The notes below the pieces were generated by a model, which was not told the DNA's origin, ran no database searches, and saw only the letters and a list, made by a program, of their open reading frames with translations. A DNA stretch of 63,273 bases, the filler included. It is 4 parts of 4 records of this genome, joined end to end, with 100 filler letters (N's around TTAATTAATTAA, not from the genome) between each part and the next. Parts side by side here need not be neighbours in the genome. Positions count along the whole stretch, not along the records: positions 38,881 to 56,029 come from SRR2962707_3219; 3 more parts are not named here. One strand, given 5' to 3'. Shown one piece after another: positions 1 through 63,273 of this stretch. Positions within the stretch are counted from its first letter, which is position 1. Every line of letters starts with the position of its first letter. The position numbers were made by a program, and so were the translations under genes.

Positions 1-394
1 CCACGACCACGACCACGACCACGACCACGCACAGGTCAGTATGAAAGAAGAGCAGGCTGCAGACCGACGTAGTGTGTTCGCGATGATTTTAGCGGTGGGT
101 ATTCGCCCTTGCAGTGGGGCTGTTCTGGTGTTGTTGTTTTCGATGAGTGCCGGCATTTTTCACTGGGGAATATTGGCAACACTGGCGATGTCTCTTGGTA
201 CTGCAATAACCGTTGCGGGGCTGGCTACGGTCAGCGTGATAATCCGCGACAGTAGTTTTTTAATGGGGGGCAAGCAAAGTGTCTGGCGACAAAAACTGTC
301 CCGAGGCTTTGGTTTTTTTGCCGCTATCGTCTTGATTATTATCAGTATCTCAATGATATGGAGTTACAGCAGTAATGCAGGAAGGGTCTTCTAA
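1..394 (+). CDS. Nickel/cobalt/zinc transporter permease, RcnA/ZevB-like (5'-truncated)
   Basis: Frame is open from base 2 (HDHDHDHDHAQVSM...), giving a His-rich loop. Family motif GIRPCSGAVLVLL is followed by TM helices. Stop overlaps the zur ATG (TAATG). Confidence 0.8.
   Translation, partial: HDHDHDHDHAQVSMKEEQAADRRSVFAMILAVGIRPCSGAVLVLLFSMSAGIFHWGILATLAMSLGTAITVAGLATVSVIIRDSSFLMGGKQSVWRQKLSRGFGFFAAIVLIIISISMIWSYSSNAGRVF
2..28 (+). repeat. (CACGAC)n hexamer repeat encoding a His-Asp tract
   Basis: Seen directly; the window starts inside the repeat. Confidence 0.9.
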
Positions 395-885
395 TGAGTG
401 AAGAACATCACCCACACTCGGGTCACAATCATAACGATTGTATTGAAGCGGCGCTAGAAACCGCAGAACAGTTATGTACTGAACAAGGGCAGCGTTTGAC
501 CAAGGTGCGCCGCCGAGCATTAGAGTTGATATGGGAAAGCCATCGTCCTCTAGGTGCGTATCAGTTGTTGGCAAAATTGGCGGAAGAGGGATTTAACTCG
601 GCGCCACCAACCGTTTATCGTGCGTTGGACTTTTTGTTGGCCGCCGGTTTGATTCATAAAGTCGAGTCAATGAATGCCTTTTTAGGCTGTGCCCATGCGG
701 ATAAAGTGCATAAAGGGTATTTCTTGATTTGTGATGAGTGCCACAACGTTATGGAATTTGATTATCAAGATATTCACGCCTCGTTGATAGCCAGAGCCGC
801 AGAACAGGATTTCGAATTACGCTCAGAAACCATTGAGCTCACTGGGTTGTGTTCTGCCTGCAAAGCCGCAGGAGCCTCCGCATGA
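394..885 (+). CDS. zur: Zinc uptake regulator (Fur family)
   Basis: [28 protein letters not shown] and CSAC motifs; adjacent to znuCB. Confidence 0.93.
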
Positions 886-1658
886 GTCAGCGTTTAGTTA
901 CCTTTGATAAAATCGGCATCGAATTTGGTGGGCGAGTCCTATTAGACAACATAGACATGACCATTAATGAAGGCGAAATTGTGACGCTTATTGGTCCGAA
1001 TGGCAGCGGAAAAAGCACCTTGATTCGCACTTTATTAGGGCTGCAAGAGCCGACGCAAGGCGAAGTGATTCGAGATCAAGTGTTGCGTATTGGCTATATG
1101 CCTCAGAAGTTGCATATCGACCCAACGTTGCCGCTCACGGTTAAGCACTTTTTGGCTTTGGTGCGCAGAGTGGATAAAAAACAAATTCTACCCACGTTAG
1201 AAAAGGTGGGCATTGCTCATCTTATTCATTCTCAAGTACATGTCTTATCTGGCGGTGAAACACAGCGTGTTTTATTGGCCCGAGCTTTATTGAATAAGCC
1301 TAATTTATTGGTCTTGGATGAGCCTGTTCAAGGGGTAGATGTGAATGGTCAGGTAGAGCTTTATAACCTGATTGAAGGCATTCGTAACGAGTTAAATTGC
1401 GGTGTGCTGATGGTGTCCCATGATCTGCATTTGGTGATGGCGAAAACCGATACTGTGGTGTGTATTAATCAGCATGTTTGTTGTTCAGGTAGTCCACAAC
1501 ATGTGACAGGGCATCCGGCTTACCAAGCGTTGTTTGGTATTCCAGGTGCTGATGAATCGATTGCGATTTATGCCCATCAACACGACCATGTTCATAATGA
1601 GCATGGCAGTATCTTGTCTGAAGATGACAATGCTCATTCGCATTGCTCTCATCATTAA
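882..1658 (+). CDS. znuC: Zinc ABC transporter ATP-binding protein
   Basis: Walker [15 protein letters not shown] signature, LDEP, SHDL, His-rich tail. ATG at 882 overlaps the zur stop (ATGA). Confidence 0.95.
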
Positions 1659-1685
1659 TCGTGCGGCTTTGGAGCGAACGGTAGC

Positions 1686-2480
1686 ATGTTAGAATTTTTA
1701 ATCAGAGCCTTGCTTGGTGGATTAGGCGTGGCGGCAGTGGCCGGTCCATTAGGCGCCTTTGTTGTCTGGCGTCGCATGGCGTATTTTGGCGATACATTAG
1801 CGCATTCTGCCTTGCTTGGCGTAGCGCTGGGTTTTTTATTCAATATTAATTTGAATCTGGCGATTGTGGTTTTGTGTGTTGGCTTGGCCGCGGTGCTTGT
1901 GACACTGCAAAAGAAACACATTATTGCGACCGATACCTTATTGGGGATTTTGGCGCATTCTGCGCTTTCTCTTGGCTTGGTCGCGGTGAGTTTTCTAGAC
2001 AACATTCGTATCGATCTGATGGCGTATTTATTTGGTGACCTGTTGGCGGTGAGCCAAACGGATCTTTACTGGATTTATGGCGGAGGTTTCGCGGTACTGA
2101 CGTTGCTGGTGGCTTTTTGGAAGCCCTTGCTGGCGGTCACGGTTAACGAAGAGTTGGCGAAGGTAGAAGGTTACCCCGTCGAAGCGATTCGTTTATTGAT
2201 GATGTTGTTGGTGGCGTTAGTCATCGCCGTGGCAATGAAAATTGTAGGGGTGTTATTGATTACTTCGTTGATGATTATTCCTGCTGCGACGGCGCGTAAG
2301 TTATCGAATACACCGGTTCAGATGGCCGCCATCTCTAGCGCGATAGGCTGCTTGGCGGTGTGTGGTGGTGTGTGGTCCTCTTATCATTGGGATACACCAA
2401 CAGGACCAAGCGTGGTGGTTTGTGCCGCTTTACTCTTCCTGATCGCTTACACGTCACCATTAAAGCGTCGTACGGCCTAG
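1686..2480 (+). CDS. znuB: Zinc ABC transporter permease
   Basis: GPLGAFVVWRRMAYFGDTLAHSALLG and YLFGDLLAV motifs. Confidence 0.95.
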   Translation: MLEFLIRALLGGLGVAAVAGPLGAFVVWRRMAYFGDTLAHSALLGVALGFLFNINLNLAIVVLCVGLAAVLVTLQKKHIIATDTLLGILAHSALSLGLVAVSFLDNIRIDLMAYLFGDLLAVSQTDLYWIYGGGFAVLTLLVAFWKPLLAVTVNEELAKVEGYPVEAIRLLMMLLVALVIAVAMKIVGVLLITSLMIIPAATARKLSNTPVQMAAISSAIGCLAVCGGVWSSYHWDTPTGPSVVVCAALLFLIAYTSPLKRRTA

Positions 2481-2533
2481 CGCTTGATATTCAAGCGGCC
2501 GTAGCGCGCTTTTTTCTTCTTTGTGATGACAAG

Positions 2534-2579
2534 ACGTTGCTCTGATTACTTTTATTAGAGCAGCGTTCTCCTCTTTTTT
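2534..2579 (+). terminator. Possible terminator of the zur-znuCB operon
   Basis: Imperfect stem ACGTTGCTCTGAT / ATTAGAGCAGCGT followed by a pyrimidine/T run. Confidence 0.4.
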
Positions 2580-2601
2580 GTTGATATCTGTAATAAAGCC
2601 T

Positions 2602-2630
2602 TATCTAGTAACGTCATATCTAGTAACGTC
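2602..2630. repeat. 14-bp direct repeat TATCTAGTAACGTC x2
   Basis: Exact copies at 2602-2615 and 2617-2630. Confidence 0.85.
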
Positions 2631-2728
2631 TTACTGCTATGCTTAGACCAATAGGGTTTTCCCTTGTGACTTTTGTCTACTGGGTCTTTTGACTGTTTTA
2701 TCATCTCGTTTTGACTGTGGGGAATGCT

Positions 2729-4360
2729 ATGCTTGGTTTTTCAACTATTAGAGGTCGCCTGTGGGGCAGCTATCTAATTCTGTTTGTGTTGTTGCTTTCG
2801 GTGTTGTTTTTTTCGGTGACACGTTTTCAATTTTTATCTAACAATATCAAAAGTATTGTTGGTGAAAATGCCGCTCTGGTTGAATTGACCGGTGAGCTAA
2901 ATGTGAATGCCGAGAGTTTGGCCAGTCGTCTTTTGATGCTCTTTGTCCTTGAAGAGAGACAAGCCCGCATCTCTATTTATAAAGAAATTGATGAACGCAA
3001 TCGGATGATGGACGAGAGCCTTGCCAAGATGCAAACCTTGGTGAAATTGCCAGAAGATCAGCGCAGTGTTGAGCAGTTAAAGCAGCAGAGAGGAGTCTAC
3101 CAAAAAGCCCTTCAAGCCACCGTAGAAGCGCTTGAATTGGGTGAGTTGGAAGAAGCTAAAAACCTAATGGCTGGGCAAACTCGTAATGATTTGCAAACCT
3201 TTTTAGATCAAACCTCCGTCTTTGCGGAGCGTCAGCAAAATCTTATCCAATCCAAACAGCAACAGATTTTATCAGAAACTGAATCTGGCATTATGCTGAT
3301 TCTTGGGCAAGGTGTATTGGCGCTTATCATAGGTGCGGTCATGTCTATCTTGATTACTCGCAGTATTGTAAAACCGCTTGGGCAAGTGGTGCAGTTATTG
3401 GATCGTGTTGCCAAAGGCGATTTGTCTCATGATATTTCGATTAAGCAACGAGGCGAAATTGGCTTACTAGTAGACAGTGTGGTGAGTATGCGAACCAGCC
3501 TTGCTGGGGTGATCGAAAAAATAGACAACAGTGCGCAAACCGTTGTTGGTGCAGTCAAAAATATTCGTTTAAGCATGGAAGATGTACAGCAAGGTTCCAG
3601 CCAGCAGCAAACCATGGCGAATGACATTCATGGCTCTGTCGGTGAACTCTCTGAAGGCGTAAAAGTGATGGCGGAGCACGTTGCTGTGTCTCGTAATCAA
3701 GCGGAAGCTGCTCACCACTTGGCACAGCAGGGCAAGGTAGTGATTACATCTGCAGCGCAAGATATTACCTCTGTAGCAGCCTATATTGAAGAAACATCAC
3801 ATTCTGTCGCCAAACTGAAAGAAAGTGCGTCCACTGTTTCTAATTTGGTGAATAGTATTCGCAATGTGGCGGAACAAACAAACTTGTTGGCATTAAACGC
3901 GTCGATTGAAGCGGCACGAGCAGGCGAGAGCGGTCGAGGTTTTGCCGTTGTCGCAGATGAAGTACGAAACCTTGCTACCAGCACCGCAGAGGTGACTGGG
4001 TCGATTGATAAAGTCATCACCGACATCAGCGCCTTGTCTATTCAGCTTTCTGACGAAATGTCTAAAGGCCAAGAGAAAATGCGTGAAGGTGTATTGCATA
4101 TCGAAGAAGTGGTTATACCACTAAGTCAGCTAGAGGCGGATTCAGCGGAGTCGTTACACAGTCTTGATGAGTTGTCTTTACTGGCTCAGCAACAAGCCAA
4201 TGAGGTGCAGGACATTGCGACTCATACCACGCTTATTGCGGAGGTAACACAGAGCAATGCTGAAACCTCATTACGCTTGAGTCGTTTAACCGACGAGCTG
4301 TTTGATTCAGCAGGGCAAACGAAAGAAGCCACTTCCATCTTTACCCTGCCTACTCGTTAG
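2729..4360 (+). CDS. Methyl-accepting chemotaxis protein (TM - helical sensor - TM - HAMP - signalling domain)
   Basis: [37 protein letters not shown] at 2729 preferred over TTG at 2711. Confidence 0.93.
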
Positions 4361-4370
4361 TAAGGTGGGG

Positions 4371-4841
4371 TTAGCGTTTCAGGAGCCAGTGATCTAGAGA
4401 AAGCACCCCTGCGCCGCGATACATAAGCAGTAACGCAATAGCGAGCCATGTGGCGTGGGTTGGGTAGGCATCTGGATAGATAAAGAGTTGGATAACCAAG
4501 GTCATGCCTGCTAGGCCTAATGCGGCGAAGCGTGTAAAGAAGCCTGTTAGAATTAAAATGGGCAATACATGCTCAGCTATCGCTGCCAGCAAAGCGGCAA
4601 TGGCAGGAGAAAGCAACGGAAGGTTGTATTCGAACTCAAAGAGAAACAGTGTGGAATCTTTTAAATGTGGCCAGCCTAATTGAATCTGGCCACTAATAAT
4701 ATCGAGAGCAAAGCCTTCGATTTTGGTTTGTCCTGATTTCCAGAATACCGCCGCGATCGCAAATCTTGCGATAAAAAGCACCAGCGATTCTGGAATGCGA
4801 CGAAACAAAGCATCACTTTTAGATAATATTAAAGACAACAT
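4371..4841 (-). CDS. DoxX family membrane protein (BufD-like)
   Basis: ARFAIAAVFWKSGQTK, EHVLPILILTGFFTRFAAL and GAGVLSLD motifs; last gene of the DUF692 operon. Confidence 0.9.
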   Translation of the reverse strand: MLSLILSKSDALFRRIPESLVLFIARFAIAAVFWKSGQTKIEGFALDIISGQIQLGWPHLKDSTLFLFEFEYNLPLLSPAIAALLAAIAEHVLPILILTGFFTRFAALGLAGMTLVIQLFIYPDAYPTHATWLAIALLLMYRGAGVLSLDHWLLKR

Positions 4842-4862
4842 TTTTTACCCCACAGTTTACAG

Positions 4863-5627
4863 TTATTCAGCTTCTAAGGGCTGATTAGCGATATTCGTAA
4901 TTAATTTCCATTCTATTAACTTTGCCAGCGTAGCCCCTAGATCGAAATCGTCTGAGTCTGGTAGCGCCTCTTCCAATTTTTTGTTCTGTAATAACTGCTT
5001 GAAGAAACGAGCCTCTTCATAGCTAATCACATGCAATTGGGCAATTAAGTGAGACTTTGCGAGCAGCAAATATTCGCCTTCGTTGATGGCAACCTGATTC
5101 AAGCGCAAATGCCCATCGTTACGGTGGGCTTGATAGAGTGAGCCGATAGCAAAAGGAGACGCCAGTAATTGCGAGGTTGGCGGTAAGCTTAAATACAGCG
5201 CCGAGGGATCGTCCACTTGAGCAAAGGCTTCTGCTACTTGTTCATGGTTTAGTGTGGCGTGTTCTGTGTCATGGGTGAGTGCCAATAAACTGTATTCGAG
5301 TGCGGCTAAGTCTGCAAGAAACGGCAAGCTTTGTGCGGCTTCAAATTGACGAATGAAGTCTGAAAAAAGATGACCATATTCGCTGATAATAGGGGATTCT
5401 GGTGGCGAAACGAGCAGGTACTGTTTTGCCATGGCACGAAAGAAATCATCCCCTACCAATGCCTGAGTAACTGGAAATATATCGGACAGAGCATCGATCA
5501 ATGAGACCACAACATTGTTCCGGTAGACGTTCAATCGAATTTCTTTTTCTTGCATTGATAAGGCGTCTATTTCACGATAAAAGCGGGTATCTTCGCCTAA
5601 TAAGGCAGCTTTAAATTCGTTGTTCAT
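4863..5627 (-). CDS. DUF2063 / BufC-HvfC-like MNIO partner protein
   Basis: [22 protein letters not shown]...[12 protein letters not shown] at 5627 has GGGAGAG upstream and overlaps the end of DUF692. Confidence 0.9.
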
Positions 5628-6522
5628 AGCGACTCTCCCGCAACGCCGTTTGGCGAATTGTGTCGGCATAGCGCGCTTCAGCAAGTAGCTCGGTCAGCGG
5701 TGGAAGGTTGCCATCGCGCTCAATCAGCGTCGGGCAAGCTTGGTTCATCATATTAAGTTGGAGGCAGGTGTATTGATATAAAGCCCAAACGTCATGGGAG
5801 ACTGGTTCATCATGACTGTCTATTTTCAATGGCAATGTGGTGTTGCTGTCTAAGGTGTGACCGGCAAGGTGCATTTGCCCCACGGCATTTAGTGGGAAAT
5901 CATTGAGGTAGTCGTATGGGTTGGTTCTATTGTTAAAACAAGATACTTCGACATTATTCACATCCAGTAATAAGCCGCAGCCAGTGCGTTTGGCGATTTC
6001 ACGAATGAAATCCGTTTCGCTCATATCGCTGCGTGTGAACTCAAAATAAGTCGATGGGTTTTCAAGCAGAATTTGTCTTTGTAGACACTCTTGAACTTGC
6101 TCAATATGTCGGCACACACGGTCTAATGTTGGGCCATCATAAGGTACTGGTAATAAATCATTTAAGAATTGACTATGGTGCGTTGACCATGCCAAATGTT
6201 CTGAAAAAACAGCAGGTTGAAGCTCGTTAACCAGTTTGGCAACGCGCTTTAAATGTTCGATATTTAGAGGAGTTTCACCACCAATGGACAGCCCAACACC
6301 ATGTACGGTGAGAGGGTAATGCTCGCGGATTTTATGCAGATAATGGCGCGCAGGTCCGCCGTTACTTAAATAGTTTTCGGCATGAATTTCAAAAAAACCT
6401 ACCTCAGGTAGATCCGCTAATATGCCTTGATAATAAGCAGGCTTTAAGCTGATACCAGAGAGGGATGAAAAGGTCGAAGAGGCAAGCATTGCATCTTCGA
6501 CTTTTGGTGTGAAACGAGACAT
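5611..6522 (-). CDS. DUF692 multinuclear non-heme iron oxidative enzyme (MNIO, BufB-like)
   Basis: [43 protein letters not shown] and LIERD motifs. Start is either 6522 or 6489. Confidence 0.95.
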
Positions 6523-6542
6523 GGGAATGTGAGTCCGTTTAC

Positions 6543-6818
6543 TTAGAAAGCTTTCAATTGGCCGTGGCCAGTTGGTGATGTTTTAGAGTCCATTTCTAAA
6601 CAAGTGCCAGCAGGGACGATTTTCCAAGCATTGCCTTGATAATCTGTTTTAGAAGTACCTGCACAAGAAGTGCCTGGGCCTGCTGCACAATCATTTTGGC
6701 CAGCTAATGCCACGCCGAAACATTTTTCTTTGCTGGCAGCTTGTGCTGGCACAGATACCGCAGAGATTGCAACGGCTGTACCAAGTGCTAGGGCTAGAGA
6801 TGCTTTTGTGTTTTTCAT
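6543..6818 (-). CDS. DUF2282 bufferin-type (BufA1) RiPP precursor with signal peptide
   Basis: Sec signal ending in AQA, then [24 protein letters not shown]...WKIVPAGTC with 4 Cys. RBS GAGGA. Confidence 0.93.
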
Positions 6819-6901
6819 TGGTGTATCCTCATTTTCTATTAATTAGTATGTCAAAGGGGTAACAAGCAATGCCTTATGCTTTGCTTGTGTTACCTATCTT
6901 T

Positions 6902-6928
6902 GACGAGGGCGGAAAAGGTTTTATTACA
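6902..6928 (-). promoter_or_regulatory. Candidate ECF-sigma promoter for the precursor operon
   Basis: Minus strand reads TGTAAT-N17-CGTC. This matches the general ECF pattern (GTAA...CGT) and lies between the sigma/anti-sigma pair and the precursor. Confidence 0.6.
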
Positions 6929-6955
6929 TAATTTGCGGAAAAAAATGGAAAAAAA

Positions 6956-7141
6956 TTATTTTACGTCAGGATCTTTCATATAACGTTTTGAAATAGAACG
7001 TAATTCTTCCATCTGTTGTGCAAAGCGACGACAGGGTGGACACATGGTGGTGTGTACCCCTAGCGCGATTTTTTCTTTCGTATCGAGTGGTCGATCCAAC
7101 TTTTCAGACAACAACTGAGTGGCTTGGTGGCAGCTCATCAT
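6956..7141 (-). CDS. zf-HC2 zinc-binding soluble anti-sigma factor
   Basis: SCHQATQLLS...HTTMCPPC (HxxxCxxC). ATGA overlap with the sigma factor stop. Confidence 0.9.
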   Translation of the reverse strand: MMSCHQATQLLSEKLDRPLDTKEKIALGVHTTMCPPCRRFAQQMEELRSISKRYMKDPDVK

Positions 7142-7770
7142 GATGGCTTCTCCGCTTGATACCAGTTATCTTCTAGACATTCTCTTAACCGTAAACGAGC
7201 ACGATAAAGGGTGACATTGAGGTTGGTTACGGTTAAATCTTCGTTATGGCAAATTTCTGCGGTGTCCATTTCGAGAAATTCTCGCATCATAAAAAAGCGG
7301 CTGTATTTTTCGGGGAGGGCGTTTAGGCAGGCGTCAAATACTCGCCAGAAATGTGCGTTTTCAACACAGTGATCCGGCGTGTCCCATTTTTTAGGGCGCT
7401 CACTTTTTTGCCAATGACCATGTTTGTTGAATAAAACTTCAATCAGCTCTTCGCCATTCACATTCGGACCATCTTCTAGTTGGCTGGCCGCGGTATGACG
7501 TTTCTCTTTGCGCAACAGGTCGATGAGTTTGTTTTTTAGAATGGAAAAGACCCATGTTTTGAGTGCCGCTTGGCGTGAAAAACGATCGATATTTTGATAG
7601 GCCGAGAGCATGGCCTCTTGCACAGCGTCTTCAGCAAGTTGTTCATCTCGGACTTGAATGCGCGCAAATTTTACCATTTGCAGTCGAAGGTCATTCATAA
7701 ACTCGGCATTCATAAAGATGCTTGCCGCTTGTGTGTGTGCAGGGTTTGAAGAGATACTGGCGTTTGTCAT
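7138..7770 (-). CDS. ECF RNA polymerase sigma-70 factor (TIGR02943-like)
   Basis: AEDAVQEA, KTWVFSILKNKLID, FWRVFDACL and LYRARLRLRECL motifs. Confidence 0.92.
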   Translation of the reverse strand: MTNASISSNPAHTQAASIFMNAEFMNDLRLQMVKFARIQVRDEQLAEDAVQEAMLSAYQNIDRFSRQAALKTWVFSILKNKLIDLLRKEKRHTAASQLEDGPNVNGEELIEVLFNKHGHWQKSERPKKWDTPDHCVENAHFWRVFDACLNALPEKYSRFFMMREFLEMDTAEICHNEDLTVTNLNVTLYRARLRLRECLEDNWYQAEKPS

Positions 7771-7866
7771 TTAAGCCTCTACTGATGGATTATCATCATT
7801 ATAGACTGCACAATGCTTTAAATGTTTGGGTAATAGGAAAAGATTTGCTAAGAAAAGTAACAGCGC

Positions 7867-8340
7867 TTATCGGTTAAGCGCTGTAAATGCTTTATGGATG
7901 CTTTCTACGGTATAAGGTGGTGCGATATTACCCGCTAATTGATTGTGCTTATTAACTAATAGCAGTAACCCTTGGGAGTCTGAGTAGCCGACTTTGCTGA
8001 GTAATGCGGTGGTCTTTTGGTAGGCGGAATCCGCAGGGCGAAGAACCGATTGCCCGCTGGCTTCAAAAGTGGACACCTCACCCTGGCAAATAGCATCACA
8101 AATGAGAGGTTGTACTAAGAGTCCGTACCATTGACCTTTCTTGGCATTGAGAGCCGCCGACAAGTCAGGCAGGTCTCTTGGTTCAGGCAAGAGGCTAATG
8201 TTTAGTTCTGCTTGTTCTACTTTTGATAGATGCGGTTCTTCAAAGTAATTACGGAAACTTTCACTGAGGCCACAAAGAATACCCGCGACGGCGATAAGGG
8301 TAAAAATCCAAGCAGCGGTGGAGTTGTTTTTACGTTTCAT
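7867..8340 (-). CDS. Membrane-anchored hypothetical protein, reduced SCO1/SenC-like
   Basis: N-terminal TM, LLPEPRDLPD, KGQW, CxxxC (CDAIC) and LLLVN...PPY. ATGA overlap with yrdA. Confidence 0.55.
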   Translation of the reverse strand: MKRKNNSTAAWIFTLIAVAGILCGLSESFRNYFEEPHLSKVEQAELNISLLPEPRDLPDLSAALNAKKGQWYGLLVQPLICDAICQGEVSTFEASGQSVLRPADSAYQKTTALLSKVGYSDSQGLLLLVNKHNQLAGNIAPPYTVESIHKAFTALNR

Positions 8341-8909
8341 TGAGTGTCTTTCTCATGGTTATTCTGGGTCAATTGGGCGGCTTCCGCTAGGTATTCGTCT
8401 TTGAGTTTGACGTAATTTAGACCCGCATATTGGAAGTATTCGATCTCTTTTTCGCTCAATGCTCGAGCCTGTTTGACGGGCGATCCGAGGTATAAAAAGC
8501 CGGACTCCAATCGTTTACCTGGGGGGACTAAAGAGCCTGCGCCAATGATGACTTGGTCTTCGACGACGGCACCATCTAAAATGGTGGTGCCCATACCTAC
8601 TAAGACTTTATTGCCTATTTGGCAGCCATGTAGCATGGCCATGTGACCTATGGTGACATCGTCGCCGATTGATAGCGGGTGACCTTCTGGTTTGTAGGCG
8701 CTGGCGTGCGTTATGTGCAGGCAGGAGTTGTCTTGAATGCTGGTTCGGGCGCCAATGCGAATATGATGCATGTCACCACGAATCGCCACTAGAGGCCACA
8801 CAGAGCTGTCGTCACCTATGGTCACATCGCCAATAATGACAGCATGGTCGTCAACCCAAACACGCTCACCTAGTTGTGGCGTTTTACCACGAAACGATCT
8901 CATCACCAT
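8337..8909 (-). CDS. yrdA: Gamma carbonic anhydrase family protein
   Basis: Hexapeptide repeats; IRGD, IQDNSCLH and IGHMAMLHGC zinc ligands. Confidence 0.92.
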   Translation of the reverse strand: MVMRSFRGKTPQLGERVWVDDHAVIIGDVTIGDDSSVWPLVAIRGDMHHIRIGARTSIQDNSCLHITHASAYKPEGHPLSIGDDVTIGHMAMLHGCQIGNKVLVGMGTTILDGAVVEDQVIIGAGSLVPPGKRLESGFLYLGSPVKQARALSEKEIEYFQYAGLNYVKLKDEYLAEAAQLTQNNHEKDTQ

Positions 8910-9128
8910 ACAGACTCTCTTTTTAGGGTGTTTTGTGTGCAGTAAAGATGAACTATCGACATGATAGCGATAGTGTCATTGAAAAAAATCAAACACCACA
9001 TATCTTATTACATATAGATTGCTTTTAATAAGGCCATAAATTCAAAGCCTAACCATATTTATGAAACGCGATGCACAAGTGACCATGGTGGTCTTAGCGC
9101 GTTTTTTCGCATAGAAGGATAACATGAT

Positions 9129-11159
9129 ATGTCACAGTCCGTATGGGATGCGACCAGCTTACCAACCTTTTCCACGATTGATGTAACGAGCATTGAGGCG
9201 GAATTGACAGAGCGCTTGAGTAACACACAAGCCGCGATTGATGCGTGCGTGAACGAAAACAGCGATCCGACGTGGGAAAGCCTAGTACTGCCGTTGGATC
9301 AGTTGCACGATGACCTTGCTAATTTCTGGTCGCCTATCAGTCACCTTAACTCTGTTAAAAATACGCCAGAGCTGCGAGAAGCGTACAATGCTTGCTTGCC
9401 TAAACTTACCCAGTATTACACCGACTTAGGGCAAAATAAGGCCTTGTATCAAGCTTACAAAACCTTAGCAGAAAGTGATGCGGCCAAACATCTATCGCCC
9501 GCGCAAACCGAAGCCTTAGTACAAACCATTCGTGACTTTGAATTGTCCGGTGTTGGCTTAGAAGGCGACGCCAAAAAACGTTATGGTGAAATCAGTCAGC
9601 GTTTGTCTGAGCTGAGCAGTCAATTCGGTGAAAATGTCTTGGACGCCACTCAAGCGTGGAGCAAGTTAATTACGGACGAAAAAGAGTTGGCCGGTTTACC
9701 TGACTCTGCGTTAGCACAAGCTAAGCAAATGGCAGAAGCCAAAGAGAAAGAAGGCTGGTTGTTTACTTTGGATTTTCCATCTTACATGCCAGTCATGAGC
9801 TACGCGGATAACGCCGCGTTGCGTGAAGAAATGTACCGAGCTTTTGCCACCCGCGCCTCTGATCAAGGGGGAGATATCAAGTTTGATAACGCTCCTTTGA
9901 TTGATGAGATTTTGGCATTGCGTCATGAAATGGCATACATTCTAGGCTTTGATAACTACGCTGAATTGTCCGTGGCGACCAAGATGGCCGATAACGGTCA
10001 GCAGGTCATCGACTTCTTGCAAACCTTAGCGCAACAATCAAAAAGCTCAGCAGAACAAGATCTTGCCCAATTAACCGCGTTCGCAAAAGACGAAAATGGC
10101 GTCACCGAGTTGAATGCTTGGGATATGGGGTATTACGCCGAGAAGCTGCGCCAGCATAAGTACAGTATCTCTCAAGAAGAGCTGCGCCCTTACTTTCCAA
10201 TGAATAAAGTCTTATCGGGACTGTTTCACGTGGCACAAACTTTGTTCGGCGTGGATATTCGAGAAGAAAAAGAATTCGATAGCTATAACAAAGACGTACA
10301 GCTCTTTACTATCAGTAAAGGTGGAGAAGACATTTCTCGCTTCTACCTAGACCCTTACTCCCGTGAAGCAAAACGTGGTGGCGCATGGATGGATTCGTGT
10401 CGGACTCGTCGTCGTTTGAGCGACAATCGTCTGCAGCTTCCTGTTGCTTACTTAGTGTGCAACTTCACTCCACCAATTGGCGACAAACCTGCCTTACTCA
10501 CACACGATGAAGTGACGACCTTGTTCCATGAATTTGGCCATGGTTTGCACCATATGTTGACGCAAGTTGATGTGTCTTCTGTGTCTGGGATTAACGGTGT
10601 CGCCTGGGATGCGGTTGAGCTACCAAGTCAATTTATGGAGAACTGGTGCTACGAACCAGAAGCCTTGGCCTATATCGCAGGGCATTTTGAAACCAATGAG
10701 CCATTACCAGACGCCTTGCTAGAAAAAATGCTGGCGGCGAAGAACTTCCAATCTGGTATGCAAATGATGCGTCAGTTGGAATTTTCATTGTTCGACTTCC
10801 GTTTGCACCGCGAATACCAAAAAGGCATTTCTGTACAATCCGTTATTGACGAAGTGCGTCGTGACGTTGCGGTTACGACACCACCAGAATTTAACCGTTT
10901 TCAGAACGGCTTCTCACATATCTTTGCAGGCGGATACGCTGCGGGTTATTACAGCTATAAATGGGCAGAAGTGTTGTCTGCAGATGCTTTCTCGAAATTC
11001 GAAGAAGACGGCATTTTCAATAAAGACACGGGTGCACGCTTCCGTGATACCATATTGGCCAATGGCGGCTCTCGCCCAGCGGCAGAATTGTTTGCTGAAT
11101 TCCGTGGTCGTGAGCCAAGTACCGACGCTTTATTGAGACACAGTGGCATTGCAGCCTAG
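9129..11159 (+). CDS. prlC: Oligopeptidase A (M3 family)
   Basis: FHEFGHGLHH, WDAVELPSQFMENW and FSHIFAGGYAAGYYSYKWAE motifs. Confidence 0.96.
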   Translation: MSQSVWDATSLPTFSTIDVTSIEAELTERLSNTQAAIDACVNENSDPTWESLVLPLDQLHDDLANFWSPISHLNSVKNTPELREAYNACLPKLTQYYTDLGQNKALYQAYKTLAESDAAKHLSPAQTEALVQTIRDFELSGVGLEGDAKKRYGEISQRLSELSSQFGENVLDATQAWSKLITDEKELAGLPDSALAQAKQMAEAKEKEGWLFTLDFPSYMPVMSYADNAALREEMYRAFATRASDQGGDIKFDNAPLIDEILALRHEMAYILGFDNYAELSVATKMADNGQQVIDFLQTLAQQSKSSAEQDLAQLTAFAKDENGVTELNAWDMGYYAEKLRQHKYSISQEELRPYFPMNKVLSGLFHVAQTLFGVDIREEKEFDSYNKDVQLFTISKGGEDISRFYLDPYSREAKRGGAWMDSCRTRRRLSDNRLQLPVAYLVCNFTPPIGDKPALLTHDEVTTLFHEFGHGLHHMLTQVDVSSVSGINGVAWDAVELPSQFMENWCYEPEALAYIAGHFETNEPLPDALLEKMLAAKNFQSGMQMMRQLEFSLFDFRLHREYQKGISVQSVIDEVRRDVAVTTPPEFNRFQNGFSHIFAGGYAAGYYSYKWAEVLSADAFSKFEEDGIFNKDTGARFRDTILANGGSRPAAELFAEFRGREPSTDALLRHSGIAA

Positions 11160-11248
11160 CTGTAGAAAACTGCATAACGAGCGTGGCGAATAACGAAATA
11201 GAAAAGTGGCGACGCGCTGCTTTTCTATAAGAGGCAATAGGCAATATT

Positions 11249-11509
11249 ATGACGGTAAAACGCTTTATCGCGGGGGCTGTTTGTCCTCGTTGTAGTGAAA
11301 TGGATAAAATACGCGCTTGGCGTGATGATGACGCTGAAAAACAATATCGTGAGTGTATTTCGTGTGGTTACACGGATGAGCAGTCTACGGTAATACAGGC
11401 GCAGCCAACCGAAATTCCAACGCGAGTGAATACGCCTCACAGCAGCGCGCCAGAGGCTGAAGAAGTGGTGATTAACTTTATTCCGAACCCTGGAATGACG
11501 AAGCACTGA
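11249..11509 (+). CDS. YheV family zinc-ribbon protein
   Basis: KRFIAGAVCPRC...RECISCGY. Confidence 0.88.
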   Translation: MTVKRFIAGAVCPRCSEMDKIRAWRDDDAEKQYRECISCGYTDEQSTVIQAQPTEIPTRVNTPHSSAPEAEEVVINFIPNPGMTKH

Positions 11510-11548
11510 TCGTCTTTTGCTCTAACGTTTGCGTTCTAAAACGTATGT

Positions 11549-11583
11549 AAAAACGGAGTCGTGAATAACGACTCCGTTTTTTT
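11549..11583. terminator. Bidirectional intrinsic terminator
   Basis: AAAAACGGAGTCGT-gaata-ACGACTCCGTTTTT between convergent genes. Confidence 0.88.
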
Positions 11584-11609
11584 ATGGAAAAGGGATTCGC
11601 AGCGGTTTC

Positions 11610-12140
11610 TCAGTCTGCGTAGCCACTACCAATGGCATTAAATGGCATCTTCAAGCCAAGATCCGGTACTTGCAAACCAATCCAAGTAGGGAAGGTGTTG
11701 CTGTTTGGGCCTGGGAACACAGTGTATTGATTCGCCCATGGATAGCGGGCCACGGCGTCCGTGATTTGTGGGATCAAGCGCTGGGCTTTTTCGCCTTGTA
11801 TCGACAATACCTTTTCTGGCTTCGCACCATACCAATAGCGATCGGGTGTTTTTGTCTGATATTCATGGAGCGCAGGCAAGCCTCTTTTTACACGCCAGCC
11901 AACCACTTCGTAGACATTATATTCTTTGGCGTTTTGTGGTTTAGTCGCGATCCAAGTGTGTACCGCAAACCAACCTCGCCAACTGAACGCATCCGCCGCA
12001 TAGACTTCAATAACCGCTTCTTGATCTGTCTCTGGGTTGGGCGCTATACCTGCCGGCTCACGACTTGCCGTTTGCCAATCATTGTTAGAACAAGCGCTGA
12101 TTAGCACGGTTAGTAATACGATTCCAATGTGTTTTAGCAC
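11610..12140 (-). CDS. DUF3750 family lipoprotein
   Basis: Lipobox LISAC; WRGWFAVHTWI, YEVVGW and PGPNSNTF motifs. Confidence 0.82.
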   Translation of the reverse strand: MLKHIGIVLLTVLISACSNNDWQTASREPAGIAPNPETDQEAVIEVYAADAFSWRGWFAVHTWIATKPQNAKEYNVYEVVGWRVKRGLPALHEYQTKTPDRYWYGAKPEKVLSIQGEKAQRLIPQITDAVARYPWANQYTVFPGPNSNTFPTWIGLQVPDLGLKMPFNAIGSGYAD

Positions 12141-12427
12141 CTTCTCATTCCTTGTTTGTTTTTGGGTAGTATCGCGTGTTGCTTACTCAGAGTACAAGTG
12201 CCTGTATTAGTGCCCGAAATAGCGTGACTTTTGTTACCGAGTGTTACTTTTTAGGGCGTCTTCGCCAAGCATGAAAATGTAACAGGAGCAAAGAGAGAAG
12301 CCTAATGAATCATAATTCCTAGAGAAATTAGACGTTTATAAAAATGAACTAATTCATGGCATGAGAAATGCTTTTCATTTTTCTGATATTGGAAATTAAA
12401 GTTTCACTCTTGAAGGAAGGGATAATA

Positions 12428-13864
12428 ATGAATCAGTCATCAGAGCTAGAAAATGATTCTCTTGCGCCTGTGGAAGAGAAGGATAAGAAATGGGGGTGGT
12501 TTGAAGTCTTCAATATTTGGGCCAACGACATTCAAAGTTTGTTTGGCTATACCTTAGTCGCTTCTTTGTTTATTTCTTATGGTGTTACTGGATGGACAGC
12601 CTTTTCTGCTCTGATTGTAGCAGGTTTGCTAGTTATGTTTTTGGTAAATATTTCAGGTAAGGCAGGGGTTGTGTACGGCATCCCATATCCTGTCTTAGCG
12701 CGAGCGAGTATGGGAGTGCAAGGAGCAAAGTTACCTGCGATGTTACGAGCAATTGTTGCTGTTTTTTGGTTTGGAGTGCAGACCTATTTTGCTTCAACGG
12801 CACTTAATTTGTTAATCGTGACAGTAACAGGGGCCTCTGACGGTGATGTGATTTTAGGTATGACAGGGATAGGTTGGCTTTCTTTCTTTATTGTTTGGGT
12901 TCTCCAAATGATTATTTTTTCTCGTGGTATGGGGTGGGTGAGCAAGTTTTTAAATTTAGCGGGTCCCTTCGTTTATATCGTGATGATAGGTTTATTGGTT
13001 GTCCTTTGGCAAAAGTCTGATGGGCAACTATTGAGTGCTGCAAATGATATTTTCCGCCATGAGGGAGCAAGTTTCAGTTCTGAAATTCATGGTTTTATTG
13101 CGATTGTTGGAACTATGGTCGCGTATTTTGCAGCGGTGATGATTAACTTTAGTGACTTTTCAAGATACACAAAAGATCAAAAATCTATGAAGCTTGGCAA
13201 CCTATTAGGACTGCCTTTGAATATGGTGGTTTTTTCGGCTCTAGCATTACTGATCACAGCGGGAGCTGCTGTGGTTTACAAGGATCAACTAACCAATCCT
13301 ACAGCCATTGTAGAGCGTGCGGACAGTGCATTATTAAGTGTGATCGCTGCCGTGACATTTTTTGCGGCAACAGTGGGAATCAACTTGGTAGCGAACTTTA
13401 TTCCTGCTGTTAATGGTATTGCAAACCTTTCACCCAAGACCATGACCTTCAAAAAAGCTGGTTTTATTACCTCTAGCTTTGCTTTGGTTATTGGCGCTTT
13501 CTGGACCAGTTTTATTAGTCAAGTTGGCATTGGGGCTTTTGTGAATACGTTAGGCGCTATGTTGGCACCTTTATACGGCATTATGATTGTGGATTACTAT
13601 TTAGTTCGTAAACAAAAGCTAAGCGTTAGTGATCTCTATGATGTCAGTAATGAAGGGGCTTATTTTTATAAACAAGGTTGGAATAATATTGCGCTAATTG
13701 CTTTCGTTGTGGGCGCCATTTTTTCTGTCTCTACTGTTTGGGTTGGATTTTTGTCGGTACTTTCAGGCTATGCTTGGCTACTAGGGGCTTTATTAGGTGC
13801 TGTTATTTATCATGGTTTAAGCCGCCGCGTGTTACCGACAAGTAAGAAGGCTGCCAATGCTTGA
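12428..13864 (+). CDS. NCS1 family nucleobase:cation symporter
   Basis: WANDIQS, YGIPYPVLARASMG, INFSDFSRY and GINLVANF motifs. ATG at 12428 follows AAGGAAGGG. Confidence 0.9.
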   Translation: MNQSSELENDSLAPVEEKDKKWGWFEVFNIWANDIQSLFGYTLVASLFISYGVTGWTAFSALIVAGLLVMFLVNISGKAGVVYGIPYPVLARASMGVQGAKLPAMLRAIVAVFWFGVQTYFASTALNLLIVTVTGASDGDVILGMTGIGWLSFFIVWVLQMIIFSRGMGWVSKFLNLAGPFVYIVMIGLLVVLWQKSDGQLLSAANDIFRHEGASFSSEIHGFIAIVGTMVAYFAAVMINFSDFSRYTKDQKSMKLGNLLGLPLNMVVFSALALLITAGAAVVYKDQLTNPTAIVERADSALLSVIAAVTFFAATVGINLVANFIPAVNGIANLSPKTMTFKKAGFITSSFALVIGAFWTSFISQVGIGAFVNTLGAMLAPLYGIMIVDYYLVRKQKLSVSDLYDVSNEGAYFYKQGWNNIALIAFVVGAIFSVSTVWVGFLSVLSGYAWLLGALLGAVIYHGLSRRVLPTSKKAANA

Positions 13865-13922
13865 GTGAAGAGAGTTTTCCTACACATCTTGAGACGTGTC
13901 AGTGGCTCTGCTAAGGGGAGTG

Positions 13923-13958
13923 AAAGTGAGCCTGTAATGGTAAGGGCTCGCTTTTCTT
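13923..13958 (+). terminator. Intrinsic terminator after the NCS1 gene
   Basis: AAAGTGAGCC...GGCTCGCTTTTCTT stem with a G-U pair. Confidence 0.55.
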
Positions 13959-14161
13959 GCCGCATTTAACTGACGGAAAGAAGCTAATTTTGAATGCAAA
14001 GACGGCGGAGTATTTGAGCTAGGATCGACTGGTATCGGTCAATTAAAGAGGATTTATCCTTCAAATCGCAAAATTTGGGAAGAAAACGCCCACAAATGGT
14101 TCATTTATGGGACGTGATGTTTTAAGGTGCCCCACTTAAAAAATTTGATGGATTTTTTCCC

Positions 14162-15379
14162 ATGACTTCAAATACGACCCCGTCCTTGTTTCAACGCTAC
14201 ATGAAAGGCAGCTTAGTCCTGCAAATTATCATTGGTGTGCTGTGTGGTATTGCACTAGCGTATGCGTTACCCAGTGCCGCTCAGTCTGCTGGTTTACTCG
14301 GTGGATTCTTTGTCAAAGCGCTGAAAGCCATTGCGCCTGTGTTGGTGTTTATTTTGGTGATGGCCTCGATTGCCAACCACAAACAAAATGAACAAACCTT
14401 TATCCGTCCGGTACTGGTTTTGTATGGTGTTGGTACATTGATTGCGGCGTTTGTTGCTGTGTTGTTTAGTTATGCCTTCCCTACTCAGTTGGATCTAGTC
14501 ACCGCGGATTTGAGCCGTTCTGCTCCTCAAGGTATTGCTGAAGTACTGCATACTTTGTTTTTTAATATGGTTGATAACCCAGTGAATGCGTTGGTGAAAG
14601 GCAACTATATTGGCATTTTAACGTGGGCTGTTTGTTTTGGTATCGGTTTACGTCATGCGTCTGATGCGACCAAAGATCTGTTGCAGAACCTAGCCGACAG
14701 CGTCACCACAGTGGTGGGCTTTGTGATTCGCTTAGCACCATTTGGTGTGTTTGGTCTGGTCGCGAATACGATTGCCACAACGGGCTTTAGTGCCTTGTTA
14801 GGTTACTCACATTTGTTGCTAGTATTGATCGGCTCTATGCTGTTTATTGCCCTAGTAACTAACCCGATTTTAGTGTTTTTGAGCACGCGTCAAAACCCTT
14901 ATCCTTTGGTGTTTCAATGTTTAAAAGAAAGTGGTGTGACCGCTTTTTTCACCCGCAGTTCAGCAGCCAACATTCCGGTAAACATGGATTTGTGTAAACG
15001 CTTAAAACTAGATGAAGACACCTATTCTGTGTCGATTCCTCTGGGTGCGACCATCAATATGGCAGGCGCGGCGATTACGATTACGGTATTAACCTTAGCC
15101 GCCGTGAATACATTAGGCATTCCAGTTGATTTCGCTACTGCGATTCTATTGAGCTTTATCGCGGCTGTGTCCGCCTGCGGTAGTTCTGGTGTAGCGGGTG
15201 GGTCGTTATTGCTGATTCCTTTGGCTTGTAGCTTATTTAACATTCCTAATGATGTGGCAATGCAGGTTGTGGCCGTCGGCTTTATTATTGGTGTCTTGCA
15301 GGATTCTGCAGAAACCGCACTTAATAGTTCGACCGACGTATTGTTTACAGCAGCGGCATGCCGTGCGGCGCAACGCTAA
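14162..15379 (+). CDS. sstT: Serine/threonine:Na+ symporter
   Basis: [29 protein letters not shown] and [13 protein letters not shown] motifs. Confidence 0.93.
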
Positions 15380-15403
15380 TCTCATCTCTTGATGTCGTGA
15401 GTC

Positions 15404-15431
15404 AGAAAGCCGCGCAGTGTCGCGGCTTTCT
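15404..15431. terminator. Terminator hairpin between convergent genes
   Basis: AGAAAGCCGCG-cagtgt-CGCGGCTTTCT. Confidence 0.8.
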
Positions 15432-15449
15432 TCGTTTTAGGGAAGGCGA

Positions 15450-17075
15450 TTAGGCGTGTGATTTCTTGAGCGGTTGTGAGATCAGTAGCTTACCTATTTC
15501 TTCGGCGAGGACTGGGCGTGAGTAGAGCCAGCCTTGGCCGATCGCATTGGGGCTTCGCTCCAGAATATAATCCTCTTCACGTTGCTCTTCTATGCCTTCA
15601 AACACCACGTGCATTTTCAGGTTTTCAATAAGTTGGAAAATGCCATTGAGCATGTTTTGATTGATGGAGTCGGTGCCGATGGCTTGAGTAAACATCTTGT
15701 CTATTTTGATCTCGTCTGCTTCCAGTGCGCTCAACCAAGAGAGGTTGGAATAGCCTGTACCGAAATCATCCAATGAAACTTGATAGCCCTTTTTGACGAA
15801 CTGTTTTGTCGTGTTCGACATGGCGTCTTGGTCGGCAGCAGAGCGTTCGGTAATTTCAAAAATGAGCTGTTCTGGTCGAATGCCATGCTGCTGCACTAGG
15901 TCATCAATAAATAACAAGAATTGAGAGTCTGTTAAATCTTGAATCGATAAATTAATACTGACAAAGAAGGCTTTATTGTTCACCAAATAGTCGCGCATGT
16001 CAGAGAGCGTTTTTGACACAATCAGCTTAGTCAGTTCTTTAATCTGATTATTTTTCTCGGCTAAGGCGATAAATACATCAGGGGAGACATAGCCATATTC
16101 CTCATCATTCCAACGGGCTAATGCTTCGACACCGATTATCTTTCCTGATTGTAACTGTATTTTGGGTTGGTATTGAACGTGCAATAGTTTCTTATCAATA
16201 GCCTGTTTGAGTCGTGCACCAAGAGAGTTTTTTCGCAGACGTGCAAAGGACAATAACAGGGAAAGAATGCCACCAAATAAAAAACCGATGACGATAATAA
16301 TAGCATGGTAGGTGTTTGAAATACCGAATATCCCTAATTGAGAATCCGTCGCTGTGGTGCAAATAACGGTACTGCCTTGCGTGCAAAGCTGAGTTTGTAT
16401 TTGACGTCCTTTGACAGGCAACCAGAAAAAAGGATCTTCTTTCTTTTTCAGTAATCCAATGGCTTGTTGTTTAGTGAGGTCGCCAAAAGTTTTGTAAATG
16501 TAATCGCTGTGCTTAGTCGTCAAAACTGCGGCAATAAACTCAGGGTTATGAGGTAAGTTTTTAAAAACATAATGAGAGACGAACGCAATACTATTGCGAC
16601 GAGCGATGGCATTACTGGTGATGCCTTCTGTCGGAATGTCTTTCAATCTTTTCCAAAATTGATAACCATCTGGCGTGAGTTCACTAAAGTGTGGCAGTTT
16701 CTTTTGCTCTGCTAAGAGGCCCCAGCCAGCCGTGCATTCTATTGCGCCGTTTTTGATTCGGCCTATGTCATGAATAAAGTCGTAGTTCCACAGACTTTCA
16801 CGAAGATACTCAATGTCTTCTGGTGAACATTGTTCAAACTGAGATTGTTGAGCAAATTTTAATGAAAGGCGACTTTCTTTATTAGCCTGTAGCCCGCGAT
16901 TTAGGATTGCCTCAGAGTACCCCCGTAGAAACTCGCGCTCATGTTTTATAATAACCACATGAACCACACTGATGGCGATCACTGTCCCTAATAATCCTGA
17001 TAGTAATGCCATCCAGTGCATTTTTTTAGGCAAAGAAAAAAAGCTAGAAGCGGTAGGCTGAAAAGCGCTGTGCAT
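15450..17075 (-). CDS. CSS-type periplasmic sensor + EAL c-di-GMP phosphodiesterase
   Basis: Two TMs, periplasmic Cys residues, GVEALARW, FEITE, DDFGTGYS, IKIDK and EGIE. Confidence 0.88.
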   Translation of the reverse strand: MHSAFQPTASSFFSLPKKMHWMALLSGLLGTVIAISVVHVVIIKHEREFLRGYSEAILNRGLQANKESRLSLKFAQQSQFEQCSPEDIEYLRESLWNYDFIHDIGRIKNGAIECTAGWGLLAEQKKLPHFSELTPDGYQFWKRLKDIPTEGITSNAIARRNSIAFVSHYVFKNLPHNPEFIAAVLTTKHSDYIYKTFGDLTKQQAIGLLKKKEDPFFWLPVKGRQIQTQLCTQGSTVICTTATDSQLGIFGISNTYHAIIIVIGFLFGGILSLLLSFARLRKNSLGARLKQAIDKKLLHVQYQPKIQLQSGKIIGVEALARWNDEEYGYVSPDVFIALAEKNNQIKELTKLIVSKTLSDMRDYLVNNKAFFVSINLSIQDLTDSQFLLFIDDLVQQHGIRPEQLIFEITERSAADQDAMSNTTKQFVKKGYQVSLDDFGTGYSNLSWLSALEADEIKIDKMFTQAIGTDSINQNMLNGIFQLIENLKMHVVFEGIEEQREEDYILERSPNAIGQGWLYSRPVLAEEIGKLLISQPLKKSHA

Positions 17076-17357
17076 TAGATATAGGGCTCTATTTAGAAGG
17101 GTTAATATGGAGCAGGGGCTCAGGGAGCGCGCATAATATAGAAAACACTCATGATAATTGTGCGTTGTTTGTGTAAATATGAAGCTTTTTGTTAACAGAG
17201 TTGTTTATTATTATTTCGTCATTCTTTATTACACATTAATGCGATACTTCTATCTTTTTTGTCCTCTTTTTATCCTAATTAATCGCCACTATGATGGACT
17301 TTTGCTGATGATTTTAACGTTCGTGCGGGATGTTGTTTTGATCAGTAATAAAATATG

Positions 17358-17379
17358 CACTAAGTATTAATACGTAGTG
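17358..17379. promoter_or_regulatory. 22-bp near-perfect palindrome upstream of the TRAP operon (candidate operator)
   Basis: CACTAAGTATTAATACGTAGTG, with one mismatched pair. Confidence 0.55.
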
Positions 17380-17486
17380 ACTCATGTTTTTTTGCGTATT
17401 CATACGAATAGCTTACAAATCCCCAGTGAGTGATTATCCTGTCTGCTTGATCCCGTTTTAAAAATAATAAACAACAGGACATAAAG

Positions 17487-18572
17487 ATGAACTCTTTAAA
17501 AATAACGACATTAGTGGCTGCTGCGGCAGTGACTATGACTACTTTCTCCATGTCTTCTACTGCTGCTGACAGAGTATATAAACTGAAGATGGCAGAAACA
17601 TGGACAACAAACTTCCCTATCTTTGGCGATGCGCCACGTAATATGGCTCGCATTGCAGACGAAATGTCTAACGGTCGTCTAAAAATCACCATCGACTCTG
17701 CGAACAAACACAAAGCGCCTTTTGGTATCTTTGATATGGTTCGTTCTGGGCAATACGATATCGGCCACTCAGCGTCTTATTACTGGAAAGGTAAAGTAGC
17801 CAACACACTGTATTTCACGACTATGCCATTTGGTATGACCGCCCCTGAGCAATATGGCTGGTTCTACGAAGGTGACGGCATGAAGTTAATGGAAAAGGTT
17901 TATAAGCCATTTGGCCTATTGTCTTTCCCAGGTGGTAATACCGGCATGCAAATGGGTGGTTGGTTTAAAAAAGAAATCAACACTGTGGATGACCTGAAAG
18001 GTCTGAAAATGCGTATTCCAGGGTTTGCTGGTGAAGTGCTTGCGAAACTGGGCGCGAAGCCAACGAACATTCCACCAGGTGAGCTATACACAGCACTAGA
18101 GCGTAATACCATAGACGCACTAGAGTGGGTTGGTCCTTCTCTTGATTTGCGTATGGGTTTCCACAAAATCGCACCTTACTACTACACAGGTTGGCATGAG
18201 CCAGCGACTGAGTTGCAGTTCTTAGTGAATGAGCGTACTTGGAAGCGTTTACCAGATGACCTGCGTGAAATCCTTCGTGTTTCTATGAAACTGTCTGCTT
18301 ATGACATGTACATTCAGTCTTACCATGAAAGTGGTGTGAACTGGGCGACGATGAAAACAGACTTCCCAAATATTCAGGTTAAAACCTTCCCTACTCCTGT
18401 ACTAAAAGCCATGAAAAAAGCTAACGACGAATTGTTGGCAGAAGCGGCCGCGAAAGACCCTCTTACTAAAGAGATTCTAGACTCGCAAAAAGAGTACATG
18501 AAAACGGCCCGTGTTTGGACGAACATCTCTGATCGTGCTTACCTTGAAAGTTTAGACAGTATCTCTGAATAA
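17487..18572 (+). CDS. dctP: TRAP transporter substrate-binding protein (TakP-like)
   Basis: Signal peptide; GNTGMQMGGWF, GLKMRIPG and DALEWVGP motifs. Confidence 0.92.
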   Translation: MNSLKITTLVAAAAVTMTTFSMSSTAADRVYKLKMAETWTTNFPIFGDAPRNMARIADEMSNGRLKITIDSANKHKAPFGIFDMVRSGQYDIGHSASYYWKGKVANTLYFTTMPFGMTAPEQYGWFYEGDGMKLMEKVYKPFGLLSFPGGNTGMQMGGWFKKEINTVDDLKGLKMRIPGFAGEVLAKLGAKPTNIPPGELYTALERNTIDALEWVGPSLDLRMGFHKIAPYYYTGWHEPATELQFLVNERTWKRLPDDLREILRVSMKLSAYDMYIQSYHESGVNWATMKTDFPNIQVKTFPTPVLKAMKKANDELLAEAAAKDPLTKEILDSQKEYMKTARVWTNISDRAYLESLDSISE

Positions 18573-18628
18573 CCCTCTACGACGCACGACGAACCAATCT
18601 CGTTGTGCGTCTTTTCTAGGAGTTTTGC

Positions 18629-19168
18629 ATGTTTTTAACAAACCTAGAGAGAGGAATCACTCGTTTCTCTAATCTGCTTGGTAGTATTTCAACTATCTTG
18701 CTAATCGCGTTGTTGTGTAATGTCTTTTACGACGTCTTATTGCGCTATGCCTTCAATGATGTGTCGATTGCGATGCAAGAGCTTGAGTGGCACCTGTACT
18801 CAGCGATTTTCTTATTAGGCATCCCTTACGGTATCCAACATGGCGGTCATGTCCGTGTTGATTTGATTTATGAAAATTTGTCCATCAAGAAGCGTGCTTG
18901 GATCGATTTATTTGGCTGTGCCTTTTTCATGCTGCCGTTTACGTTATTGGTTGGCTATTACGGTATTGGTCACGCACAAGAAGCGTTTGCTTTAGGTGAA
19001 GGCAGTGGTGACCCAGGTGGTCTACCGTATCGCTGGATTATCAAAGCCGTAATCCCATTTGCTTTTTTCTCCATGGCCATCAGTGGCGTGGGTATGATGA
19101 TTCGTTCTATTAATGCCATTCGCGGTATCAGCGAAGATGGCTTTAAGAACCCACCGATTCAACACTAA
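18629..19168 (+). CDS. dctQ: TRAP transporter small permease
   Basis: QELEWHL, GHVRVD and GSGDPGGLPYRW motifs. Confidence 0.9.
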   Translation: MFLTNLERGITRFSNLLGSISTILLIALLCNVFYDVLLRYAFNDVSIAMQELEWHLYSAIFLLGIPYGIQHGGHVRVDLIYENLSIKKRAWIDLFGCAFFMLPFTLLVGYYGIGHAQEAFALGEGSGDPGGLPYRWIIKAVIPFAFFSMAISGVGMMIRSINAIRGISEDGFKNPPIQH

Positions 19169-19201
19169 GCGCACTTCCAGCTCATTGCATATAGGTCATT
19201 T

Positions 19202-20491
19202 ATGATTGGAATTATTATGTTTTTCGTTGCCTTAGCTATGTTGATGCTAGGGTTCCCCGTCGCTTTTACGTTTGGCGGTATTGCACTGATCTTTGGCGTC
19301 TTTGCCGAAGGTTTCGACATGTTTGCTTTTATGCCTTTTAGGATTCAAAGCTACATGGAAAACACCACCATGATGGCGGTGCCTCTGTTTGTTTTCATGG
19401 GGATTGTGTTGCAGAAAACACAGCTTGCTGAGCAGTTGCTGGAAGCGATGGGCAAGTTGTTTGGCCGCGTACGTGGCGGCTTGGCGATTTCTACTATTTT
19501 GGTCGGTGCGCTGTTGGCGGCTTCGACGGGTGTGGTTGGTGCCAGCGTAGTGGCGATGGGACTCATCTCCCTCCCTGTTATGCTGAAGTACAAGTACAAT
19601 AAATCCCTTGCCTGCGGCACCATTTGTGCCTCTGGTACGCTTGGACAGATCATTCCTCCATCGATCATTTTGATCATTCTTGGCGATGTATTGGGGATTC
19701 CTGTTGGCGACTTGTTCCACTCTGCGATCCTGCCTGGCATGGTGTTGATCGGTTGTTACATTGTTTATATTTTGATTCTGACCTTCCTAAAACCGGAATT
19801 AGCTCCGGCGTTACCTGAAGATCTAGATGATGAAACTCGCGCGCAGCAAATCATCAGCGCGCTTAAAGCCATCATTCCGCCATTGGCATTGGTATTGGTG
19901 GTATTGGGTTCTATTTTCACCGGGATTGCGACACCAACAGAGTCTTCTGCATTGGGTGGCGTTGGCGCGATTGTTCTGGCGTTGTTGTACCGTAAGTTTA
20001 ACTGGAAAATGCTGTATTCAAGCAGTATGGAAACAGTGAAAGTTACCGCCATGGTATTCGCTATCTTGATGGGCGCAACCGCCTTCTCTATGGCCTTTAG
20101 TTACACCGGTGGTGATCAAATAGTTGAAGAAGTGTTATTGAATCTACCAGGCGAAAAATGGGGTTTCATCATTTTAGCCATGGTTGCCATTATGATTCTG
20201 GGCTTCTTTATCGATTTCGTCGAAATTGCGTTCATTATTGTGCCAATCTTGGCGCCTGTTGCTGAGGCATTGGGCATCAATATGGTGTGGTTTGCGATTC
20301 TGATTGCGATGAACTTGCAGACGTCTTTCTTAACACCTCCCTTTGGTTTTAGTTTATTCTATCTCAAAGGGGTCGCCCCAAGTTCAATCAAGACGACGGA
20401 TATTTATAAAGGGGTCATGCCTTTTATCCTGATCCAAGTATTGGTGCTTGCAAGCCTTATGATCTTCCCTGAATGGTATGGCATGAGCTAA
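19202..20491 (+). CDS. dctM: TRAP transporter large permease
   Basis: GTLGQIIPPS and QTSFLTPPFGFSLFYLKG motifs. Confidence 0.92.
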   Translation: MIGIIMFFVALAMLMLGFPVAFTFGGIALIFGVFAEGFDMFAFMPFRIQSYMENTTMMAVPLFVFMGIVLQKTQLAEQLLEAMGKLFGRVRGGLAISTILVGALLAASTGVVGASVVAMGLISLPVMLKYKYNKSLACGTICASGTLGQIIPPSIILIILGDVLGIPVGDLFHSAILPGMVLIGCYIVYILILTFLKPELAPALPEDLDDETRAQQIISALKAIIPPLALVLVVLGSIFTGIATPTESSALGGVGAIVLALLYRKFNWKMLYSSSMETVKVTAMVFAILMGATAFSMAFSYTGGDQIVEEVLLNLPGEKWGFIILAMVAIMILGFFIDFVEIAFIIVPILAPVAEALGINMVWFAILIAMNLQTSFLTPPFGFSLFYLKGVAPSSIKTTDIYKGVMPFILIQVLVLASLMIFPEWYGMS

Positions 20492-20510
20492 ATCAAAGGG
20501 TAATATCACG

Positions 20511-20552
20511 AAAAGCGGGGGTGCTTCAGACGATGGTACCGCCGCTTTTTTT
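20511..20552 (+). terminator. Intrinsic terminator after dctM
   Basis: AAAAGCGG...CCGCTTTTTTT. Confidence 0.65.
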
Positions 20553-20614
20553 GTTTCTGCGGCCTTCGCATTATTTAATCAGTTGTTATCCAATCATCAT
20601 AAGCAGGCCTTCGT

Positions 20615-21976
20615 GTGGGACTAAAAATAAAAATCATTCTGCTGGCGGTTGTTCCTCTGGTGGTTTCCACCGTTATTATTATTTATTTGAATCAACAATC
20701 GGCGCGAGATTTAGCCGCCGATGAACTCTCTATTTATGAATTCAATTTAATCCACGCGAAAAAAGAAGCGTTAAAAAGTCATATAGAAATCGCCATGAGC
20801 GCCATTCGTCCAGTATTAGAAGATGAAACGATGGACGATGACGAAGCGCAAGATATAGTGAAATCCATTTTAAATGGATTACGTTATAGCGACGATGGTT
20901 ACTTCTTTGTGTACGACAGTAGTGGTGTGAATCTTGTGCATCCTACCCAGCCGAATTTAGTGGGTGAAAATCTTTGGTTATTTAAAGACACCTCCGGTAA
21001 TTATTTAATTCAGCATTTAATGGCCGTCGCAAAGACGGGCGGAGGGTTTCACCGTTATATTTGGGAGAAGCCGCCATTAATGCAGCAAGAAGAAAAGATT
21101 GGCTACGCGATCATGATCGATCGTTGGCATTGGATGTTGGGCACAGGTTTGTATTTGGGCGACGTTTACCAAGAACTTGCCAAAGCCAAAGCGACAATGA
21201 ATGCCAATATCCGCCGTAGCTTCTTTCTGGTGAGTGTGGTTGCCAGTATCACCCTGGTATTCGTTATCTTGTTAGGGCTGGCGATTAATCTGCATGAGCA
21301 CAAGTTAGCAGACTCTAAACTAAAAGCATTGGTGCAGCGTTTCATGCGTTTACAGGTGTTGGAAAAACGGCGCCTTTCTCGTGAATTGCACGATGGCATT
21401 AATCAGATGTTGGTATCTTGTAAGTTTCGCATCGAGCTGGCCTGTACTAAATTGCAGCGCAACGACGACAAAGACGTGGTGGAAGCGGAATTGATCAAAG
21501 CCGAAGGGCTGATTAACCAAACGATTAGCGACATCCGCCAAGTATCCCATGATTTACGTCCGACCGTTCTTGATGATCTTGGTTTAAACACCGGTCTAAA
21601 AGGCCTGATCGACCAGTTTCAAGAAAGAACCAATATTAAGGTCAAGTACAGCTTTAAAGTGACGGCAGAGCTGCCGGACGAAATTGAAATTACCCTGTAC
21701 CGTTTTGCACAAGAAGCGTTAACCAATATTGAAAAACATTCCCAAGCAAGCAATGTCATATTGCAAGTTTGGCAGTCCCATCGACGGGTGATTTTTGAGT
21801 GTTTGGATGACGGTCGAGGTTGCTCTCATCAATCGACGTTAACGCCCGGGATTGGGCTGATTAATATGAGAGAACGTATTGAGCTCGTTGGTGGCGATTT
21901 TGTCTTTCAATCTCAGAAAGAGAAAGGCACAAAAGTCAGTGCTATCCTGTCGATAGCGTCGCCTATAATCGATTAA
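20615..21976 (+). CDS. Single-Cache sensor histidine kinase (HisKA_3 type)
   Basis: GYFFVYD..GVNLVHP Cache motif; SRELHDGINQ, QEALTNIEKH, DDGRG and GIGLINMRER. Confidence 0.92.
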   Translation: MGLKIKIILLAVVPLVVSTVIIIYLNQQSARDLAADELSIYEFNLIHAKKEALKSHIEIAMSAIRPVLEDETMDDDEAQDIVKSILNGLRYSDDGYFFVYDSSGVNLVHPTQPNLVGENLWLFKDTSGNYLIQHLMAVAKTGGGFHRYIWEKPPLMQQEEKIGYAIMIDRWHWMLGTGLYLGDVYQELAKAKATMNANIRRSFFLVSVVASITLVFVILLGLAINLHEHKLADSKLKALVQRFMRLQVLEKRRLSRELHDGINQMLVSCKFRIELACTKLQRNDDKDVVEAELIKAEGLINQTISDIRQVSHDLRPTVLDDLGLNTGLKGLIDQFQERTNIKVKYSFKVTAELPDEIEITLYRFAQEALTNIEKHSQASNVILQVWQSHRRVIFECLDDGRGCSHQSTLTPGIGLINMRERIELVGGDFVFQSQKEKGTKVSAILSIASPIID

Positions 21977-22000
21977 TATCTAACAAGAAGAGAGAACGGA

Positions 22001-22645
22001 ATGACAACGGAGCCATCGAAAATACGTGTACTTCTGGTGGATGATCACATGTTGGTATTGGATGGCCTTCAAGCACGGTTAGAAATGGAAGCAAACATTG
22101 AAGTGATTGGCACAGCATCAAATGGCCTTGAGGCCTTAGAAAAAGCGCAACAGCTACAACCAGATTTAGTCTTGATGGATGTGTCTATGCCTATTTTAAA
22201 TGGACTAGAAGCCACCAAGCGTTTTCGTAGTGAACAAGCCAACATTAAAATTCTCATGCTCAGTATGCACAATGATAAAGAGTATATTTTGTCGCTGATC
22301 CAATCTGGCGCCAATGGTTATGTGCTTAAAGACGTGTCATCCGAAGAGCTGGTTCAAGCCATTAATATGGTTTATCAAGGTGGAACCTACTTCAGCTCAA
22401 AAGCGTCAGATGCGTTATTTGGACAAGCAGCAAAGACGGCATTGGAAGAAGAGGCGTTATCCCCCAGAGAAAGTGCCGTGCTGGTGGAAGTGGCCAGTGG
22501 CTTTTCTAATAAAGAGATTGCCGTCCGCCTGAATATTAGCGTACGAACGGTGGAAACGCATCGCCAGAACATCAAACGCAAGCTGGACATTCATTCCTCT
22601 GCTGGCTTGGTGAAATACGCTATTGAACATAATTTAATTACTTAA
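22001..22645 (+). CDS. NarL/LuxR family response regulator
   Basis: LVDDH and LMDVSMP receiver motifs; HTH SNKEIA...SVRTVETHR. Confidence 0.94.
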   Translation: MTTEPSKIRVLLVDDHMLVLDGLQARLEMEANIEVIGTASNGLEALEKAQQLQPDLVLMDVSMPILNGLEATKRFRSEQANIKILMLSMHNDKEYILSLIQSGANGYVLKDVSSEELVQAINMVYQGGTYFSSKASDALFGQAAKTALEEEALSPRESAVLVEVASGFSNKEIAVRLNISVRTVETHRQNIKRKLDIHSSAGLVKYAIEHNLIT

Positions 22646-22669
22646 TCTTTGCGGCAACTGACAGAAAAC

Positions 22670-22706
22670 AAAAAAGAGCGACTCTAATCAGAGTCGCTCT
22701 TTTTTT
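22670..22706. terminator. Bidirectional intrinsic terminator
   Basis: AAAAAAGAGCGACTCT-aatc-AGAGTCGCTCTTTTTTT. Confidence 0.9.
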
Positions 22707-22723
22707 GTCGAGATATTGAGTGC

Positions 22724-24370
22724 TTACAGCTTAAATTGCGTCACTAGGCTGTCGAGTTGATTCGACAAGCTTTGTAGGTTGCGACTAGAGGCTGTTAGGG
22801 CGTCAGCTATGTCTGCCGTTTCCGTGGTAAGTTGATTAATCTCTTCGACGTTACGACTCATTTCGGTGACGACGAGAGACTGTTCTTCTGTCGCCGTTGC
22901 GACTTGAATGTTCATGTCACTTATTTTGCTAATGTGGGAGGTGATTTGCACCAGCGCGTTACTCGCATCGCCAGCTTGTGTCACGACATCATGGCTTTGT
23001 TCTTGCCCTATTTTAATCGTCGCTACTGTTTTTGCCGATTGCTCTTGTAGCAGGTTGATCATTTTCTGAATTTCATCAGTCGACTCTGACGAACGGCTAG
23101 CTAGGTTGCGTACTTCATCAGCCACCACGGCAAAGCCTCGACCGTGCTCTCCGGCTCGAGCGGCTTCAATCGCCGCATTCAGGGCTAATAAGTTTGTTTG
23201 CTCGAAAATGCTACGAATGGTGTCCAAAATACTGCCAATGGAATCGGTTTGTGACGCCAGAGAGCCAATGTCGGTACTGATGTGCTCAATTTCACCAGAC
23301 AACAAAACCACACTTTGACGCGCTTTATCGACTAAACCTGCACCACTGTGTGCTTGGCTATCGGCTTCTTGAGCCGCTTTTGCCGCATCGGATGCATTGC
23401 TAGCAATGTTCTCTACCGTGGTGCCCATTTCATGGATGGCCGTCGCAATTTGTGTGGTGCGATCTCGTTCATTTAATGAGTTGTTATGCGTCTCTTGTGC
23501 CTTTTTTGCGACATCATTGGCGGTGTGAGCAAGTTGTTTGGAGTTTTCAGCCACCGCTTCAATGGCGGCGCGGATTTTCTCCGAGAACACGTTAAAGTGT
23601 TGACCAATATTGGCGAGTTCATCATCGCCTTTAAGCTCCACTCTTGAGCCCAGATCAAGGTTATCACTGGCTTGCGTGATGTGTTGCTGCAAGTGGCTGA
23701 CACGCTTATTTAAACGACGCAGAATTAATAGCGCCAGTAATACTGAGGTAATGAGAGCGATGGCGGTTAACGCAACCATTTCATTGAGCGTTTTGCTGTG
23801 ATTGCTTGAGCTTGCTAGGTAGCTGTTGTGACTTTGGGCAAGAAGCTCATCAAGGATCTCATTAACGGCTTTTCGCATCACGCTGTAGCTGTTGGCATAT
23901 TGCGTGCGGTAGAGGGTTTTTGCTGTCGCCAGATCACCGCTTTCCATTGCGGCAAGCATGGGGGTTAGTTCATCACTTTTTACCTTTGAAAAGACATTGA
24001 TGAGCGCTTGAACCTTGGTTCGTATGTGAGGATTTACTTGCGCATCGAGGGCATTTTTGAGCGCTTCATCCATCTCAGGAATGTCTTCTGTACGTGTTTC
24101 TTGTACGCGGGTTAGTACTCCTTTCGTGTCTCTCATGGACGAAATTTCTTGCAAAAGAATCACATCAATACCCACCCGCATACGTGGAATGCGAGAGGCC
24201 ACTTCGGCTAATGAGCGCATTGGAATATTTGTATTGTCTGCTAACTCCTCTGCCTGATTTTGCATGTTTGATAGGCCATTTAGGCCAAACAAACTTACTA
24301 GTAATAAGGCAATGCAGGGAATGGTGATAATAGAGATGAATTGCGTTTTAAGAGTCATTTTAGTGAACAC
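22724..24370 (-). CDS. Methyl-accepting chemotaxis protein (four-helix sensor, HAMP)
   Basis: [32 protein letters not shown]; two TMs; GTG start. Confidence 0.93.
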
Positions 24371-24582
24371 TGTATCTTCCTGATATCGTGATAGGTAAAT
24401 GAAGTTAAATCTATGTTGAATGTGCGCTTGAGGCGGTTTTAACCTTTATCAGCAATGCGTTTTAAGAATTACGAAAATTAACAAACTTCTGCATTACTTG
24501 ATCGATCGAGAGAATATGGTGTTAATAAGGATTTAACAAGTGAAAAATAAACATGATCTAGCGCGATAAATAGCGGCGTGGT

Positions 24583-24822
24583 TTAGCGCGCTTTACAGGG
24601 AGAGAGAACACGCTTTGTCGAAGGAGGGTGACGCTCAAGCTTGTTGCTAGGACGAATAGGGCGTGGGACAAAGTTACCGCCACAATTTGGGCAAATATTA
24701 TTCAGTAGCGTGCTCACGCAAGTAGAACAGAAGGTGCATTCAAACGAACAGATCATGGCGTCGTTAGACGACGCGGGAAGGTCTTTGTCGCAGCATTCGC
24801 AATTGGGTCTAAGGTCGAGCAT
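24583..24822 (-). CDS. DUF1272 family Cys-rich protein
   Basis: MLDLRPNCECCDKDL...ICSFECTFC..C...CPNCGG..VPRP. Confidence 0.88.
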   Translation of the reverse strand: MLDLRPNCECCDKDLPASSNDAMICSFECTFCSTCVSTLLNNICPNCGGNFVPRPIRPSNKLERHPPSTKRVLSPCKAR

Positions 24823-25025
24823 TTACACTCCGAGCAGTCTGATCTAAACAGACTTCAGTAGACCATGGCGTTTAGTTGCAAAGCAATACACCTTTTGAGT
24901 GATGACTTATATTGTCTGAAGTGTTCGCAAATATCGCTATCGTTTACTAAGTTTGAACAGGACAAATCATTTGTCGACATCCACTAGGAATAGATAGCCA
25001 TCATGACGGCATAGGAGTAACAGGA

Positions 25026-26327
25026 ATGTTATTTGGCACTCGGAAAAAAGAGACATCAGCAGAGCAGTCAATTATGGCGAGCCGCACGGAGCAGGTGCAA
25101 GATGAGTTGAACGCGATTAAAACGAATACGGCTTATATTAGTTTCACGGCCGATGGCATAGTGATCGACGCTAATACTATTTTCTTGGATGTAATGGGGT
25201 TTTCACTAGAGGAAATTGTTGGCCAGCATCATAGAATGTTTTGTGAGTCAGAATACGCTAAATCCTCCGAATATAAGATTTTCTGGGAGGATCTAAAGTC
25301 GGGGAAATCATTTAACGGCAATTTCTTACGCTTTAAAAAAAGCAAAGAGCCCGTTTACCTTGAAGCCAGTTATTTCCCTGTTATTGGTCAGGATGGTCAG
25401 GTTTCAAAGGTCATCAAAATGGCAAATGACGTGACCGAAATGCAAGACTCTCTTAAAAATAAGCATGCGATTTTAAATGCCCTAGACCGTTCTTTAGCCG
25501 TGATTGAGTTTGATCCAGATGGCAATATCTTAACGGCAAATCGTAACTTCTTACACGCCATGTTTTACGAATTAGACAAGATTCAAGGCAAGCATCATAA
25601 GATGTTTTGTGACGAGAGTTTTTATCGAGACAATCCGAATTTTTGGCAGCAACTTGCCAGTGGTCAGCACTTTTCAGGTCGCTTTAAGCGCTTTGATGGG
25701 AATGGCAAACTGATTTGGTTAGAAGCCACTTATAACCCTATTTTCGACGAGAAAGGGCAAGTTTACAAAGTGATCAAATTTGCCTCTGACATTACCGCAC
25801 GAGTGACCATGGCGCTGAATGCCATTGATTTGGCGGCAGCCACCTCCGAGCAAACCAGCCAAGTGGCGACGAATGCGGTAAAAGTACTGAACGAGTCGGT
25901 GAAAACGTCGAGCGATATCGCTGACAAGGTCTCCAGTGCATCAAGTACAGGAGAAGAGCTAAAGGCGCAATCAAAAAGCATCGCTGACATAGTGGTCACC
26001 ATTCGCTCGATTGCAGATCAAACCAATTTACTGGCCTTGAATGCAGCGATTGAAGCCGCCCGAGCCGGGGAAGCGGGGCGCGGTTTTTCGGTGGTTGCTG
26101 ACGAGGTTCGACATCTGGCCAGTAACACGTCTGAAGCCACGGCGGAAATTGCGAAAGTGGTGGAACGTAATCATGAGCTGATTAATGTAATGGATCAAAT
26201 ATTAGGCTCTGTTTCTGGCATTGCATTACATGGCAAAGAAAGCATCACAGACGTTTCGAGAGGGTTGGACGAGATCACGCAAGGCGTACAACGCTTTGTC
26301 GAAATGGTCGACAAAATGAAGCCTTAA
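25026..26327 (+). CDS. Cytoplasmic double-PAS chemoreceptor (BdlA-like)
   Basis: Two PAS/PAC repeats ([25 protein letters not shown]), a short MCP domain and no TM. Confidence 0.9.
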
Positions 26328-26353
26328 TCAGAAAAACCACCTCTATTACCTTG

Positions 26354-26383
26354 ATAAAAGCGGCGTAAATAAGCCGCTTTTAT
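26354..26383 (+). terminator. Terminator hairpin
   Basis: ATAAAAGCGGC...GCCGCTTTTAT. Confidence 0.75.
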
Positions 26384-26631
26384 ATTAAGTGACGAAAAAT
26401 CATCAGCTTGATCCTAATACTCGCGCCCAAGTTCTTGATCATGGCTTGCCGAAAAGTGAATTAATACTTATTTCTATGTGTTTTGAAGGCGGGTATTATT
26501 TGTCACATAGTGCATTCGACATTGCTATTAATGTATTAGGCTCGCGGTTGGGCATTAATGCCTTCGCTTTAGCCATCACCTTTTTTTGATGTCACGCCCT
26601 TTTCCCCTACTCGTTTTCATTAAGGCACCTT

Positions 26632-27960
26632 ATGTTTCACCATCAGGATGGTTCCGCGTTTTCATTGCACAAGCTCTCAGGGTACGGTGTCGCGCTTGGT
26701 TGTGGTTTGTTTTTATTGTCTATTATTCCGGGTGTGGGCTGGGCTTATGCGCTGTCTGCCCTCTGTTATTGGACCGTGTTTATCATGGCTTGGCCGCGGT
26801 TAAATGCACGCAATAAAAAGCAAATTCGTTTGTTGCTTGGCGTGGCTATTATTGCCTTACTGACGGCGTATTTTAACGGCGTCAGTTTGAATTTTTTCAG
26901 CTTGATAGAAGGCAACTTGGGGATTGTAGCAATGCTATCCGCAGTGTCTGTATTGGGGTTGCTACCTGATCCCGTTAAGCAAAAAGCGCCGATTCTTGGT
27001 GCGAAAGGCGTGGTTAGCACTTGGGCTAGTGTTCATTTATTAGGTGCTGTGATTAATATGTCGTCGGTGTTTTTAGTTGGTGATAAGTTGCAACGAAACA
27101 CGGGGTCCTTATCGAAAGCACAATACTCAATTTTGGTTCGAGCGCTGACCAGTGCAGGGTTTTGGTCGCCTTTTTTTGCTTCGATGGCGGTTGCCTTGTC
27201 GATTGCGCCGCATGCGGAGTTCCATCAACTGGCCATAATAGGGGTGCCAATGGCCATGCTTTCTTGTCTGATTTCGCTGTGGGAGTTCAATAAAAGAGGC
27301 ACTCTTGCCTCATTTTCAGGGTTTCCTCTGGCTTTCCATTCGCTGGTTTTTCCCCTTAGCTTGGCCGCATCTGTACTGGTGTTCCATTATTTTATTATGC
27401 CGGACTTGCCGATTTTATCGATTGTGACTTTGTTGAGCCCAGTCTCTGTGATTGTGCTTTTGGTACTGAAGAGCGGCGCCCGATACACTAAGCAGCGGCT
27501 TACGGACCATGCGCATATCCGCCTGCCGAATATGGCCAATGAAGTGTCACTTTTTTTGTCAGCAGGATTGCTCACTAAGGCCGTCAGTTTGGCCTTGGCT
27601 GGCGTATTAGGGGCGAATTGGTCTTTGTTTGATACGTTTGGTTTTGTTGAGGCTTTTTCTTGTTTTGTGGGCATTTGTGCGATTGCCTTACTGGGCTTAC
27701 ACCCGATTGTGGGCATTTCATTAATGAGTTCTTTAGTGCCGGCTTATGGTGTAGATAACACCTTATTGGCCTTTGTCTGTCTTTGTTCTTGGGGCGTAGG
27801 AACGGCAATCAGTCCGCTATCTGGTATTAACTTATCGGTGGCAGGAAAATACGCCGTGGATAACTTTCAATTAGCACGGTCGAATTTATTGTATGGTGTA
27901 CTGATGTCGTTGGTTGTTGCTATTGCGACGTACATGCTTGCTTGGGTAGTTGGCGCTTAG
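26632..27960 (+). CDS. Polytopic membrane protein, probable transporter of unknown substrate
   Basis: Many hydrophobic segments; HLLGAVINMS and FWSPFFASM motifs. Confidence 0.75.
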   Translation: MFHHQDGSAFSLHKLSGYGVALGCGLFLLSIIPGVGWAYALSALCYWTVFIMAWPRLNARNKKQIRLLLGVAIIALLTAYFNGVSLNFFSLIEGNLGIVAMLSAVSVLGLLPDPVKQKAPILGAKGVVSTWASVHLLGAVINMSSVFLVGDKLQRNTGSLSKAQYSILVRALTSAGFWSPFFASMAVALSIAPHAEFHQLAIIGVPMAMLSCLISLWEFNKRGTLASFSGFPLAFHSLVFPLSLAASVLVFHYFIMPDLPILSIVTLLSPVSVIVLLVLKSGARYTKQRLTDHAHIRLPNMANEVSLFLSAGLLTKAVSLALAGVLGANWSLFDTFGFVEAFSCFVGICAIALLGLHPIVGISLMSSLVPAYGVDNTLLAFVCLCSWGVGTAISPLSGINLSVAGKYAVDNFQLARSNLLYGVLMSLVVAIATYMLAWVVGA

Positions 27961-27989
27961 CCAAGCGTGATCGGCGAGTTATTCGATAA

Positions 27990-28017
27990 AAAATACCCAC
28001 GTCGACGTGGGTATTTT
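27990..28017. terminator. 28-bp perfect palindrome / terminator at the contig end
   Basis: AAAATACCCACGTC|GACGTGGGTATTTT. Confidence 0.6.
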
Positions 28018-28117
28018 NNNNNNNNNNNNNNNNNNNNNNNNNNNNNNNNNNNNNNNNNNNNTTAATTAATTAANNNNNNNNNNNNNNNNNNNNNNNNNNN
28101 NNNNNNNNNNNNNNNNN
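28018..28117. other. Artificial contig spacer
   Basis: N-run with TTAATTAATTAA (stops in all six frames) at 28062-28073. Confidence 0.98.
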
Positions 28118-28187
28118 ATCTGTTCCAAACCCTTGATGACGGACAGCTGTATAAGGTAACTTAAATAACTATACGTATATAAACATA

Positions 28188-28463
28188 AGTTAGCTCAATA
28201 GCTAACTGCAAGCTAACTTAAATATTATATATAATCTATTAGTAAGCTAACTTGTAGCTAACTAGAAGCTATCTGTATCGCTATAAGTATATAGCTCTTA
28301 GTAAGAATTAGACAGATACATGAGATTTCAAATACCAATCTATATATCTCAGTTTCAAAGCTTGATCCTTTATCACATAAGCTAACTGTAAGCTATCTTG
28401 TAGCTAACTAGGAGCTATCTCTATCACTATAAGTATATAGCTCTTAGTAAGGATTAGACAGAT
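28188..28463. repeat. AT-rich array of AGCTA(A/T)CT units at 11-bp period, within and beside a 76-bp direct repeat
   Basis: Units at 28200, 28211, 28245, 28256, 28267, 28380, 28391, 28402 and 28413, plus an inverted unit at 28188. 28242-28317 matches 28388-28463 at 71/76 positions. Confidence 0.9.
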
Positions 28464-28909
28464 GCAAGGCAATTCGGATTTTTGCCTGTATTCCTAATAG
28501 GCGGGCAATCAAAAGAGCGAATGATTAAGCAAAGCACCCCTGTTCTGCGCTACCGACATTACCAACAATTCACACCTTGATTTCAAACCAAAAAGAACAC
28601 CGGCTAATATACGACAAGGCGTACGGGGAGACCTTGCCGCTAACTATCATTAGATACACCCACGCAAAATTTCACAATTTTCATATCCGCAAAGAATCTA
28701 AATAAGCCCCGACTGGCGAGATGAATGCAGGCGACAAGCTACATCTAAAATTAGCTAATCGACGTCTTCGCATTAATTTTCTTTAAACCATAAAGCGCTT
28801 TTGCACTGAATTTTGAGCGAAAATTTCGCCGATTATCGAAACTAGCCCAACCACTTAATCGCGAATTAACTCGCGATGTTTCACGCTAATTGCAACAAAA
28901 TGGTGGAAC

Positions 28910-31009
28910 ATGCAAAACTTATTCAATTGTGTAATTTATCTTCACGACCCAATCTTATTGATCTGCGCGGTGCTCACGCTCGTTGTTGGCTCCCTTGTCA
29001 CTATGCGGCTGTTCACTCGCGCTCGGGAAACAAATAAGCAAATCCAAATGCTCTGGCTGATACTCGCTGGCATGATCGGCGGCGGCACTATTTGGAGCAC
29101 CCACTTTGTCTCCATGTTGGCCTATAAAAGCGATATCATTCTGGGATATGAGCTGACGCTAACAATAGCCTCTTTGGTCCTCGTTATTTGTACAACCATG
29201 CTAGGCTTTGCAATCGCGATATACAAATCAGAATCCATTCTAATAGAAACTGGCGGGTTGGTTCTTGGCGTCGGTATCAGCCTCATGCATTATACGGGCA
29301 TGGCGGCGATGAAAATCCAAGGTGCCGTTCACTGGGACATCGCAACGATCATTGCCTCTGTTGCATTTGGCGCGGCTATTGGCGCTGTATGCGTATCAAT
29401 AACCGCCCGTAAGCTCACCAACTACTACAACTATTTTGGTGCAGTGGTATTTATTGCAGCCGTTGCATTAATGCACTTTACAAGTATGAGCGGTCTAACG
29501 TTGGTACCAGCGCAGATAAATATCGAAGCTGTGAAACTAATATCTAACGTCGCACTTGGTGCTGGTATCGTTGTGCTCATGGGATGCCTTTATCTTACAA
29601 CATTCATCACGAGCATGATCGATGTCAAGAATGAAGACCAGTCGTCTGAACATTATAAGTATCTAGCATTGCATGATCAGCTTACTGGAATTCCCAATCG
29701 TCATGGCTGCGAACAACACCTAAAAGACTTGATATCGTTACCAATGGAAGACTGCACAGGCATCGCAGTTGTTGGCATCGACCTTGATAACTTTAAACGC
29801 GTCAATGATGTACATGGGCACGCTGCAGGAGATCATCTTCTAAAAAGCATGAGCCTTCAGATTTCAAAAATACTGGGCGATGGAGAAATGATCGGACGCT
29901 TCGGCGGTGATGAATTCGTAGCAATCAAAACAGGCATTCGAGGCAATGATGATGCTGCTGAATTTGCCGAGCGTATTCTAAAGGCAATACGCCAACCTGT
30001 GATGTGGAATGACGCAGACATATCAACGAAGGCCAGCATCGGATTTTCTATGTTTCCTTGGGATAGCGTAAATCCAATAGCGCTCATGGAGTGTGCTGAC
30101 GTGGCGATGTACAGCGCAAAAAGCAACGGTAAGGACTGTGTCGTTGGCTACAATAAGGCACTGGACACAGCAAATAAGGAGCGCACAACGCTTGCAATGT
30201 CGCTTGCAGCCGCAATTGACACTAATGAGTTGACTGTACACTACCAGTTACAAAACGACGCGCAAACGCGGAAAATTACAGGAGTAGAAGCGCTTCTTCG
30301 CTGGAACAACGCGACACGAGGTAACATACCCCCTGATGTGTTCATCCCAATTGCCGAAGAAACTGGCTTTATCATTGAGCTAGGCGCATGGGTATTGCGT
30401 GAAGCGTGTACTCAGGCCGCCCAATGGACGGTTCCCGTAAAGGTCGCGGTCAACGTAGCGGCTAAACAGCTTGCGGACGTGCATTTTGCGGACCAAGTTA
30501 AAAAGGTTTTAGAAGACACAGGGCTTGATCCTTCACGCCTTGAACTCGAAGTCACAGAGAGCGGACTTATAGGCGATGCATCACAAGCGCTTAAGGTAAT
30601 CCGCAAACTTAAAGAACTGGGTGTGCAAATCGCCATGGATGACTACGGCACAGGATACTCAACACTGGCGACGCTCCATAATTTTCCGTTCGACAAGATC
30701 AAGATTGACCGTGCCTTTATCAAAGACATTGATACGAATGCGCATTCCGCGGCAATCTTAAAGTCTACGATGATCTTGGGCAACAGCTTGAAAATACCAG
30801 TACTGGCAGAAGGCGTAGAAACAGAAGCTCATTTACATGTACTAAGCAACGAAGGCTGTCAGCAAGTACAGGGATTCCTGTTTGGAAAACCAATGCCTAA
30901 CAACGCGCTGGTTGATTTACTGGCATCACAAATAAATGCCGGTCTATGGGACGAGCAAAACCCACAAGAGCAAAATACGAACGTGGTAATAATGAGGGTT
31001 ATTGCGTAG
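28910..31009 (+). CDS. MHYT-GGDEF-EAL c-di-GMP signalling protein
   Basis: WSTHF / MHYT / MHFT membrane motifs, HDQLTG, RFGGDEF, GVEALLRW and DDYGTGYS. Confidence 0.93.
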   Translation: MQNLFNCVIYLHDPILLICAVLTLVVGSLVTMRLFTRARETNKQIQMLWLILAGMIGGGTIWSTHFVSMLAYKSDIILGYELTLTIASLVLVICTTMLGFAIAIYKSESILIETGGLVLGVGISLMHYTGMAAMKIQGAVHWDIATIIASVAFGAAIGAVCVSITARKLTNYYNYFGAVVFIAAVALMHFTSMSGLTLVPAQINIEAVKLISNVALGAGIVVLMGCLYLTTFITSMIDVKNEDQSSEHYKYLALHDQLTGIPNRHGCEQHLKDLISLPMEDCTGIAVVGIDLDNFKRVNDVHGHAAGDHLLKSMSLQISKILGDGEMIGRFGGDEFVAIKTGIRGNDDAAEFAERILKAIRQPVMWNDADISTKASIGFSMFPWDSVNPIALMECADVAMYSAKSNGKDCVVGYNKALDTANKERTTLAMSLAAAIDTNELTVHYQLQNDAQTRKITGVEALLRWNNATRGNIPPDVFIPIAEETGFIIELGAWVLREACTQAAQWTVPVKVAVNVAAKQLADVHFADQVKKVLEDTGLDPSRLELEVTESGLIGDASQALKVIRKLKELGVQIAMDDYGTGYSTLATLHNFPFDKIKIDRAFIKDIDTNAHSAAILKSTMILGNSLKIPVLAEGVETEAHLHVLSNEGCQQVQGFLFGKPMPNNALVDLLASQINAGLWDEQNPQEQNTNVVIMRVIA

Positions 31010-31268
31010 AAGCTATAGGCTCTGATGATCAATACATTCCACCGCTTAGAGTAATAGCACCGACAAAGCGCAGGCTATAAAAGTCGTTCACTACGCACGC
31101 CCTTAAATTTTGAGGTGTGCGGGTAACGCTTGCAACCAATGATCATTAGAAATCATGATAGAATAATTTTGAGCCTACATATCTACAAGTACGGAACTGA
31201 TGCCAGCGGGCGCTACGGTTCTATCCTTTCCGTTAGCACTTGCTCCAATACTAAGTTTACGGCTACAG

Positions 31269-31395
31269 GTGGGACAACAAAGGGGGACAACGCGTCCCAC
31301 TGCTCACTATGAGTTGCTTATAAACCAATGACTTAGGAGCATGGTGGGTTTCCCAGTATCGCCCACCATCCAACCTCCTTAAAATCAAAGCCTTA
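31269..31395 (+). mobile_element. att-like site: tRNA-Val 3' fragment with IHF-like and arm-type repeats
   Basis: TCCCAGTATCGCCCACCA at 31351-31368. IHF-like sites AACCAATGACTTA (31323) and AATCAAAGCCTTA (31383). GGGACAA at 31271 and 31284. Confidence 0.65.
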
Positions 31396-31628
31396 CGCAC
31401 GTTAAAAATGCGAGGCGTTCCTACAGTGAGCAAACTGTCTATGTATTTAGACGTTTGGCGATTTAAGAGAGGATTGGGTAGCGTTGCCAAGTTGGACGAT
31501 AACTTTTTCGAACACTTGTAAAACCGTTTGATAGCTTCGCTTTAATGGCCAAGTAGATGAGAATAATTATTCGCCATTATTGCGTGTATTGAGCTATGAT
31601 TTGCGGGCAAGCCGGCTGCCAACAAACA

Positions 31629-31664
31629 AAAACGCAGCGTTAGGTTTCTCCAAAGCTGCGTTTT
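31629..31664 (-). terminator. Terminator downstream of the autotransporter
   Basis: AAAACGCAGC...GCTGCGTTTT stem, followed by a T-rich tail on the minus strand. Confidence 0.6.
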
Positions 31665-31691
31665 ATCTTTAAGGCGGCTGGTGCGTTTGAT

Positions 31692-34600
31692 TTAGAACGG
31701 CACTCTGGCCTTTGCAGTTGCGCCATAGGCTTCATATTTGCTGTCGCCCAAGCCATCATAAAAAGCGAGGAAGTTGATGTTCACACCATTGACGAAGGCA
31801 ACACCAAGTCCTGATCCGATTTTCGCACGCAGGCTCTGCGTGCCAGTCTGAGATTCATAGATGCCTGACAATGTTAAAGAGGTCGTGATCAATGTTCCAT
31901 CATCCTGTTTGAAGCTTGCGGACAGTTTTGGTCCAAACTCAATATTTGCCAAATTGATCGTTTGCTCAGGGATCACATTGGTCAAACTATCGGTGTAGGA
32001 TTGTTGTTTTTCCCAAAAATAAGTGCCTTTGACAAACGGCGTGAGCGTCACGTTTTCACCGAGTTTAATATCGCCGCTCAGTTTTGCCGTCAGTAAGAAG
32101 CGGTCGGTATTGAATTTACCCGTCGCAGCGCCTGTATCTATGTCATTATATGACTGGCCAAAAACCGCGCTGCCGTCAAAGAATAGATTATCGGCGATCT
32201 CAGCGGCCACATAAGGACCGGCCATCCATCCCCAGCCTTGGGCGCTTAATAGACCATCCTTGTGGTTGTCAAAATCAAACTGCACCATCATGCCAACAAG
32301 CAATTTATTGCTGAAGCGATAATCAACACCCGTATGTATAATGCCAACATCTGACGTTGATGTACCCGCATTCGCCCGGACATAAGTGCCTGATGCCCAA
32401 GCATCAAAACCAACATAGTTTTGGGTTGCAACTGATGATTGGCTTGGCGTTTGATCGGCCTTTGCGACTTCTGGTCCGTAGCCAAGAGCATAAGTATCAT
32501 TCAGACTGAATGCTTGACCAATGCGGCGCTCAACCATTTGTGCTTGCGCCGACTGACGCTGTGCAGCAATGCCGCGAAGACTAGTATTAAAACTCATGTG
32601 CAGGTTTTCATCATTGCCGATCGCCGCAAAGCCCAAGGGATTGCCCTCAGCCCCCTGTGGACTGCCGCCAAGGCGGGAGCCGATATCAGGCGCTCCAGCC
32701 ACAATCGCCTTACCGCGGTTCGTCATAAATGTAGCGATTTGATCTGATGTTTTGCCAACTTGATCATCGACAAGTGCTGATATCGGACTTGAAGTAGAGG
32801 CAACCGTTTTTACGTCGCCGCTATAGCTTGCCACCACATTATAGCTGCCCGCATCTGCAAAGCGATATACGCAAGTCGCGTTGCCGCCATTTGGTGTCAC
32901 ATTTGAACAGAGCGTTGTTGCGCCTGAGGCAAAGTCAACAGTGCCAGTCGGTGTCACAGCAGATGTAATAGTCGCAGTGTAAGTGACTGTTTCGCCTTGT
33001 TTTGGTGCATTGTTTGATGCGGTAAGCACGATGGATGTCGGCGCTTTTGCAACATTGATCGTAATGTCTGCGTTGGCTGATAGGTAACTCTCATCAGCTT
33101 CTATTGTTGCGCGAATTGTGCACGCACCTTCGTCTGTTCCTGTTACCGTTGAGCCAGAAAGGCTACAATAATCAGCGCCCGATTGGATAGCGTATGTCAC
33201 AGCGCCTGAGCCTGATGCGCCCGACGTTGAAAGCGTTGAAGTCTCAGTGATGTTCAGGCTTGTGGCGGTTGCCGATAACTCTATCGTTTGTTGTGCTTTG
33301 CCAATTGTAAAACTCTGAACCACATCTGAAGCAGCGCTATAATTATCGTCTCCCGCCTGCGAAGCCGTTATCGAACACATGCCAGCTTTTACCATCGTTA
33401 CAGTTGAACCAGAAACCGTGCAGACGTCTGTTGTGGTCGATGCAAATGAAAGCGGCTTTGCAGATGCCCCGGGAGTCGCACTAAGTGCAATTGTACCATT
33501 TGGCGCGAAAGTCGCATCATCTGGTTTGGTGAATGAAATTGTCTGAACCGCTTTGCCAATTTCAAAACTTTTCACAACGTCTGATGCCGCGCTGTAATTA
33601 TCATCGCCTGCTTGTGACGCGGTGATTGAACAAGTGCCGCCCTTCACCATCGTGGCTGTTGAACTAGAAACCGTACAGACAGCCGTTGTGGTCGAAGCAA
33701 ATGTCACTGGCTGCGATGACGCACCGCCGGTCGCAGCAAGCGCAACCGTTCCATTTGGTGTGAACGTCACATTATCTGGCTGTGTAAATGTAATTGTCTG
33801 GGCAGCCTTGCCAATTGAAAAACTTCTCACGACATCTGACGCAGCGCTGTAATTACTATCAGCAGACTGTGATGCGGTGATTGAACAAGTACCGCCCTTC
33901 ACCATCGTAGCTATTGAACTAGAAACAGTACAGACATCTGTGGTTGTTGATGCAAATGTCACGGGCTGAGAAGATGCACCACCAGTTGCGGCAAGCGCAA
34001 TAGTTCCATTTGGTGTAAAGGTGGCGTTGTCTGGCTGTGTAAAGCTAATTGTCTGATCGGCTTTAAAGATTGCAAAGCTTTGATCTGCATCGGATGCCGC
34101 ATTGTAATTATCATTGCCTGCCTGAGAGGCGGTGATTGTACATGTGCCCACTTGCACCATCGTAACATCTGAGCCAGAAACGGTACAGACGGCTGACGTC
34201 TTTGATGCAAATGTTACAGCCAATGAAGCATTGCTCGTCGCGCTTAGCGATACTGTGTTGCTTGCTGAAAATGCGACATCGCTTGGTTTTGTGAAGGTGA
34301 TTGTCTGATTAGCTTTGACAACTTTGAAGTTGATTGTCGCAGGGCTATTGCTTGCAAGGTAAAGTCCGCCGCTATCGACTGCATAGCTAGCAGTGGCGGT
34401 GTAATTTCCCGGTGCAAGGCCCGCATTTAGTGTTAATGCGCCACCATAGTATGTGTTTTGGCTACTCGCTGTGCTTACAATTGATCCCGAAGCAGATGAC
34501 GAAGCGTAGGTGATAGAAGTTCCGAGCGGGGCAACATCCGACGGCTTGCAATTTTGCAATTTAGTGGCGACTGGAACCTGCTGCGTATTCGGGCTATAAG

Positions 34601-35783
34601 TCAAATCATCAATCGCATTGGGAAGCAGCAATCCTGTACAAACTGGATTAACGGTAAGGGCAAATGTCTGTGATGATGTTTGTGCTGTGCCCGCAGTGCT
34701 ATCTGTCACCTTTACGGTATAATTTGTGCTTGAGACCGCTGCTGTTGGCGTTCCGCTAATTGCGCCTGTTGACGTATTGAGTGTCAAACCAGATGGCAAT
34801 GCTGGGCTAACGCCGTAACTCAAAGGTGCAGTGCCACCTGTTGCCGTAACCGGTGTAAAGGCCGTGATCGCGCTGTCGCCTGTTACAGTGTTGGATTCAA
34901 CCGCAAGGGTTGTGCTTAATGCTGGCGGGGTAAATATGTAATCATGATCGACATCTGCTGCGGCATTAAGATTGGCATCCCCTAACTGCGAACCTGTAAT
35001 CGTACAGGTGCCAGGTGTGAGCATTGTTACTGTCGCATCTGAAAATTTATATAAAAGAGCACCATTTGAAGAATAATCATTGGGTGTGGTCGCACCTACC
35101 GTACAAACAGTTGGTGTTTTAGATTTATAACTAACATATAGGCCGGAATTTGGGAAAGTTTCAGTCTGATAATTATTTACTCCACCCGTCATAGCTACAG
35201 ATCTTGCTACAACGGTTCCCGATGAGACGAAAGGAACCGACGAAGATGCCGCGAATTGTATCTTTTGATCGCCTTTTGTGATGTTGAACGTACGTGTGAC
35301 TTCACTGGCAGCAGCAAATGTTGTGCCTCCGGCCTGTTGGGCAGTAACTGAACAAGAACCAGCGCCCGTAATTTGAAGATAATAAATGTATCGATTAGTC
35401 GAGCCATTTGTATCGTATGCGTAATAAGAACATGACCCACTTGTTGAAAAATTCAATTGCAGACTCGAATCAGACTTAGCCTGATATCCAAAATCACTGT
35501 TGCTAAAGCTACCTAAGACAATACGATTTTGCCCACTAAAGTTTCCTAGGTTTTGGTTAGGATAATTCTCTGGGATGTATCGATCCCCATAAGCGACATC
35601 GGGAAGTGCAGGAAATGTGATTGTTTGAGGTGTATCGCCTGCAGAATATGCCTGCGTGACACCCAGCAACTGAACACCTATAAAAAACATGACTAGGAGT
35701 AAGCAACATTGACCAAGCTTTCCAATCTGATGAAGAAAGCAAGATTGGTTTTTTGGTTGGTCGAAGTTTAAAGAATTTCGCAT
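31692..35783 (-). CDS. Autotransporter adhesin with Ig-like repeats
   Basis: Signal peptide ending AYSA. He_PIG-like segment (LPSGLTLNTSTGAISGTPT), tandem 84-85 aa repeats, a Big_3-like domain and a C-terminal beta-barrel ending in F. ATG at 35783 has GAGG upstream. Confidence 0.88.
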   Translation of the reverse strand: MRNSLNFDQPKNQSCFLHQIGKLGQCCLLLVMFFIGVQLLGVTQAYSAGDTPQTITFPALPDVAYGDRYIPENYPNQNLGNFSGQNRIVLGSFSNSDFGYQAKSDSSLQLNFSTSGSCSYYAYDTNGSTNRYIYYLQITGAGSCSVTAQQAGGTTFAAASEVTRTFNITKGDQKIQFAASSSVPFVSSGTVVARSVAMTGGVNNYQTETFPNSGLYVSYKSKTPTVCTVGATTPNDYSSNGALLYKFSDATVTMLTPGTCTITGSQLGDANLNAAADVDHDYIFTPPALSTTLAVESNTVTGDSAITAFTPVTATGGTAPLSYGVSPALPSGLTLNTSTGAISGTPTAAVSSTNYTVKVTDSTAGTAQTSSQTFALTVNPVCTGLLLPNAIDDLTYSPNTQQVPVATKLQNCKPSDVAPLGTSITYASSSASGSIVSTASSQNTYYGGALTLNAGLAPGNYTATASYAVDSGGLYLASNSPATINFKVVKANQTITFTKPSDVAFSASNTVSLSATSNASLAVTFASKTSAVCTVSGSDVTMVQVGTCTITASQAGNDNYNAASDADQSFAIFKADQTISFTQPDNATFTPNGTIALAATGGASSQPVTFASTTTDVCTVSSSIATMVKGGTCSITASQSADSNYSAASDVVRSFSIGKAAQTITFTQPDNVTFTPNGTVALAATGGASSQPVTFASTTTAVCTVSSSTATMVKGGTCSITASQAGDDNYSAASDVVKSFEIGKAVQTISFTKPDDATFAPNGTIALSATPGASAKPLSFASTTTDVCTVSGSTVTMVKAGMCSITASQAGDDNYSAASDVVQSFTIGKAQQTIELSATATSLNITETSTLSTSGASGSGAVTYAIQSGADYCSLSGSTVTGTDEGACTIRATIEADESYLSANADITINVAKAPTSIVLTASNNAPKQGETVTYTATITSAVTPTGTVDFASGATTLCSNVTPNGGNATCVYRFADAGSYNVVASYSGDVKTVASTSSPISALVDDQVGKTSDQIATFMTNRGKAIVAGAPDIGSRLGGSPQGAEGNPLGFAAIGNDENLHMSFNTSLRGIAAQRQSAQAQMVERRIGQAFSLNDTYALGYGPEVAKADQTPSQSSVATQNYVGFDAWASGTYVRANAGTSTSDVGIIHTGVDYRFSNKLLVGMMVQFDFDNHKDGLLSAQGWGWMAGPYVAAEIADNLFFDGSAVFGQSYNDIDTGAATGKFNTDRFLLTAKLSGDIKLGENVTLTPFVKGTYFWEKQQSYTDSLTNVIPEQTINLANIEFGPKLSASFKQDDGTLITTSLTLSGIYESQTGTQSLRAKIGSGLGVAFVNGVNINFLAFYDGLGDSKYEAYGATAKARVPF
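33291..34307 (-). repeat. Four tandem 252-255 bp coding repeats (QTITF...C...C...KA)
   Basis: Unit starts at 34307, 34055, 33800 and 33545; a diverged fifth unit starts at 33290. Confidence 0.9.
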
Positions 35784-35883
35784 ATTTTCTGCCTCAAAAC
35801 GATACAAATATAGATTCGGAGACGTGCAACTGCCTTGAAACTGCCCCCGCGTTAACGATTTGTTAGCGGATAGGAAAAAATCG

Positions 35884-35907
35884 CGCATACCCCCATTTGG
35901 GTATGCG
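35884..35907. promoter_or_regulatory. Inverted repeat between the LuxR-hydrolase and the autotransporter (operator or terminator)
   Basis: CGCATACCC-ccattt-GGGTATGCG. Confidence 0.5.
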
Positions 35908-35927
35908 GTGCGTTATTCGGGTAAATT

Positions 35928-37679
35928 TTAGCGGTTATCTGCGCTATGCTTAACGGCGTCTAAGACGTCAGCCCAATGGCTGTAAATGAGCATCTGGCCT
36001 GCACCTGGCACGACTTGAATGGTGCTATGTGGGACAGCATCCACAAAATCATACGAGCGGTTTATAAAGACAATTCCATCAGCATCGCCATGGATAATTC
36101 GTATAGGGCGATTGATCCGGCGTGCTTCCTCGCAAAAATCAATGACAACCAACTCAAATTCACGGCACATCTGATCGACACCCTGCTTTAGAGCCTCAGC
36201 GGAACTATCGCATACCCATGCAGCAATTTCAGGTGTGCTTTCAAAAGCTGTGACATCCCCTGGACTTTCGCGGCACATCCAAATGACCTGCTTTTTTGCA
36301 TCACCGCGCATAAACAAGCGCTGCATTGAACGCAGAAGAATTGCGCTAACCTGCGGCAGACTTTGCACGAGTTTACAGATGAGACGCTGCGCGGGCGGCA
36401 TGACCTCGATATATTCTTTTCGGTAAATTGGAGCATATGAGACCGAAATAAAATCCGCCACTTGATCTGGAAAAAGACTTGCAAACCTGAGCGCAAATAT
36501 TGAACCGATTGATTGGCCCACAAGGATCGCTTTTGATATTTTGAGTTTTTTTAGAACTGCGCGATAATCACCTGCAATAGCATCAAGCATCTGCTCCCCA
36601 TTGATATTGGGGATTAAATCAGAATCGCTATAGCCAGATCGGTGGGGCACTATGATCCGCAACCCCAAAGAAAAAGCACGTGCGATTGCCTCTTGATGCA
36701 TTTCAGCGCCATAAGGTGTGTTGTGGAAAACTAAAACCGGCATGCCGGTTAAATCTCCATATTCAAGATATGTTAATCGGCGACCATCACCTAGAACAAA
36801 AGACTTTTTACTGTCGGCAGCATGTGCATCTTTTGCCAAAGCATTGACCGACTTCTGTGTGCTTGATGCCAATAAATAACCGTAGGCAAAGCCACAGATA
36901 AGACGAACCAATTGCGGGATATCATCCGAATTGGTTTTTCGTCTTATCGATTTAATTTGAGTGCGCACAGTTTGCAGCGATGTATCACGCAATGCAGCAA
37001 CGTCATGCGGACGCTTTCCATTAGCGATGAGGGCAGCAACCTCAACCTCAGCTATGGTGAGTTCAAAGCGCTTTCTAAACAGCGCCAGAGCACCCGTATT
37101 GAAGCCTAAATCGATTGCTGTAACGAAGAAAAAATTTCTGTCATTTGGCGATTGACCTAACAGTTCTACTAAAACCTCTCCCTCTAATCGCTCAATGAGA
37201 AGGGTTTCGAATTCACCGTAGATCGGACCGCTATCATCCAACGCAATAATGGAACTAGGCTCGGAAGATGACTTAATGAACGAATAGATTTTATCTGTCG
37301 CCTCTTGGCCAAGCGCCTCACCAAGTGGCCTTGGAGGGCCTTTTAAGAAGGCACGCGCCTTTTCATTAATTGCAACAACCTGAGCACGTGAATTGATGAT
37401 TGCTGCCATGTTTGGCGCGGCGCTAAGAAGCAATGACGCTTTGGATTGTGATGCCGTTTCATCCTTAAATTTTATTTGCATATCCTTGGCTAATTGAAGG
37501 TGCATAAGGAAGTCTGGATCGTTCGCAAAACCAAGCGACGAATAAGCTTCGTCTAATTCTGACGGCGATAAGCCAAAAAGCGCCTCATCAATTGCCTGCA
37601 ATTTATCGACGAAATCTTCACCTGGCAAAGTGGCGGAATATACAGCCGTTATAATTTTATTTTTGATATCCGCCGGCAT
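35928..37679 (-). CDS. LuxR-type HTH / alpha-beta hydrolase fusion regulator
   Basis: HTH LTIAEVEVAALIANG...SLQTVRTQIKSI; hydrolase motifs DGRRLTYLEYG, GQSIG, IHGDAD and GAGQ. Confidence 0.88.
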   Translation of the reverse strand: MPADIKNKIITAVYSATLPGEDFVDKLQAIDEALFGLSPSELDEAYSSLGFANDPDFLMHLQLAKDMQIKFKDETASQSKASLLLSAAPNMAAIINSRAQVVAINEKARAFLKGPPRPLGEALGQEATDKIYSFIKSSSEPSSIIALDDSGPIYGEFETLLIERLEGEVLVELLGQSPNDRNFFFVTAIDLGFNTGALALFRKRFELTIAEVEVAALIANGKRPHDVAALRDTSLQTVRTQIKSIRRKTNSDDIPQLVRLICGFAYGYLLASSTQKSVNALAKDAHAADSKKSFVLGDGRRLTYLEYGDLTGMPVLVFHNTPYGAEMHQEAIARAFSLGLRIIVPHRSGYSDSDLIPNINGEQMLDAIAGDYRAVLKKLKISKAILVGQSIGSIFALRFASLFPDQVADFISVSYAPIYRKEYIEVMPPAQRLICKLVQSLPQVSAILLRSMQRLFMRGDAKKQVIWMCRESPGDVTAFESTPEIAAWVCDSSAEALKQGVDQMCREFELVVIDFCEEARRINRPIRIIHGDADGIVFINRSYDFVDAVPHSTIQVVPGAGQMLIYSHWADVLDAVKHSADNR

Positions 37680-38189
37680 TTCTTATTCCTAGCGGAAAGA
37701 TATTTGCGCCAATTTTATCGGCAAGAATATAAACACAAATCAAGTTATAACAAGCAGAGATATAAGCTATCTGTTCCCAGCGGAGGGATTATAAATTGAT
37801 GGAAAAATGTCCGTCCCAACCTTCAGTATGCCGCACACAAAACTAAAAGCTAAAGACTGCTTTAACATTTTATCTGAAGCGATATCTGGTGCAAGTGAGG
37901 CACAAACGCTGCACTGGTATTTCAAACTTTTTTCCAACTCAAAGACACAAAAAGTGGGCAAGGCGATTAGAAGTCCAAGCCGGTAGAGCAGAACGAAAAC
38001 CACACCGCTGAAACACGCCTTGCCTGCGCTCACCGCCACACCTCGCACCAAAAAGGCTGCCCCCAATCCTTGAAAAGCAGACCCAAACCTGCGAGCCTAG
38101 CAGTAACCAAACATTACTTGGGACATGTCGGCTTAGATTTCACGAGGATATCAAGCCTGCAGAAATAAATATAAAATGAGGGGATAAAT

Positions 38190-38780
38190 ATGACAGAAAC
38201 GTCTGCTGATCATGGTATACCGGCACCGCAAGGTGTCTCGGAAATCATTGATACGGACTATGAAATTGGTCAAGACAACAAGGATGGCGCAGTGGGCCCC
38301 TTTGGTTTTGACATCCATAATCCTGTATTTGCAATCTCGGGAGCTGCAATTGTGGCCTTCGTATTTTTCACATTGGCTTTGCCAGATCAGGCATCGAGCA
38401 TCTTTAAGGCCATGTTCGATTTTGCGACCAAGAACTTCGATTGGTTCCTGATCGGATCAGCCGATATCGTGGTGATCTTCGCTTTGTTTTTGATCGTTTC
38501 GCCCTTTGGTAGCATTCGCCTGGGCGGGTCAACCGCATCGCCGGACTATACCTATATTGGCTGGTTCTCAATGTTGTTTGCCGCGGGCATGGGCATCGGG
38601 CTTATGTTTTACGGTGTGTCTGAACCATTGTCCCACTTTTCGTCCTCAATGGGCGGCGCTGTGTCTGATGGTGGTCTGCGGTCTGACTGGGCTCCGCTGA
38701 CCGGCGCTTTGGATGATCAGTCCGGTGCCATTCGTCTAGGCATGGCCGCTACGATTTTCCACTGGGGTCTGCACCCTTGG
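38190..38780 (+). CDS. BCCT family betaine/carnitine/choline transporter (3'-truncated)
   Basis: WFSMLFAAGMGIGLMFYGVSEP and FHWGLHPW motifs. Confidence 0.93.
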
Positions 38781-38880
38781 NNNNNNNNNNNNNNNNNNNN
38801 NNNNNNNNNNNNNNNNNNNNNNNNTTAATTAATTAANNNNNNNNNNNNNNNNNNNNNNNNNNNNNNNNNNNNNNNNNNNN
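38781..38880. other. Artificial contig spacer
   Basis: N-run with TTAATTAATTAA at 38825-38836. Confidence 0.98.
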
Positions 38881-41800
38881 TGCACCAGCGCCTGCACCAG
38901 CGCCTGCACCCGCAGCTTTGTTCGCGCCAGCAACGGGCTCAACACTTTTGCAGCCACCTGTATCGCCAGCAACTGCGTTGCAACCTGGTGCACTTGCGGC
39001 TGCGCATGCTCCGGCGTCGACAGAGCAGAACGCCGCGGGCGCATCGGTAAATCCTTCTGCCCGCTTTGCTACCGCTCTCTACGACTTTGTACCAGAGGCG
39101 GATGTCGAGCTGGGATTCAAGGCTGGTCAGCGTCTGACCGTTCTCAGCTTTGTGGATGACGAGTGGGCGATGGGAGAATTGAATGGGGCTACTGGCGAGT
39201 TCCCGCGCGCGTTTGTGAGAATCGAGGAGGGTCCTGGACCAGCTGCAATACTTGCTCCGGCACCAGCACCAGCACCGGCTCCAGCACCCGCTCCTGCACC
39301 TGATCTTATCGGAAATGTTTTTGACGACCTGGACTTTTCCACCCCAACGCCATCGGGTGCAATCACAGGCACACCAGCTCCGCTGTCAGCGTCGAATGCA
39401 CAGCAGCAAGCAACGCCGCCAACCTCAGCTATTGCTGCTCAGGAAGCAGACTTATTTTCTGCATCCACGATTCTGCCACCGACCGTCCCTGTCATGCAAG
39501 TTGCAGTGAAGAAAGCTGCGCCCAAGTATGCGATTGCGCAATATGCTTTTTCAGGACAGCCGCCTGACGAGTTGTCATTTAATGAAGGAGACGTTATTGA
39601 GGTTGTGCCGCCTCCAGTAGGTGTGCCAGAGGATCCTGACTGGATGCTAGGAGCTATGAACGGTGCCACAGGCTATGTTCCCCGCGCCTACGTCGTTGTT
39701 CAAGAAAATACTGGCTCTTCAGAAAACGCGCAGGCCTCATCAGAGCAAAAAATGCCCCCTCCCATGGTTCAATCCTATGCAAAGTTTGTCGACGAGAAAG
39801 TATCAGAAGACCCAGGCCAATCATTCTCTGTTCAACAGGCTGCTGCAGCTGCGATGAACGCGCTGCAATTAGAAGGGGTTCCAGTGCCAACGCAGAGTAT
39901 TCCAACCCGCTTCCTGGATCGGTTCGAGCCCATTTGGCGTTTACCGGCAGCGTCGCAGCTTTTGGCAGTTGACTGCGTCAATCCGAATTTGACTAACGGA
40001 AACATCAACATCGAAATTGAGTCACTCGTCCCTTCGATCACCTTCATTGCCGAACTTCTCGGCGGAGTTGAATGCTCAATTACCCAGTGCAATGAGGCTG
40101 CCTGGGACCTTCGAACACATTTACAAGACGCTGCTTACATGATCGAAAAGCTACCCTGGAATACGAACGATGATACGAAGCTGTTGGAGTTTTTGTCGAG
40201 CGTTACGCAGGTCGTGACACAACTGCGCGTGGACGACATTACAATCATTCCTGCTGGCTGGCTCTCTCCAAAGTCTCGGCATCTTATTCTGTGTGTTTTG
40301 GCTCGAAAGCAGACCGGGTACGTGCGTCCAGTGTTTGGTTGGTTGCACGATTCTTTTGTGCAGTGTGAGGTGAATATCACCATGTGGTCACTGCTTTCGC
40401 GACAGGTATACGCTGACAGTGTGCAACACAGGCAATGGGCTGGAGTATCATGCGTCTGGCGTTGACCCAGACACATCACTAGACACAAAGGGCATGATGC
40501 TGGTTATCGATGACATTCCGCAGTACAAACTCAGCGACAGTGCTTTTTGGTTTTTCACTTCACGGATGGTGACTTACATGCACCCCAAAAATAAAGCGAA
40601 AACCTTTTACCAGAAACTGTTGCCTTACCTCAACGACAAGCCGCTGAAAGCGAACATCCAGAGTTACGATTTTCACATGCCGATTCCTCACGGCCGAGAC
40701 CGCCGCCTCCTGCACTGCGTGATGCTCGCTGTGCTCCGTGGCTTCACTGAAAAAGGACTTTCGCCTGTCAGTATCCGGTGCAATGACGTGTTGCTGCAGG
40801 CAAGGCTTGGCGTTTTGGACGGCTCACTGACCCTCACCACCAATGCGAACTTTTGTGCATGCAGTCGCAGGTGAAGTTTATGCGATACATGATCCAGTTA
40901 CGTGCATGTCAGCACATGCAGGGTGAGCTAGCCATCATTAAGACGATGACAACGCATGACATTGAATGTGTGCAAGCGTCTCTTAAGACGCTTGCGCACA
41001 CAGCTCTTGAGCTCGCGCGAGAATATAAAGCCAAGGCGTACGTTAGCTCGCGTTTGACCTGATCTGAGTATGCTGTTGAACGTTTGGTTTGTGACAGCTT
41101 ACCGAAGCCAGGTGCGGTTGTACGCTGTCAGGGACGATGACATCGAGGAAGACCTTGCCCTGGCGGGTGCCTGCATTCGAGACACTGAAAAGCAATTAGC
41201 GTTTCACATTGGCAATGTCATACTTCCATCTCAGCCTGTTGTACGCATCGACATTGCGAGCAAGCCAGACACTGCTGGCACCGCTGTTCCGCCCAATTTT
41301 GACCGCTTCCGCTGGGATGAATCCATTGAGCACCTTGCTGGAGCGGCACCGATTCCACCGATAATGCGACCACTTGATTTCACATTGGTTCAAGATTCTG
41401 TGGAAACTTTCAACGATGTTTCCAACGTGCTACGCCACACAGTACATCTGTGCACACTGCTCTCGAACCAGCGCAAGTATGTGAAAAACACCTATATGCT
41501 GCGTGTGTCGTTGGTGCAGCATGTTTTTACGCATGTGCTGCCCCTTCCACTGCCGCACAATCACCCGGACAAAGCCACAAAGTGCTTTTGGTCGAGCCGT
41601 GCCAAGGGGATGCGCTACGAGACACAGGTGGACATTTTGCGCCTGCTCGAAATGGTCGCCAGGCACTTTGCAGCTGCATCACTTTCGCTGCGCATTACGC
41701 GGTCCTTCGACGCTGCTAGAGTTATCACGATGGCATGCATGGTAAGTTGCTGACACGGCATTAGTCAATTCGAAGTGGCACACCGTTGATTATGAATGTG

Positions 41801-44800
41801 CGAAGCGTGTGGAATCGTAATCCTGTCTATTCTTTGCTCTGCAGACCACTGTGGCAGATGCGACCCTCCGTTTGCAAGCATGCGACATTCCGTCGCAGTT
41901 TTGTGCTCACTACTCAGGCACTGCACCTGGTCCAGTACGGCCTTTTGGAATTGAGATGCGAAAGTTTGGGTCAGAGAGTGCCAACCTCAAATTTACAGCC
42001 GCGGCGTTGACAACTGCGAGAACGCAGGTGTTGGATTACTTCACTCAGCAACGCAAAGACATTGCCGATGATCATATATTGTACGTTTGTTTAGTATATG
42101 TCGCGCGAGCCACTTCGCAAAGCACGTTCTCGGCCTTGTGTTCGTTTTGCGTTGACACTTTGATAATGTTCGTGTTGGCCAGGTACCGCTTCGAAGTTGC
42201 CAAAGGATTCGGAGACTCGGAACGTCGGCTGTATGAACAGCTCTGCGACCAGATCGGCTTTGACAAAAACCCAGAAATCCTCCCATTGTATATGACGGGC
42301 GAAGACTCTGTGCTCATCGACAATTACCCCGAGATTGCTTTCTTCCGAGACATTGTGTTAGTTTCGTTGGTCTAGTGGCACAATGCTGGGCTTGGAGGGG
42401 GGCAAAAGTTCACAATGACTGAATGTCTTGGCGCAGGTACCTCTTCAAGATGATGATGGCCCCAACATCGGACATGTTACCAGAAATCAAGTATTGGACC
42501 TACAAGGATGCCGCGCTGAAGTGGTCGTGGAAAGACAAATCAACCAAAGAAACCCGCGCAGCCGCGCAGATTGTTGGAAAACTTAAAGTCGATGGCTTTG
42601 GGGGGCGTATGCGCATTCTCGGGTTTGTGACAACTATCACTGCAGCTCGCATGTGGATACAGCACCTCACCAGCCGGCTTTGGAATGACAGAACCTTGTG
42701 CTTATCGCCCGCCAAAAATACTTGTTCTGGGTACACTGCAGATACGACAAAAAAGCACACGATGCTGCAATTGAAGAGAAACTACAGGCTGCACAGGAGC
42801 GCAAAGCAGCAAGTGCCGCAGCGTGGAAGAAGAGAAAACCGCTTTTCAAAAGATTCGTCTCTCGGTTTGCAGGTTTGGGGCCGAAGAAAGCTGCTCCCCG
42901 CGCGGGTCTCTCAGGAGCCAATCCAAGTGAACTCCTTGATCATGACGTTGAAACAGAAGAGGACATTCTACACGTGCGGCATTTGCCAGACTATGACGGT
43001 GCTCTCAACGCACAAAGCTTAGAGCTTCTTTCGACGTTCGTGCATTTGGCTGCCAGACTGAACAATACACCACTTTGTGGTTTTCACACGAATTTACGCC
43101 CTTGTGTGCGGGACCAACTTCCTTTGATAGGTATCTGCTTGCCCCGTACCTTCGCATTCCACTTGTCCTTGCCTTTTTCTCTGGGGCTGAGCATATTCGG
43201 GCACTGAAGCATCCGATGATGCAAGAGGTTTTGGACTCTTGCCTATTTGAGCCAGGCGATTGGCAGCCCGACTACAAACCGCAAGTGCCGAAGAGCATCC
43301 CTGTGTTTGACCGTGATTCACTCGCAACTCCGCTCGGCCTGTTATTCAATGAACTGCATCACTCACCCGACATCATAATCGATTCAGTGGAGAAGATGCT
43401 CGACTATGTACTTGATTTGGACACCGGGAGGTACAACGAGAGCTCCGCTGGCCTGACTTTTTACGTGCTGCGGCTTGCTGTGCGAATTGAGGAGCACATT
43501 TTCTTCATGACACGTCACTACCGCTGGGCGCAGGAGCGTCAGGCAGAACTTGCCCGCAGATCTGCCGCTGCTGCTGCCTTGGCCGCCGAAGCCGAGGAAG
43601 CTCAGCACGATGGGAACAAATCTAAGGCTGATGGCTTGCCGTACATGAAATCTAAATGGCGCACACACGTTCGCGGCCTGCGGCTTGACACCCAGTTTGT
43701 CGGTCAGGACGAAGGCATGGTTGAAATGGATCCAGCTCTTGACGACATGGATGACCTTAGCGTTGCGCAAGTGAATTCAAAGCAGGGTCAGCATAACTAC
43801 GATAGACTCGAGGAGTCCGCACGTCGCATACGAACACTTCTGGACGGGACCGCATGCAAAATGCTGGAATCATGGCTTGTCCACGCAAATCGGAACAATG
43901 ACATGCTTCTCGAAGCGTGCCTCATTCATGCACACCTGGCCTATCTTTACAAGAACGTGGAGCCAGAACAGCTGAACAAGCACGTGGTATCGATCCTGCT
44001 TTCGTCTCATGTCTTTCTCACCGCGTGCTATCGCTACAACGCAGACGTTCTTCCCGAGAAGCTCAAGGGCGCCCGTACGAGCGACGCTGTCGCTGGTGAC
44101 CCCGAGAAAGCTTTCGAAGCGGAGGATGAGGTGCAGGAAGAGGGTGGCGGGCTAAAGGGGGCAACTTCACCCAAAACCCCAAAGTCGCCAAAGAAAGATA
44201 AAGGTATTACTCGCGATTCGCGGCTGGACTCGACTGCGAACTCTGAGCTCCAAATCCCCCAGACAGAAATGTTTGATATGTTTCAGGCACACCGCTACAA
44301 GCTACTCCACTGGATGCGAGAAAATGTCGAAGAGGCAAACGAAGTCATGGAAAGCGTTGTGCGTGTTGTCACTAGAACTGGAACGCGAGAGGCTCCCCGT
44401 GGAAAAGCAATGTACAAACCGCGCATGTGGGTGGAGTTAGAACCCTTGCGCGGAATAGGCCGATTTGTGCCGGACACCGAAGCAACACCAGGTGAACAGC
44501 GAGAACGTCGTGAAGCATCATCTCCAGAAAAGGATACTTCTGTTGAACACGAAGAGGGTGCCTCGTTCGGTAACGGTGACATGGATGGTTCTGCACTGTT
44601 TGAAGAGAAGGAATTGGATCCTGTCTCAGGGAAGGATCTGAGCCGGTACGATATGAGTCAGTCTTTCGAAGAGTGGTACCGCGAACTGACAACACAGAGT
44701 GTGGACACAGAAATTAACATTCAAATTGGCGAGTTCACGCTCAAGAAGCATCGCATGCAAATTTTGGAGGCGGCGTGGATGAGATTTTTGGACTTTGCGC

Positions 44801-47800
44801 TAATATTCGGTCACAAAGAGGATAGCGGAGTCAGTGGTCTACAGTCTGCAGAGGTCCAGCATAAGCGACATCGCAAGTGGGTCCGTCTAGTGGGTCGGCG
44901 CCATGATCTTATATACTGGGATGCAGATTCGCGGGCGGTTGAGGACTTTATGGGCAAGCCAGGGCGTATTTTTCCTCGCGCAGTCAATCGCGAGGAACGA
45001 TGGTGCTTGGACGTGGCGCAAAATTTCATCGAGTTTCATTTCCCTGGTATGCTGGACTGTTGGTTTCTTCTAGGACTGCGTGCACCTTCCGTTGAATGTC
45101 TGACTAAGTATGTGTATGTTTCCTAATGGTCGCTGCAGGTACCCAATTTATCATGCAAGACACCGCCCGCAACGACGCAACGCGCCCTGGAGAGGTATTT
45201 TGCTTAATGTCAGGAGTCGTCAACAAGTATAAATATCGAACTCCCGAATCGATTGCCAAGGCAGAAGCTGAACGTGAGAAGCGGCAAAAAGAGATTCGCA
45301 AAAAGGAGATGGCTAGGCAAAAAAAGAATGTCAAACGAGGCCGCCGAGGTGAGGCATCAATTCCTGCATTGGCATCCGATTCCGACATGGACGACATTTC
45401 CGAATACATCGAGGAAGATACGCAAAACCCCGTCGTCAAGGAAATTATGGTATTCCGCGATCCGCCAGTCATTCACGTTCACGACGTCATACACAATGCC
45501 CGCCGGGCGTATCGTACGCTGGTCTATACCTCGGAAACGACTTTTTCCCTTCGTTGCCTGGGGCATGGGCGAGTGAGAGATGCAACCAAGGAGAACAAAA
45601 GTCGGAAAGCAAGTCAAGAGCGCGACACCGGCGCTCGTGATCGCTTTCGCGAAGCTGATGGTGATGGTGGACGCAGTGGTTTCAGTAACAGCCGCCGCAA
45701 TCTGTCTGCGGGCCGACTGTGTGGTGGAGGAATGGAAGCTGGTGAGCCCAATGAACCGCCGTTGGAACCATCAACGTTGCCTTCTCTTGCCATTGAACGC
45801 ATTCTCACGGCCGAACTGGGACGTGAACGATTCCTCCCTGCTCGTTTCTTGTACGGCATCGTTCCTGACGCATTGTTGAACGCTTACAGCTTTTGGAGAA
45901 ACAAGGAGGGGCCTTTCATTACCGGATACCCCATTCTAAGCAAACTGGACACAGCACAGACAGTGTGCGTTGTCTTAGTTTGAAAGCCCCCATGATCACA
46001 CTGCATCAAGAGCCGCAGTTCGCTCGGCCTGACAGCCAATCTGATGTTTGTGGTGCATCGAATGGATGGCGTTGTATAGGTATCTAGTCCGCATCGTCTT
46101 GCTCAATCAAGGTCGCAGTGACGTGCGTGGGTATTCTGCCCCGTTGTGTAACGGGGCATTGCTGCGGTATGCGTTGCGTGAAGACATTGATTTTCCAGCA
46201 ATGCAAAAACTAGACGGAGAAAGCAATGGTCAAATTGTATTTGCCCATCATATCGACCGAACGAAGCCGGTGGAGATGTGCGTTTCTTTTGCGTTTACAC
46301 GTCAATGTGGAACAGTTTGTTTGATTGGATTTGCGGGTCACCATGGTTGTTGCTTGCAGATATCTCAACCCGCTGTACGCGCTTCCGAATTCCGAACTGA
46401 AGACCGTGTCGAGCGTTGTTCGTCGCATTGAGAACCTGTCTCATATTCTCGTTTGGGCTCGAGCAGACCCAGAACTTGTGCAGATAATCGATCGCATTTG
46501 CACTGTTTCTTCAACCTGGGACCCGAACGAGCAAAATAGTCTCGATGTGAAAGGCGCCGCGACTTTGTCCCTGGGCGGGGCCACTGAAGATGTTTCTGGT
46601 GGCAGAGGCGAAGGGGATCGAGGTGACCAGCCTTCAGAGGAGCCCTCGGTCGGCAATGAATCAAAGCACCATCGTGAGCTCGAGAAAGCGTCGAAGCGTA
46701 TGATGGAGTTGTGTTCGCACCTGCAGGTTTGGAAAGTGGATCTGCCTCGGCTTTTCCTATCGTTCACCATGAAGCAGGTGGGTGACTTCCGTGCTCTGTA
46801 CTCCGACAACCACGACGGCCTACGCGTGTTGACAGACAGTGCGCAGGTCGCAGATGCCGAGGCGCTTATGTCAGACCTTCGCCAGTCAATTATCATGGAA
46901 AACCGCGACAATGATCTTTTTGTCATCACCTCTGCCACAGCAAAAATCCTACGCCCTGCCGTCCAAAACAAAGAACAAATCGTTGCCGGTGTGACGTTTG
47001 ACCGCACGAACAACGAGTGGATTGCCAATCTTGGCACGGAGCCGCGGCACTACAATTACCCGTTGCACTTCTCCCGTGGTTTCTTTTTTACTCAAACATT
47101 GGCATCCTCGCTGTTTATGCTGGTTGTCGCTTTTTACAACCGCAATTACGCACTGGTGTGCCGCCTGGCGGACACTTGCGTTAGTGACGTCACGCTTTCT
47201 GCAGAAGAAGACCAAATTTACAAGCTGCTCGAAAACACCAGCGATGATCACCACCCTGACTCTCATGCTTGTCGGCTCAAAATAACAATTGCTACGGAAG
47301 GAAGCCGGCGTGTAATGCCAATATTCTGGAACATCACGGAACAGTGTTACCGCTATGTGCAGAAAATCAACCGCATTTCCGCGGCCTGTCGCCTTACCAT
47401 TGATGAAGAACTCTACATGTTGGGTCAGTGCGCCACTAACAAATTTGACCTCTTGAAGAACCGGCTGCAGTTTTTGAAGGCTGTCAAAAAACTAGAAACT
47501 GACGGAGACCCCGAGGCTACGATCACGCTAACAAACGCCCCTGTCATGAAATGCCCCAGAGTTGTGGATTTTGATGACATTCGCGATGATTCTGTGCTGA
47601 AGATGGACTCCCTTGTGGAAAAGGCCAAGGAAATCGTCACAGCTGTCACTGGTGTGTCAACCGTGAAACCTTTCAAGGTGCGCAAGGACGGTTCCATCGA
47701 GGGCGGTGAAGGCACAGCCGCAATTCATGCCTTGAATGAGTGGCTGTATGCTGGGATCAGTCTTGCACCAAAAGGAATGGGGATGAGCAAAGACGCACTT

Positions 47801-50800
47801 GGCTTTCTTTTCTTTTACGAAGTAATGACGCTAGCGTACCCGCGCCCGCGAATTTTGTCCAGTGATACCGGATACAATATTGCCTGCTTGCTCATTCGTT
47901 TCATCTCACCCTTGGTAACACGTGGGCGATCTGTATTGATGTCGATTCTTCGAATCCTGTCTGCGAATCCTGACATCGCGGCTGACCGTCGGCTACCGCA
48001 ACTTGTTGACGATCGCAAGGTCAAGATTGGTCTTGTCTTGAAGGGGCAGAAAATGGTCCGTGTGCTGCTCGAAGGCATAAGTGAGTTTTTGAAACAGAAG
48101 GCTGAATCCGGCGAACTTCGGTGGCCGACAGATAGTTTGCAGAAGAAGGACGGTGGCGGTGGCGGTGGTGGCGGTGACGAAGGCGAAGAAGAACGGATAG
48201 TAGATTCTGATGACAACGCCGACGAAGGTGCTGAGGTAGGCGATGGTGATGCGGTGGCATTTGTCGAGCCAGGTGCATATGAACTTAACTACGAAGTTCG
48301 GCCGCTTCAAATCCTGTCTGCACGACGCTCCCACTTGTGGGTGTTGCCCCCAAAAGCAGATATGATGCAGCTCGAGCGTTGGGTTTTCCGCAACCCTCAG
48401 CTCAAGCTCAATTTGGATCAGTTGAACGACTTTGCTGGTCAACCGCTAAATGCGATTGGTCTAGACCGCTTCATTGAACTCGGACTCGCCCCTCAGAATG
48501 ACCCAAATCGGCGCCTTCCGCTTGTCGGGACAACCTTACCTTTCGATGTTAGTCAACACCGTCAGTCGCAGTCGCAAGTTGCTGAAACCATGATCAAGCG
48601 GTTTGCGGACGAGATTGCTTTTTATGGGAACAGTGTGAATTCGAAGCGAACGAGTTTCGTGCGGAATCTCACACCTGGTGATGTTGCGAAGCTTATCGTT
48701 GCCCCAGATGGTCCTGAGTTCTCCCGTGCCAAGGCCCAGATTGATCAGTTGAGAGATGCATTGTTGAATCAGCTCCAGCAAGACATGCATACTACCCGGT
48801 CCGTTCTTGTTGGCTGTTTAGAGCACTGCAATGGAGTGCATGAGCGGTTCAATGGGGACATGACAGAAATTTATGGCCGGCCATTGACGAACACGTTGCG
48901 CTTCGGATACCTACTGGGCCGATACGCTGGTGTCAATCCGAAGCTTGACCTTGAGCTCTTGATTAAGCTTCATCTCACATCTGGCGAATTCACAGACCAT
49001 GTTCGCTACGTGAATCCGTTCCTGTCGCCACAAGCTGCAGCTGCTGTCGAGCAAATGCTGGTGACAACAATGTTACACATCAATCGTATCGGCCAAACGT
49101 ACCGGGCGCTTGCGGCTGCGGGACAAATGACTCGATTGCTAGACAAACTTCGGAGTGGCAAACAGACCCCACTGGCAGATGAGTTAGACCGATCCGCTGC
49201 CAACCTCGTCAGTCAAGTGACGTGCCGCCGGTTTTATGCTACGGAAGTTGCGACAACAGATGCGACTGGGCAACCAGACACGTGTTTACGCGTAGACCCG
49301 CGGTTTTTGGCGTTCGAGTTCATTCACAACATCATTTTGCGTGGTTCCCAAATCGAGCTCATTAACAAATTCATGGAAGCTGCCAACCGGGGAGGGTCAA
49401 TGTGCCACCAGATGATTATGGGTGCTGGAAAAACGACTGTTGTTGGACCAATGTTGGCTTTGCTCACCGCGGACGGAAGCACACTGGTGGTCCAAGTTGT
49501 CCCACACTCTCTGCTTGAAATGTCACGTGCTGTCATGCGGGAGAAGTTTTCTGCGGTTATTAAGAAGGCTGTGTACGTGATGTCCTGTGGGTCAATGGGT
49601 CGTGTTGCCTCGGATTACTGTGTATTGTGCCAAATGATTTTGTCATGTTTTGTGCCAGGTACACGTTTAAATTCGACCGTTTCATGAAAGTCGACAGCGC
49701 TGTCATCGATAAACTGCGCAAAGCACGAGACACAGCGTCGGTGGTGTGCGCCAATCCCACATCCATAAAGAGCTTCTACCTGAAGTTTATCGAGATCATG
49801 CATTACATTGATCAGACTGTTGTGAGCGCTAAAATGGACAAACAGTTGGAAGCGTCCAAGTCATTATTTTCAAGATTTAAGGTACAGACACGCAACCAAA
49901 TCACACATGTGTTGCCTTTTTTGTTGTGAAGCATGGCATTGTTTTGGAACACGAGTCTTGATCATTAGCCAAATTGGTTTCCAGGCTTTATTTTCTTTGA
50001 AAGCGCGCGACACAAAGAAGCTGACCAAGGAACGAATTCAAGACTTGCAGTCACAAGTTGAAGTCTGCATTCAGATTTTTCAGATACTACAGGCCGGCGT
50101 GCTGCTGCTTGATGAGGTCGACGTCATTCTTCACCCTCTCAAATCTGAGCTAAATTGGCCTTTGGGACAAAAGTTCCCACTCGATTTCACCGTCTCTGCC
50201 AATGGCCTGGATGATGGACTCCGTTGGCAAGTGCCGTGGCACATTCTTGACGCGCTGTTTTATACAGATGAACGTCGAATGACTGTTGATCTTTCCGATT
50301 CGAAAGAAGCTGCGGATTTGCTACAACGCATTGCAGCAAAAATCGACGAAGGCGCCAGCATCAATTATGTTCAGCGTACGCCACATTTTGTTATATTGTC
50401 CACCAAGTTCTACCGAAAGCAGTTACTTCCTCTCCTTGCGCAGTGGACCTTGCTGTGGGCCTCTCAGCATATAGCTGCGAAAGATATCAAGGAAGAAGTG
50501 CTTCTCACTTATTTGGTTCATGGGCCGAATCGTGATCGTGCTGGTGCAGACCAGATCAATCGTGAACTCGGCGACGATCAGATGAAGATGCTGAACCTAT
50601 GCCGGGACTGGCTGACATCTGTTGCGCCATTTGTCCTTGCCAAAATCAATCGTGTCAAGTTTGGTCTTCTTTCACCAGCAGATATTGAACGTAACCTGAA
50701 GGTAGACCCGCTGATGAGCAAGAACCGCAAGCTCACCGCTGTTCCGTTCGTCGCCAAGGACGTGCCTTCGCAGTCGTCTGAGTTTGCTCAACCAGATGTG

Positions 50801-53800
50801 GTGATTGGGCTTACCATCTTAGCGTATCGCTACGAGGGCCTTCGTCGCATGGACTTCGACAACGTCATCGAATCCCTTTTCGACCAGCTCAACGCTGAGC
50901 AAGGCCCATACAGCAAACGCCCAGCATGCAAAAAATTTGCCCGTCTGGTGCATTTTTCTGGTGGTCAAGTCCGAGGCTACTTTCGGCGTGCGTACAAGAA
51001 TAGTGAGGAAAAGGGCGAAGGCGATGTTGAGCGCGAAGAAGCTCGGGCTATGCTCGAGCGCAGGGTTGAACTTGAGAGCATTCCCATGGAGTTCGTGCGC
51101 CTAGTTGTCAATGAGAGACTGATCGTGCGCGAACGTTGCACGTTTATGGTCGCTCCTGCTCTGACACTTTGTTTCGCCACTTACGTGCAGGTACGCTGCT
51201 ATATTTCAAGATATCTGGCCGTTGCAGCTCATTGACTACCGTGACAATGAGCAAATGGAACCATTGTACTATCTCCTGCGCAAAAACCCGGAACTGATTC
51301 GAATGTATGTCCATCTGCACTTCGCCAACCGCCCTGCCGTTGCTTCCACCATTAATTTGAGTCGTGAACGTGCACATTTCTTCATGGTTTCCGTGTTGGC
51401 CTTTGTGCAGGTACTTGTTCGAGTACATTTTCCCAGAAACAATGCAGCATCAAACTCTGAAACTGGCTGCGTCAGGTCAGGAGCTGGGCGGCGATGTGCT
51501 GTTTCCACGTCGAATGGGTTTTTCTGGAACACCGTCCGATCTCGTCCCAACGGAACTAGGTGGGTGCCAGTATGAGCGGGGGACGGATGGCAAAGTTCTT
51601 CATTTTGTGACGACTCCAGAAATCATGTCCTACGAAAAGATTTCGCCAGGGTGGACCGTCACAAGCTTGTTGGACAATATCGCCAACAGTCCATTCAAGT
51701 GAGTTATGCGTTTCTGCGTTGGTAAATATCGTGCCTCAAATTTGTAGGAATAAGCTGTTGACGAGTCTGTTGGTGCATTGCAGGTATTTGGCTCTCATTG
51801 ACACAGGAGCTCTTATTACAGGATTCACCAACAAGCAAGTTGGAGAATATCTTCTTCGCAACGGTTTGGCTCACGTCAAAGGTGTTGTGTATCTTGATGA
51901 GGATGACTGCAAGTGTGTGCTGCTTCGCAGAGGATTTAAAGTGGTCGCTCTTGACAAATGTGGATTGGGCAAAGCTGAGCGGTTTACGTTCTACGATCAA
52001 GCGCACACTACTGGCATGGACATAAAGCAAGCCATAGGGGCAGTTGCATGCGTCACTTTAGGCAAAGACATGACTTTTCGTGACTATGCACAAGGCACTT
52101 TCCGCATGCGGGGCATCGGAATTGGGCAAACGTTGCGACTTCTAATCATCCCAGAGGTCCTCCAACTTATTGAGGAGAATGTTGCGACAGGAGAACGCAA
52201 AACTGTTGCCGACAGAGCGGCATCATTCCGATCACTGGTCGACGCAGGCCGCCAGGAAGATGCCACGCGGCAGATGCTTCGAGATGTTGCAGCGTGGCTC
52301 ATCCTGAATCAAATGCGGTCCGAGAAAATCCAGTTCAATTTGCTTAGTCAGCAAAACCTCCACAACATTTGGCGGAAACGCGCCTTTCGAACCTTGCAAA
52401 AGCACTGGAAGGCAGTGGCACCACCTAAAGGGTTCCTACAGAGCGAAGATACAAGTATCGACAAAGAATTCCTCTCTGCCTGCGTCAACGTATTCCGGAA
52501 CCGAATCGACCATGATGTCGAAAACTGTGTCCCAGTGAATATTCCTCATGTTCAGAAACTTAACGACGACCGCGCAGCCCATGAAGCATTTCTGCAGACC
52601 GCGGACGAAAAGCAAACTGCTGAGCAGATTTTGCAGGCGTTGCAATATGCAACCAATGCCGGCACCAAGCTTGCTGCGCGTCAGCGTGAAGCTGCTGCAG
52701 CCGCGTCTGACGATGCTGAAGACAAATCTGAACTAAACTTTAGCAGCGAGCAAGTCCAGGAGCAGGAGCAGGAGCAAGAGCAGGAACAAGAACAGGAGCA
52801 AGAACAGGAGCAAGAACAAGAAGTTGTCGAGGAGCCTCCTGTTTATGAAAAGCGGAACTACTCACGTGATGATGAAGATCCTGTGCCGTGGCTCCCTGAG
52901 TCGCTGCGATTTTTGCCTTCTGTGGACCAACAAGGCTTCTATCCATTGTCGGAATTCAAGGTCTCAAAAAATCTGAAAAAAATGACTCAATGCCAGATGC
53001 CCCCAGCTGTGCATCTGAGTCGCAATTTCTTCAAGCCGAAATGGTTCAAGGCACATCGCCGCATCAAGAACGTGATCATGATCTTTGAGTACGCTCCATC
53101 GCTTCGAGATGCTGTGAAGGGCAGCAAACTTGCCAAGCTGGCGTCGCAGCGCCTGACTCCTACGCAAATGCAAAAGATCAAACTCGCGTTCAACCAGTTT
53201 GACACCAACCGTACTGGAGCGCTAAGTCGCCGCCAAATGCGGTCGGTAATTGGTGCTATGGATGTGTTGATCAAGAGCGAAGAAGAGCTAAACGCCATCT
53301 TTGATTCCATTGACCAAGACCGTTCCGGCGACATCACCCTGGACGAAGTCAATGACATGTTTATCAACCAAACTTACACCCAGCGCCACTTTGGGAAATA
53401 CGTCGTTGCGCTGTCACTGATTGAAGCGGAGTCTTTGCGACGCGTAATGCATATTCGGAAGAACCGCCCGCTGATTCCTGGGGGCGATGTTGTTGGCCAG
53501 TTGCGCGTGAACAATGGGCCGGTTGTGGACTCCACAACTGACTTTTTACCAACGCCGGAGTACCAGTTGACGTCGTGGCTTCAATGTTTCCGTTTCTTTG
53601 ACAGTTGTTACCAGTACACGCCACGGGAGTTGAATCTGCTTTTGCGTGTGCTCCAATCCACAGACTGCAAAAAGCGTTTAGACTTCTTCATGCAAGTGCG
53701 CGCATGCCGTCGAAGGCAACAAAATTCAGTCGAAACGCAAAGTATTCACCGCCTTTTCACTACTCCCGACGAGTTTTACCTACTCAACCAGCGTGCGCTG

Positions 53801-55097
53801 TACAGTCAGATTCGTGAGCGATTGGAGGAACGCGGACTTGGCATTCGCGACGCCTTCATTGCCTTTGATTACAATAATGATGCCATTCTGACTTGTTCTG
53901 AACTGTACGGTGGACTGGAGTGGCTGGGCCTGCGCCTCACACCGGAGGATATTTACTCAATGGTTCAGGACATGAACACGAGCCAGAAAGGCACCATCTT
54001 GTGCGTTACTTTGCTTTTTGTGTTATTAGCTGCTGTCTGATTATTCCGCTTCCTCCACGAAAGTCATGTGCGACGTGTGCTTGTATTCGCCTTTGTCGGG
54101 AACAGGTACAAAGAATTTAAGCAAGCTCTCAAGGATCCATATGCAGATGAAAATGCCCCGGACCGTATTGCTGCAGTCGGTGTGTTTGACAAAGTTCGCA
54201 TCGAGCCCAAAATGATCGTGGAGTTGACAGATATTGAGGATGTGCCCGAGGACACGGAGCCGCTTCCTGCCGAGGCAGTGAAGAAAATAAAGTTGAAGAT
54301 GCAAGTTCTGAAGAAATTCTCAGCAGTTTGGGACACCACGAAAACTCGGTCGCAAAAGCCAATGTCCGTGTGGGCACCTTCAGCTGAGACCGGAATGTTC
54401 AAGAAAAATAGCCTTCGCATCTGCCTGGGCCATTTTGCAGTTGACGAAATCAAAGAGCCGTCTCGGGCAAAGAGCTTGAAAAAGCACCCGATGGAGATCA
54501 TTGAGGTTTCTGACACAGGCAGCAACCACCGCACTGTCGTCGATCAAGTGATCCGTGCGTTGTTCCCTTATCCGCTGCGCTTTCACCTCGTATGGAGTCA
54601 AAGCCGGAGCAAGAAACCGATGTATGTGTGGAGTGCTGTCCCTCCGAGCAATAAGTATGTGGCGATGGGCATGGTCGTCACCGACAATGAAGATCCCCCG
54701 AACCGTGACTGCATGCGTTGTGTGAGTACCCTGCTTTTGAAACCCACAGAGGACACACCAGTGAAAATTTGGGATGATGCTGGCGGCGGCGGAAGACCAG
54801 GGAGTGTCTGGTGCGTTGCCTCTCCACGTATGTTTTTGCGCGGTGGAAATTGTGCTCGTTCATCTCCCCGCTCATTGCGCTACCAATGTGTTTAGGTACA
54901 CAAGCAGCGCGAAACTACTGTATGCCCAAAAGGGGCTGAATGAGCCACAACGGAAACGCTTCTTTGACTTCAACTTTTCGAGGTTGATCCTTGGTGAGTC
55001 ACCGGAGATATTGAGCTTTTTCCAGCAAATGTACGAAACGCGCATGAAGCAGCAGGAGCAAGGACAGCAGCGGTCAAAAAACAGTTTCGAATTTTAA
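38881..55097 (+). CDS. Eukaryotic 19-exon giant protein (>4825 aa, 5'-truncated): 2xSH3 - DUF3638/DUF3645 SecA-like ATPase - EF-hands - Vps62-like
   Basis: GT..AG introns at 40318-40405, 40767-40864, 41038-41131, 41742-41844, 42081-42182, 42357-42436, 42623-42741, 43036-43130, 45047-45138, 45965-46079, 46278-46359, 49573-49658, 49882-49984, 51091-51190, 51305-51410, 51699-51783, 54001-54105 and 54811-54895 join the ORF fragments in frame. The spliced CDS is 14478 nt from 38882 to the TAA. Introns 2, 3, 5 and 7 are the least certain. Confidence 0.85.
39065..39700 (+). other. Two SH3 domains separated by an Ala/Pro-rich linker
   Basis: ALYDF...ELGF...EW...GEFP (about 39065-39225) and AQYAF...ELSF...DW...GYVP (about 39527-39700). 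Confidence 0.9.
49290..52130 (+). other. DUF3638 + DUF3645 P-loop ATPase region
   Basis: MGAGKTT (49418-49438), LLLDEVD (DEVD at 50111), AVPFVAKDVPSQSSEFAQPDV, GFSGTP, TTGMDIK and QGTFRMRG. Confidence 0.8.
52757..52822 (+). repeat. (CARGAR)11 encoding (QE)11
   Basis: Seen directly, with mixed synonymous codons. Confidence 0.92.
53190..54120 (+). other. EF-hand pairs
   Basis: DTNRTGALSRRQ, DQDRSGDITLDE, DYNNDAILTCSE and NTSQKGTILYKE (the last is completed by splicing intron 17). Confidence 0.8.
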
Positions 55098-55138
55098 TAA
55101 AATGTTGTGTCAGCTTGTTTGCTCGGTGCATAAATAAA
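55096..55138 (+). promoter_or_regulatory. Candidate polyadenylation signals
   Basis: AATAAA overlapping the stop codon and again at 55133-55138. Confidence 0.45.
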
Positions 55139-56029
55139 CCTATTCCCAAAAATATTCAAAAATTCCAGTTATGATTCAAATAATGCGTGCCTCGTGCATT
55201 GCAATGTCTCGTGGAGGAGCCAGATGTGCGCTTAGTATTTGGATGCTCACTATTGTCGCAAATCCACTATTCGTTGCCATAAAAAATGAGGTACAAACAG
55301 CGACGGCGTGCACGCCGCACCACAGGAGTTCCGTGCTTCTTCGACTTTTCCAGATCGCGCCTGGATCTGAAAGATCTGCTGTGACACCCTCAACCATGCC
55401 CACCCACACGGTTCTGCTTTCTTGCAATCTTCTTTTGTCATACGGTGATCGTCATAAGCGGGGTGGGGTGTTCGGTCGTCGCAAAAGTCCTACAAGGCTC
55501 CCATCGAACTCACTGTGGGCCAATCGCGACGAATCGAACAACAAACAGAATATTATTTATTAATAAAACAACGACAACTTGTTCTTTTTATTAAACTCAT
55601 CATTGGGTGTAAATGGACCGATAGTTCGGACAATACGTACGCTAGGAGGCGTCGAGCGTCGACAGTGCTATGTCATAACAATAACAACGTCGACACAGTG
55701 GAAAAACAACAAAGTAACGTGTTTGGAAGGACACCTCACATGTCAGTCAAAAGAGTGCAGTACCTGGTAGTTGCAATTCTATAAAGTTCTTCAACACAGT
55801 CCCGCATTGTTACCAATACCATCTGATACAGCGATCTAAACAGATACTTTAGCGGTGTGTCACGGCAGCCGCTCGCATCCCTGTGGCGCTGCATTTTCAT
55901 CTCGGTCGTTGTTGTCACTCACGCACACACACACACATTGCATACAACATACATAGCCTGCACAAGGCACCAACTCAGTCACGCTGCAATACTATTGACG
56001 TACGCTAAACTGTAGGATGAGTAAAGTCA

Positions 56030-56129
56030 NNNNNNNNNNNNNNNNNNNNNNNNNNNNNNNNNNNNNNNNNNNNTTAATTAATTAANNNNNNNNNNNNNNN
56101 NNNNNNNNNNNNNNNNNNNNNNNNNNNNN
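56030..56129. other. Artificial contig spacer
   Basis: N-run with TTAATTAATTAA at 56074-56085. Confidence 0.98.
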
Positions 56130-57063
56130 GCTGAAACCGATGAACTGCCCCTGCCACGTTCAGGTTTTCAACCAAGGTCTGAAATCCTATCGGGATCTGC
56201 CGATCCGCATGGCGGAATTCGGTTCATGTAACCGCTATGAGCCTTCGGGCGCCTTGCACGGCATCATGCGTGTGCGTGGGTTCACCCAAGATGACGCGCA
56301 TATCTTTTGCACCGATGAACAAATCGAAATGGAAACCAAGAAGTTCATCGAATTTCTGGCCGGTATCTATGCGGATCTCGGCTTCCATGAATGGAAGGTC
56401 AAACTGTCGACCCGTCCTGAAAAGCGGATCGGAAGCGAAGAGAGCTGGGATCGTGTAGAAGCCGCGCTTGGCGATGCCTGTAAAGCCGCAGGGTATGACT
56501 TTGAACTCCAGGAAGGCGAAGGCGCCTTTTATGGTCCGAAGCTCGAATTCGTTCTGACCGACGCGATTGGCCGGGACTGGCAATGTGGCACCTTGCAGGT
56601 TGACCCCAACCTGCCGGACCGTCTGGATGCAACTTACATCGGACAAGATGGGGGCAAACATCGCCCTGTCATGTTGCACCGAGCCGTTCTGGGCTCATTT
56701 GAGCGTTTCATTGGTATTCTGATCGAGGAACACGCGGGCAAGCTGCCGTTCTGGTTGGCCCCGCGTCAGGTGGTTGTGGCCTCGATCGTTTCCGAAGCGG
56801 ATGATTTCGTTCATGAAACTGTTGCTGCGCTGCGCGCGGTTGGTGTCCGGGCTGAGGCGGATACGCGGAACGAAAAGATCAACTATAAGGTCCGCGAACA
56901 TTCACTGGGCAAGGTCCCTGTGATTTTGGCCATCGGTCATCGGGAAGTTGAACAAAGAACTGTCACCGTACGACGCTTGGGACAGAAACAGACTTCTGTA
57001 ACATCCCTAGAGGAAATCGTGAGCAGCCTCGGCAAAGACGCCACGCCGCCCGATCTTTTGTAA
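56130..57063 (+). CDS. thrS: Threonine--tRNA ligase (5'-truncated)
   Basis: [29 protein letters not shown] and [11 protein letters not shown] motifs. Confidence 0.97.
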
Positions 57064-57089
57064 CATTCCAGGACTGGAACGTTGATAAT

Positions 57090-57123
57090 AGGCCCCGAAA
57101 TGTTTCGGGGCCTTTTTCTTTTT
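57090..57123 (+). terminator. Intrinsic terminator after thrS
   Basis: AGGCCCCGAAA-tg-TTTCGGGGCCT followed by a T run. Confidence 0.9.
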
Positions 57124-57297
57124 CCTTTATTTACAAGGGTGCATACCCGGTTTGCAGCTCACGCAACCCTGACATGGACTGACGGCTCTGTGATGCACAG
57201 CCCTGTGAGTGGCTCAAAACGATGCGAGGCGTCACATTCAGGACATCGCCGGACAAACCCGGTGATCCAGTTTCAAACCACCTGAAAGGGAATTCAC

Positions 57298-57600
57298 ATG
57301 TCCATTACTTTGAAAACCGTTGCAATCGTTGGCGCAGTCGCAGCTTCAGTCGCTGCTCACGGAACCGTGGCTTCTGCACAGTCGCAGGAAAAGTGCTTTG
57401 GTGTGTCGTTGGCAGGTGCCAATGATTGCGCCGCAGGCCCAGGTACAACATGCGCCGGATCTTCCAAAGTTGACTACCAAGGCAACGCCTGGACATTGGT
57501 TGACGCCGGCTCATGCACCACAATCGAACTTCCCGCCATGGCAGATGGCAAGGCCCGCATGGGTTCGTTGGAAGCTCTTGACCGTGACCTTCCAGCATAA
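57298..57600 (+). CDS. DUF2282 bufferin-type (BufA1) RiPP precursor with signal peptide
   Basis: Signal ending in ASA, then [24 protein letters not shown]...WTLVDAGSC with 4 Cys. Confidence 0.93.
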
Positions 57601-57618
57601 GTCGACAGTAAAAATGAT

Positions 57619-57647
57619 CCATGGCACGCGACACGCGCGTGCCATGG
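57619..57647 (+). other. 12-bp perfect stem-loop downstream of the precursor gene
   Basis: CCATGGCACGCG-acacg-CGCGTGCCATGG. Confidence 0.8.
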
Positions 57648-57713
57648 CACATCTCAAGACGCGTCAGTCCCAGCTTAGATTTTGGGAATGGCCCCCAATC
57701 AAAGAGCCTTCCC

Positions 57714-58562
57714 ATGTTTGACGAAACTCGGTCTTTGCCACTGGCGCCCGGTGTTGGGTATAAACCCCAGCATTATTCCGCGATCATGCAAGAGGCACAG
57801 CCAGTCGAATGGCTGGAGATCCACGCCGAGAATTACATGGGAGACGGTGGCCGTCCTTTGGCTCAGCTCCGTCATTTGGCCGAACGTTTTCCAATTTCCG
57901 TCCATGGGGTAGGCCTTTCCATTGGCGGCGAAGGCCGTCTGGACCAAGATCATCTGGCACGCCTGAAACACCTTGTTTCATGGTTAAACCCAGCCAGCTT
58001 TTCTGAGCACCTTGCTTGGTCGACGCATGACAGCCATTTCCTGAATGACCTTTTGCCCCTGCCTTACACGGCCTCCAGTTTGACCCGCATCTGCAACCAC
58101 ATAGACGAGGTTCAAACGACCTTGGGGCGCAGCATGCTTTTGGAGAACCCCTCCAGCTATCTGGCCTTTGCCGAAAGCACCTATGAAGAACCCGAATTTC
58201 TGGCGGAAATCGCCCGGCGGACGGGGTGTGGCCTGTTGCTGGACGTGAACAATGTCTTCGTCTCAGCCACCAATCTTGGCTATGCGCCACAGTCCTATAT
58301 TGACGCCTACCCACTTGATTTGGTCGGAGAAATTCACCTTGGCGGGCATGATGATGACACCGATGACCACGGAGCGCCGTTGTTGATCGACAGCCATGGC
58401 CGCGAGGTCGCTGACCCGGTTTGGGCTTTGCTGGATTACACCTTGCGTCAATCCGGCAGCAAACCTTTGCTGGTCGAATGGGACAATGACGTACCCGATT
58501 GGCCAACCCTAGCCGCCGAAGCCGAACGTGCCGCCACGGCATTGCTTGAGGTGAGCGCATGA
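57714..58562 (+). CDS. DUF692 MNIO (BufB-like)
   Basis: [41 protein letters not shown] and VEWD motifs. ATG at 57714 is preferred because the 57621 ATG lies inside the hairpin. Confidence 0.95.
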
Positions 58563-59296
58563 CCTCACAAACCGAATTCCGCTCCGCTTTGCTGGATGCC
58601 ACAATGCCTGTTCCAAGCGGGCTGTTGGATGGGTTGGGCAACCCGGCCGGTGCCCGCTATTCCGTTTATCGCAACAATGTTGCCGTCAGCCTGACAGAAG
58701 CTTTGACAACCGCATTTCCAGTTGTTCAAAACCTGATTGGCGAAGAGAACTTTCAAAAGATCGCGTCGCTATACTTGCGTCAGGAACCGCCGACATCCCC
58801 TTTGATGATGCACTATGGGGCCGGATTTCCTGCCTTTTTACAAGATTTTGAGCCGTTGGCACATATCGGGTACTTAGCAGATATCGCACGATTGGAACAC
58901 GCTTTACGCCAGTCCTATCATGCAGCCGACAGCTCAGCAGCCGATCCGACCATCTTACAGAACCTGAGCGAAGACGCTCTGATGGCGTGCAAAATGCGCG
59001 TTGCACCTTCCGTCCGGGTATTCTCTTCCTCCTGGCCCGTCGTATCCATCTGGGCCTATGCCCGTGACCCAAGCGTGGGTCAGCCACCCGCTGTGCCGCA
59101 AGACTGTATTATCTTGCGACCTGAATTCGATCCGATGCCCCACATACTGCCAAATGGCGGTTTGGCCTTCGTTACAACGCTGGCCAAGGGACAAACCTTT
59201 GGCGCGGCGTTGACGGCCGCCGGTGATGGATTTGATTTGACCGCAGCCCTCAACCTTCTGCTGTCGCACGGCGCGATAACAGACATTCAGACTTGA
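58559..59296 (+). CDS. DUF2063 / BufC-HvfC-like partner protein
   Basis: [17 protein letters not shown]...[13 protein letters not shown] overlap with DUF692. Confidence 0.92.
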
Positions 59297-59307
59297 AAGG
59301 CCACACC

Positions 59308-59883
59308 ATGGACCGCCTGATCTCTATTCACGACGCCATTTTTGACCAAGTTGAAAAAGCAGATGGCGTGTTGCCGCTGTTGTCGCGGCTTTTGTTTGCT
59401 GGCACGTTGTTTGGCTATTTCTGGGCCTCGGGCCTAACGAAACTTGGAGACGGGATATTCGGTTTTCTTTCGCCATCCTTGGGTGCTTACGCTCAGATCT
59501 TCCCTAAACAAATGGAAGCCGTCGGATATGATGTCAGCCAATTGGGCGTCTTTCACTGGGCCGTTGTGGTGGCGGGGACATGGGCAGAGTTCATTCTACC
59601 GGTCTTGATCGTTCTGGGCTTGGCAACCCGTCTTGCAGCGCTCGGAATGATCGGATTCATCATCGTTCAAAGCCTGACAGATCTTTATGGTCACGGCGCA
59701 ATCGAACACGAGGGCACACTGGGGGCATGGTTTGACAAGGCACCCGACAGCCTGATCCTGGACCAACGGGCATTTTGGATGTTCACCTTAATTGTTCTGG
59801 TGATCAAAGGCGCCGGTATGATCTCGCTAGATCGTATTCTCAGCCGCCAGGTTATGGGGACCACGCAACCCGCGAACGTCTAG
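59308..59883 (+). CDS. DoxX family membrane protein (BufD-like)
   Basis: YFWASGLTK, EFILPVLIVLGLATRLAA and GAGMISLD motifs; RBS GAAAGG. Confidence 0.9.
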   Translation: MDRLISIHDAIFDQVEKADGVLPLLSRLLFAGTLFGYFWASGLTKLGDGIFGFLSPSLGAYAQIFPKQMEAVGYDVSQLGVFHWAVVVAGTWAEFILPVLIVLGLATRLAALGMIGFIIVQSLTDLYGHGAIEHEGTLGAWFDKAPDSLILDQRAFWMFTLIVLVIKGAGMISLDRILSRQVMGTTQPANV

Positions 59884-60045
59884 CCACAGGGACAAACCGG
59901 TATACCGCGCTTGATAACCTTCGGTCCCAAAGTTCAATGGGACGCCATGTTTGACCGCTCACTAGAATAGACAAACGCCAAGGCACGGCACAAACAGAAG
60001 CAAAATGCCTATTCATCAGCGCCTCTTTGGGGCGCTGATCAGCCT

Positions 60046-60414
60046 TCAGAAATGGGTCTTTGCTTCGTCTGGCTTTCCTGCGGCCAAGGCCAACACCCCG
60101 CCCAACCCTGCAAAAGCAATTGGGAACATGGTGAAAACATTAAACCCAAAGGCAGCATACATGCCTATTGCGGACAAGATCAGCAAACCGCCGCCCCATA
60201 AGGCGCGCATCTTGGCCATCGCCCCACCGGCAATCGCCATCAGCGGCGAAAGGATCGACATGATCCGCACCAGTTCCGGACGGTCAAACATTCCGAACGT
60301 GTTTTCGACTTCTGAGAAGTTCCGCGCCAGCTCTGTGTAACCAAAGCCGAAAAACCCAACAATCATCCCGATCACGCCGGCGATGATGCCCAGCGTCAAT
60401 GCTGCATTGCGCAT
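60046..60414 (-). CDS. Small hypothetical membrane protein (about 4 TM)
   Basis: Hydrophobic ORF with RBS AGGAG, directly downstream of the ArsC-family gene. Confidence 0.75.
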   Translation of the reverse strand: MRNAALTLGIIAGVIGMIVGFFGFGYTELARNFSEVENTFGMFDRPELVRIMSILSPLMAIAGGAMAKMRALWGGGLLILSAIGMYAAFGFNVFTMFPIAFAGLGGVLALAAGKPDEAKTHF

Positions 60415-60415
60415 C

Positions 60416-60733
60416 TTATGACACTCCTAAAGCGACTTGAGTTGGCTTGGTCCATCCGAGATAGCTCTGATCTCCGACAAGAATCAGCGGCCGCTTCATC
60501 AGGGTTGGATGGTCCTGCAACAAATCAAGCGATGGGCGTGCGCGCTCAGCCTCGTCCAGACCGCGCCACGTTGTCGAGCGGACGTTGACCAAAGCTGCGC
60601 CATGCAGCTCAAACGCCTGCTGCAACAGGTCCACCGACATGCCGTCTTCACGAACATCGACAAAATCAAAATCTGGCAATGCCTTGCGCGCCTTTCTGCA
60701 AGTGTCGCAGGTTTTTATCCCATAGATGATCAT
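60416..60733 (-). CDS. ArsC/Spx/YffB family protein
   Basis: YGIKTCDTCRKA, STTWRGL and HPTLMKRP motifs; RBS AAGGAG before the ATG at 60733. Confidence 0.9.
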   Translation of the reverse strand: MIIYGIKTCDTCRKARKALPDFDFVDVREDGMSVDLLQQAFELHGAALVNVRSTTWRGLDEAERARPSLDLLQDHPTLMKRPLILVGDQSYLGWTKPTQVALGVS

Positions 60734-60961
60734 TCCAGCTCCTTTGATATTAATGACCAAATAAGCATCAAATCACGGTTTTGCGAGGCTGTTTTTCTTG
60801 ATTTTCGACCGGATCACGCAAAATAATCTTTGAGACCTTCGTGTTTTTTCTCGGGGCCGCTCCTGAAACTGCGGCCAAATGTTACCGAGATATGAAACAC
60901 AAAGGGCGTAAATTGACCTGCCCCTCAGGTCCAATGAAAGAGTTAGAAGGAGACACGGCAT

Positions 60962-61168
60962 ATGCCCACCGGCACCGTGAAATGGTTTAACACCACCAAA
61001 GGTTACGGGTTTATTGCACCCGATGACGGCGGAAAAGACGTCTTTGTTCATATCTCAGCGGTCGAGCGTTCAGGCTTAACCGGGTTGGCTGACAATCAAA
61101 AAGTTGGTTTTGATCTGAAAGAAGGACGCGACGGACGGATGATGGCATCCGATATCCAAGCGATCTAA
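60962..61168 (+). CDS. cspA: Cold-shock protein
   Basis: GTVKWFNTTKGYGFI and DVFVHISA motifs. Confidence 0.93.
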   Translation: MPTGTVKWFNTTKGYGFIAPDDGGKDVFVHISAVERSGLTGLADNQKVGFDLKEGRDGRMMASDIQAI

Positions 61169-61170
61169 AC

Positions 61171-62076
61171 TCAGGCAGTTTGCAACCGTTCCGCCTCGAC
61201 TCTGGCGAGGTGGATCAGCTCCTGAACAAAGGGCTTGTCTATGTCCTCAGTGCGCGTCGCGGCATACAGACGGCGCGTGATTCCTTTTTCCGTGAGGGGC
61301 AATGTGACGTAGTCGGAACTGTATTTCACTTCACGCACAACCCAATCGGGCAACACGGCAACGCCTCGGTTAGAGGCGACCAACAAAAGAATGACCGCAG
61401 TCAGTTCGACTTGTCGAATAGCAGCGGGTTCGACCTTGGCCGGGGTCAATAGCTGACTGAACACATCAAGCCGAGAGCGTTCAACCGGGTATGTGATCAA
61501 GGTCTGCCCCCGGAAATCCTCAGCCGTGATATGGGTTTTTGCCGCCAATGGGTGCCCTGAGGCCGCGACGAATACAGCCTGATAGTCAAAGAGCTTTGTA
61601 AAGGTAACGCCGGGAATATCCTCGGGATCAGACGAGACGACCAGATCCACCTGCTCTTTCTGCAGGGCGGGCAGCGCATCGAAAGCCAAACCGGGCCGAA
61701 TATCTACATCGACATCTGGCCAGTTTTTACGAAATCCTTCCAGAACAGGAAATAACCATTCGAAACAGGCATGACATTCAATCGCAATATGCATGCGCCC
61801 AGATGACCCGTCGCGCAAACCATCAAATTCAGCAAGGGCGGCTTCTACCTGAGGAAGGACTTGCTCGGCCAACCGCAGCAACCGCATCCCGGCGGCAGAA
61901 AGCTTCATCGGTTTTGAGCGGCGTATAAACAACTCAACCCCCGCCTGATCTTCCAACCCCTTGATTTGATGGCTCAAAGCAGATTGCGTAATATTAAGTT
62001 GGTCAGCCGCACGCGCCAAACCGCCGGCCTCGTGAATGGCCTTGATCGTACGGAGATGGCGGAACTCGATATGCAT
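61171..62076 (-). CDS. metR: LysR-type regulator MetR
   Basis: ITQSALSHQIK HTH and AIECHACFEWL; divergent from metF. Confidence 0.92.
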   Translation of the reverse strand: MHIEFRHLRTIKAIHEAGGLARAADQLNITQSALSHQIKGLEDQAGVELFIRRSKPMKLSAAGMRLLRLAEQVLPQVEAALAEFDGLRDGSSGRMHIAIECHACFEWLFPVLEGFRKNWPDVDVDIRPGLAFDALPALQKEQVDLVVSSDPEDIPGVTFTKLFDYQAVFVAASGHPLAAKTHITAEDFRGQTLITYPVERSRLDVFSQLLTPAKVEPAAIRQVELTAVILLLVASNRGVAVLPDWVVREVKYSSDYVTLPLTEKGITRRLYAATRTEDIDKPFVQELIHLARVEAERLQTA

Positions 62077-62079
62077 ATC

Positions 62080-62123
62080 TGAATGATCTTCATGTTAGTC
62101 TTGAGATTTATGAGTTTGTTTCA
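62080..62123. promoter_or_regulatory. MetR binding sites
   Basis: TGAA-TGATC-TTCA at 62080-62092 (consensus TGAA-N5-TTCA) and a weaker TGAG-TTTGT-TTCA at 62111-62123. Confidence 0.75.
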
Positions 62124-62172
62124 CAATTCAACTCGTGCGACAAGGGATGAACATTAGATGTGAGAGACTCAA

Positions 62173-63039
62173 ATGACCGTGCCTGAAATTTCCTTCGAAT
62201 TCTTCCCTCCGAAAAATATTGAAGGCACTTTCCGCCTTTGGGACACTGTGCAAGTCTTGTCTCCGATGAAACCTCGCTTTGTCTCAGTCACCTATGGTGC
62301 CGGTGGGACGACCCGGGAGCTGACGCGCGATGTTGTTGCAACCCTGCATAAACACTCTGGTCTGCGCACCGCCGCGCATTTGACCTGTGTAAATGCCTCG
62401 AAAGAGGAAACTCTGAACATTGCGCGCGATTTTGCGGCGGCGGGTGTGACGGACATTGTCGCCTTGCGTGGTGATCCCCCAAAAGGACAGGACAAATTCA
62501 CAGCAACGCCTGATGGTTTCCAGAATTCATGTGAGTTGATCGAAGCTCTGAAAGAAACTGGCGACTTTTCTATTCGTGTTGGTGCCTACCCTGATGCTCA
62601 CCCCGAAGCGACTTCTGCGACCGCCGATGTCGAATACCTGAAACGCAAGTTTGATGCAGGTGCAGACGAAGCCCTCACGCAGTTCTTCTTTGAAGCCGAC
62701 ACATTCTTTCGGTTTCGGGATGCCTGCGAAAAAGCCGGGATCGACAAACCGATTGTGCCGGGCATTCTTCCGATCGAAAACTGGAAGGGCGCGCGTCGCT
62801 TTGCAGAAAGCTGCGGCACCAATATTCCGGCGTGGGTCATTGAAGCCTTTGAAAAAGCTGAACGTGATGGTCGCCAGGATCTGCTCGCAACGGCGCTGTG
62901 TACTGAGTTGTGTAGTGACCTGATGGAGGGTGGTGTCGACCAGTTGCATTTCTACACACTGAACCGGCCCGAACTCACACGGGATGTCTGCCACGCGATT
63001 GGTGTGACACCTTCGTTGAAACTGGAAAATGTAGCTTAA
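62173..63039 (+). CDS. metF: 5,10-methylenetetrahydrofolate reductase
   Basis: SFEFFPP, SVTYGAGG, AAHLTCV, ALRGDPP, TQFFF and LHFYTLN motifs. Confidence 0.96.
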   Translation: MTVPEISFEFFPPKNIEGTFRLWDTVQVLSPMKPRFVSVTYGAGGTTRELTRDVVATLHKHSGLRTAAHLTCVNASKEETLNIARDFAAAGVTDIVALRGDPPKGQDKFTATPDGFQNSCELIEALKETGDFSIRVGAYPDAHPEATSATADVEYLKRKFDAGADEALTQFFFEADTFFRFRDACEKAGIDKPIVPGILPIENWKGARRFAESCGTNIPAWVIEAFEKAERDGRQDLLATALCTELCSDLMEGGVDQLHFYTLNRPELTRDVCHAIGVTPSLKLENVA

Positions 63040-63201
63040 CACTTTTACTCACGCACAACCCAAGACAGAAAAATCTTCCGCGTTTTCGCTGGAGATTTTT
63101 TTATGCGTAATGCCTAAGGACTTTCTCCCCCTGTCCAATCCCGATTTGGCAATCAATCGGAGGAAACTTTGGAAAAATTTCGATTGGTCACACATTTCCT
63201 C

Positions 63202-63230
63202 TTGCAGACGGGCGTCGTAGCTTCTAAATC
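63202..63230 (+). promoter_or_regulatory. Sigma70-type promoter for the tRNA
   Basis: TTGCAG-N17-TAAATC, 18 nt before the tRNA 5' end. Confidence 0.5.
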
Positions 63231-63248
63231 GCACTCACTCAACGGAGT

Positions 63249-63273
63249 GCGGGCGTAGCTCAGGGGTAGAGCA
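63249..63273 (+). tRNA. tRNA 5' part, most likely tRNA-Gly (truncated by the window end)
   Basis: GCGGGCG-TA-GCTC-AGGGGTA-GAGC-A gives the acceptor strand and D-arm. The anticodon is not visible. Confidence 0.8.

Follow-up and report, generated by a model that had tools for sequence, protein, structure and literature searches.

Predicted architecture of a giant protist DUF3638/DUF3645 protein: an SF2-type ATPase, a cysteine-enzyme-like head and SH3, EF-hand and Vps62-like end domains

Introduction

Some of the largest proteins conserved in protists and fungi are giants that carry DUF3638 and DUF3645. They had been described as functionally uncharacterised in the original prediction for the locus studied here, and this agrees with the searched literature, the accessible parts of which hold passing mentions in gene lists and no functional study; the terms 'DUF6606', PF12340, PF12359 and PF20255 are not mentioned in it. 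Among well-known domains relevant to such proteins, DEAD-box proteins are marked by the motifs DEAD, SAT and HRIGRxGR, PH domains bind lipid and SH3 domains bind peptide.

A second point of reference is the cysteine-protease-like domain of Legionella effectors. The LegA15/AnkH-type domain is clan CE-like (PMC6712400), with triad spacings of 22/71 in LegA15 and 15/66 in AnkH (PMC9757750, PMC6712400). LegA15 is reported as a Cys-dependent GTPase, protease activity of AnkH in vitro was not detected by its authors, and a long loop precedes the Cys helix of AnkH.

Here a locus encoding a member of the DUF3638/DUF3645 family is described. The explanation that we modestly favour is a nuclear protist gene for a soluble DUF3638/DUF3645 protein that works as a two-engine machine.

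Results

The window, the whole stretch of DNA that was analysed (63,273 nt, filler included), consists of four contigs, with spacers of N44, 12 bases and N44 between them. The giant gene occupies its own eukaryotic contig of ~17 kb (38881-56029), which is flanked on both sides by bacterial contigs. Neither the giant gene nor an ORF at 31692-35912 had a match in the nearest genome (G001), indicating that the window is a mixture of organisms. Since the reading frame is already open at the first base of the contig and contains no Met upstream of the first SH3 domain, the gene lacks its 5′ end, and its product must be at least 4,825 aa long.

The gene model was rebuilt from stop-to-stop frames and GT-AG sites. 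It extends over 38882..55097 on the plus strand, as do all features described below, is cut at its 5′ side by the contig end, and comprises 19 exons and 18 GT-AG introns of 80-119 nt each. The coding sequence of 14,478 nt corresponds to 4,825 codons and a single stop at 55095-55097, so that both the roughly 19 ORF fragments and the length that had been proposed for one spliced frame were recovered. Exons 1-5 lie at 38882-40317, 40406-40766, 40865-41037, 41132-41741 and 41845-42080; exons 6-10 at 42183-42356, 42437-42622, 42742-43035, 43131-45046 and 45139-45964; exons 11-15 at 46080-46277, 46360-49572, 49659-49881, 49985-51090 and 51191-51304; and exons 16-19 at 51411-51698, 51784-54000, 54106-54810 and 54896-55097.

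The junctions were checked on RNA-type data. One spliced contig of 14,304 nt from a second public run (X2) supports a single spliced gene, skipping at least 15 of the 18 model introns at their exact coordinates, all of them GT..AG. A piece of this contig, 51784-54000, is identical with exon 17, and its two ends imply introns 16 and 17. Intron 18 (54811-54895) is not among the X2 joints listed, and use of another donor, at 54832, would lengthen the coding sequence by seven codons. None of the X2 splice joints occurs in the DNA run X1. No RNA run is on record for the stretch. The origin of the contig in an assembly that is mixed and contains bacterial contigs, and the RNA label of X2, which is a guess from the tool, would fit an artefact, either an assembly chimera or several neighbouring genes taken as one. 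Against this, the stretch is present in two runs from different studies (X1 and X2), exons 1-17 or more are joined in one 14.3-kb X2 contig with no other letters, and the product is collinear with full-length giants from many eukaryotes. An artefact, refuted by the spliced X2 contig, is extremely improbable, and the locus is a single nuclear gene of a protist, with a product of 4,825 aa or more.

Matches to PF12340 and then PF12359, both over their gathering scores and in the expected order, identify the product by sequence as a member of the known, pan-eukaryotic family of DUF3638/DUF3645 giants. Homologues numbered 128, with 33-51% identity over the motor among those covering it, and BLASTP against 120 relatives gave collinear similarity from aa ~400 to ~4500. 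Of the relatives with an organism name, stramenopiles (Ditylum, Ectocarpus) come nearest, at 33-49% identity, and one relative, P0034, bears an Entosiphon sulcatum transcriptome label. In a tree of the motor, the window protein falls in a clade of 36 rows (SH-aLRT 97), inside which all 10 of the Vps62-bearing rows are also found. At the N-end, other members of the clade have PH, FYVE or WW, with PH or FYVE in place of SH3 in sisters.

The SF2 ATPase module (49295..52219; aa 3116-3930) is encoded by exons 12-17. DUF3638 matches at the start of RecA lobe 1 (49298..49572; Pfam PF12340, E 7.3e-15, 55.3 bits against a cut-off of 31), and is followed by Walker A, MGAGKTT (49418-49438, aa 3157), and Walker B/motif II, LLLDEVD (50102..50122, aa 3322). 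A helical insertion of ~370 aa is placed between motifs II and III and contains the DUF3645 signature (50720..50815; Pfam PF12359, E 3e-15, 55.7 bits against a cut-off of 25). Motif III, GFSGTP, lies at 51517..51534 (aa 3725), and motifs V, TTGMDIK (aa 3860), and VI, QGTFRMRG (aa 3888), at 52007..52114 in RecA lobe 2. The proposed motif order thus holds in the spliced protein, and the Walker A, DEVD, SGT, TTGMD and Q..R.RG elements correspond to near-invariant columns of alignment A1 (e.g. D217-D220 and G598-P603 in A1 numbering). For both motor and head, homologues (P0002, P0024) were used for fold modelling in place of the spliced window protein. The motor of P0002, 49% identical to the window protein over the module, was modelled, with window exons in the alignment, as a tandem RecA (SF2) fold (pLDDT 76, pTM 0.70), as had been expected. 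By this model the ATPase region is of the SF2 helicase type, with two RecA-like lobes and five motifs in order.

The region had also been called SecA-like, which is borne out only in part. The SecA Pfam domains SecA_DEAD, PP_bind and SW gave no match at E<=0.01 in any exon frame. When the motor profile was compared by hhalign with 20 SecA sequences, the probability was 0.6% (E 0.09) and the P-loop alone was aligned; the reference alignments in this and the DEAD-box comparison below have little depth (template Neff 2.2 and 3.4), making both comparisons weak. A SecA-type polypeptide pusher, in which motor and insertion would clamp a polypeptide and translocate it at a membrane, with a non-catalytic head, is judged quite unlikely. 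A rough screen for runs of at least 19 hydrophobic or small residues, with a broad residue set, found none in the window protein, which is for this reason counted as soluble.

DEAD-box RNA helicases (DbpA, eIF4A, Dbp5) gave the top structural Z for the motor, 20.0-20.1 over ~320 residues, a scale on which gaps below 1 count as ties. The protein might be a remodeller of RNA or RNPs, with a DEAD-box-like RNA-dependent ATPase, a head serving as binding module or pseudo-enzyme, and a scaffold that organises the RNP. However, neither Pfam DEAD nor Helicase_C matched the window protein at E<=0.01, hhalign against 23 of 24 bacterial DEAD-box proteins (those >380 aa) gave a probability of 2.5% with the P-loop alone aligned, the Z differences are ties, and the 120 listed relatives include no RNA-binding accessory domain, whereas ubiquitin-linked ones occur. 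This alternative appears unlikely. In a phmmer search of PDB sequences with P0002, the best 60 of 312 matches were all calmodulin-type EF-hand proteins, with no helicase among them.

The other putative engine of the machine that we favour is a cysteine-protease-like head with a helical cap (40037..41231; aa ~386-690), which spans introns 1-3. In the homologue model its fold is common to the LegA15/AnkH-type domain. The head profile found 2,101 cluster representatives at E<=1e-3, and the profile (A4) gave no matches to PDB sequences at E<=10. The candidate catalytic His494 (40449..40451), in the motif NTGxGLxYH, is His in 35/35 rows of an unselected set and in 150/150 of a larger one. Asp515 (40512..40514), 21 residues on, is the candidate third triad member, in a column with D in 52/149 rows and N in 42/149 (D/N 94/149). 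Cys583 (40716..40718), a further 68 residues on at a helix start, is the candidate nucleophile; Cys is the commonest residue of its column (79/142 rows) in a profile built on Cys-bearing rows. Among 35 unselected relatives the column holds Cys in 9, S/T in 13, P in 5, A in 4, N in 3 and another residue in 1, suggesting that the head thiol may be dispensable. From spacing and secondary structure, H494, D515 and C583 are the putative counterparts of the LegA15/AnkH triad. Another nucleophile site, in the helix after the beta-sheet (D523-W527), was dropped as no conserved Cys occurs there; C583 was chosen over it on account of the spacing and of the long loop described ahead of the Cys helix in AnkH.

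An all-helical domain at 41451..41910 holds a conserved cluster of C764, Q770, C808, W810, D865, R869 and H882, each kept in 30-35 of 35 rows, a conservation that exceeds that of C583; structural matches to this domain were generic helical ones only. Peptidase Pfam domains were found neither in the window protein nor in the precomputed lists of 120 relatives. The UniRef name 'ubiquitinyl hydrolase 1' is attached to 19 of the 120 listed relatives, and the modelled CE-like fold, as the sole pointer, points towards a deubiquitinase.

The N-end carries two SH3 domains, at 39071..39205 (Pfam SH3_1, stretch 79-123 of ORF 38837-40465, E 2.4e-20) and 39536..39694 (Pfam SH3_9, stretch 234-286, E 2.9e-23). 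Near the other end, a (QE)11 acidic tract (52757..52822; aa 4110-4131), was, like the DUF3645 signature, predicted originally; homologues too have an acidic tract at this place by alignment consensus. EF-hand pair 1 (53171..53362; Pfam EF-hand_7, E 1.3e-14) has one loop, DQDRSGDITLDE, that fits the canonical consensus, and another, DTNRTGALSRRQ, with Q at its end. EF-hand pair 2 (53867..54115), across intron 17, was aligned with the calmodulin-like pair of P0002; its loop DYNNDAILTCSE is near-canonical and fits the consensus, and its second loop is degenerate. Both pairs are predicted, by Pfam and loop pattern, to be of the calcium-sensor type. A partial Vps62-like domain (54290..54751; Pfam PF06101, E 6e-9 to 9e-9) scored 34.7 to 35.2 bits (cut-off 22.1) over just profile positions 29-164 of 541, and gave a weak match to 6fbm_A in the PDB (E 0.005). 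The SH3, EF-hand and Vps62-like domains that had been placed in one protein with DUF3638/DUF3645 were all detected by Pfam, and the domain order of the protein is SH3, SH3, cysteine-enzyme-like head, a conserved helical scaffold of ~2,400 aa and the SF2 ATPase with its insertion, C-terminal of which follow the acidic tract, the two EF-hand pairs and the Vps62-like domain. A calcium-regulated, membrane- or endocytosis-linked role, also suggested originally, is plausible.

Discussion

In the two-engine machine that we favour, a DExD-type SF2 motor would use ATP to grip and remodel its substrate, which would more probably be a protein or ubiquitin-like conjugate than a nucleic acid, since paralogues bear UBA, zf-RanBP, WWE, MIB_HERC2 and AZUL domains by their Pfam accessions. 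The motor would present this substrate to the thiol head near the N-terminus, whose candidate residues H494, D515 and C583 stand in the clan CE order His-Asp/Asn-Cys, and this head would cleave or otherwise process it. The SH3 pair may bind the machine to proline-rich partners, and the Vps62-like end may attach it to a membrane or surface, roles proposed because clade mates bear an N-end PH, FYVE or WW and all Vps62 rows fall in the clade, and the EF-hands could make the action calcium-dependent. The end domains of the clade (SH3, PH, FYVE, WW, EF-hand, Vps62-like) point in the same way to membrane work that depends on calcium.

A further reading, of low probability, takes the head for an active thiol enzyme that shares its lineage with the Legionella LegA15/AnkH domain. 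Were it so, the protein would be a machine gated by calcium, with two sites that process nucleotides or conjugates and an SF2 motor that feeds or gates a clan-CE-like site. The head might then hydrolyse a nucleotide and not a peptide bond, since LegA15 is reported to be a Cys-dependent GTPase, and amoeba-dwelling bacteria would probably have taken this effector domain from eukaryotes, with the pan-eukaryotic giants as its source. The locus itself contributes a transcript-supported exon map of a DUF3638/DUF3645 giant and a member whose head retains the complete candidate triad.

Compared with known systems, the motor differs from that of SecA (5k9t, 3bxz, 6itc, 5eul), to which it has no significant profile similarity and whose preprotein-binding, scaffold and wing domains were undetected in the window protein, and from DEAD-box RNA helicases, in which DEAD, SAT and HRIGR stand where the window motor has DEVD, SGT and QGxFRMRG, and which, unlike it, have no ~370-aa insertion. 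The head is 7-11% identical to LegA15 (7kj6, 7xql), AnkD (7ew8) and AnkH (6mca) of Legionella, and its H494/D515/C583 spacing of 21/68 compares with 22/71 in LegA15 and 15/66 in AnkH; those effectors are of ~450 aa with ankyrin repeats, whereas the window protein has none and its head is part of a chain of ~4,800 aa. Among the closest counterparts, the other DUF3638/DUF3645 giants, is P0002, a Ditylum brightwellii transcript product (UniRef A0A6V2M4H7, 'ubiquitinyl hydrolase 1'), with which the window protein has in common the core from head to motor, the acidic tract, two EF-hand pairs and a C-terminal Vps62-like domain. The window protein bears in addition two N-terminal SH3 domains, and SH3, EF-hand and Vps62 occur together in none of the 120 listed relatives; however, the chains of the SH3-bearing relatives P0016, P0017 and P0079 stop 186-491 aa past DUF3645 and look incomplete, so that this set of domains may be common among clade members. 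A subfamily with the layout PH, core, EF-hand and Vps62 (P0009, P0034, P0093, P0096, P0100 and P0104) shares both clade and C-terminal layout with the window protein, and has PH where the window protein has its SH3 domains.

A spliced giant gene on a eukaryotic contig

Three pairs of 44-N runs, with 12 bases between the members of each pair (one pair reads TTAATTAATTAA), interrupt the window and show it to be an artificial join of four contigs (1-28017, 28118-38780, 38881-56029 and 56130-63273). The third contig, filled by the giant gene (38882-55097, + strand), is eukaryotic. The contigs at 1-38780 and 56130-63273 are bacterial, with high coding density, and carry genes for chemotaxis receptors, EAL/GGDEF proteins, a LysR regulator, threonyl-tRNA synthetase, a BCCT transporter fragment, a 1,406-aa autotransporter and an MbnB/TglH/ChrH-type RiPP enzyme (57618-58562). 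The nearest comparison genome, G001, has 40% of the window's words in common; no match was found there to the giant gene or to the ORF at 31692-35912 of the second contig, the sole bacterial-contig ORF tested. The assembly therefore mixes organisms, and more than one may be present among the bacterial contigs.

The final ~560 nt of the eukaryotic contig (55469-56029) are a high-copy repeat, with a word depth of ~3,962 in the public DNA run X1, possibly the source run, versus 39-50 across nearly the whole gene. Contigs of X1 and of a second run, X2, stop or continue differently there, and this repeat probably broke the assembly.

A gene model built from stop-to-stop frames, GT-AG enumeration and tblastn of two relatives has 4,825 codons spread over 19 exons, which 18 introns of 80-119 nt separate; these numbers agree with the ~19 ORF fragments and >4825 aa originally predicted. 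The single stop lies at 55095-55097. The gene lacks its 5′ end: the frame is already open at the first base of the contig, and the first SH3 domain has no Met upstream of it. No spliced joints across the gene were found in X1. In X2, which comes from another study and whose label as RNA is a guess, one 14,304-nt contig skips 15 of the 18 introns at the exact model coordinates, among the joints listed, all 15 being GT..AG; it also has a piece identical to exon 17. This contig and the gene model together exclude the case of several separate genes. Four more joints fall outside the listing, and none of the X2 joints listed covers intron 18, for which a weaker alternative donor 21 nt downstream would fit the length of the diatom homologue better.

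Exons begin with RTAY after 14 of the 18 introns (40318-54895), and 14 of the 18 are in phase 2; both features coincide in 13, placing the intron one base before a Tyr codon. RTAY follows exonic AG at a background rate of 0.0148 (binomial P ~7e-23). The introns open with GTRCGT and the exons after them with GTAC or GTAT, which makes a partial direct repeat, and in four cases of the X2 comparison the joint position is ambiguous by four letters. Either a transposon-derived ('introner') footprint or an extended rule for the 3′ splice site could explain the pattern.

Domain architecture and relatives

Besides two SH3 domains, Pfam detected DUF3638 and DUF3645, one EF-hand pair and, again when exon 18 was rerun, part of a Vps62 domain. 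A second EF-hand pair, partly degenerate, straddles intron 17. The five predicted ATPase motifs were located in the spliced protein at aa 3157, 3322, 3725, 3860 and 3888, as was the (QE)11 tract at aa 4110-4131 (52757-52822). A rough screen of the protein found no long hydrophobic or small-residue run. Across the (QE)11-coding repeat, X1 depth rises ~20-fold and one X1 contig doubles back with 13 other letters between; the repeat may be of variable length or mis-assembled. In sequence, the Vps62-like exon (54107-54808) weakly matches 6fbm_A, the structure of a 'Gram-negative insecticidal protein', over its residues 382-465 (E 0.005), which hints at a fold shared between PF06101 domains and the C-terminal part of that protein.

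The word-indexed search yielded 128 relatives, 1,999-4,954 aa long and from many eukaryotic groups, collinear with the window protein from aa ~400 to ~4500; 19 of the 120 listed bear the UniRef name 'ubiquitinyl hydrolase 1'. Motor identity is 33-51% among relatives covering that module, and the close relative P0001, itself a partial sequence, shows 73% identity. For the motor, a quick maximum-likelihood tree was built (93 rows; 28 of the 120 relatives were left out for incomplete or over-long matches); in it the window protein pairs with the SH3-bearing homologue P0079 (SH-aLRT 95), nested in a 36-row clade (SH-aLRT 97) that contains all 10 Vps62-bearing rows and PH-, FYVE- and WW-bearing rows. 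Other clades contain domains that we take, from their Pfam accessions, to be UBA, zf-RanBP and thioredoxin-like. The identity and architecture of the giant protein are secure: it is a further member of the DUF3638/DUF3645 family, catalogued but without functional study in the literature searched.

The N-terminal head

An alignment of 35 sequences showed an invariant His in NTGxGLxYH and further conserved positions in the cysteine-protease-like head (aa ~386-690). The head was modelled on residues 1-862 of the homologue P0024, from an alignment that also took in 18 relatives and five exons of the window (pLDDT 82.4). A similar domain in the Legionella effector AnkH is described as resembling XopD, a clan CE (Ulp1 family) protease, and has the triad H243/D258/C324, its authors detecting no protease activity in vitro (PMC6712400); LegA15 has H268/N290/C361 and is reported as a Cys-dependent GTPase (PMC9757750). 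By spacing and secondary structure, we infer H494, D515 and C583 as candidate equivalents, D514 and D515 being neighbouring Asp columns in the profile. At these columns, 150 further representatives have His in 150/150, D/N in 94/149 and Cys in 79/142, the last counted with a profile built from Cys-bearing rows; the unselected 35 rows have Cys in nine.

A separate cluster, C764, Q770, C808, W810, D865, R869 and H882 (41451-41910), is conserved in 30-35 of the 35 relatives, better than the Cys of the head. It sits in a confidently modelled all-helical domain to which no informative structural match was found, and may bind a metal or form a second active site.

The ATPase motor

Because the motor module (aa 3116-3930) is split over six exons, the matching part of P0002, a homologous transcript product from the diatom Ditylum brightwellii, was modelled instead, from an alignment that added 26 relatives plus two exons of the window (pLDDT 76.2, pTM 0.70). 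Foldseek returned 23 PDB matches at E<=1e-3, and all 22 listed are SF2 motors, SecA 5eul_A having the best TM-score among them. When the motor profile was compared with profiles of 20 SecA and of 23 DEAD-box proteins from bacterial genomes, the alignment covered the P-loop alone. Together, the modelled fold and these comparisons place the motor in an SF2 ATPase family of its own. As a working mechanism, an ATP motor would act together with a thiol head; docking would fall to the SH3 and Vps62-like ends, and calcium might tune the machine. The rival readings are less likely: an RNA remodeller and, with slightly lower probability, a SecA-type pusher of polypeptides.

A large insertion before motif III is part of the SecA layout, and the motor, too, has one. 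To this extent the originally predicted 'SecA-like' ATPase holds, but the profiles align at the P-loop only, and the window motor is not a SecA.
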